Of a stretch of 32,000 nucleotides of DNA, positions 1 through 32,000 are shown piece after piece; the first letter of the stretch is position 1; every line of letters starts with the position of its first letter. Position numbers and translations under genes: made by a program. Below the pieces are notes generated by a model. That model made no database searches. It saw only the letters and a list, made by a program, of their open reading frames with translations, and was not told where the DNA came from. The DNA comes from a bacterium (GTDB lineage Bacteria; CG03): assembly GCA_043825615.1 (NCBI GenBank), contig JBDRRS010000004.1, forward strand, positions 82,567 through 114,566, read 5' to 3'.

Positions 1-1336
1 CGTCGGGGGATATGGCCAGCATGCCCTCACCGTTCCGATGAACGGATGCTCAAAGACACTGCCGCTTTTCACCTGTAAAAATATGTCTTACGAGGTGACA
101 TCTTATTACACAAATAACATCGTCTCCGGCGCGTATCAGGGATACGGGGTGCCGCAGACGAATTTCGCAGTGCACATGGCGCTTGCGGAACTCGCGCAGA
201 AACTCGGCATAAACTTTCCGGAGTTCATATCCCGAAACCTCGTCAGTAAGGGCTACCGGCTTGATATTCTCAAACAACTGGGCGAGGGACGGGAAGGCCT
301 CGCTCAAAAATTATCAAGCTGCGGTCTGCCGGAATGCATAGAAAAAGGTCTCATAAAATATAAAAAATGGGAAAACAAAAAAGCAGGGGGAGACATTGTG
401 CAGGGCAAAGGTATGGCGGTGATGATGCAGGGCTCCGGAATCCCCGGGCTTGACGCCGCAAACGCAATGGTCAAGATGATATCCGACGGGACTTTTATGC
501 TCTACATCGGAGGTGCCGACCTCGGAACGGGCGAAGATACCGTAGCCGCAAAAGTCGTTGCCGAGGAACTCGGAGTCAATCAGGATAATGTATCCGTGAC
601 TTCCGCCGACACGGACACAACACCGTTCGACAAGGGCTCTTACGCATCAAGCGGCACTTTCTTTACGGGGAATGCCGCTTACACGGCCGCCCGGAATATG
701 AAAAAACTCATCATAAATACAGCCGCCGATATTCTTAAACTGAAACCCTCTCAGATAAAAATAATGCCGGTCGGACGGGTCGGAACCGAATCAAAAAATT
801 TAACCTACAAAGAACTGGCTCTGAAAACGCAGTCGGGCGACGGCGCAGGCCAGTTGATTGCAAGCGGCGCATTTACGACGGAGGTCTCGCCCATACCCTA
901 TGCCGCGCATTTCTGCCAGGTCTCCGTAAACAAACGCACAGGCATGGTGAAGGTGGACAGGTACTACGCTCTCCACGACTGCGGGGTGCCCATAAATCCC
1001 GACCTCGCAAAAGGCCAGGTTTACGGCGGAGTGCTGAAAACAATAGGCCACACTTTTTACGAGGCGATGGAATTTGACAAAACCGGGAAATGCCTCAACA
1101 GCAATTTCACGAACTATCCCATACAGAACATTAACGACCTTCCTGATGACTTTGAAGTTGAACTGATAGAAGTCGCCGACGACATCACGCCCTATGTCGG
1201 CAAATCAATCGGCGAACTCGCCTGCGACGGCGCATCCGCCTGTATTGCTCTGGCAATAAACGACGCCTGCGGAATCTGGATGAGACACTGGCCATTCCGC
1301 CCCGAAAAAATCCTCACCCAACTCTCCAAAAAATAA
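1..1336 (+). CDS. Xanthine dehydrogenase / aldehyde oxidoreductase family molybdopterin-binding subunit, C-terminal part (5' end outside window)
   Basis: The frame is open from nt 2, with no stop before the listed ATG at 38. The translation shows family-typical blocks: QGYGVPQ, GGADLGTGEDT, FDKGSYASSGTFFTGNA, HDCGVPINPDLAKGQVYGG, GKSIGE. Confidence 0.8.
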   Translation, partial: VGGYGQHALTVPMNGCSKTLPLFTCKNMSYEVTSYYTNNIVSGAYQGYGVPQTNFAVHMALAELAQKLGINFPEFISRNLVSKGYRLDILKQLGEGREGLAQKLSSCGLPECIEKGLIKYKKWENKKAGGDIVQGKGMAVMMQGSGIPGLDAANAMVKMISDGTFMLYIGGADLGTGEDTVAAKVVAEELGVNQDNVSVTSADTDTTPFDKGSYASSGTFFTGNAAYTAARNMKKLIINTAADILKLKPSQIKIMPVGRVGTESKNLTYKELALKTQSGDGAGQLIASGAFTTEVSPIPYAAHFCQVSVNKRTGMVKVDRYYALHDCGVPINPDLAKGQVYGGVLKTIGHTFYEAMEFDKTGKCLNSNFTNYPIQNINDLPDDFEVELIEVADDITPYVGKSIGELACDGASACIALAINDACGIWMRHWPFRPEKILTQLSKK

Positions 1337-1470
1337 ACCCCACCTTCTTCTCCCTCCAAGAATTATACATTTTTTAAAGGAAATTTTTCTTTGCCGATTT
1401 TATTGGAATGGTTGAAATATACTTTGTTTATTCCAATTACATTAATTTTATTTTGCTTAATTTTATAATA

Positions 1471-2202
1471 CTAATTCAATTCCTTTTGAGCACATAGCCG
1501 TATAATTCGTGTATATCTTAATCCAAAATCTGATTTATCATTAGTATCCTCATAATATAAAACTCGAAAATTTTTAAATAATTCAATTAGTTCATTTGAT
1601 TTAAAAACTACACCCTTTCCAATTTGCATATCAGTAGTCGCATCAAGATGAAAAGCTTCCAAAACTATTATTCCACGATCTTTGAGAGATTCATATAGTT
1701 TAGGTATTAATCCCCGAACTGGCACATAACTTAATACTATTAAATCCCATTGTTCATTTCCAAAATCAAATTCTTCGGACGTTTGAATACTAGTTTTTAT
1801 ATTTAATCCTTTTTGTTTTGCATGTTTCTCTGCTAATGCTACTGCCTTATACGCAGGGTCAAATCCTGTAACTTCCCAACCTTGTTCAGATAAATAGATT
1901 GTATTTCTACCTTGACCCATACCCACATCTAAAGCCTTGCCTGGTTTCCTACTTTTTATCATTTCTATTAGAAATTTATTGGGTTGAGTATTAAACGTGG
2001 GATTTTCTGATGTAAGAATTTTATTCCATCTTTCTGCAATGTAAGATTTTCTTTTTCTAGATGCTTGATCCTTTTTCTGAGAAGAATCAAGATTATTAGC
2101 ATGAATAAATGGATGTACAAACAGAGCGAGAATCATAATAAATATTCTTAATTTCATAATAATCGGAAAATCGGGAAAATCGGGACATCCTTGATTTTCC
2201 AT
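1471..2202 (-). CDS. Class I SAM-dependent methyltransferase (TehB-like fold) with an N-terminal signal-peptide-like segment
   Basis: The SAM-binding motif ALDVGMGQGRNTIYLSEQGWEVTGFD is followed by DLIVLSYV. The hydrophobic leader is MKLRIFIMILALFVHPFIHA. The start is either ATG 2202 (7 nt after a TATAAT box, so possibly leaderless) or ATG 2157. The gene is AT-rich. Confidence 0.75.
   Translation of the reverse strand: MENQGCPDFPDFPIIMKLRIFIMILALFVHPFIHANNLDSSQKKDQASRKRKSYIAERWNKILTSENPTFNTQPNKFLIEMIKSRKPGKALDVGMGQGRNTIYLSEQGWEVTGFDPAYKAVALAEKHAKQKGLNIKTSIQTSEEFDFGNEQWDLIVLSYVPVRGLIPKLYESLKDRGIIVLEAFHLDATTDMQIGKGVVFKSNELIELFKNFRVLYYEDTNDKSDFGLRYTRIIRLCAQKELN
2163..2200. repeat. Partial third copy of the hairpin submotif of the island-1 repeat (GGAAAATC...GATTTTCC), with tandem CGGGAAAAT x2
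   Basis: cgggaaaatcgggacatccttgattttcc resembles 2240-2268 and 2943-2972. The arms ggaaaatc and gattttcc are perfect reverse complements. Confidence 0.6.
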
Positions 2203-2208
2203 GATTTT

Positions 2209-2237
2209 ATTATACCATTCACTTAGCCTAATTCAAA
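2209..2237 (-). promoter_or_regulatory. Candidate sigma-70 promoter with extended -10 (TTTGAA-N17-TGgTATAAT) for the methyltransferase
   Basis: On the minus strand, TATAAT lies at 2214-2209 preceded by TGG, and TTTGAA lies at 2237-2232 with a 17-nt spacer. ATG 2202 begins 7 nt after the -10 box. Confidence 0.45.
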
Positions 2238-2370
2238 GCGGAAAAAGCGGGATGTTCTTGGTTTTGCGGCGGACGGTCACTTCTTTTTTTGTTTCCTTTT
2301 TGTTTCTTGAAATTATTTCACGTGAAATAATTTGCCTTTTTTCCGACGACGCCGTTTTAAGGTGTGCCAC
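2231..2370. repeat. Island-1 repeat module, copy A (hairpin + T-rich tract + palindrome + GACGACG tail)
   Basis: The ungapped 90-nt core 2281-2370 matches 2979-3068 at 79/90 positions by my count. The upstream hairpin part aligns with small indels. Confidence 0.85.
2310..2333. promoter_or_regulatory. Perfect 24-bp palindrome AAATTATTTCAC|GTGAAATAATTT (candidate operator)
   Basis: It is self-complementary on direct reading and is conserved in copy B. Confidence 0.5.
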
Positions 2371-2428
2371 AAATCGGGTGGATACGGATAACGGGGCACT
2401 GGGAAAAAATCAGCGGCTTGTTAAAAAT

Positions 2429-2689
2429 TTATATTTTACTTTTTAAGGGATATTTCTCAGGATTTTCAAGATTATCTATATCAAGGTCAACATCAAGGTC
2501 TGACCAGTGTAAATGAAATCCATGCAGAAGTTTTACATTTTGAATATTCTTTACGGGTTGATTTTTAAAATAGGGGTAATCCTTATAGTTAAAGAAATAT
2601 TCTTTACCCTTAACAAGTATCCATAGACCATACGGGGTAATGTTTTCAACGCTTACCGAAATGTTTCTTCCATTTTTTAATAATTTCAT
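2429..2689 (-). CDS. DUF2442-family small protein
   Basis: The translation MKLLKNGRNISVSVENITPYGLWILVKGKEYFFNY...LLHGFHLHWSDLDVDLDIDNL ends in the DUF2442-typical HW..LD.DL signature. I prefer ATG 2689 (GGAG 11 nt upstream) over the track start at 2722. The gene overlaps the 3' end of the DUF4160 gene. Confidence 0.7.
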   Translation of the reverse strand: MKLLKNGRNISVSVENITPYGLWILVKGKEYFFNYKDYPYFKNQPVKNIQNVKLLHGFHLHWSDLDVDLDIDNLENPEKYPLKSKI

Positions 2690-2887
2690 TTTTTCGTTTC
2701 TCCACAATTTTTTGTATTTCATTCAATTGGTTAGGTTTAAGTTTGATGTATGTAGCAAGCGAAATAATAGGTTCTATCCAAAATTTTGCCTCTCCATCCT
2801 CACATCCCACATGTACATGCATGCGCACTTCTTCATTTGATAGAAAATAAATCTATAACCCTTAACTCGAAATACTGTTGGACTCAT
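2646..2887 (-). pseudogene. DUF4160-family gene interrupted by a 1-nt frameshift
   Basis: ATG 2887 opens MSPTVFRVKGYRFIFY, which then runs out of frame into a stop. The -1 frame continues SNEEVRMHVHVGCEDGEAKFWIEP... (the track ORF 2646-2828). Joined, the two parts give the canonical DUF4160 N-terminus (..F.FY.NE...H.HV....EAKFW.EP). The break lies in ttctatcaaatg, around 2839-2841. Confidence 0.65.
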
Positions 2888-2905
2888 AACTATTTCCTTA
2901 AAGTA

Positions 2906-2933
2906 ATTATAGCATGTTCGATTTTATTTCAAA
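2906..2933 (-). promoter_or_regulatory. Candidate extended -10 promoter (TTTGAA-N16-TGcTATAAT) for the DUF4160/DUF2442 pair
   Basis: On the minus strand, TATAAT lies at 2911-2906 preceded by TGC. An AAGGAA Shine-Dalgarno lies 7 nt before ATG 2887. Confidence 0.5.
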
Positions 2934-3068
2934 ACATGCAAGCTGGGAAAACAGGAACGTCCTTGGTTTTCCTGCCTGTTCTTTTTTTGTTTCCTTTTGG
3001 TTTACTGAAATTATTTCACGTGAAATAATTGACCTTTTTCCCGACGACGACGTTTCAGGGTGGTCCAC
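2927..3068. repeat. Island-1 repeat module, copy B
   Basis: See copy A. Copy B has the same order of hairpin (2943-2972), T-rich tract, palindrome and CGACGACG tail. The period between copies is about 698 nt. Confidence 0.85.
3009..3030. promoter_or_regulatory. Perfect 22-bp palindrome AATTATTTCAC|GTGAAATAATT (copy B of the candidate operator)
   Basis: Self-complementary on direct reading. Confidence 0.5.
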
Positions 3069-3127
3069 TTTTTGCAAGATTCCTGAAAATTTGATTTGAT
3101 GAAAAGAAAAATACGGAGGAGGTTAGA

Positions 3128-3547
3128 ATGAAACACTTAACGGAGCATCTCTGGTTTAGCACTTCTCACAGGCGGGATTACATAAATATCACGCCCGAAG
3201 TCGAGAAACTGGTTAAAAAAAGCGGGGTGAAGGAAGGGCTTTGTCTTGTGAACGCCATGCACATTACCGCCAGCGTGTTTATCAATGACGCCGAAAGCGG
3301 GCTGTTGAAGGATTTTGACGACTGGCTGGAAAATTTTGCTCCGCACGAACCTTTATCAAAATACAGGCATAACAGAACCGGTGAAGACAACGGTGACGCC
3401 CATCTTAAGAGGACAATAATGGGAAGAGAGGCTGTTATCGCTATTACCGGCGGCAAACTTGATTTCGGCCCGTGGGAACAGATTTTTTACGGCGAATTCG
3501 ACGGCAGGAGAAGAAAAAGAGTTTTGGTAAAGGTAATCGGCGAATAG
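3128..3547 (+). CDS. yjbQ: YjbQ/UPF0047 family protein (secondary thiamine-phosphate synthase-type enzyme)
   Basis: The ORF is family-like over its full length: ITPEV...[24 protein letters not shown]...WLE.., [26 protein letters not shown] strong GGAGGAGG Shine-Dalgarno precedes the ATG. Confidence 0.85.
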
Positions 3548-3565
3548 AGCCCCGAGCTTTTCAGC

Positions 3566-3590
3566 CGGCGGGTTTTACCGCCATTTTTTG
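3566..3590 (+). terminator. Candidate intrinsic terminator after yjbQ
   Basis: GGCGG (3567-3571), a 6-nt loop and CCGCC (3578-3582) are followed by ATTTTTTG. The stem is short and the structure overlaps the 3' end of the convergent gene. Confidence 0.4.
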
Positions 3591-4468
3591 TGAAACCACC
3601 ACCACTGCCCGGGGTATTTTCTTACGAACATTTCAACCTGCTCGTTGAACTTCTGCGTATTTTCACCCTCGTCGCCGCTCATGTTCAGCGGATTCCCTAT
3701 GATTATTTTGTGTTTTGTCCCCTTCCTAACAATAAAAGCAGGCAATACCGCCGCGCCGGATTTCCTTGCGAGCGTGTCCGCTCCCGGCGGCGCCAGAATT
3801 TCCCGCCCGAAGAAACGCGTTTTTATGCCTCTTGAGAATTTCTGGTCAACAAAGATAAAAAGGGAATGCCCCCTGCGCAGTTCCCTGAGAGACCTCTTGA
3901 GAGACAGAAATCTCGGCTTGTAGTATATGAGTATGCTGTAAAGTTTTCCGGTGCCTGTAATCTTCCTCCGGTACACGTTGAACATGCGCTCGAGGTGGCT
4001 ATTCGCCACCTCTTTGAGTATAAGATACACCTTCTGCCCGTCCGCAACGAACTTGCACACCATCAAAGCAAACTGCCCGAGGTGGGCGGATATAAACAGG
4101 ACGGGTCCTTTTCTGAGCGCACCGGTGTAGTTTTCAAAACCCTCGTACGAAAACCTGCGATTCATCTCCGCTGCGCCGCGCACATAGTAATAATTTAACT
4201 CGAAAACGCCTTTAACAAGGTTCTGAAACGATTCTATGGCGATTTTTCTTTTTTCTTCTTTCGTTTTTGTGTTGCCGAATGCAAGGTCAAGGTTACTGAG
4301 AGCGGTGCGTCTTCTCGGTACGGCGGCGTAAAAACCCAGCCACCCGAGCAGGTCGGCGAGTTTGTTTACGAAATGTATTGAGAACGGTGCCAGCAGGCAG
4401 AACAATGCTTTTATTTTTATAAAAAGGACAAAATCAAATATACCCCTCGCAATTTTTTTAAACATCAT
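3575..4468 (-). CDS. Lysophospholipid acyltransferase family protein, LpxL/HtrB-like lipid A late acyltransferase
   Basis: The protein has an N-terminal TM segment, the block RRRTALSNLDLAFG, an LFISAHLGQF (HX4-type) region, and a C-terminal YPGQWWWFHKKWR typical of this family. Confidence 0.75.
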   Translation of the reverse strand: MMFKKIARGIFDFVLFIKIKALFCLLAPFSIHFVNKLADLLGWLGFYAAVPRRRTALSNLDLAFGNTKTKEEKRKIAIESFQNLVKGVFELNYYYVRGAAEMNRRFSYEGFENYTGALRKGPVLFISAHLGQFALMVCKFVADGQKVYLILKEVANSHLERMFNVYRRKITGTGKLYSILIYYKPRFLSLKRSLRELRRGHSLFIFVDQKFSRGIKTRFFGREILAPPGADTLARKSGAAVLPAFIVRKGTKHKIIIGNPLNMSGDEGENTQKFNEQVEMFVRKYPGQWWWFHKKWR

Positions 4469-4475
4469 CTAACAT

Positions 4476-5375
4476 TTATCCTATTATATAATTGTACACA
4501 AAACCCGAAATAAGCGAAACGGCGCTTATTACTGCCAGATATAAAAAAAGTATCTTTGCGCCGAATTCTTTTTTCAGAACAAGTATCGTGCTGTAACTTG
4601 TAATCGGACCGACCAGAAGAAGCACAATACCCGCGCCCTGATTCATACCGCTGTTTACAAAAGCGGCGGCCAGCGGTACGCTCGCGGTGGAACAAATATA
4701 CATTATCATCCCGAAAAACAGCGCAAAAATATATCCGAGACTCGAATGCAGATAAGTACTTATTATATTTCCTACCGGTGTTATCGACGCTACCGCCGCC
4801 GCAAGCACTAATCCCGCCGCAATCTCAATACCCATTTCACGCGGCTGTTCCACAAACGAAAACAGGAATATGGACCGGATTTTTTGAGAGACGGTCCTTA
4901 CCGGATGATTATGTCCGCCTTTGCCGGAGGCGCAAGAAGGACAAGTTTCCGTTTCGGTTTTTCCGTCCCCCGCGCTGAAATTATTTCCTATAATTCCTAT
5001 TATGAGCCCCATTATTATTACAGAGCCGGAAAGATACAGCGTAAAGCCCAGCCCCATCAGCCGCCATGCGACCAAAACGGCGGAAACGGAAGTGGCGGGA
5101 GTCGCCACCAGAAAAGCCAGAACCGGCCCCATAGAAACGCCTTTTTTCCTGAGCCCCACAGCTATGGGCAGTGAACCTATGCAGCAGACGGGAAGAATAA
5201 TGCCGGCGAGCGTCACATAAAATATCGGCAGGAGCCCCTTCCTGTTAAGGTACCTGTTCACAAATCCGGAAGGGACAAATTCGTTAATAAGTCCGCTGAT
5301 AAAAAAACCGGCTAGCAGCGCCGGAGCAACCTCAACGGCGTAATGCAGAAGTTTTGCCGTAAAATGCTGGAACAT
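4476..5375 (-). CDS. DUF318/ArsP-type polytopic permease with a Cys/His-rich loop (putative metal or metalloid transporter)
   Basis: The protein has multiple TM segments, PVCCIGSLP and LVATPATS motifs, and a central loop ETCPSCASGKGGHNHP. Confidence 0.65.
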   Translation of the reverse strand: MFQHFTAKLLHYAVEVAPALLAGFFISGLINEFVPSGFVNRYLNRKGLLPIFYVTLAGIILPVCCIGSLPIAVGLRKKGVSMGPVLAFLVATPATSVSAVLVAWRLMGLGFTLYLSGSVIIMGLIIGIIGNNFSAGDGKTETETCPSCASGKGGHNHPVRTVSQKIRSIFLFSFVEQPREMGIEIAAGLVLAAAVASITPVGNIISTYLHSSLGYIFALFFGMIMYICSTASVPLAAAFVNSGMNQGAGIVLLLVGPITSYSTILVLKKEFGAKILFLYLAVISAVSLISGFVYNYIIG

Positions 5376-6281
5376 CTATCTTACCTCGAGCATACGCGCG
5401 AGAGCTTTCCCCGCTCTTGCGGCTATTGACTTATCCACCTTCACTTCATACCTGAGTTTTTCGAGAGAATCAAGAAGTTTGACAAGATTTATCTTCTTCA
5501 TATCTCTGCACACCGCCTCTTCCGTCACGGGATAAAATTTCACGCCGGGGCAGGCCGTTGACAGACTGTAGAGCATCCCCGTCTCCGTCCCCGCCAGAAC
5601 TTCCTTTTTCCCCCTGGACAGGTCTATCATCCCGGAAGTAGAGGCGACTGCGTCAGCATGCGCGATGGTCTCAGGAGGACACTCCGGATGCACGATGGCA
5701 AAAGCCCGCGGATGTTTTTCGCGCGAGGTATCCAAAGCCCATGCCGTTATTTTCTGGTGAACGGGACAGTACCCGTCATACAGTATAATTTTTTTGGAAG
5801 TAAAAGACGCCGTATAACCGCCCAGACACCGGTCGGGCACAAAAATTATCTCTTCCTCCTCAAGCGAATTCACCACCTCAACCGCATTGGCGGAAGTACA
5901 GCAAATATCGGATTCCGCTTTCACCGCTGCCGTCGTGTTCACATAACAGACGACCGCAGCGCCGGGGTGAGCTTTTTTCAAAGCCCTGAGGCCGGCGGCA
6001 TCTATCATATCCGCCATCGGACATCCGGCTGACCCGTCGGGAATTAAAACGTTTTTTTCGGGCGAAAGAATTGCCGCCGTCTCCGCCATAAAATAAACAC
6101 CGCAAAAAACAATGACGTCCGCTTCCGTCTCGGCGGCGCGGCGCGACAAATCCAGAGAATCTCCCAGAAAATCCGCAGCGTCCTGAACTTCCGGAATCTG
6201 ATAGTTATGGACAAGTATCACCGCGTTCCTCTTCTTTTTGAGTTCTTTGATTTTTACGAGAATTCCCAATGTATTTTTCAT
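5376..6281 (-). CDS. nadA: Quinolinate synthase
   Basis: Characteristic NadA sequence: ILVHNYQ.PEVQD.ADF.GDSL.LS, VFCGV.FMAETA, and the three-domain Cys pattern. Confidence 0.9.
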   Translation of the reverse strand: MKNTLGILVKIKELKKKRNAVILVHNYQIPEVQDAADFLGDSLDLSRRAAETEADVIVFCGVYFMAETAAILSPEKNVLIPDGSAGCPMADMIDAAGLRALKKAHPGAAVVCYVNTTAAVKAESDICCTSANAVEVVNSLEEEEIIFVPDRCLGGYTASFTSKKIILYDGYCPVHQKITAWALDTSREKHPRAFAIVHPECPPETIAHADAVASTSGMIDLSRGKKEVLAGTETGMLYSLSTACPGVKFYPVTEEAVCRDMKKINLVKLLDSLEKLRYEVKVDKSIAARAGKALARMLEVR

Positions 6282-6311
6282 TTTATTTCAATTGCCGACG
6301 GCAGGGAACGG

Positions 6312-7484
6312 TTAATCTTTTTTATCTCCGGGATATATAGGAGACATCTTCCTCAAGACATTTACAATTTTCTGAAGTTCCTTCACGACAAAATCAATGT
6401 CTTTCTCCGTATTGCACCTGCCTAAACTGAACCTGACTGAGCCCTGGGCGATTTCGGGCGGAATCCCCATCGCGGACAAAACATGGGACGGCTCAAGCGA
6501 ACCGGAAGCGCAGGCGGAACCCGAAGACGCCGCCACGCCTTTTAAATCAAGTTTAAGCACAATGGATTCCCCCTCGATGTATTTAAAAGAAAGGTCGGCG
6601 GTGTTCGGCAGACGGCGGTCGGGGTGACCGTTTAACTTCACGTCCTTTATTGAATTCATTATACCCGAAACGAATTTGTCTCTCAGTTTTTTCAACCTTT
6701 CGTTTTCCTCGCTCATTTCTTTTCCGGCGATTTCAACCGCTTTCGCAAAACCGACGATACCGGCCACATTCTCGGTGCCCGCGCGAGAATTTTTCTCGTG
6801 ATGGCCCCCGTGAATAATGGACTCAAGTTTGGTCCCTTTCCTTATATAAATTACGCCTATGCCCTTGGGCCCGTACAACTTATGCCCCGAAAGAGAAAGC
6901 AGGTCAATTTTCAAGTCGTCCACATTTATCGGTATTTTACCGGCCGCCTGAACGGCGTCGGTGTGAAAAAGAACATTATTCCGTTTTGCAATTTCGCCAA
7001 TTTCCTTAACAGGTTGAATTGTCCCCACCTCGTTATTAGCGTGCATAACCGTTACAAGCACCGTTTCATCGCCGATGTATTTTTTCAGTTCGTCCATACT
7101 CACCACGCCGTATTCGTCGACGGGAAGATACGTAACCCTGTAACCCCTTTTTTCCAGAAATTTACAGGTGCCCAGAACAGCCGGGTGTTCAATTGCAGAC
7201 GTTATAATGTGTTTCCCTTTAACCCCGTTTGCGAAAGCGGCGCCTTTTACCGCAAAATTGTCCGACTCCGTGCCGCCGGAGGTGAAAACAATCTCCCCGG
7301 GGGATGCTCCGAGAAAGCCCGCTATCTTCTCCCGCGCTTCCTCCACCGCCTTCCGCGCGGAGCGGCCGAAGGAATGCAGACTTGACGCGTTGCCGAAATC
7401 CCTTCTGAAATAAGGTGTCATTGCCTTAACGACGCGCGGGTCAACGGGCGTCGTGGCGTTGTGGTCGAGATATATTTTACTCAT
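6312..7484 (-). CDS. nifS: Cysteine desulfurase (NifS/IscS class)
   Basis: Supporting blocks are [36 protein letters not shown] (PLP lysine) and the [17 protein letters not shown] active-site loop. I prefer start ATG 7484, which overlaps the cysE stop by 8 nt. Confidence 0.9.
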
Positions 7485-8205
7485 TTTTTTCTTTCCTGAC
7501 GAGAAACTCATGCTCTATTTCATCTCTCTTTTTTTCAAGGAGCTCGTCTATCTTGCTTACAACCCCCTCCATGGACTCAATTTTTTTAAGACGCTCTTCA
7601 AGTTTATTCTGCTCGGCAAGAACAAATTTTATGGCATCGGCGACAGGGTCGGGAAGTTTGCCGTGTTCGAGCACTTTGAGATGCTCCTGGCTCCAACCCA
7701 TGCCCACTCTTGCCGGAACGCCGACGGCCGTCGCATTCGCGGGAATATCCGTTATCACGACAGAACCCGCGCCTATTCTCGCGTGTTCCCCTATTTTTAC
7801 CGCGCCGAGAACAATCGCACCCGCGCCCACGACAACATTATCCCCGAGCGTGGGATGCCTCTTTTTCTTTGCCTGGCTTGTACCGCCGAGAACAACACCC
7901 TGATAGAGTAAAACATCGTTTCCTATCTCGGCCGTTTCCCCTATTACAACGCCCATCCCGTGGTCAATAAAAAATCTTCTGCCGATTTGCGCCCCGGGGT
8001 GGATCTCTATTCCCGTCAGGTGCCGGCTAACGTGCGAAATAATTCTTGCAAACGCGTATTCCCGCCTCCCGTAAAACCAGTGAGCAATGCGGTGCCACCA
8101 GAGAGCATGAAGGCCCGGATAGCAGAAAAGAACCTCAAGCATATTTTTTGCGGCGGGATCCTTCTTAAAAACCGTTTTCACATCTTCCTTTATTCTTTTA
8201 AACAT
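7477..8205 (-). CDS. cysE: Serine O-acetyltransferase
   Basis: Supporting features are DPAA....E....YPG..A...HR.AH, hexapeptide repeats ([26 protein letters not shown]) and a C-terminal LPDPVA tail like the short Bacillus-type CysE. Confidence 0.9.
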
Positions 8206-8211
8206 TGCGAA

Positions 8212-8895
8212 TCAATCTCCTTTTTCTCTGCCCGGCCGCCGTTTCCTTCTTAAAGTTTTTCCGATATATCTTCCGGCAGCCGGTAATTTTTCAAGCATAT
8301 ATTTTTTAATATTCTTATTATGCACCCTGTTCAGCCCGAAAAGACATTCCGCCTGCAGGGGAGCGGCGGAAATTCCGGCTTTCACTGCAATTTCTTTTAT
8401 TTTCCGGGCGCTCAACCGGTAAACCGGATGGCTGTACGTTATGCCGAATTTCCCGGCGAACGCATCCGCCGCATCCATATACGCAGGGGTCTGTTCCGGA
8501 TAATATGTCTGACCTTTTTCAAAGCCGTCGGCAATCCGATTTATATTATTTTTCCTGCAGTAAATGATCGCCTCCGAAAGCATTGCGAGTTTGCACCCGC
8601 AGCACAGCAGGTTGCCGTATTTTTTTACATCGCTCTCGAGTTCCTTAACGGCAATCGCATGGAATAAAACGCGGCTGCTCATCAATTTCCACGAACACAT
8701 TTTTCCGAACCGTTTCTTTATCAAATCCGCTTTGCGGCGGGAATTGTCCAATCCCAGTTCGGCGCCGTTGTCAAAAGTTACCAGATGCGTTCTGTATCCT
8801 TCCCGCAGATAGCCCACCGCCGCGGCGGAGGAGTCCCTGCCGCCCGAAAACAAAACCAGCACTTCCGGAATTCCGGAATGTTTCTGCTTTTTCAC
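8212..8895 (-). CDS. PP-loop ATP pyrophosphatase superfamily protein (adenine nucleotide alpha-hydrolase); exact function unknown
   Basis: It has an N-terminal SGGRDS PP-loop and a CCGCK motif. The start is GTG with no clear Shine-Dalgarno. Confidence 0.6.
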   Translation of the reverse strand: MKKQKHSGIPEVLVLFSGGRDSSAAAVGYLREGYRTHLVTFDNGAELGLDNSRRKADLIKKRFGKMCSWKLMSSRVLFHAIAVKELESDVKKYGNLLCCGCKLAMLSEAIIYCRKNNINRIADGFEKGQTYYPEQTPAYMDAADAFAGKFGITYSHPVYRLSARKIKEIAVKAGISAAPLQAECLFGLNRVHNKNIKKYMLEKLPAAGRYIGKTLRRKRRPGREKGD

Positions 8896-8911
8896 TTTTT
8901 ACGTTTTTTTC

Positions 8912-9325
8912 TCAAAAACCAGAACAGTCCCCGTTCTTTTCGTTCTTTTTCTTATAAACTTCGGCGGGGTTAAATTCCCTGTCCATTATTATCCGCCAAT
9001 TGTTTCCTTCAAGTTGTCTGAAAAAACACGCTTTGTAACCGAGGTGGCAGGCGCCGTAGGCGGCGGGTTTTACTTTTAGGAGCAGAGAGTCCCCGTCGCA
9101 GTCAAGGTAAATCTCAAGAACTTCCATAAAGTTGCCCGACTCCTCGCCCTTCGTCCAGAGTTTCTTCCGGCTTCTTGAATAGAATGTTGCTTTTTTTGTT
9201 TCCACCGTTTTAAGGAACGCTTCTTCATTCATATAAGCGAGCATCAAAACCTGCCCATCCACGCCGATCAGAACAGCGGGAACAAGCCCCCTGCCATCAA
9301 ATTTTATTTCGTCAATCAGAGCCAT
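8912..9325 (-). CDS. hisI: Phosphoribosyl-AMP cyclohydrolase
   Basis: Supporting blocks are GLVPAV....G.VLMLAYMN.EA...T, FYSRSR..LW.KGE.SG and LDCDGD.LL..V. Confidence 0.9.
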   Translation of the reverse strand: MALIDEIKFDGRGLVPAVLIGVDGQVLMLAYMNEEAFLKTVETKKATFYSRSRKKLWTKGEESGNFMEVLEIYLDCDGDSLLLKVKPAAYGACHLGYKACFFRQLEGNNWRIIMDREFNPAEVYKKKNEKNGDCSGF

Positions 9326-10034
9326 ATTTTTCTATCGCCTCCCGTAAGTCCATTTTGTTTTCGTAAACCGCCTTCCCTATTATAACACCCGCCACCCCTG
9401 TCGAGGCAAGGGCTTCCAAATCCTGCAGCCCCTTAACGCCGCCGGAAGCAATAACCGGAATATCCGTCATCCCGACAATTCCCGAATAAAATTCCGGATC
9501 TATTCCCGCCAGAGTCCCGTCTTTCACAATTGAGGTTACAATCACTTCTCTGACAAGCCGTGTTTTCAAACTGTTGAAGAAATCATCCAGCCCCGCGCCC
9601 GAGCCTTCCCTCCAGCCGTGAATCTTCACGTATTTATTCTCCACGTCCGCGCTTAAAACCACTTTATCCGCAAACCACGACAGGATTTCCCCGAACTGCT
9701 GGATATTGTCAAAAAAAACAGAACCGAGGACAATTTTATCAATCCCCTTTTCAATATACTCCTTCGCCGTTTCAAAACGCCTGATTCCTCCGCCGACGTC
9801 AAGAACAACATCCGTTTTTGCTCTTATGTCAAAAATCGCATCCCGCGTGATTTTGTCATCATCGCCGAAAGCGCCGTCGAGATTTACGATATGAAGACGT
9901 TTTGCTCCCTGCCGGCAGAAGACCCCGGCAACTTCCGCCGGGTTTTCAAAATAAACCTTCTCCTTATCCTGTTTCCCCTGGAAAAGACGGACAACACGCC
10001 CGCCCCTCAAATCAATCGCCGGAATTATCTGCAT
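9312..10034 (-). CDS. hisA: ProFAR isomerase
   Basis: Supporting blocks are MQIIPAIDLRGGRVVRL.QG, H.V.LDGA, .GGGIR and ASGGV... at full length. Confidence 0.9.
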   Translation of the reverse strand: MQIIPAIDLRGGRVVRLFQGKQDKEKVYFENPAEVAGVFCRQGAKRLHIVNLDGAFGDDDKITRDAIFDIRAKTDVVLDVGGGIRRFETAKEYIEKGIDKIVLGSVFFDNIQQFGEILSWFADKVVLSADVENKYVKIHGWREGSGAGLDDFFNSLKTRLVREVIVTSIVKDGTLAGIDPEFYSGIVGMTDIPVIASGGVKGLQDLEALASTGVAGVIIGKAVYENKMDLREAIEKYGSD

Positions 10035-10039
10035 AGTTG

Positions 10040-10110
10040 GGATAGTTGGGGACAGGGCTTTTCAAGACCTGTCCCCTTCCATAAGACCTGTCCCCTTCCT
10101 TATAAGACCT
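10040..10110. repeat. GGGGAC-hairpin element plus tandem 19-21 nt units at the hisB/hisA junction
   Basis: On the plus strand the hairpin is ggggacagg (10048-10056) / cctgtcccc (10068-10076). The unit aagacctgtccccttcc is repeated at 10065-10080 and 10083-10099. CCCAACTAT occurs twice just before the hisA ATG. Confidence 0.8.
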
Positions 10111-10715
10111 TTTGTGGAGGGAATTCCTTTCCCCGACGACGCAAGAGCCCTGCCCAGCGCTATGCCGAACGCCTTGAAAACCGCCTCGCTCATGTGGTGA
10201 TTGTCCCTGCCCCCAAGAGAAATAACGTGAATTGTTATGCCCGCCGTATTCGAAACGGCTCTGAAAAAATCTTCTATGAGGCGAAAGTCAAAATCAGATT
10301 TTCTGATGGCGGAAAACTCAACCTTAAAACTCAAAAAAGGTCTCCCCGAAATATCAATCGCGACAAGCGCCAGCGCCTCGTCCATCGGTATTACCGCCGA
10401 GCCGAACCTCGTCAGGCCCTTCCCTTTCTTTATAATTTTTTTCAGGTCTTCACCCAGGCAAATTCCGAGGTCCTCAACGGTATGATGGTCGTCGACTTGC
10501 GTATCGCCCGTCGCTTTTACCTTCAGACAAAATCCTCCGTGACAGGAAAATGCCTCAAGCATATGGTTCATAAAGCCGATGGGGGTATTTATGTCTGCCG
10601 CTGCCGGCCGTTTCTTTCCATCCAATTTTAGCGAAACGCTTATGTCTGTCTCCTTCGTCTTCCTGTGAAAGGTGGCCGAGCTTTTACTTTTTCTTTCCGG
10701 GTTTCTTTTTTTCAT
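10062..10715 (-). CDS. hisB: Imidazoleglycerol-phosphate dehydratase
   Basis: Supporting blocks are R.TKETDI.V.L.LDG, DDHHT.ED.GI.LG and HH..E..FKAFG.AL. After the usual ..PSTKGL terminus the ORF runs on for 13 codons into the repeat. Confidence 0.9.
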   Translation of the reverse strand: MKKRNPERKSKSSATFHRKTKETDISVSLKLDGKKRPAAADINTPIGFMNHMLEAFSCHGGFCLKVKATGDTQVDDHHTVEDLGICLGEDLKKIIKKGKGLTRFGSAVIPMDEALALVAIDISGRPFLSFKVEFSAIRKSDFDFRLIEDFFRAVSNTAGITIHVISLGGRDNHHMSEAVFKAFGIALGRALASSGKGIPSTKGLIRKGTGLMEGDRS

Positions 10716-11877
10716 GACATCTCCTTATCTCTATTGATTTCCTGTGGTTTTCCATTCCCTCCTCGCCCGCAAGAAATACGGCGGCTCCGCTGTCCGAGGC
10801 AAAAGACCTTTTATCGTAACTGATTTCGGCATAACTTCTGAGAAAAGTTCCGGCGCTCAGCCCTGACGCAAAAGAGGCTGTCCCGCCCGTCGGAAGCGTG
10901 TGGGAAGGCCCCGCCGTATAGTCCCCCATCGCGACGGCGGAATACTTCCCGAAGAAAACGGCTCCGCATTTTCCGAACCTGTTCCTGTACCGTGAAACAT
11001 TTTTAACCATTACAAGAAGGTGCTCGGGCGCAATGGATTCAATTTTAGCCGTCTGCTCCTTTAAATCCTTTATAAGAAAAACAGAAATCCTGCGCCCGAA
11101 AACGCCCCTGATAAAATTAAAAAGACGCTTTGAAGGCGTTATGAAATACGCTTTTGTTTCAGGAGCGTGCTCAAGCTGCGCTGCCAGGTCAATGATAATC
11201 CATTCCTTTTTTACGCTTTCGTCGGCAAGAATCATTATCTCGCTCGGCCCCGCAAGCAAATCAATGCCCACCGCGCCGAAAACCTGTCTTTTCGCTTCCG
11301 TCACAAACCTGTTTCCGGGTCCAGCAATAAAATCAACCTTCGGAATTTCCCCCGCCCCGTACGCAAAAGCGGCAACCGCCTGAGCGCCCGAAATTCTGAA
11401 AAGCGAAGTGACCCCCGAAAGATGGCAGGCGGCCAGAAGCGCATCCGAAATTTTTGAACTCGCGATGTAAATTTCTCTGACGCCTGCGACTTTCGCGGGT
11501 ATCGCATTCATAAGCACCGAAGACGGGTACAGGAACCGGCCGCTCGGAACATAAATTCCCGCTTTTTCCACCGGCGTAAAACAATGCCTTATTTTCAAGC
11601 CGTTCCTCCCGTACGTTATATTTTTATAGCCGCCGCGGACTTTCCTCTGAAAAGAATAAATCTTCTCTGAAATCCCCGTCAGAAACCGGCGGGCTTTTTC
11701 CGGAAGCCGTTTATACGCAAGAGAAAAATCACGGGGCATCAGACGGAGCCCGGCGGGGGATACGGAAACGCCGTTAAACTTTTTCTCAAAATTAAGAACG
11801 GCGGCGATTCCGCGTTTCCTGACTTCCTTCAAAACAGTTGAAACGGTTTCTGCCACATTCGTTTTTTTCATAACCAC
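10684..11877 (-). CDS. hisD: Histidinol dehydrogenase
   Basis: Supporting blocks are GAQAVAAFAYG, IAGPGN.FV..AK, LAGPSE, AQLEH, APEHL and GDY.AGPSHTLPTGGTA.F.SGLS. The ORF overlaps the hisB start by 32 nt. Confidence 0.85.
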   Translation of the reverse strand: MVMKKTNVAETVSTVLKEVRKRGIAAVLNFEKKFNGVSVSPAGLRLMPRDFSLAYKRLPEKARRFLTGISEKIYSFQRKVRGGYKNITYGRNGLKIRHCFTPVEKAGIYVPSGRFLYPSSVLMNAIPAKVAGVREIYIASSKISDALLAACHLSGVTSLFRISGAQAVAAFAYGAGEIPKVDFIAGPGNRFVTEAKRQVFGAVGIDLLAGPSEIMILADESVKKEWIIIDLAAQLEHAPETKAYFITPSKRLFNFIRGVFGRRISVFLIKDLKEQTAKIESIAPEHLLVMVKNVSRYRNRFGKCGAVFFGKYSAVAMGDYTAGPSHTLPTGGTASFASGLSAGTFLRSYAEISYDKRSFASDSGAAVFLAGEEGMENHRKSIEIRRCHEKKKPGKKK

Positions 11878-11878
11878 C

Positions 11879-13156
11879 TCAATCCCCTTTTATTGAAACA
11901 TTTGCGCCGAGCAACTTCAACTTCTTGAAAAAATTTTCGTAGCCCCTGAAGAGATGAGACAGGTCGCTCACCGTGGTTTTGCCGTGCGAGGCAAGACCGG
12001 CTATAATCATCGCGGCAGACGCTCTCAAATCGCAGGCGAGGAGAGAAGCGCCGCTTAACCGGGAACGCCGGACGGTAAGAACATCCCTTTTAAGAAACAT
12101 TTTCGCATTCAACCTTTTCAGTTCATCAACATACATAAACCGCCCGGAAAAAATATTTTCTTTTATCCTGGAGACGCCTGACGCTTTAAGCATATAAACG
12201 GCCCACAGCGGCTGTAAATCGGTCGGGAATCCCGGATATGACTTTGTCTCGATTCCTGCCGATTCCGGACGGGCGGCTGCTGTAATTTTTATACTGTCGG
12301 AAAATATCCGAACACCAGCGCCGGTCGCCGAAAGAGCCCTTGTAACCGACGACAAATGCCCCGGAATAATATTTTGAACTTTTACTTCTCCCCCGACGGA
12401 TGCGGCGGCAAGAAGAAACGTTCCCGCCTCAATCCTGTCCGGCATCACGGAAAACCTGCAGCCGGCGAGGCGCTTTTTCCCCGAAATAACATACGTATTT
12501 TTCACATGCGATATGTCCGCGCCCATCGCTTTCAAAAAAAGATAAAGATCATAGACCTCCGGCTCTTCAGCGGCATTGGAAATTACCGTTTTCCCCGGTA
12601 TGCCGGCAGCCGCCATAAGAAGATTTTCAGTCGCGCCCACCGAAGGGAACCGGAGTTTGATATCCGCCCCTTTCAAAGACCCTTTTCCGAAAACCATTCT
12701 TCCCTGTGAAATTTTGTATTCGGCTCCCAGCGCCTGCAAGCCGTCAAGATGAATATCTATCGGCCGCTCGCCCAGGGCGCACCCTCCCGGAACAGCGAAA
12801 GAACCCTTTTTCCTCATAGCAAGAAGCGGACCCATAACAAGAACCGATGCCCTCAACTTTCTTACAAGGTTTTCGGGAAGGTCTTCGTGCTTCGCTTTTC
12901 CCCTGATTTTCGCCGTGTTTTTGGAAAACCCGATTTCCTTGCCCAGCCGCCTCAGGAGTTCAAAAATCACAAAAATATCGTCGAGGGCGGGGACATTTTC
13001 GATAACGCATTCTTCGTCTGTAAGAAGCGTGGCCGCAAGAATAGGAAGGGCGGCGTTTTTGGAACCGCTTATTTTGACAGACCCTGAAAGACGCTCCGTA
13101 AAAAGACATTCCGCGTGCGACTTTTCTCTTCTTGCTTTCAGTATTTTATTTACCAT
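11879..13156 (-). CDS. murA: UDP-N-acetylglucosamine 1-carboxyvinyltransferase
   Basis: Supporting blocks are L.GSVKISGSKNAALPILAA.LL, GCA.G.RPID.HL and FPTD.Q. I prefer start ATG 13156; the track start at 13195 would overlap prmC by 50 nt. Confidence 0.9.
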   Translation of the reverse strand: MVNKILKARREKSHAECLFTERLSGSVKISGSKNAALPILAATLLTDEECVIENVPALDDIFVIFELLRRLGKEIGFSKNTAKIRGKAKHEDLPENLVRKLRASVLVMGPLLAMRKKGSFAVPGGCALGERPIDIHLDGLQALGAEYKISQGRMVFGKGSLKGADIKLRFPSVGATENLLMAAAGIPGKTVISNAAEEPEVYDLYLFLKAMGADISHVKNTYVISGKKRLAGCRFSVMPDRIEAGTFLLAAASVGGEVKVQNIIPGHLSSVTRALSATGAGVRIFSDSIKITAAARPESAGIETKSYPGFPTDLQPLWAVYMLKASGVSRIKENIFSGRFMYVDELKRLNAKMFLKRDVLTVRRSRLSGASLLACDLRASAAMIIAGLASHGKTTVSDLSHLFRGYENFFKKLKLLGANVSIKGD

Positions 13157-13967
13157 TTTGCGCCGTTGCGACCCTCGGTATTCCCGCCAAATCATTATAA
13201 AGTTTTATATCCGCGTACCCGCAATCTTCAAGCAGTTTTCTGACGGGAGCGTTCTGGTCATATCCAATTTCCAGAAAAAGCCGGCCGCGCGGTTTTAAAT
13301 AATCCCCCGCCTGAAGGACTATTCTCCTTATACAGTCCAACCCTTCCTCTCCGGCAAAAAGCGACTGCGGCCTCTGGCGCAGGACGTCCCTGTCAAGTTT
13401 TTCCAAGGATGCCACATAAGGAGGATTGCTTGCAATTATATCAAATTTTCCGGAGACATTTTCAAAAATATCGGATTTAACCGTGATGACCCGCGCGCCT
13501 AATTTCACCGCGTTTCTTTTTGTAATTTCAAGCGCGCGCTCGTCTATGTCCGCCGCCAGGGCCTCCAGATTTGCAAGGAGCGAAACGGAAACCGCAATGA
13601 CCCCGCACCCGCAGCCGATATCAAGAATGGAGCTTGCGCCGCCTGTTACATCAAGAATTTTTTCGATGAGCGTTTCCGTCGAATTTTTCGGTATAAAAAT
13701 TCCCTCCTCTATGTCAAATTTCATCCCGAAAAATTCCGCCTGTCCTAAAATATATTCAACAGGCGCACCGTCATGTCTTAGTTTAAGATTTTTGAGAAGC
13801 TTTCTGCGGCCGGCGGCTTTAATTTTACTCTCGGAAAAATAACTGCGGCCGTACTCAATTCCGAGCGTCCTGTTGAAAATATGCTCAAAATCTTCTTCGG
13901 AAATCCCCGGAAATTCCCCGCGCAGATTTTTAAAACATTCCTTTACTCTTTCCCCTGCATTTTCCAT
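13146..13967 (-). CDS. prmC: Release factor glutamine methyltransferase
   Basis: It has the SAM motif LDIGCGCG and the catalytic NPPY (IIASNPPYV), and it sits directly after prfA. Confidence 0.85.
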   Translation of the reverse strand: MENAGERVKECFKNLRGEFPGISEEDFEHIFNRTLGIEYGRSYFSESKIKAAGRRKLLKNLKLRHDGAPVEYILGQAEFFGMKFDIEEGIFIPKNSTETLIEKILDVTGGASSILDIGCGCGVIAVSVSLLANLEALAADIDERALEITKRNAVKLGARVITVKSDIFENVSGKFDIIASNPPYVASLEKLDRDVLRQRPQSLFAGEEGLDCIRRIVLQAGDYLKPRGRLFLEIGYDQNAPVRKLLEDCGYADIKLYNDLAGIPRVATAQNGK

Positions 13968-13972
13968 TCTTT

Positions 13973-14030
13973 TTCCTTATCAGGGCGGTGGGCGTCTTCG
14001 TCCGCCTGTGGAGGAAGGGTGGCGTCCATT
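13973..14030. repeat. C-rich junction element, long form (copy E1) filling the prfA|prmC gap
   Basis: 13981-14028 is identical over 48 nt to 15100-15147. The element contains the prmC Shine-Dalgarno (minus strand GATAAGGAA). Confidence 0.9.
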
Positions 14031-14031
14031 T

Positions 14032-15045
14032 CTATGCCAGACCTTCCCACAGTTTTTTCGTGACCTCATCCATTTCGCCGTCCATAAAACCGGCTAAATT
14101 ATAAACGGTGAACTTTATCCTGTGGTCGGTCACGCGGTTCTGCGGAAAATTATACGTTCTTATTTTCTCGCTTCTGTCGCCCTGACCGACCTGTGCCCTT
14201 ATTACGTTTTTCATTGACTCCTGCGCCGAGGCAAGCTGTTGCTCGTAAATGCGCGCCTTGAGCATTTTCATCGCTTTGCGTTTGTTCTGCCCCTGAGATC
14301 TTTCATCCTGACAGGAAGTCACGATTCCCGTAGGGATGTGTGTAATCCTCACCGCAGAATCCGTTTTGTTCACATGCTGTCCGCCTTTGCCGGAAGACCT
14401 GTATGTGTCTATTCTCAAATCGGACGGCTCTATCCTGACCTCCACATCCTCCGGTTCGGGATAAACGGCAACGCTGGCCGCCGATGTATGAATCCTCCCG
14501 CTGCTTTCGGTTGCGGGAATTCTCTGAACTCTGTGGACACCTCCCTCAAACCTGAAAAAATAATAGGCGAACTTTCCGCTTGATTCAAAAACGACCTCTT
14601 TTATACCTCCCATATCAATCGAATGTATCTGAAAAATCTCAATCTTTATTCCGTGGGATTCCGTCATTTTCTGATACATTCTGAAAAGGTCAGCCGCGAA
14701 GATTCCCGCTTCCTTTCCGCCCGTGCCAGCCCTTATCTCAACAATAATGGGCCTCCCCTCAAAAGGACTTTTAAAAAATTTCTCTTCCAGTTCTTTCTTA
14801 ATCAGTTCTGCCCTGCCCCGCAGAGCCGCAACCTCATCCCTGTAAAGTTCCTGAAGTTCCGTATCGTCTTTCAATTCCTGATTTTTTTCCAGTTCTCCTT
14901 CAATCTGTTTTAATTTCATGACAGCGTTGTAAAGCGGTTCCAGTTGTTTATACTGTTTATGGATGTCTCTGTTCGAAAAATCGGAAGTCAGGCGGTTTTC
15001 CAGTTCTTTGAAGTCATTTATTATTTTTAAGTATTTCGCGTCCAA
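14032..15045 (-). CDS. prfA: Peptide chain release factor 1
   Basis: It has the GGQHVNKTDSAVRITHIPTG motif and the RF1-type PAT tripeptide (RIPATES). The start codon is TTG. Confidence 0.95.
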   Translation of the reverse strand: MDAKYLKIINDFKELENRLTSDFSNRDIHKQYKQLEPLYNAVMKLKQIEGELEKNQELKDDTELQELYRDEVAALRGRAELIKKELEEKFFKSPFEGRPIIVEIRAGTGGKEAGIFAADLFRMYQKMTESHGIKIEIFQIHSIDMGGIKEVVFESSGKFAYYFFRFEGGVHRVQRIPATESSGRIHTSAASVAVYPEPEDVEVRIEPSDLRIDTYRSSGKGGQHVNKTDSAVRITHIPTGIVTSCQDERSQGQNKRKAMKMLKARIYEQQLASAQESMKNVIRAQVGQGDRSEKIRTYNFPQNRVTDHRIKFTVYNLAGFMDGEMDEVTKKLWEGLA

Positions 15046-15150
15046 TTTTTATTCCTTACCAGGGCGGTGGGAGGGTGGCGTCCAATTCTTATTCCTTACC
15101 AGGGCGGTGGGCGTCTTCGTCCGCCTGTGGAGGAAGGGTGGCGTCCAATT
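15041..15150. repeat. C-rich junction element in tandem (short unit 15041-15080, long unit 15081-15143, then a partial third start)
   Basis: tccaatt + attccttaccagggcggtggg + agggtggcg is repeated, and the long unit carries a 23-nt insert. Each unit repeats the first 8 nt of prfA (TTGGACGC on the minus strand) and its Shine-Dalgarno. Confidence 0.9.
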
Positions 15151-15162
15151 ATTTTGGTGGAG

Positions 15163-15483
15163 CTACTCGTCGTCGTCTTCGGGCGCTGCTGATTTCTTCT
15201 TTTTCGGCGCTTTTTTCGCCGCAGGTTTAGCTTTCTTCGCAACTCTTTTGATTTTCGGGTTTCTGCGGACTGTTTTACCCTCTGTTTTACTGTATCTTTT
15301 CTCGAATCTGCTCAAACTTCCGACACTGTCAATCAGCTTCTGTTTCCCCGTAAAAAACGGATGGCAGGCAGAACAAATTTCAAGTTTTATGTCTCTGCCC
15401 GCCGTCGAACGCGTTTGCCACTCGTTCCCGCAGGTGCAGGAGACCTTAATCAACTTATATTCGGGATGTAATTTTTCCTTCAT
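15163..15483 (-). CDS. rpmE: 50S ribosomal protein L31 with a long Lys/Ala-rich C-terminal tail
   Basis: Supporting blocks are HPEY....V.C.CGN......T......[15 protein letters not shown]...RF. The roughly 40 extra C-terminal residues are [15 protein letters not shown]...EDDDE. Confidence 0.9.
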
Positions 15484-15511
15484 TTATATTTCCTCCGTTC
15501 TTCCGGATTTA

Positions 15512-15540
15512 ATTCTCGCAAAAATAAAAACCTGTGTCAA
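15512..15540 (-). promoter_or_regulatory. Candidate sigma-70 promoter for rpmE (TTGACA-N17-GAGAAT)
   Basis: On the minus strand, TTGACA lies at 15540-15535 and GAGAAT at 15517-15512. A GGAGGA Shine-Dalgarno precedes the rpmE ATG. Confidence 0.45.
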
Positions 15541-15562
15541 CATAAATATTCGGCGAAAGAAT

Positions 15563-15591
15563 GGGAAAAGAAGCAAAAATAAAAATGCTTC
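15563..15591 (-). terminator. Candidate intrinsic terminator closing island 2
   Basis: On the minus strand the structure is GAAGCA-TTTTTATTTT-TGCTTC followed by TTTTCCC. The stem is only 6 bp. Confidence 0.35.
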
Positions 15592-15795
15592 TTAAAACTT
15601 TGCCGTAAAACTTACCCTTTGAGTAGTACCGAGTTCGAAATACGGAACAAAGGCATAATCCAGATTATAGCCAAATACCCTTGTTCCTATTCCTCCGCCA
15701 AAACCATTCTGCTCTGTGATTTTATTGTTTGATAAATTATTGTAAAGAGCCCCTGCCTTTTCTCTGAAAAAATTGTTTTCATTCTTTGGCTTCCC
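15592..15795 (-). pseudogene. C-terminal remnant of an outer-membrane beta-barrel-like protein with no start codon
   Basis: This is a 67-codon open frame ending ..GYNLDYAFVPYFELGTTQRVSFTAKF*, which has alternating hydrophobic residues and a terminal Phe like an OMP beta-signal. It contains no ATG, GTG or TTG, is bounded upstream by stops, and overlaps the 3' end of the TPR gene. Confidence 0.4.
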
Positions 15796-17515
15796 TTATA
15801 TTATTTTGAAGGATTAAACTGCATTCCTTCTTGTACTTTTCGGATAGTTGGTCATCAGGGGTAATTTCCAGAACTCTTATAAACTCTTCTATTGCTTTTT
15901 TATACATTCCGGTTATTTTATAAACCATCGCTAAATTAAAATGTGCATCTGAATAATCTGAATTTATTTCTATTGCCCGTTTAAATTCAAGAACGGCTTT
16001 ATTGTATAATTTCTTCGCAGCATAAGCGCCCCCGAGATTGTTGTATAAGGTAACATCTTTGGGGTCCAGTTCAATTGCTCTTTTAAATTCGGAAATTGCC
16101 TCATCATATCTGCCCATTTCACAATAAATAAGCCCAAGATTATTATGAGCGCTTGTATAATCCTGAGAAATTTCGATTACTTTTCCATATTCAGAAATTG
16201 ATTTACCGTACTGTTTATTTTTATCATATTCAACAGCCAGATTATAATGTGCTCTCGCGGATTGAGGAGAACTTTCCACAGTTTTTGTCCAGAGAGTGAG
16301 ATTATTTTTCCAGTCGGTATTTCTTTTAATGGTTCTCACCGCATAAAAGATAAAAATGCAAAAAAATAAAAAATTTACGGCATTTTTAGCTCTTGAAAAG
16401 ACTCTTATTTTCAAGGCAGCTATCGAGAGCAATATACAAAAACCGATTGACGGGAGATACAAAAAACGTTCCGCTATCAATGCCGATATTGGTATAAGGT
16501 TGGATACCGGAATTAACGTAACAAAGAACCAGAAGACGGCAAACGAATATTCCTTATCCGACTTAACGGCAATTACTACGAGAATAATCAGGCATGCGAC
16601 AGCAATAAGAACCCCCGGTTCAAAAAATGATTTTGAAATCGGGAAAGCATATTCAACGCATAATCTACCCGGTAAGAAAAGCAACTTTATATAATAGAGG
16701 AAAACCCTGCTTATGGTGAGCAGAGTAAAATACAATCCCCCTCCCCAATATTTGCCCCGGCTCACTTCTCCCAAAATAGAATATCTTACCAGAATATACA
16801 AACACGCTGCCGCAAGCAAAGGCAGATAATACTTTGCCTTTTTCATGATAACTTTTAAATTTCTTCCTGAAATAAAATAGTAATCGTATATGACCAATAC
16901 GAGAGGCAGAGTTACGGCCATTTCTTTTGACATAAGCGCTACAAGATAGAAAATAATCGCAATTGAGTAATATATCAACTTTAGTTTCGGGTAAGTGCCT
17001 TTAATAAATAGAACAAAAGATGAAAGGAAAAAGAACGCGCACAAAAGGTCCGGCCTGGCTGATATATATGCAACCACTTCAGTTTGCACCGGATGGACTA
17101 TAAAAATAAGGCTTGTAAAAAGAGCAATCTTTGAATTTTTCAAAAATAAATTTATCAGAAAATACACAAGAATACCATTTAAAGCATGTAAAAGAATATT
17201 GATAAAACGGTATCCAAAAGGATTTAATCCCCACACAGAATAATCAATTAGAAAAGAAATAATAGGAATGGGCCTATAGAACCTTATACCGGACTTCTCG
17301 GGACTGCCGACGAAATACGGTGAAGTTAAAACAGCGGGTATCTGTTCTATGCTTTTGTATTTACTGTTTACTATTAAATATTCATCGTCATAAACGAATT
17401 CGTTTTTCAAAGAATTGGCATAGACAAGAAATGAAGCTAAAATTATTAAGCCGATTGCGGGCCATTTTTTTTCAAAAAATCCTGTCTGCTGTTTTGCCCG
17501 GTTTTTTTCTTTCAT
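15779..17515 (-). CDS. GT-C-type (PMT_2/TMTC-like) polytopic membrane glycosyltransferase fused to C-terminal TPR repeats
   Basis: The N-terminal ~400 aa has about 10 TM segments and a first-loop motif YANSLKNEFVYDDE (acidic DD/DE as in PMT, ArnT and TMTC). The C-terminal part has about 5 TPR units (AHYNLAVEY.., AHNNLGLIY.., LYNNLGGAY.., AHFNLAMVY..). Confidence 0.75.
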   Translation of the reverse strand: MKEKNRAKQQTGFFEKKWPAIGLIILASFLVYANSLKNEFVYDDEYLIVNSKYKSIEQIPAVLTSPYFVGSPEKSGIRFYRPIPIISFLIDYSVWGLNPFGYRFINILLHALNGILVYFLINLFLKNSKIALFTSLIFIVHPVQTEVVAYISARPDLLCAFFFLSSFVLFIKGTYPKLKLIYYSIAIIFYLVALMSKEMAVTLPLVLVIYDYYFISGRNLKVIMKKAKYYLPLLAAACLYILVRYSILGEVSRGKYWGGGLYFTLLTISRVFLYYIKLLFLPGRLCVEYAFPISKSFFEPGVLIAVACLIILVVIAVKSDKEYSFAVFWFFVTLIPVSNLIPISALIAERFLYLPSIGFCILLSIAALKIRVFSRAKNAVNFLFFCIFIFYAVRTIKRNTDWKNNLTLWTKTVESSPQSARAHYNLAVEYDKNKQYGKSISEYGKVIEISQDYTSAHNNLGLIYCEMGRYDEAISEFKRAIELDPKDVTLYNNLGGAYAAKKLYNKAVLEFKRAIEINSDYSDAHFNLAMVYKITGMYKKAIEEFIRVLEITPDDQLSEKYKKECSLILQNNIREAKE

Positions 17516-17572
17516 TTGAGTAATAAAATCAAATTATGAAACACAATTATCCATATTTTATTACTTAACCCG

Positions 17573-19024
17573 CTACTTGTCCACATTATCGTATGAATAT
17601 ATATGATAGTAAGTTAAAAGATATTTTATATCAAGCCCGTAATAAAATCCTCTAAATAGATAAGTGAAAAGTCGTATAAAGTATTTAAATTTCTGCTGAT
17701 TCAGCATTCTGAGGAACCTTTTGCCGAATGTTAAAAGATATGCAATCTTTTGAAAATTTTCGGCCTTTTGCGGAGAAACATCTTTTAATCTCACGACTGC
17801 TCCGAATGTGATATTGTCCGCCTCTTTCCACCTCAAAGGACTGACGCTTCCTCCGCACTCTTTTATCTGCTTCACCCCTTCTTTTGTAAACGGCTTGTAA
17901 ATAAAAAACGCCGAGCGTTCCGCATCAAGTTCCCTTGCGAATTCTATCGTTTCCCCGATTGTCCTTTTGTCTTCGCCGGGCCCGCCGATTATATAAAACG
18001 CCGTAAAGCCGATTCCTGCTTTTCTGCAGAGATGAAACATTTCTCTAACTTTATCGTTTGATATGTTTTTTCTATAGATTTCATTTCTGATACGTTCGTT
18101 TCCGCACTCCACGCCGGCTCTAATAATCGCACAGCCGCTTTTCCCGAGGATTTTAATTTTCTTTTCGTTCAAATTGTCAATTCTTGAAAATACGCTGAAG
18201 CGAAATTCTTTATGGAGCCCCAAATTTCTGTATTCACCGCAAAAATTCTCAATCCATTCTTCATTTATCGTAAAAACAGGGTCAAATAACTGGGCAATGC
18301 GTGGAGGATGGTCCAGATTTCTATATTTGTCCCACTGGTATTTTATTTCTCCCGCAAACTGTATGGGGTTTCTCAAGCGAAAATATTCCCCTCCGACTGC
18401 ATCTTTAATTCCACAGGCATCACAGTAGGTGCAGCGATACGGACAACCTCTGCTCCCCTGAATATAAAGCATCCCGAGAAAGTAGAAATATTTTTCGAGG
18501 TCCTCCCACAGATTCCAATCCGGATACGGGAACCGGTCTATATTTTCGATAAATTGTCCGCCCGGGTTCCTTATCAGTTTTTTATTTTCCTTTACCCAGA
18601 TTCCTTTTATTCCTTCCAAACTTTTCCCGTCTTCAACCCTTGAAAGATATTCTTCAAGAGCGAATTCCCCGTCGCCTATACAAACGGCGTCAACTTCCGG
18701 AATAGAAAGAGTCTCTTCCGGATAAACGGAAGCATGATGTCCTCCGAGAATAACAGGAATCCTGTATTTTTCTTTTATTTCTTTAATGATTGTTTTAACA
18801 TATTGCATATACATTGTGTTAGTTGAAATGCCTATGATATCAGGTTTATGTTTTTCAATCCCGGATTTCAGATGTTTCTTCCAGTGCTTGCGATGAAAAA
18901 CCAAATCAAGAATGCTTGCTTTATGCTTTGTTCTTTCATTTATATATGTGGCAATCTGAGTAATACCAATATCAAGCGCGCTGAAATCGCCGCCTAATAC
19001 AGCGTTAACAAACTGGATGTGCAT
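17573..19024 (-). CDS. Cobalamin-binding-domain radical SAM enzyme (class B type)
   Basis: It has an N-terminal Rossmann-like B12-binding region (PDIIGIST....PVILGGHHAS) followed by the GSRGCPYRCTYCD CX3CX2C motif. Confidence 0.85.
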   Translation of the reverse strand: MHIQFVNAVLGGDFSALDIGITQIATYINERTKHKASILDLVFHRKHWKKHLKSGIEKHKPDIIGISTNTMYMQYVKTIIKEIKEKYRIPVILGGHHASVYPEETLSIPEVDAVCIGDGEFALEEYLSRVEDGKSLEGIKGIWVKENKKLIRNPGGQFIENIDRFPYPDWNLWEDLEKYFYFLGMLYIQGSRGCPYRCTYCDACGIKDAVGGEYFRLRNPIQFAGEIKYQWDKYRNLDHPPRIAQLFDPVFTINEEWIENFCGEYRNLGLHKEFRFSVFSRIDNLNEKKIKILGKSGCAIIRAGVECGNERIRNEIYRKNISNDKVREMFHLCRKAGIGFTAFYIIGGPGEDKRTIGETIEFARELDAERSAFFIYKPFTKEGVKQIKECGGSVSPLRWKEADNITFGAVVRLKDVSPQKAENFQKIAYLLTFGKRFLRMLNQQKFKYFIRLFTYLFRGFYYGLDIKYLLTYYHIYSYDNVDK

Positions 19025-19750
19025 TTAAGCCCTTTTTTTAAATAAACTCCGGAACTTCAAAAATAAAACTAAAAAAAACGCTTCTTTAATCATTCTCCAT
19101 GATAACTTGGATGCGCCCGTTTTTCGATTATTAAAAGTAAACGGGAACTCGCCTATTTTAAAACAATCTTCCTTTGCCAGATAATTTATTTCAATCTGGA
19201 CGGCAAAATCCCTGGAACGGATTTTACCGAAATTTATGGCTTCGAGGAATTTCCTGCTCAAACATTTGTAACCGCTGGTGCCGTCGGATAACCCTATATT
19301 CAAAATAACATTAATATATTTATTCGCCAAGCGGCTTAAAATAACTCTTTTCCACGGCCAATTAACCACGTTCAACCTGCCCCCGAGAAATCTCGAGCCA
19401 ATGACCAGATCATATTTTTTCATTAAACTTAAAAATTCGGGGATATACTTAGGATGATGAGATAAATCGGCATCCATCTGAATTACATAATCATACCCGT
19501 TCTTTAAAGCGAATTTATACCCTTCCACATAAGCCGTCCCCATTCCTAATTTCTTCTTTCTATGCATAATAAAAACACAATTTTTATATTTTCCTGCGAG
19601 GGCATTTGCAACAGCACCGGTTCCGTCCGGTGAATTATCATCTATAATTAAAATATGATGCTCCGGGCCCAAATCAAGGATAGCAGATATCAACTCGTTA
19701 ACACTTGACCTTTCATTGTAAGTAGGAACAATAATTAACGTTTTCATCAT
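19025..19750 (-). CDS. GT2 family glycosyltransferase, polyprenyl-phosphate hexose synthase (DPM1/ArnC-like)
   Basis: Supporting blocks are IIVPTYNE...., IIDDNSPDGT, G.G.AY..G, QMDADLSHHP and LSDGTSGYK, in a protein of about 240 aa. Confidence 0.85.
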   Translation of the reverse strand: MMKTLIIVPTYNERSSVNELISAILDLGPEHHILIIDDNSPDGTGAVANALAGKYKNCVFIMHRKKKLGMGTAYVEGYKFALKNGYDYVIQMDADLSHHPKYIPEFLSLMKKYDLVIGSRFLGGRLNVVNWPWKRVILSRLANKYINVILNIGLSDGTSGYKCLSRKFLEAINFGKIRSRDFAVQIEINYLAKEDCFKIGEFPFTFNNRKTGASKLSWRMIKEAFFLVLFLKFRSLFKKRA

Positions 19751-19751
19751 A

Positions 19752-21137
19752 TTACAAAAACCGGTAAATCTTTTGCCTGAGTTTTATCCATCCCCATTCG
19801 GAGAATAAATGTTTAAAAATATAATTGCTTCTCCGGGGATTACAATAGAATTTTATTAACGCTTTAATTTGAAGATACTTTAAGACAGGGTATGAAATAT
19901 CCGGATTCTTAAAAGCATATTGAGAATAATAATTAAAATTGTTCAAATTGTCATCCAATCTGAATTTATGATTATCTTTAACCATCCTATACAAAAATGT
20001 TCCGGGTAATGGGGTGACAAGAGAAAAAGTTGCTTCGTCAATAGGTAAAGAATCGGCGAATGCAATTGTTTCTTTAATTTCATCCGCGGTTTCACCCGGC
20101 GCGCCGAGCATAAAGAAACTCATTACTTTTATTCCGATTTCTTTTGCCTGTTTTATAGTCAGTTTCGCCTGCTCAATGCTAATCCCTTTATTATAAATTT
20201 CATTTAATACCTTCTCTGAGGCAGATTCAACCCCCAAGTGTAAAACCCTCAAACCGGCCGAATACATTCTTTCCATTAATTTTTTATCAAGGGAATCAAC
20301 CCTGCTGTTGCACCCCCAGATTAAATTGAGATTTTCCCTTTCCATGAGGCCGCAAAATTCATTAAGCCATTTATGATTTAACGTAAAAACATCATCATGA
20401 AAATAAATTGCGTCAAGGGAATATTCTTTTTTAATCTGTTTTAATTCCCGGATTAAATTTTCCGGACTTCTCCGGCGGGTTTTCTTTCCAAAAATAAACT
20501 CAAGTGTGGGCTGACAGAATGTGCACCGATAAGGACATCCCCTTGAAGTAATCATCGTAGCGGCTCTTAAATTTGTAGAAATAGAATCAAAGTAAATTAA
20601 ACGCTTCGAATAAAACTCCATTTCTATAAGATCCCTCGCGGGAAACGGTAAAATATCAAGATTTTCTATATAGGTTCGGGAAGAATTTTTGAAAATTTCT
20701 TTTCCTGATTTATACCAAATTCCTTTAATGGCGGTAAAATCTTTCGAATGAAACTTTTCAATTATTTTCTTTAACGTTTCTTCCCCCTCTCCAATTACTA
20801 CAATGTCAACCCAATCTACAAGACCTTCGGGTCTTACTGCAGCGCATGGACCACCTGCAAGAGTGAAAATTCCTAAATCCCTTGTCATTTTTGCTACCTT
20901 AAGGGCACCATTATACATCACAGTATCAAAATAAATACCGGCAATGTCCGGGCTTTCTTCTTTTATTTTTTTGCAGATGTACTTAAACGACGGGTGAAAA
21001 GTAGCATCTATAATTGAAACTTTAACTTCTGAAAAAGTTCGCAGATAAGATGCAAGATAAAGCAGCCCCAGAGGCGGGTCCCCCGTAGAAAGTTTTAACC
21101 GGGGAAAAATTAAGCATACTTTTAATTTATTTTCCAT
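19752..21137 (-). CDS. Cobalamin-binding-domain radical SAM enzyme (class B type), second paralog
   Basis: It has an N-terminal B12-binding-like region (PLGLLYLASYL...PDIAGIY...LAGGPCA) followed by TSRGCPYRCTFCQ. I prefer ATG 21137 over the track TTG at 21176. Confidence 0.85.
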   Translation of the reverse strand: MENKLKVCLIFPRLKLSTGDPPLGLLYLASYLRTFSEVKVSIIDATFHPSFKYICKKIKEESPDIAGIYFDTVMYNGALKVAKMTRDLGIFTLAGGPCAAVRPEGLVDWVDIVVIGEGEETLKKIIEKFHSKDFTAIKGIWYKSGKEIFKNSSRTYIENLDILPFPARDLIEMEFYSKRLIYFDSISTNLRAATMITSRGCPYRCTFCQPTLEFIFGKKTRRRSPENLIRELKQIKKEYSLDAIYFHDDVFTLNHKWLNEFCGLMERENLNLIWGCNSRVDSLDKKLMERMYSAGLRVLHLGVESASEKVLNEIYNKGISIEQAKLTIKQAKEIGIKVMSFFMLGAPGETADEIKETIAFADSLPIDEATFSLVTPLPGTFLYRMVKDNHKFRLDDNLNNFNYYSQYAFKNPDISYPVLKYLQIKALIKFYCNPRRSNYIFKHLFSEWGWIKLRQKIYRFL

Positions 21138-21339
21138 TATATGACCAGACCGAAGATGTAAAAAATTTTCCAGCAAACCTTATGTTTCTTATCCGGTGAT
21201 TTTCGACTATCTGAGAAGTGTCGTCGTAAATAAAGTCATTTTTTAAAGTATTGGCATAAACAATGGAAGAGACCAGAACAATCAGTCCGATTGTAAACCA
21301 GTTTTTCTCAAAAAATTTTTGTTTTTTGATTTCTTTCAT
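21127..21339 (-). pseudogene. 70-codon N-terminal fragment paralogous to the GT-C/TPR gene (first TM plus YAN.LKN.F.YDD loop only)
   Basis: MKEIKKQKFFEKNWFTIGLIVLVSSIVYANTLKNDFIYDDTSQIV aligns with MKEKNRAKQQTGFFEKKWPAIGLIILASFLVYANSLKNEFVYDDEYLIV of 15779-17515. The rest of the protein is missing. Confidence 0.55.
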
Positions 21340-21494
21340 CCGGACAATTCACACTTCTGTCCTCTTTTTCCGGGATTGAGAAAGTTCCGGTTTATGGTCA
21401 TGAGTCCTGTTTCGTTTTTAAAACCTGCCTGAAAATCCAAGAAATATTTATTTCCTTTTATTCTCATGACAATTAAATCCTGATGAATGCTCAT
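21336..21494 (-). CDS. Unlisted 52-aa ORF (MSIHQDLIVMRIKGNKYFLDFQAGFKNETGLMTINRNFLNPGKRGQKCELSG)
   Basis: I translated this by hand. Its TGA overlaps the ATG of the next ORF (ATGA). The Shine-Dalgarno is weak and I recognise no family. Confidence 0.3.
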   Translation of the reverse strand: MSIHQDLIVMRIKGNKYFLDFQAGFKNETGLMTINRNFLNPGKRGQKCELSG

Positions 21495-21534
21495 AACCCT
21501 GTCAATTACCCTTTATTCCCCGTTGTCCATTGTT

Positions 21535-22422
21535 TCAGCCTCTGAAAATTTCAAGGGGGGTCTTGAAAGGGACTTCGCAAATTCCTTTAATCATACCTCC
21601 GAGCCGGACAGTTAGAAAATACCCGTTCTCTTTTTTGTTTTTTTCAAGAACTTCAACAGGTACCGCCTCCTCCCCCGTTACCCCTATCATACGCGCAAGG
21701 TACCGGGCAATCTCGCGGCCGTCGGTAATCCTGACAAAAATCAAGGTTCCCGCAGAAATTTTTTCTATCGTTGCGGGACGCTTAAAAAGAAACTTCCGGC
21801 GGCCCATGACGACTTCGATTTTTAACTTTATCTGGGGAGACCTTGAAATAAATTCCGCTGCGGTGATTTTGCCGGCCGAAGAAATCTGTCTGAAATCAGA
21901 AACGGATATTCTTTCCTTTCTGAATTCAAAAATAACATCTTCGTTTAATATCTTCGTCAGGAGCAGCTTAAGAGACCTCTCAATTTCCGCATAATCGACA
22001 CTGTCAAAAATTGCAAAAAAGGACTCGTGGTCCCCGTCCTGAAAAAATGACCTCACCGCCTGCGTTACGGCAACCGTTTTTTCGTGGACGATTTCTTCGC
22101 TCAGACGCTGCGTGTAAATCTTATTCTCGAATTCGGGCCAGGGCATTGAGAGAGCAGAGGAGAAAACATACGGATTCTGACTGATGGAAACGGCAAACCT
22201 CAAAATTCTTTTCTGAGAGGCATTTAAAACAATGAACAGCATTCCGCAGTTATAACTGCTTTTTGTGGCGAACTTAATTTTTAAAACCACGAGGTTTTTG
22301 TGGCGCGAGGCGAGCCAGCGGAAAGCCATGTTCAGATTATTGCCGTAGATGCGTAAAATTTTTTCGGCGACTCTTTCTGAACAACCCGCCTCGTCAATGA
22401 GAATTTTTGCTTCGTCGGTCAT
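21535..22422 (-). CDS. Hypothetical protein with a UBA/TS-N-like N-terminal helix bundle
   Basis: This is a long ORF with core-like composition, coupled to the cinA stop through a TAATG overlap. The N-terminus is AKILIDEAGCSERVAEKILRIYGNNLNMAFRWL. I recognise no family. Confidence 0.6.
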   Translation of the reverse strand: MTDEAKILIDEAGCSERVAEKILRIYGNNLNMAFRWLASRHKNLVVLKIKFATKSSYNCGMLFIVLNASQKRILRFAVSISQNPYVFSSALSMPWPEFENKIYTQRLSEEIVHEKTVAVTQAVRSFFQDGDHESFFAIFDSVDYAEIERSLKLLLTKILNEDVIFEFRKERISVSDFRQISSAGKITAAEFISRSPQIKLKIEVVMGRRKFLFKRPATIEKISAGTLIFVRITDGREIARYLARMIGVTGEEAVPVEVLEKNKKENGYFLTVRLGGMIKGICEVPFKTPLEIFRG

Positions 22423-23660
22423 TAAAGAAGTTGTTCTCTCAGCATATTCAATGCATACAAACTCGCTTTTTCTTTGATATCGCTTCGGGAACCGCCGAAT
22501 TCAAATTTCCTGCAAACTGATTTTCCGCCGGCTTCGGCGAGCGCAATAAAAACAACACCCTGTTTTACTCCCTGCGAGGGCCCGGGGCCTGCAACGCCGG
22601 TCGTGGAAAGCGCAAAATGAGACCCTGAAAGTTTCAGAAGGCCCTCCGCCATCAGCACCGCCGTTGTCTCGGACACAACGCCTGCCTTTTTGATTTCTTC
22701 CTCAGGGATGCCGAGAACAAGGCATTTCTCCCTTTCCGTGTAAGTTATAACGTCCATATCAAAGAAAGAGGATGCCCCCTTTACGCTTGTTATCAAATCG
22801 GCAATCCGCCCGCCGGTGCATGACTCCGCAACAGACAAGGTCTGGCTCTTCCTGGCGAGGAGAGACCCGCACGCGTACGCAAGAGATTTCCCGTCCGCCC
22901 CATAGACATATTTTCCCAGCGCATCCCGAAATTCCTTTTCTAAAAGAAGCGCACGCTCGTCAAGAATAACCTCATTATCCCCCTTGAGACGGAATTCAAC
23001 GTCCACAATCGCCTTATGAGCAAGAATTGTAAAATCCACCTCAAGCCCTGAAAACTTTTCAACATCGACGATTGACTTTATCTTTTCCTCAACCTCTGAT
23101 TCGGTCAAACCTATTATATGTAACTTTTTTTTCTTGAGAAAAGAAGACGGCAGTTTTTTCAGCATACGCGCAAGAATATATTTTTCAAAGAAAAATTTTA
23201 ACTCCGCGGGGGGGCCCGGAAGAAGTATTATTTCCGTTTTCTTAAAGTCGACAACCTGCGCCGGGGCAGTACCGACGTCATTTTGAAAAATTTCAGCGCC
23301 CTTTAGCACAAACGCCTGGCGCTCCGCGCTCTTCGGCATATCAACGCCGGCCCTTATAAAATAATCCGCAACATTGCGCAGTGTTTCCCTGCTCAAAACT
23401 CTTTTCCTTCCCGTAAATTTGGAAACAGCCGAAACGGTTCTGTCGTCAAAAGTAGGCCCTAGACCACCGACGGTTATCACAAAATTCCCTCTGAGAAATG
23501 CGAATTGGAGAATTTCAAGAATTTCCTCTTCATTATCCGCAACCGTAAAAAATTCGCTTTTTATTCCGAGGGCATCCATTTTACTGCCGAGATATGCCGC
23601 ATCCGAGTTTTCCTTCCCCCTTAAAAGTTCGCTTCCTATAAAAATTATTTCCGCTTTCAT
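22422..23660 (-). CDS. cinA: CinA family protein (MoCF-type N-domain plus PncC nicotinamide-nucleotide amidase domain)
   Basis: Supporting blocks are MKAEIIFIGSELLRGK, GGLGPT.DD and the C-terminal SVAESCTGG. The true start is ATG 23660, preceded by AGGAGGA. Confidence 0.85.
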   Translation of the reverse strand: MKAEIIFIGSELLRGKENSDAAYLGSKMDALGIKSEFFTVADNEEEILEILQFAFLRGNFVITVGGLGPTFDDRTVSAVSKFTGRKRVLSRETLRNVADYFIRAGVDMPKSAERQAFVLKGAEIFQNDVGTAPAQVVDFKKTEIILLPGPPAELKFFFEKYILARMLKKLPSSFLKKKKLHIIGLTESEVEEKIKSIVDVEKFSGLEVDFTILAHKAIVDVEFRLKGDNEVILDERALLLEKEFRDALGKYVYGADGKSLAYACGSLLARKSQTLSVAESCTGGRIADLITSVKGASSFFDMDVITYTEREKCLVLGIPEEEIKKAGVVSETTAVLMAEGLLKLSGSHFALSTTGVAGPGPSQGVKQGVVFIALAEAGGKSVCRKFEFGGSRSDIKEKASLYALNMLREQLL

Positions 23661-23670
23661 GCATCCTCCT

Positions 23671-23721
23671 GTCCCCTTTTTAAGGAAGGGGACGATTCTT
23701 TTCAAGAGCCGTCCCCAACTA
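23671..23721. repeat. GGGGAC-hairpin element at the asmA-like|cinA junction
   Basis: On the plus strand TTAAGGAAGGGGACGATTCTTTTCAAGAGCCGTCCCCAACTA has the same flanks as the his-junction copy. A second small hairpin is gtcccct / aggggac. Confidence 0.75.
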
Positions 23722-25290
23722 TTTTGCTTTTTTAAACATCTTAAACGGGATTCCGAAAGTTCTTTCAACAATCCCTATTATCGGGCCCGTAATTGTCTTG
23801 GCAGGCATCATTCTAATCTTTGGCTTATTCAAGCCCCCCTTCACTTCTATAAAAACGGGAAGAAGCGATTTTTTCTGCCCGAGCAGAATATAGCCGACAA
23901 CGGGAATTTTGGAAAGAAGGTCGTTTACAAATTTCTGCACCTGAAATCCGACAATTATGTCAATCTTGTTCTCGTCCAGGTCAACACTGCCGTAAACGCT
24001 CGTCCGGGAGGTCCTGTTCTCAAGCATCATATCGGAAATCTCTATCAGACCGGATGCCTTGCTTATTCTGCCTTCAATGCGGGTTATGGGAAACCTGTCG
24101 GAATAATCCGGAAATTTACCTATAAGATAGTTAAATATGTCCAGCGTCTGCAGAACATTGTAAAGAAGCGAAAGTTTTGAAAAACTCCCGCGGCCGTCTT
24201 TGATGGAAGCATTCAAATTCACATGTTTTAAATCATTAAACCGGCCGGATGCTTCAATTTCTCCGGATAAAATCCCGCTGAAAATATCCTCGGTTATTTT
24301 TAACTTTGCGAACTGACCGGCAAAACTGAATGATTCCGGTGATACCTCGCCGAACGCCTCAACCGTTATGTTTTCAAAATCGGCAAACACATTCGCAAAT
24401 TTGAAAACGCCTTTATCAAATTCGCCCGTTACCGTCGCTTTTTCACTCTTTCCCCTGATTTCCGCAAAAAATTTATTTTTGTCAAAAAATATCTGGCTGC
24501 GCCCCGCAAACTTCTTATACCTTACGTCTTCAAAAAAAACATTGCCGTTTAAGATATTCTTATCCGAAAAATTACCCCCGTATTCCATATGAATACTTAA
24601 AAGGCCTTTTATTCTCTCCCTGATACCGAAAACCTTCAGAGCATCCTGCAACGGAATGTTCCTGTTTCTGACAATGATGCGCCAGTCATTCGAACGCCTC
24701 GCTATAACCGCAAAAGGTCTTTTGCCGAAATTTGAAACAAACGTTATTTGTATTCCTGCCTGTTTTAACGCGATATTCAGGCTGGAAGCCGGGAAAGTAA
24801 AAGTTACCGCCGAATCCCTGTCGGAAAAAGTCACGTTGCTGTCCGTGAATGAAATATACCCTGCGCTCAAACTTATTTTAGGCGGCTTATCCGAACTTTT
24901 CGAAACCGATTTAATCAATTCCTCAATGTTAAACTTCCCGCCGCATCGGAAAAGTTTTATTACCGCTTCGGTCAAAATTATGCTGGGAAACACTATCACC
25001 CCGTCCCTGATGCCCGAAATATCCACGTCAATAATTGCACTGTCTGCCGAGAGAAACCTTCCATATTTATTTGAAGCGGTCGGTTTCACGCATATTACCT
25101 TAATGCCCCTGAATGGGGTTACATACATAACCGGACATTTTACCTCGCTCTTGAGATACGATGAAATTTCTTTCAGCACATAGGGCTTCAAAAATAAATT
25201 TATTGCAAAAAAAAGTAAAAAAACAAAAAACAAAAAAACACCGGTAACAACTTTCGCAATTTCCAGAATTTCCTTGAAAACGGCTCTCAT
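23719..25290 (-). CDS. AsmA-like outer-membrane biogenesis family protein
   Basis: It has a single N-terminal TM segment, a long beta-rich body and an AsmA-type C-terminal region (..LPVFIEVKGGLNKPKIRMMP..). I prefer start ATG 25290, which gives an ATGA overlap with the rnfB stop. Confidence 0.6.
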   Translation of the reverse strand: MRAVFKEILEIAKVVTGVFLFFVFLLFFAINLFLKPYVLKEISSYLKSEVKCPVMYVTPFRGIKVICVKPTASNKYGRFLSADSAIIDVDISGIRDGVIVFPSIILTEAVIKLFRCGGKFNIEELIKSVSKSSDKPPKISLSAGYISFTDSNVTFSDRDSAVTFTFPASSLNIALKQAGIQITFVSNFGKRPFAVIARRSNDWRIIVRNRNIPLQDALKVFGIRERIKGLLSIHMEYGGNFSDKNILNGNVFFEDVRYKKFAGRSQIFFDKNKFFAEIRGKSEKATVTGEFDKGVFKFANVFADFENITVEAFGEVSPESFSFAGQFAKLKITEDIFSGILSGEIEASGRFNDLKHVNLNASIKDGRGSFSKLSLLYNVLQTLDIFNYLIGKFPDYSDRFPITRIEGRISKASGLIEISDMMLENRTSRTSVYGSVDLDENKIDIIVGFQVQKFVNDLLSKIPVVGYILLGQKKSLLPVFIEVKGGLNKPKIRMMPAKTITGPIIGIVERTFGIPFKMFKKAK

Positions 25291-26150
25291 CCGGTTTTTA
25301 TAATCACCCTCTTCCAGACCTTCACCGGACATTTTGCAACCGCTGTTTCCACCTGAGAAACGTCACGCACTTTTTCCCATATAACGGCAGGGAGATTGTC
25401 TTTCATTGCAAGAACTTCATCGGGATTAAACTTCTTGCCCGTACAAATACCGCACGTGAAACAGCCGTTTTTACAGTATTTTCTTACATCCGCGGTGTCG
25501 CGGCTGGAGCAGGCGGCAAAACAGGGACGCGCAACCGGAACAACTTCAATCAAATTTCTCGGACAGGCGGAAACGCAGAGCCCGCAGCCCGTACACTTAT
25601 CATAAGAAACAACCGCAGCGCCGTTTGACCCTATGCCGATTGCCCCGAACGGACAGACATTTATGCAGTCAGCCAGCCCGAGACATCCGTAAGGGCACTC
25701 TGTGTACCCTCCACCGACGAGAACAGCGGCGGAACAGGAAGGAATCCCCTTATACGAAAATTTCTGAGAGGAACCGCCCGAACATTTTACAACCGCAACC
25801 TTCTTTTCAATCCCGGCTTTCTGCGAAAAAATACTGTTCAGCATCCTCACAACCGACTCGCCGCCGGGCGCGCAAAGCCCGGCGTCCGCGTTCCCCTTAA
25901 CAATTGCTTTTGCATACGCATTGCAGGAGGAGAAACCGCAGCCCCCGCAGTTGAGACCCGGTAAAATTTTTTCAGCAATCTCAACTTTCGGATCATCCTT
26001 AACGCTCAGAAAATGGTCGGCAACCGCCAAAATCAGCGAAAAAAACCCGCCGAAGGCGGCAAGAAAAAGGGGAGCATGTAGGGACGGTGCTTTACCCCAA
26101 TGGGACAGGCAATATGACATTTTTTCAAAAAGTATTAGAACCGTCCCCAT
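25287..26150 (-). CDS. rnfB: Rnf complex subunit B (polyferredoxin); start uncertain (26150 or 26120)
   Basis: It has an N-terminal TM segment, the block LPG.NCGGCGFSSC and several CxxCxxCxxxCP ferredoxin motifs. The 5' end overlaps a degenerate GGGGAC element. Confidence 0.85.
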   Translation of the reverse strand: MGTVLILFEKMSYCLSHWGKAPSLHAPLFLAAFGGFFSLILAVADHFLSVKDDPKVEIAEKILPGLNCGGCGFSSCNAYAKAIVKGNADAGLCAPGGESVVRMLNSIFSQKAGIEKKVAVVKCSGGSSQKFSYKGIPSCSAAVLVGGGYTECPYGCLGLADCINVCPFGAIGIGSNGAAVVSYDKCTGCGLCVSACPRNLIEVVPVARPCFAACSSRDTADVRKYCKNGCFTCGICTGKKFNPDEVLAMKDNLPAVIWEKVRDVSQVETAVAKCPVKVWKRVIIKTG

Positions 26151-26156
26151 TCTTTT

Positions 26157-26732
26157 TTACTTCATTACCCCTGAAAAACCCATGAAAGCAAGAGCAAGAC
26201 AGCCCGCCGTAATGAGAGCAATCCCTGCGCCCCTGAAAGGAACGGGAACATCGGCGGTCTCAAGGCGCTCCCTGATTCCCGCCATAATCAGAAGAGCCAT
26301 AAGAAAACCACCGCCGGCGCCGAGAGCGTAAAAAATACTTTCAACAAATTTGTAACGCTTTATTACCATAAACAGCGTCAGACCGAGAATTGCGCAATTC
26401 GTCGTAATAAGCGGAAGATAAATTCCCAGCCCTCTGTACAGCGGCGGAACGAATTTTTTGAGAAACATTTCCACAAACTGAACCAGACTTGCAATAACGA
26501 GAATAAAAGCAACATACTGCAAATACTGAAGGTTGTAGGGAATCAGCACCTTGTAGTAGATAAGCCATGTGGAAGCGGCGGCGAGGAGCATAACAAACAT
26601 TACCGCAAAACCCATCCCCGATGCCTTTTTTAAATCGGTCGAAACGCCGAGGAACGGGCAGATTCCCAGAAAATACGCGAGGACAAAATTGTTTATAACC
26701 GCCGACCCGATAAAAATCAGAACATAACTCAT
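26157..26732 (-). CDS. rnfA: Rnf complex subunit A
   Basis: Supporting blocks are NNFVLAYFLGICPFLGVS and the ..PLITTNCAILG.. pattern. I prefer ATG 26732 (TAAGG 7 nt upstream) over the track TTG at 26738. Confidence 0.9.
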   Translation of the reverse strand: MSYVLIFIGSAVINNFVLAYFLGICPFLGVSTDLKKASGMGFAVMFVMLLAAASTWLIYYKVLIPYNLQYLQYVAFILVIASLVQFVEMFLKKFVPPLYRGLGIYLPLITTNCAILGLTLFMVIKRYKFVESIFYALGAGGGFLMALLIMAGIRERLETADVPVPFRGAGIALITAGCLALAFMGFSGVMK

Positions 26733-26741
26733 TTTCAAACC

Positions 26742-26771
26742 TTACAAGGGCGGCGGGAGGGTAGCGTTCAT
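26742..26771. repeat. C-rich junction element, short form (copy E3) at rnfE|rnfA
   Basis: On the plus strand cttacaagggcggcgggagggtagcgttcat matches the short unit at 15052-15087. Confidence 0.8.
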
Positions 26772-27346
26772 TTTTTAAGCACCGCAGCGTGGAGCCCGAC
26801 AAGCAGACCGAGAGTTATAAAAGCGCCGGCGGGAAGAATCATAATGAGGAATTTCGGAAAAAATCCCGGAAGAACCGTAATCCCGAATACAGTTCCCATC
26901 CCCATAATCTCTCTTACCGCTCCCATTACCAGTAATGTAACCGTAAAACCGATGCCCATTCCCAAAGCGTCGAACGCCGACGATACGAGATTGTTCTTTG
27001 AAGCAAAAACCTCGGCCCTTCCCAGAATTATGCAGTTAACGACAATCAGCGGAATAAACGGGCCGAGCGCTTTGCTCAACGCGGGGAAGTTTGCTTTAAG
27101 GAAAATGTCCGTTACCGTTACGAACGTCGCAATCACCACGATAAAAGAGGCAATCCTCACCTGCTTCGGCACAACTTTTCCTATCAGAGAAATAATAACA
27201 TTGCTGAAAAAAAGAACAAAAATAACGCCCAGCCCCATTGTAAGCGCATTTACGGCATTTGTCGTTACGGCGAGCGTCGGGCACAGGCCGAGGAGATAAC
27301 ACAAAATCGGATTTTCCTTAAACAGCCCTTTTACAAAGTTCTTCAT
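26768..27346 (-). CDS. rnfE: Rnf complex subunit E
   Basis: Supporting blocks are NPIL...LGLCP.LAVTT and ..IPLIVVNCIILGRAE... Confidence 0.9.
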   Translation of the reverse strand: MKNFVKGLFKENPILCYLLGLCPTLAVTTNAVNALTMGLGVIFVLFFSNVIISLIGKVVPKQVRIASFIVVIATFVTVTDIFLKANFPALSKALGPFIPLIVVNCIILGRAEVFASKNNLVSSAFDALGMGIGFTVTLLVMGAVREIMGMGTVFGITVLPGFFPKFLIMILPAGAFITLGLLVGLHAAVLKK

Positions 27347-27864
27347 TTAATCTTTGATTTCATCTCTCGTATTTTCTCATTTATTATTTTGCAGACCGCT
27401 TTTGAAGAAATCGTCGCCCCCGTAACTGCCTCAATTTCCAACGGTAATGACGGAGGTTTTTTTACAACGCTAAGCGGCGTTCCCTTATACCTGAACTGAC
27501 TCAAAAATTGAGCTTTCGTTATTTTGTCTCCCAGCCCGGGGGTCTCCCGGCAATTAAGAATTACGATACCCTCTATTTTCTTAAAAGCCCCGTCAACGCC
27601 TATCATCGCCGCAATCTCGTCCTGAAAACCCGGGCCTTTCGCTTCAAACGCAAAACCCAGTCCTTTTACCTCCCAGTATTTTTCGCCGTCAACATTTTTC
27701 TCCACAATTTCGGAGGACCTGAAAATCGTTTTCACAGCTTCTATCCTGGCGCGCTTTTCCTGCTCTGCAATCTTGTCCTTTGAACTCTCCCATACGATTG
27801 AAAGAAAAAAACCGCTTACCGCGCAGACAACCACCAGGAAAAAAACAATCTTAAAACTTTTCAT
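27343..27864 (-). CDS. rnfG: Rnf complex subunit G (FMN-binding)
   Basis: It has an N-terminal TM segment, GF...I....G.D and the TGATISS flavinylation motif. Both ends overlap neighbouring genes by 4 nt. Confidence 0.85.
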   Translation of the reverse strand: MKSFKIVFFLVVVCAVSGFFLSIVWESSKDKIAEQEKRARIEAVKTIFRSSEIVEKNVDGEKYWEVKGLGFAFEAKGPGFQDEIAAMIGVDGAFKKIEGIVILNCRETPGLGDKITKAQFLSQFRYKGTPLSVVKKPPSLPLEIEAVTGATISSKAVCKIINEKIREMKSKIK

Positions 27865-28787
27865 AACTCTCCGAAAGCAGGCCCAGGGGGAATCTTTTCA
27901 AGAAGCGGGGAAAAAGCATTCATCAAAAGAATGGAAAACATGACGCCCTCCGGATAGCCGCTGAAATATCTTATCACAAGAGTAAAAATCCCGCAGCCGA
28001 TACCGAAAATGAGCCGGCCTTTACCGTTTGCCGGAGCCGTAACAGGGTCGGTCGCCATAAAAAAAGCCCCGAGCAGCAGGCCGCCGGCGAATATGTGAAA
28101 AAAAGGCGTTGCTGCGTTCGCGTTAAAAAGATAATAAACCCCCGAAACCAGAAACACCGTTCCGATATAGGCGAGAGGAATCCTGTAATCAATCGTTTTT
28201 CTCACAATCAAATAAAGCCCGCCCAAAAGCAGGAGAAAAGCGGAGGTCTCGCCGAGACAGCCCGGACAGTTCCCGAAAAAAATCCTGCCTGTCTCCCACA
28301 TTTCCCCCGAAAATTTCCATGCGCCCAGCGGCGTTGCGGTCGTGGCGGCATCCAGAGGGGAAATCCACGAAGTCATAAGAACGGGAAAAGATGCCGTAAG
28401 AAACGCGCGCCCCAGCAAAGCAGGATTAAAAACATTATGGCCGAGCCCGCCGAAGAACTGCTTTCCGAAAACAACGCCGAATGTAACGCCGAAAGCAACG
28501 CAATACAGAGGGATTTCGGGAGGAAGAACCATCGCGAAAAGAATCCCCGTGACCAGAACACTCCCGTCGTTTACAAATTCCCTTTTCCTTATCTTGAGAA
28601 AAACCCACTCGCTGACGTATGCGAAAATAATGGAAGCCGCATAAATTTTCAAAACACCCGCTCCCCAGAGATATACGGAGTAACCGGCGGCGGGAAGAAG
28701 GGCGATGACAACATCCCGCATCATCCCCGTTACGGTCAAAGAAGAGGTAATGTGCGGTGAAACGGTTACCTTTAATTTCTTTTCCAT
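27861..28787 (-). CDS. rnfD: Rnf complex subunit D
   Basis: It is polytopic, with SPH......T..MM.DV.IALLP, the ..FNPAL.GR.FL.. block and the C-terminal MATDPVT. Confidence 0.9.
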   Translation of the reverse strand: MEKKLKVTVSPHITSSLTVTGMMRDVVIALLPAAGYSVYLWGAGVLKIYAASIIFAYVSEWVFLKIRKREFVNDGSVLVTGILFAMVLPPEIPLYCVAFGVTFGVVFGKQFFGGLGHNVFNPALLGRAFLTASFPVLMTSWISPLDAATTATPLGAWKFSGEMWETGRIFFGNCPGCLGETSAFLLLLGGLYLIVRKTIDYRIPLAYIGTVFLVSGVYYLFNANAATPFFHIFAGGLLLGAFFMATDPVTAPANGKGRLIFGIGCGIFTLVIRYFSGYPEGVMFSILLMNAFSPLLEKIPPGPAFGEL

Positions 28788-28803
28788 ATCTTATTCCTTA
28801 TCA

Positions 28804-28964
28804 TCACCTTGCAGGAGGCACGGCGTTGTCTGACAAGCCCGTCAGTCCGAGGGTCTCTGCTTTCTCCCCGCAGGACTGCGGAGCGGGCCGCTTTTGTAGG
28901 GGACGGCTCTCTTTGAGAACCGTCCCCCTTCCATAAACGTGCTTGGAAGGCAATGCCGTGCCAA
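28804..28964 (-). other. 161-nt highly structured insert between lgt and rnfD (candidate leader RNA or mosaic repeat)
   Basis: The closing helix GGCACGGC/GCCGTGCC (28955-28962 with 28817-28824) encloses four hairpins. These are CCTTCCA/TGGAAGG, a 13-bp GGGGACGGTTCTC-AAA-GAGAGCCGTCCCC stem, CTCCGCAG/CTGCGGGG and CTGAC/GTCAG. Confidence 0.5.
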
Positions 28965-29022
28965 CATATCTTATTCCTTATCAGGGCGGCGGGAGGCTTG
29001 CCCCGTTGGGGGTGGCTTCCAT
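28965..29022. repeat. C-rich junction element (copy E4) forming the 3' end of lgt
   Basis: The plus-strand sequence ttccttatcagggcggcggg...gggtggcttccat has the same ends as E1-E3 but a different internal insert. Confidence 0.75.
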
Positions 29023-29747
29023 AACTTAAGAGCAAGCCCGAAAATCACGCCTATCATAGCAATATTTTGTATCGCTGTTAAACCGAAAATGCCGCTCACC
29101 GTGTCCCCCCTCAAAAATTCCAGAAAAAATCTTATTGCGGGATAACCGAGCAGGTAAAAGGCAAAAACATCCCCGTCTTTCTCCTTTTTTGTTTTCAAAA
29201 GAAAAAGGAAAAGAACAAAATCCAGTATGCTCTCTATCAGTTGAGTCGGATATATTTTTACGCCGGGAGGGGCAAGCGTATGCGGATTCATAAACCTTAT
29301 TCCGAAGAATATGCTTGCGGGTTTTCCGTAACAGCAGCCCGCGAGAAAACAGCCTATTCTCCCTATTGACTGGCCGAGAGCAAATGCGGGGGAAAATAAA
29401 TCCAACAGTTTGAGAAACGGCATTTTAAGTTTTTTGGAATAGAAAAAAAGAACGCCGCCGCCCCCGATAAATCCCCCGAAAACGGCAAGACCGCCCTGCC
29501 AGATATAGAAAAAAGACAGGGGATTTTTTAAAACGCTTTCAAAATCCCAGAAGAAAAAGTAAAAAATCCTCGCTCCGATGATGCCCCATAGAACGGTAAA
29601 AAAAACCATATCTTCAAGGCGGGTTTTTGAAATTTCCCCGGAGGCGGTCTTTTTAAGGATAAGCAAACCCGAAAGAATCGCCAGAAAAACCAGCACTCCG
29701 TAGGAGTAGACGGAAACGGGGCCTATGCTTAAAATTCTCGGGAACAT
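28971..29747 (-). CDS. lgt: Prolipoprotein diacylglyceryl transferase
   Basis: Supporting blocks are ..YG....A......, GARIFY, GGLA.FGG.IGG and GRIGCFL.GCCYGKP. Confidence 0.9.
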   Translation of the reverse strand: MFPRILSIGPVSVYSYGVLVFLAILSGLLILKKTASGEISKTRLEDMVFFTVLWGIIGARIFYFFFWDFESVLKNPLSFFYIWQGGLAVFGGFIGGGGVLFFYSKKLKMPFLKLLDLFSPAFALGQSIGRIGCFLAGCCYGKPASIFFGIRFMNPHTLAPPGVKIYPTQLIESILDFVLFLFLLKTKKEKDGDVFAFYLLGYPAIRFFLEFLRGDTVSGIFGLTAIQNIAMIGVIFGLALKLWKPPPTGQASRRPDKE

Positions 29748-29748
29748 T

Positions 29749-30063
29749 CTAAATCACAGCCTGTATTTTCTGCACAATCGTCTCTTTGGGAACCGCCCCG
29801 ACGATATTATCAACGAGTTCGCCGGCTTTGAAGAATCCGAGAAAAGGAATGCCTTTCACCCGGTATTTTGCAGCTGTCGCCTGCGCACCGTCAACGTTAA
29901 GTTTGCAGACCTTCAATCTGCCCTCAAATTCACCGGCGATTTCCTCCACCACGGGACCGATCATTCTGCACGGCCCGCACCAGTCGGCGTAAAAATCAAC
30001 AAGAACCGGAATTTCCGAGTTCAAGACCTCGGCCGGAAAATTAGAATCGTCAACAACAACCAT
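29749..30063 (-). CDS. trxA: Thioredoxin
   Basis: It is 104 aa with the DFYADWCGPC active site. Confidence 0.9.
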   Translation of the reverse strand: MVVVDDSNFPAEVLNSEIPVLVDFYADWCGPCRMIGPVVEEIAGEFEGRLKVCKLNVDGAQATAAKYRVKGIPFLGFFKAGELVDNIVGAVPKETIVQKIQAVI

Positions 30064-30116
30064 AAAAACCCCCTTCCGGAAAAAGATAGAACGTTTCAGT
30101 TTTTTTCACGATAAAA

Positions 30117-30145
30117 ATTATAGCATTTTTGAGCGAATTTTTTAA
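30117..30145 (-). promoter_or_regulatory. Candidate extended -10 promoter (TTAAAA-N17-TGcTATAAT) for trxA-lgt-rnf
   Basis: On the minus strand, TATAAT lies at 30122-30117 preceded by TGC, and a GGAAGGGGG Shine-Dalgarno precedes the trxA ATG. Confidence 0.5.
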
Positions 30146-30150
30146 TTAAG

Positions 30151-30179
30151 TTTACAAAGCAGACGGGATTTTATAAAAT
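30151..30179 (+). promoter_or_regulatory. Candidate divergent promoter (TTTACA-N17-TAAAAT) ending 5 nt before ATG 30185
   Basis: This comes from direct reading. There is no Shine-Dalgarno between the -10 box and the ATG, so the mRNA could be leaderless. Confidence 0.4.
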
Positions 30180-30184
30180 TTACT

Positions 30185-31012
30185 ATGTTTTTCCCGTTTG
30201 TCCGTAATTTTCTTTTCAAATCCCGCATTTTTATTATTCTTCCGCTTCTGTGCGGCTCTCTGTCTGCCGAAGACAGTTTTAATTACGCTAAACACCTTTA
30301 TGACGGCGGCCTGCACAATGAAGCGGCGGGCGAGTTGAGAAGATTCATCTATTTCAATCCTTCCGACGAGAGAATTAAAGACGCTTCGATTCTTCTGGTA
30401 AAAGCTCTCTGGAAACAGGAAAAACACACGGAAGCGCAAAAGGCGGCAAAAAACTTAACGGGGGAAGACGGGCATCTTCTCCGCGGTAAATTGTATTTTC
30501 TTGATAAGAATTATGACTCCGCCCGCATATCAGCGGAGAACGCGCTGAACAAACCCGAATGCGCCGTTGAAGCGCAGAACGTGATAATCGCAAGCGACCT
30601 CTACAAAGCGAACTGGCAGGGCGCAATCAAATCAATGTCCGGCTTTAACCGTCTGAATCCAAAAGTAGAAAATCACTTCGATAAAAAATCACCGGTAAAA
30701 TTAAAATCGCCTGCTGTTGCGGTTACGATGTCCGCTCTCCTGCCGGGCCTCGGGCAGGCGTATTCAAAACATTACAGCGACGCTCTCGTGACATTTTTGA
30801 TTAACGGCCTTTTCATCGGAGGAAGCGCAGCCGCATGGCGCAACGACTATAAAGTTACATCCGTCCTGTGCGGGGCAATGGGCGTTACCTATTACATGGG
30901 CAACCTTTACAACGCCGGGCTTTTTGTTTACCAGTACAACAATTATCTTAAAGATACTTTCGCAAAAGAAATACGGGAAGAACTGGGTTTAAAAGTGTGG
31001 TTCTCTTTTTAA
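30185..31012 (+). CDS. Exported or membrane protein with a TPR-like N-terminal half and a hydrophobic C-terminal half (LLPGLGQAY motif)
   Basis: It has a signal-like N-terminus IFIILPLLCGSLSA and C-terminal TM segments. I cannot name a family with confidence. Confidence 0.6.
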   Translation: MFFPFVRNFLFKSRIFIILPLLCGSLSAEDSFNYAKHLYDGGLHNEAAGELRRFIYFNPSDERIKDASILLVKALWKQEKHTEAQKAAKNLTGEDGHLLRGKLYFLDKNYDSARISAENALNKPECAVEAQNVIIASDLYKANWQGAIKSMSGFNRLNPKVENHFDKKSPVKLKSPAVAVTMSALLPGLGQAYSKHYSDALVTFLINGLFIGGSAAAWRNDYKVTSVLCGAMGVTYYMGNLYNAGLFVYQYNNYLKDTFAKEIREELGLKVWFSF

Positions 31013-31518
31013 TCTCTTTCTTCCTGTTCTGTGACATTTCGCTTGCCGGGATAAATTATTATGATTCGGGAATGGAACTGCTTGATAATAAAAAATACGA
31101 CGCCGCAATAAAGGCATTTGAAAATCACCTGCGCAGCAATCCGCGTGATTCAAGAACCCTGAATAACATCGGTTTCGCGTACTACAAAAAAAATAAGCCG
31201 GATACGGCAATAAAATTTTACCGCCGAGCGGTAAAGGCAGACCCCTATTACGCCGTGGCGTACAACAACCTCGGCATAGCATTGTACCACGGGGACGAAT
31301 TTGACGAGGCGCTGACCTGTTTCAAAAAAGCCGTTGAACTAAATCCTGAATATGCAAAAGCAATGATAAACATAGGTCTCATATACCTTCACAGAAAAGA
31401 CAGAAAAACAGCGAAAGAATGGTATAACCGGGCAAAGACGGTTAATAAAAATTACGTAAGAGAACGGCAAAACGCGGCTGAAAAAAAATACAGAGAAGGA
31501 AAACTGCACCCATGGTGA
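30997..31518 (+). CDS. TPR repeat protein with a signal-like N-terminus
   Basis: It contains three to four canonical TPR units (..AIKAFENHL..NP.., LNNIGFAYYK, AYNNLGIALYH, AMINIGLIYLH). Confidence 0.7.
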   Translation: MVLFLISFFLFCDISLAGINYYDSGMELLDNKKYDAAIKAFENHLRSNPRDSRTLNNIGFAYYKKNKPDTAIKFYRRAVKADPYYAVAYNNLGIALYHGDEFDEALTCFKKAVELNPEYAKAMINIGLIYLHRKDRKTAKEWYNRAKTVNKNYVRERQNAAEKKYREGKLHPW

Positions 31519-31889
31519 AAAAAATACTTGTCTTTCTGATTGTGCTTTCACTTTGTGTAAATCCGTTATCCGCTCAAGAAAAAGAAGAATTTAAACCCTT
31601 AACGTGGATTTTTCAAAATGGCATTAAATTTTTTATGAAATTCCTGACTAAATACGACGGGCCGAGATGCCCGCATTCCCCGACCTGCTCTCTCTATACT
31701 TACAAAAACATAGCAAACTATGGTTTTTTAAAGGGCTGGACAATGGGTGCGGCGAGACGCCTGCGCTGTTCCCCTTATACAATGCAGTGGAACCTTCCGG
31801 TTAGAGGAAGCCGCCTTTACGACCCTCCGGAGACCACCTGTCTCTGGAGTGAAAAGGAGAGAAGGAAGATTACTCCCCTCTCTCCCTAA
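31512..31889 (+). CDS. YidD-like (PF01809-type) protein, extended 125-aa form with a hydrophobic N-terminus
   Basis: The signature is RCPHSPTCSLYTY....YGFLKG......RL.RCSPY. Confidence 0.7.
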   Translation: MVKKILVFLIVLSLCVNPLSAQEKEEFKPLTWIFQNGIKFFMKFLTKYDGPRCPHSPTCSLYTYKNIANYGFLKGWTMGAARRLRCSPYTMQWNLPVRGSRLYDPPETTCLWSEKERRKITPLSP

Positions 31890-31898
31890 TTTTCTTTA

Positions 31899-32000
31899 TT
31901 ACAGACCCTCGTCTGACTCAACTTCCGACCAGGTCTTCCCTCCCATGATGCTAAAAAAATCAATGATCTGCGGGATCGGGCTTATAACAAGCTGGAGCCA
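31899..32000 (-). CDS. 3' end of an unidentified convergent gene (33 codons visible)
   Basis: The open frame ..WLQLVISPIPQIIDFFSIMGGKTWSEVESDEGL* runs in from the window edge. It is too short to identify. Confidence 0.25.
   Translation of the reverse strand, partial: WLQLVISPIPQIIDFFSIMGGKTWSEVESDEGL

Follow-up and report, generated by a model that had tools for sequence, protein, structure and literature searches.

A recently acquired AT-rich island with two cobalamin-type radical SAM genes, a DPMS-type GT2 gene and a TMTC-like GT-C gene: a candidate periplasmic glycosylation module

A compact block of four genes lies inside a conserved gene array of an uncultured Elusimicrobia-like bacterium, within a 32,000-nt stretch of DNA that is here called the window. 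Two of its genes encode radical SAM enzymes, here named rSAM-A and rSAM-B; the other two encode a glycosyltransferase placed between them (GT2) and a membrane protein (GT-C/TPR). How did this block come to stand there, and what could its products do together?

An insertion into a conserved gene array

The boundaries of the island were refined by blastn from the empty sites in relatives and enclose 5,994 bp (window positions 15541-21534). The GC content is 36.4% in this segment against 46.5% in the rest of the window, which bears out the sharp AT-rich drop claimed in an earlier note made from the sequence alone; the two 60-nt lines counted there were verified as well (26.7% GC at 17581, 50.0% at 10201). 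GC3 is 0.33-0.41 in the four island genes versus 0.47-0.53 in the flanking genes. Both anomalies are confined to the present genome, the cassette being at host composition in ten other genomes.

In the relatives L094/L095 (96-97% identical) the blastn alignment jumps from window position 21535 to 15540 with 4 nt between, and the junction in L090, of the same identity, is empty in the same way; the island is also missing from L091 and L092 (82-87%). At the empty site (four to five contigs) the stop codon of a 295-aa gene runs straight into the rpmE promoter. These sites confirm that the block splits a conserved array, as had been proposed. It is a strain-specific insertion, absent from close relatives and present in one strain of the host, and is a recently acquired 6-kb island with a four-gene operon as cargo. 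The features are as follows:

15541..21534 (no strand): AT-rich strain-specific island, flanked by the 295-aa gene (stop codon) and the rpmE promoter (-35 element)
21340..21534 (-): non-coding island leader; weak promoter-like site (21472-21443)
21127..21339 (-): remnant of a second GT-C/TPR paralogue, first 70 codons, FIYDD motif included
19752..21137 (-): radical SAM enzyme rSAM-A (461 aa), B12-binding domain, CPYRCTFC as cluster motif (residue 201)
19025..19750 (-): GT2 of DPM1/DPMS type, 241 aa, DAD at residues 93-95, hydrophobic C-terminal helix
17573..19024 (-): radical SAM enzyme rSAM-B (483 aa), B12-binding domain, CPYRCTYC as motif (residue 194)
15779..17515 (-): TMTC-like GT-C glycosyltransferase (578 aa) with a membrane domain of 11 helices (residues 1-415) and four C-terminal TPRs
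15590..15780 (-): remnant of 62 codons ending ...RVSFTAKF*, with the look of an outer-membrane beta-barrel C-terminus
~15566..15592 (-): candidate intrinsic terminator (stem 8 bp, loop 10 nt, then a U-rich tail) at the island 3' end
15512..15540 (-): native rpmE promoter, adjoining the island on its outer side, TTGACA-17-GAGAAT with TG

All four genes are on the minus strand, intact and correctly called. The close packing noted earlier agrees with the gene coordinates, the gaps from rSAM-A through GT2 and rSAM-B to GT-C/TPR being 1, 0 and 57 nt.

The promoter-like site of the leader reached 9 of 12 matches in the promoter scan. No Rfam family was found in the leader (21340..21534), and hence no cobalamin riboswitch. 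The earlier note had placed a gene fragment on each side. The upstream one is a GT-C/TPR remnant that shares 55% identity with two N-termini, that of P0001 and that of the island GT-C, with 72% nucleotide identity over 96 nt to 17385-17480 (D1), and its 3' end overlaps the start of rSAM-A by 11 nt. The downstream one had no match in family searches, and its likeness to a beta-barrel is therefore one of sequence pattern. The terminator proposed for the island is backed by a candidate hairpin (AAGAAGCA-N10-UGCUUCUU followed by a U-rich tail): segment 15541-15610 (-) folds with an MFE of -16.4 kcal/mol (z = -4.6), and 0 of 200 shuffles were equally stable. A simple scan reported no terminator in the island, missing this hairpin because of its long loop. 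The rpmE promoter is kept in the island-free relatives (alignments A3, A5).

The two edge fragments, a missing oxidoreductase partner (see below) and the lack of any flippase gene in the island, including the GtrA type, could mean that the island is in decay and its genes no longer serve a function. This is very improbable: the four ORFs are long and intact, operon spacing is tight, the catalytic motifs are complete in all four, and the copy in L004, from an independent sequencing run, is identical.

The four encoded proteins

The calling of both radical SAM proteins as cobalamin-type enzymes is supported by PF02310 and PF04055 (2e-16 and 4e-27 in rSAM-A, 6e-18 and 9e-12 in rSAM-B). They share 32% identity; rSAM-A is a 100% match to P0121. 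HpnJ is the best named NCBIfam match of both, at 118-178 bits (177 for rSAM-A) against a cutoff of 578 bits, so neither is HpnJ, and no named-family cutoff in NCBIfam is reached by either. The nearest solved sequences in the PDB are AprD4 and MgmA (3e-24 and 2e-20 for rSAM-A). The AprD4 fold is capable of sugar deoxygenation instead of methylation. With a sugar diol-dehydratase (AprD4), MgmA and HpnJ as nearest relatives, the C-methylation suggested earlier remains one option only.

The GT2 carries PF00535 (7e-28). Its best PDB match is the DPMS of P. furiosus (5mlz, 2.6e-30), followed by ArnC (4e-11) and GtrB (2e-5), and its best NCBIfam matches are AglJ, PgfS, PpgS and ArnC, all below cutoff. 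It thus groups with the polyprenyl-phosphate sugar synthases, in line with its first description as DPM1/ArnC-like, and is a putative polyprenyl-phosphate hexosyltransferase.

The GT-C/TPR assignment is borne out by fold, motifs and repeats. In a Foldseek search of AF2 models (pLDDT 90 and 92) against the PDB, the 39 best matches were all GT-C enzymes, among them ArnT (5f15, E 5e-5), STT3, AglB, Pmt4, AftD and EmbB, and further PglB, PimE, DPY19 and ALG3. The protein contains DD43-44, YRP80-82, R154xD156, K197E198xxxT202 and E349R350xxY353, that is, five of the seven TMTC donor/metal-binding motifs: the EL1 DD motif (M1), M2, M3, M4 and M7. Across 41 homologues D44, R154, K197, E198 and Y353 are invariant and D43, E349 and R350 nearly so. 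The four TPRs lie at about residues 420-560; PF08409 gave no match in Pfam. The closest homologues (47% identity) stand in unrelated contexts, with no adjoining rSAM or GT2 genes.

Gene associations in other genomes and the proposed pathway

An uncharacterised core of this set of genes is shared by many bacteria and small archaea. Orthologues of rSAM-B (52-64% identity) adjoin those of rSAM-A, at no more than 1.6 kb, in 17 other loci spanning DPANN archaea, Omnitrophota, Planctomycetia and Elusimicrobiota. GT2 orthologues (41-47% identity) lie nearby, within 5 kb, in 7 loci; at least 10 more loci have a small GT2 gene adjoining an rSAM-A homologue. The conserved core is rSAM-A plus rSAM-B, with or without the GT2. 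In L010 (Elusimicrobiota) an isolated cassette FAD-rSAM_A-GT2-rSAM_B, with the gene order of the window, stands among housekeeping genes without other polysaccharide genes.

GT-C genes occur near rSAM-A-family genes in at least eight loci. Five are of the PMT_2 type (counted above the Pfam cutoff): those of L012, L015, L018 and L034 directly adjoin the pair or lie within about 1.5 kb of it, and that of L026 is about 7 kb distant. Three are TMTC-like GT-C/TPR genes that adjoin rSAM-A homologues (L071, L082, L084). Some of this adjacency may be chance, since GT-C/TPR paralogues are very abundant in Omnitrophota-like genomes. The expectation that rSAM-GT2-rSAM-GT-C/TPR recurs as a unit failed, this exact order being found in the present strain and in no other genome among 82 loci; what the neighbourhoods do support is a functional link between the rSAM genes, a DPMS-like GT2 and GT-C genes. 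They also brought up a partner outside the earlier reader's view, a PRK07233-family FAD oxidoreductase, which together with a DPMS-like GT2 often joins the pair elsewhere. It is absent from the 32-kb window, and the pathway here may therefore be incomplete or different.

We give roughly even odds (about 0.5) to a periplasmic glycosylation module in which a polyprenyl-phosphate sugar is made, tailored and used by a GT-C enzyme. By homology, the GT2 would act at the cytoplasmic membrane face, taking a hexose from a nucleotide sugar and linking it to polyprenyl phosphate. The rSAM pair, as its conserved gene linkage suggests, would remodel the lipid-linked sugar by radical chemistry, the candidates being C-methylation, AprD4-like dehydration or deoxygenation, and HpnJ/Cds-like ring contraction; in most other genomes the FAD oxidoreductase would participate too. 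From its fold and motifs, the TMTC-like enzyme would transfer the sugar in the periplasm, and its TPR domain may select the acceptor, most likely a protein. The earlier note is thus supported in its domain calls, in the insertion and in a functional rSAM/GT2/GT-C link; its exact unit did not hold, and C-methylation is not singled out.

Elsewhere the pair lies inside large loci, L088 and L089, amid genes for a Wzx flippase, GT2s, GT4s, methyltransferases, an acetyltransferase, asparagine-synthase-like proteins and epimerases; L005 and L007 are similar. The contexts of L088 and L089 fit the tailoring of a nucleotide sugar or a repeat unit as well as that of a lipid-monophosphate sugar.

Given such loci, the island may have been transferred out of a surface-polysaccharide locus, its rSAM pair acting on a nucleotide sugar or a growing repeat unit instead of a polyprenyl-monophosphate sugar, and GT-C/TPR being an independent neighbour from the donor. 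The fragments at both edges suggest a cut-out of something larger, and AprD4, the nearest solved relative, uses a free aminoglycoside sugar. We regard this as possible but rather doubtful, as the L010 cassette lacks polysaccharide neighbours, the GT2 is specifically DPMS/ArnC-like and not a repeat-unit GT2, and GT-C genes lie near rSAM genes in eight independent loci.

The FAD partner, nearest to HpnE and then to the CrtI and CrtD desaturases, raises another alternative: the rSAM pair, with this oxidoreductase elsewhere, would modify the isoprenoid lipid as such (carrier or membrane), for example by methylation or (de)saturation, and the GT2 would add a head-group sugar, giving a glycolipid and not a donor. 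The rSAMs match HpnJ, HpnR and the 'lipid biosynthesis B12-binding/radical SAM' family TIGR04072 (1e-31 to 1e-52), and class B enzymes methylating hopanoids and GDGTs exist (PMC13459092). This is unlikely, since the scores to these families and to HpnE/Crt are well under the cutoffs, the GT2 matches polyprenyl-phosphate sugar synthases, and the repeated GT-C adjacency favours a donor role. Many carriers, moreover, are DPANN archaea, which are usually without lipid synthesis.

It is comparably improbable that the rSAMs work in the cytoplasm in the manner of RiPP-type class B methylases and modify a protein or peptide acceptor, which after export would be glycosylated by GT-C/TPR with an ordinary polyprenyl-phosphate hexose from the GT2. 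Peptides are bound by TPR domains, and P0221, an rSAM-A homologue, carries a fused TPR-like region without an intervening membrane helix. The matches to ApyD (2e-41), rSAM_ocin_1 (3e-28) and MgmA, a protein glutamine C-methylase, point the same way, but all are far below the family cutoffs; no precursor-peptide gene is present in the island or beside the pair in L010, and linkage to a GT2, an FAD oxidoreductase and polysaccharide loci is atypical of RiPP clusters.

Comparison with known systems

The proposed polyprenyl-phosphate-sugar module resembles the three-component periplasmic glycosylation systems, a class recently described (PMC11127046). GtrA/GtrB/GtrC, ArnC/ArnEF/ArnT and the actinobacterial Ppm1/Pmt likewise combine a cytoplasmic GT2 making a polyprenyl-phosphate sugar with a GT-C enzyme outside the cytoplasm, and the island proteins match DPMS, ArnC and GtrB on the one side and the ArnT, PMT and STT3 folds on the other. 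In contrast to these systems, the island has no GtrA/ArnEF-type flippase gene, and its GT2 is bracketed by B12-domain rSAM genes, usually joined elsewhere by the PRK07233 FAD gene, an arrangement present in no described three-component system. A literature search combining radical SAM, GT-C, polyprenyl phosphate and cobalamin gave no matches and no characterised equivalent.

For the rSAMs, the closest solved enzymes are AprD4 (PDB 6fd2), a radical SAM diol-dehydratase from the apramycin pathway, and MgmA (PDB 9ccb). The E-values are only 3e-24 and 2e-12, over partial length, and the substrates of AprD4 and MgmA, a free aminoglycoside and a protein glutamine, differ from the proposed lipid-linked sugar.

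The eukaryotic O-mannosyltransferases TMTC1-4 (GT-C/PMT clan, DUF1736) share with the island GT-C an 11-helix GT-C domain, non-cytoplasmic TPRs and ArnT as best structural template. Of their motifs (PMC7801869), M1 (DD), the M2 core (YRP), M3 (RxD), M4 (KExxxT) and M7 (ERxxY) are conserved, whereas M5 (DW in EL4) and M6 (PxxP) are absent. The island protein also differs in its missing PF08409 match, its only four TPRs and its bacterial origin, and its donor would be a bacterial polyprenyl-phosphate sugar.

A precedent for the order of steps is given by HpnI/HpnK/HpnJ (hopanoid cyclitol ether) and Cds (calditol synthase), in which a hexose is placed on a lipid by a glycosyltransferase and the lipid-linked sugar is then rearranged by a radical SAM enzyme (PMC13459092). 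For HpnJ, contraction of the sugar ring is proposed. In contrast to these pathways, the island has no hopanoid or GDGT genes nearby; polyprenyl phosphate would serve as its lipid, and the pathway would probably yield a donor and not an end product.

The island and its insertion into a conserved gene array

The island interrupts an array of genes which all lie on the minus strand. In the 5' to 3' direction of these genes, the order is as follows (coordinates are those of the window):

Array before the island, minus strand: lgt, rnfDGEAB, YhdP/DUF748-like gene, cinA, lineage-specific 295-aa gene
15541-21534: island
21127-21339, minus strand: remnant, N-terminal 70 aa of a second GT-C/TPR paralogue
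19752-21137, minus strand: rSAM-A, radical SAM protein
19025-19750, minus strand: GT2
17573-19024, minus strand: rSAM-B, radical SAM protein
15779-17515, minus strand: GT-C/TPR
15590-15780, minus strand: remnant, 62-codon beta-barrel-like C-terminus
Array after the island, minus strand: rpmE, prfA, prmC, murA, hisD/B/A/I, QueC-like gene, hexapeptide transferase, class V aminotransferase, nadA

The gene set, the spacing of 1, 0 and 57 nt and the two bounding fragments described in the earlier note, made from the sequence alone, are all confirmed. The AT-rich block reported there is also present in the recomputed composition: the GC content equals 0.32-0.41 in each 500-nt window across 15.5-21.5 kb compared to about 0.46-0.51 in most flanking windows, and 36.4% in the refined island compared to 46.5% in the rest of the window. 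The GC3 values are 0.33-0.41 in the four island genes and 0.47-0.53 in neighbouring genes, and the two 60-nt lines counted in that note have a GC content of 26.7% and 50.0%. The candidate terminator folds into a real structure (-16.4 kcal/mol, z = -4.6) with a hairpin loop of 10 nt; a simple terminator scan at the island's end returned nothing.

The 295-aa protein encoded at the island's flank has nine database relatives, and the taxon-named ones are all labelled Elusimicrobia. In two contigs (L091 and L092) with an 85% and 82% identical 295-aa protein, the array is wholly kept and rpmE directly follows the 295-aa gene. A relative with 96-97% nucleotide identity has been found in three independent samples (L094, an NCBI MAG; L095 from ENA; L090 from JGI), where the junction of the empty site reads ...GAGGATGA-TTTA-TTGACA..., with 4 nt separating the stop codon from the rpmE promoter's -35 element. 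A metagenome scan with the 295-aa protein gave a single 1.25-kb contig, which served as the third empty site. The blastn alignment of these relatives skips from window position 21535 to 15540, and together with the empty sites this places the island at 15541-21534 (5,994 bp). The proposal that the island splits a conserved array is thereby borne out, and the island is, with near certainty, a strain-specific insertion. It displays the features of a horizontally acquired element; (i) it is carried by one strain; (ii) close relatives possess the exact empty site; (iii) its composition is deviant. In ten other genomes the GC content of the homologous cassette equals that of the host, and the anomaly observed here therefore points to an island taken up recently from a donor with a GC content near 36%. 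Strain-level presence and absence marks the cassette as a mobile trait of surface variation.

No integrase or recombinase ORF was detected in the island, and the searches for a tRNA integration site and for Rfam families, including the cobalamin riboswitch, were negative. Target-site duplications and terminal inverted repeats at the island ends gave weak, chance-level matches only.

A separate contig, L004 (Logan SRR26275509_15656; 6,061 bp), is 100% identical to window 15500-21560 and consists of the island with 26-41 nt of each flank. Such a shape may represent the assembly-graph branch pattern expected of a sample in which some strains carry the island and others lack it. Other variable places have been noticed along the array. 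Between hisI and the hexapeptide-transferase gene lies a gene for a PP-loop ATPase of the QueC/ThiI-like kind (8212-8895, minus strand); the region 8226-8895 is missing from that position in L091 and L092, its GC content is not anomalous, and it is a second strain-specific insertion, of a single gene. The stretch at about 1400-3100 is also AT-rich (GC 0.31-0.34), contains a TehB-like methyltransferase gene (1471-2202, minus strand) and a DUF2442 gene (2429-2722, minus strand), and may be another island. In L091, the space between prfA and prmC contains a small ORF and a gene of the Fic/RhuM type (10984-11957).

Domain and fold assignments of the island proteins

The rSAM-A (461 aa) and rSAM-B (483 aa) proteins share 32% identity and both contain PF02310 and PF04055, i.e. 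an N-terminal B12-binding domain and a radical SAM core with the CxxxCxxC motif (CPYRCTFC, CPYRCTYC). The best NCBIfam matches are HpnJ (177.5 and 118 bits, with a cutoff of 577.6 bits) and BchE, and neither protein belongs to a named functional family, as all matches (HpnJ, BchE, HpnR, PhpK, MgmA, AprD4 and others) fall far under the cutoffs. The closest solved proteins to both are AprD4 and MgmA. The DxHxxG motif is absent from both enzymes, as it is from many class B enzymes. C-methylation is the majority activity among class B radical SAM enzymes, and AprD4 carries a B12-binding domain yet is not known to need cobalamin. An Omnitrophota rSAM-A homologue of 41% identity (P0221; contig L096, 10001-12201) possesses a C-terminal TPR-like fusion with no membrane helix between the two parts, which hints that some members of the rSAM-A family bind a cytoplasmic protein partner or substrate.

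The GT2 protein (241 aa) matches PF00535 (7e-28) and contains a DAD motif at residues 93-95 within VIQMDADLSHHP. Its best solved relative is the dolichol-phosphate mannose synthase (DPMS) of Pyrococcus furiosus (5mlz, 2.6e-30 over residues 2-224), followed by three ArnC structures (ArnC 4e-11) and GtrB (2e-5). The top four NCBIfam matches, AglJ, PgfS, PpgS and ArnC, are all polyprenyl-phosphate sugar synthases and lie far under their cutoffs. With 50-60 bits against cutoffs of 325-529, the protein reaches none of the named equivalogs and is thus not a member of AglJ, PpgS or ArnC. The relationships to PDB and NCBIfam entries agree with the earlier assignment, in that the nearest relatives are polyprenyl-phosphate sugar synthases and not polymerising or repeat-unit GT2 enzymes, and on this basis the protein is predicted to work like a DPM1/DPMS enzyme.

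In the GT-C/TPR protein (578 aa) Pfam detects four TPRs only. These form a C-terminal array of TPR_1/TPR_2 stretches (residues about 420-560, E 2e-30), modelled as paired helices at 420-571. A single-sequence search of the GT-C domain against the PDB gave no match, and TPR matches overwhelmed the profile search. Foldseek with the full-length model likewise returned TPR proteins only, and the membrane domain was therefore remodelled alone (residues 1-417; AlphaFold pLDDT 92, pTM 0.92). The top 39 PDB matches of this domain are all GT-C proteins (probability 0.97-1.0, TMq 0.36-0.53), among them ArnT, STT3, AglB, PglB, Pmt1/2/4, AftA/B/D, EmbA/B, PimE, DPY19 and ALG3. The predicted fold and the acidic motif of the first extracytoplasmic loop, FVYDD (D43-D44; among 41 homologues, D44 is invariant and D43 is conserved in 90% or more), both favour the GT-C identity suggested earlier for this membrane protein.

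The TMTC motif set M1-M7, as defined in PMC7801869, was evaluated for conservation over the same number of homologues (41). Five motifs are present and conserved: DD43-44 (M1), YRP80-82 (M2), R154-P-D156 (M3), K197-E198-M-A-V-T202 (M4) and E349-R350-F-L-Y353 (M7). The YRP core alone is kept of the (SHKS)YRP motif M2, and M occupies the third position of KE(T/Q)xxT in M4. M5 (DW in EL4) is absent, with KYWGG in its place and the sole DW at 401-402, the junction of the membrane domain and the TPRs; M6 (PxxP in TM9) is also absent, the sequence being PVSNLIP. The island protein matches neither PF08409 (DUF1736) nor PMT/PMT_2. Its family is very large: of the candidates scored, 1,072 match at E <= 0.001. 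Among the best 120 homologues, nine match PF13231, two PF02366 and one PF08409, and the taxon-named ones are mostly Omnitrophota. The domain and fold assignments of the four island genes are of high confidence.

The upstream GT-C fragment was considered as a recent duplication of the intact gene. With an identity of 72% at the nucleotide and 55% at the protein level this origin was rejected, and the fragment is a paralogue remnant. The occurrence of this remnant together with the intact gene suggests that in the donor the rSAM-GT2-rSAM block had replaced most of the first gene in a tandem GT-C/TPR pair. Such tandem pairs are common. The 62-aa downstream fragment has no family match and is presumably the C-terminus of an outer-membrane beta-barrel.

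Recurrence of the radical SAM pair

The two closest GT-C/TPR homologues (P0001 and P0009) occur in unrelated gene contexts, and the synteny search was therefore moved to the radical SAM side. It covered 80 genome loci around rSAM-A homologues and the contigs of individual proteins, with each ORF scored against the island proteins. An rSAM-B orthologue (52-64% identity) lies no more than 1.6 kb, usually 0-10 nt, from an rSAM-A orthologue in 17 loci, labelled as Woesearchaeota, Nanoarchaeota, Thermoplasmatota, Methanosarcinales, Omnitrophota, Planctomycetia, Elusimicrobiota and Fibrobacteraceae. The conserved core is the rSAM pair. The closest homologues of rSAM-A (52%) and rSAM-B (59-63%) are located on two archaeal-looking contigs (L005 and L007), where genes for Hjc, family B DNA polymerase, Cdc6 and IS605 OrfB are present as well. 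The pair has thus crossed the boundary between archaea and bacteria.

Seven bacterial loci have a GT2 orthologue (41-47% identity) at a distance of at most 5 kb, and weaker DPMS-like small GT2 genes adjoin rSAM-A homologues in at least ten further loci. An FAD oxidoreductase of about 424 aa is adjacent in eight pair loci (L007, L009, L010 at 8702-9979, L013, L016, L018, L026 and L030). Both copies scanned reach the cutoff of NCBIfam PRK07233 ("hypothetical protein"), with HpnE as the next-best match; no such gene was found in the 32-kb window. The closest architecture, FAD-rSAM_A-GT2-rSAM_B in the same order as in the window, belongs to the Elusimicrobiota locus L010. There the cassette stands alone; its neighbours to one side are rho and a pair of genes for outer-membrane proteins, and to the other side a response regulator, lysS and lolE/D. 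Just upstream of the cassette, at 7373-8464, is a gene for a PorV/PorQ-like outer-membrane protein (83 bits, cutoff 90).

A TPR-fused GT-C orthologue is absent from every pair locus. PMT_2-type GT-C genes over the Pfam cutoff occur near the pair in L012, L015, L018 and L034 (adjacent or within about 1.5 kb) and in L026/L089 (about 7 kb away in L026), with weaker matches in L029, L030 and L051. TMTC-like GT-C/TPR genes adjoin an rSAM-A homologue (37-43% identity) in three deltaproteobacterial loci, of which two are labelled Desulfobacterales-type. The genes overlap by 40 nt in L071 and are separated by 14 nt in L084, with a third GT-C gene, another B12-rSAM gene and an LPG_synthase_TM flippase-like gene nearby; the order in L082 is GT2, rSAM-A, methyltransferase and GT-C/TPR. 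The region 5000-17800 of L084 (Desulfobacterales), with two TMTC-like and one PMT_2+TPR GT-C/TPR genes, three B12-domain rSAM genes and LPG_synthase_TM, is the richest linkage of rSAM to GT-C/TPR found.

Surface-polysaccharide clusters surround the pair in L088 and L089. A 72-aa PQ-loop/MtN3 (SemiSWEET-like) gene directly follows rSAM-B in the Omnitrophota locus L088 (12878-13096) and is a possible candidate for a small flippase or transporter of the pathway.

The idea of a periplasmic glycosylation module is borne out in part: its logic and domain calls stand. The recurrence of rSAM-GT2-rSAM-GT-C/TPR as a conserved unit of four genes does not, and the FAD partner was missing from the set originally proposed.

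Proposed pathway and relation to known systems

The island contains an intact, recently acquired four-gene operon, with a function assigned to each gene at the level of homology. Judging by homology, the GT2 would make a polyprenyl-phosphate hexose and the GT-C/TPR protein would transfer the lipid-linked sugar on the periplasmic side, its TPRs selecting the acceptor. Between these two steps, judging by gene linkage only, the rSAM pair would modify the sugar on its lipid carrier. The candidate reactions are C-methylation, AprD4-like dehydration, or ring contraction of the lipid-bound hexose of the HpnJ/Cds type (PMC13459092).

The rSAM pair is probably coupled in function to a DPMS-like GT2, and the full pathway as stated is given a probability of roughly 0.5. 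A more specific version, in which the pair (with the FAD partner where present) converts the polyprenyl-phosphate hexose to a C-branched, deoxygenated or ring-contracted (carbocyclic) donor, installed by the GT-C on periplasmic proteins or glycans, is speculative and rather doubtful. Should that version hold, it would be the first case of radical SAM tailoring on a polyprenyl-monophosphate sugar, and one spread widely over DPANN archaea, Omnitrophota, Elusimicrobiota, Planctomycetia and Desulfobacterales. A dedicated small flippase (GtrA, ArnE/F) is lacking, since, apart from shadows of the four genes, no ORF of 40 aa or longer remains in the island. As both the flippase and the FAD partner are missing, the pathway may use genes located elsewhere in the genome or be a shortened variant.

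The GT-C enzymes that glycosylate with polyprenyl-phosphate sugars, as in Arn, Gtr, PMT, TMTC and Emb/Aft, influence resistance to antibiotics, serotype and the biology of the cell envelope, and the surfaces of ultra-small bacteria and archaea are thought to mediate host attachment. To our knowledge, few ways to alter a lipid-linked sugar have been described, e.g. formylation and deformylation in Arn or epimerisation by DprE1/E2. If correct, the combination of the rSAM pair with a DPMS-like GT2 and a GT-C would add radical chemistry to this repertoire. It would also provide a function for two large unnamed class B radical SAM subfamilies that uncultured bacteria and archaea of ultra-small size often carry. 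The four-gene version is small enough for heterologous expression.

No literature linking radical SAM enzymes, GT-C and polyprenyl phosphate was found in a search that left out most subscription-journal work, so this is absence of evidence; the literature searched likewise holds no description of radical SAM tailoring tied to a DPMS-like GT2 and a GT-C. The island components lie outside every named equivalog. Compared to the three-component Gtr, Arn and Ppm-Pmt systems, the island follows a similar logic without the flippase component. The logic of the TMTC-type transferases is similar as well, and the island GT-C differs from them in two of the seven motifs (M5 and M6).
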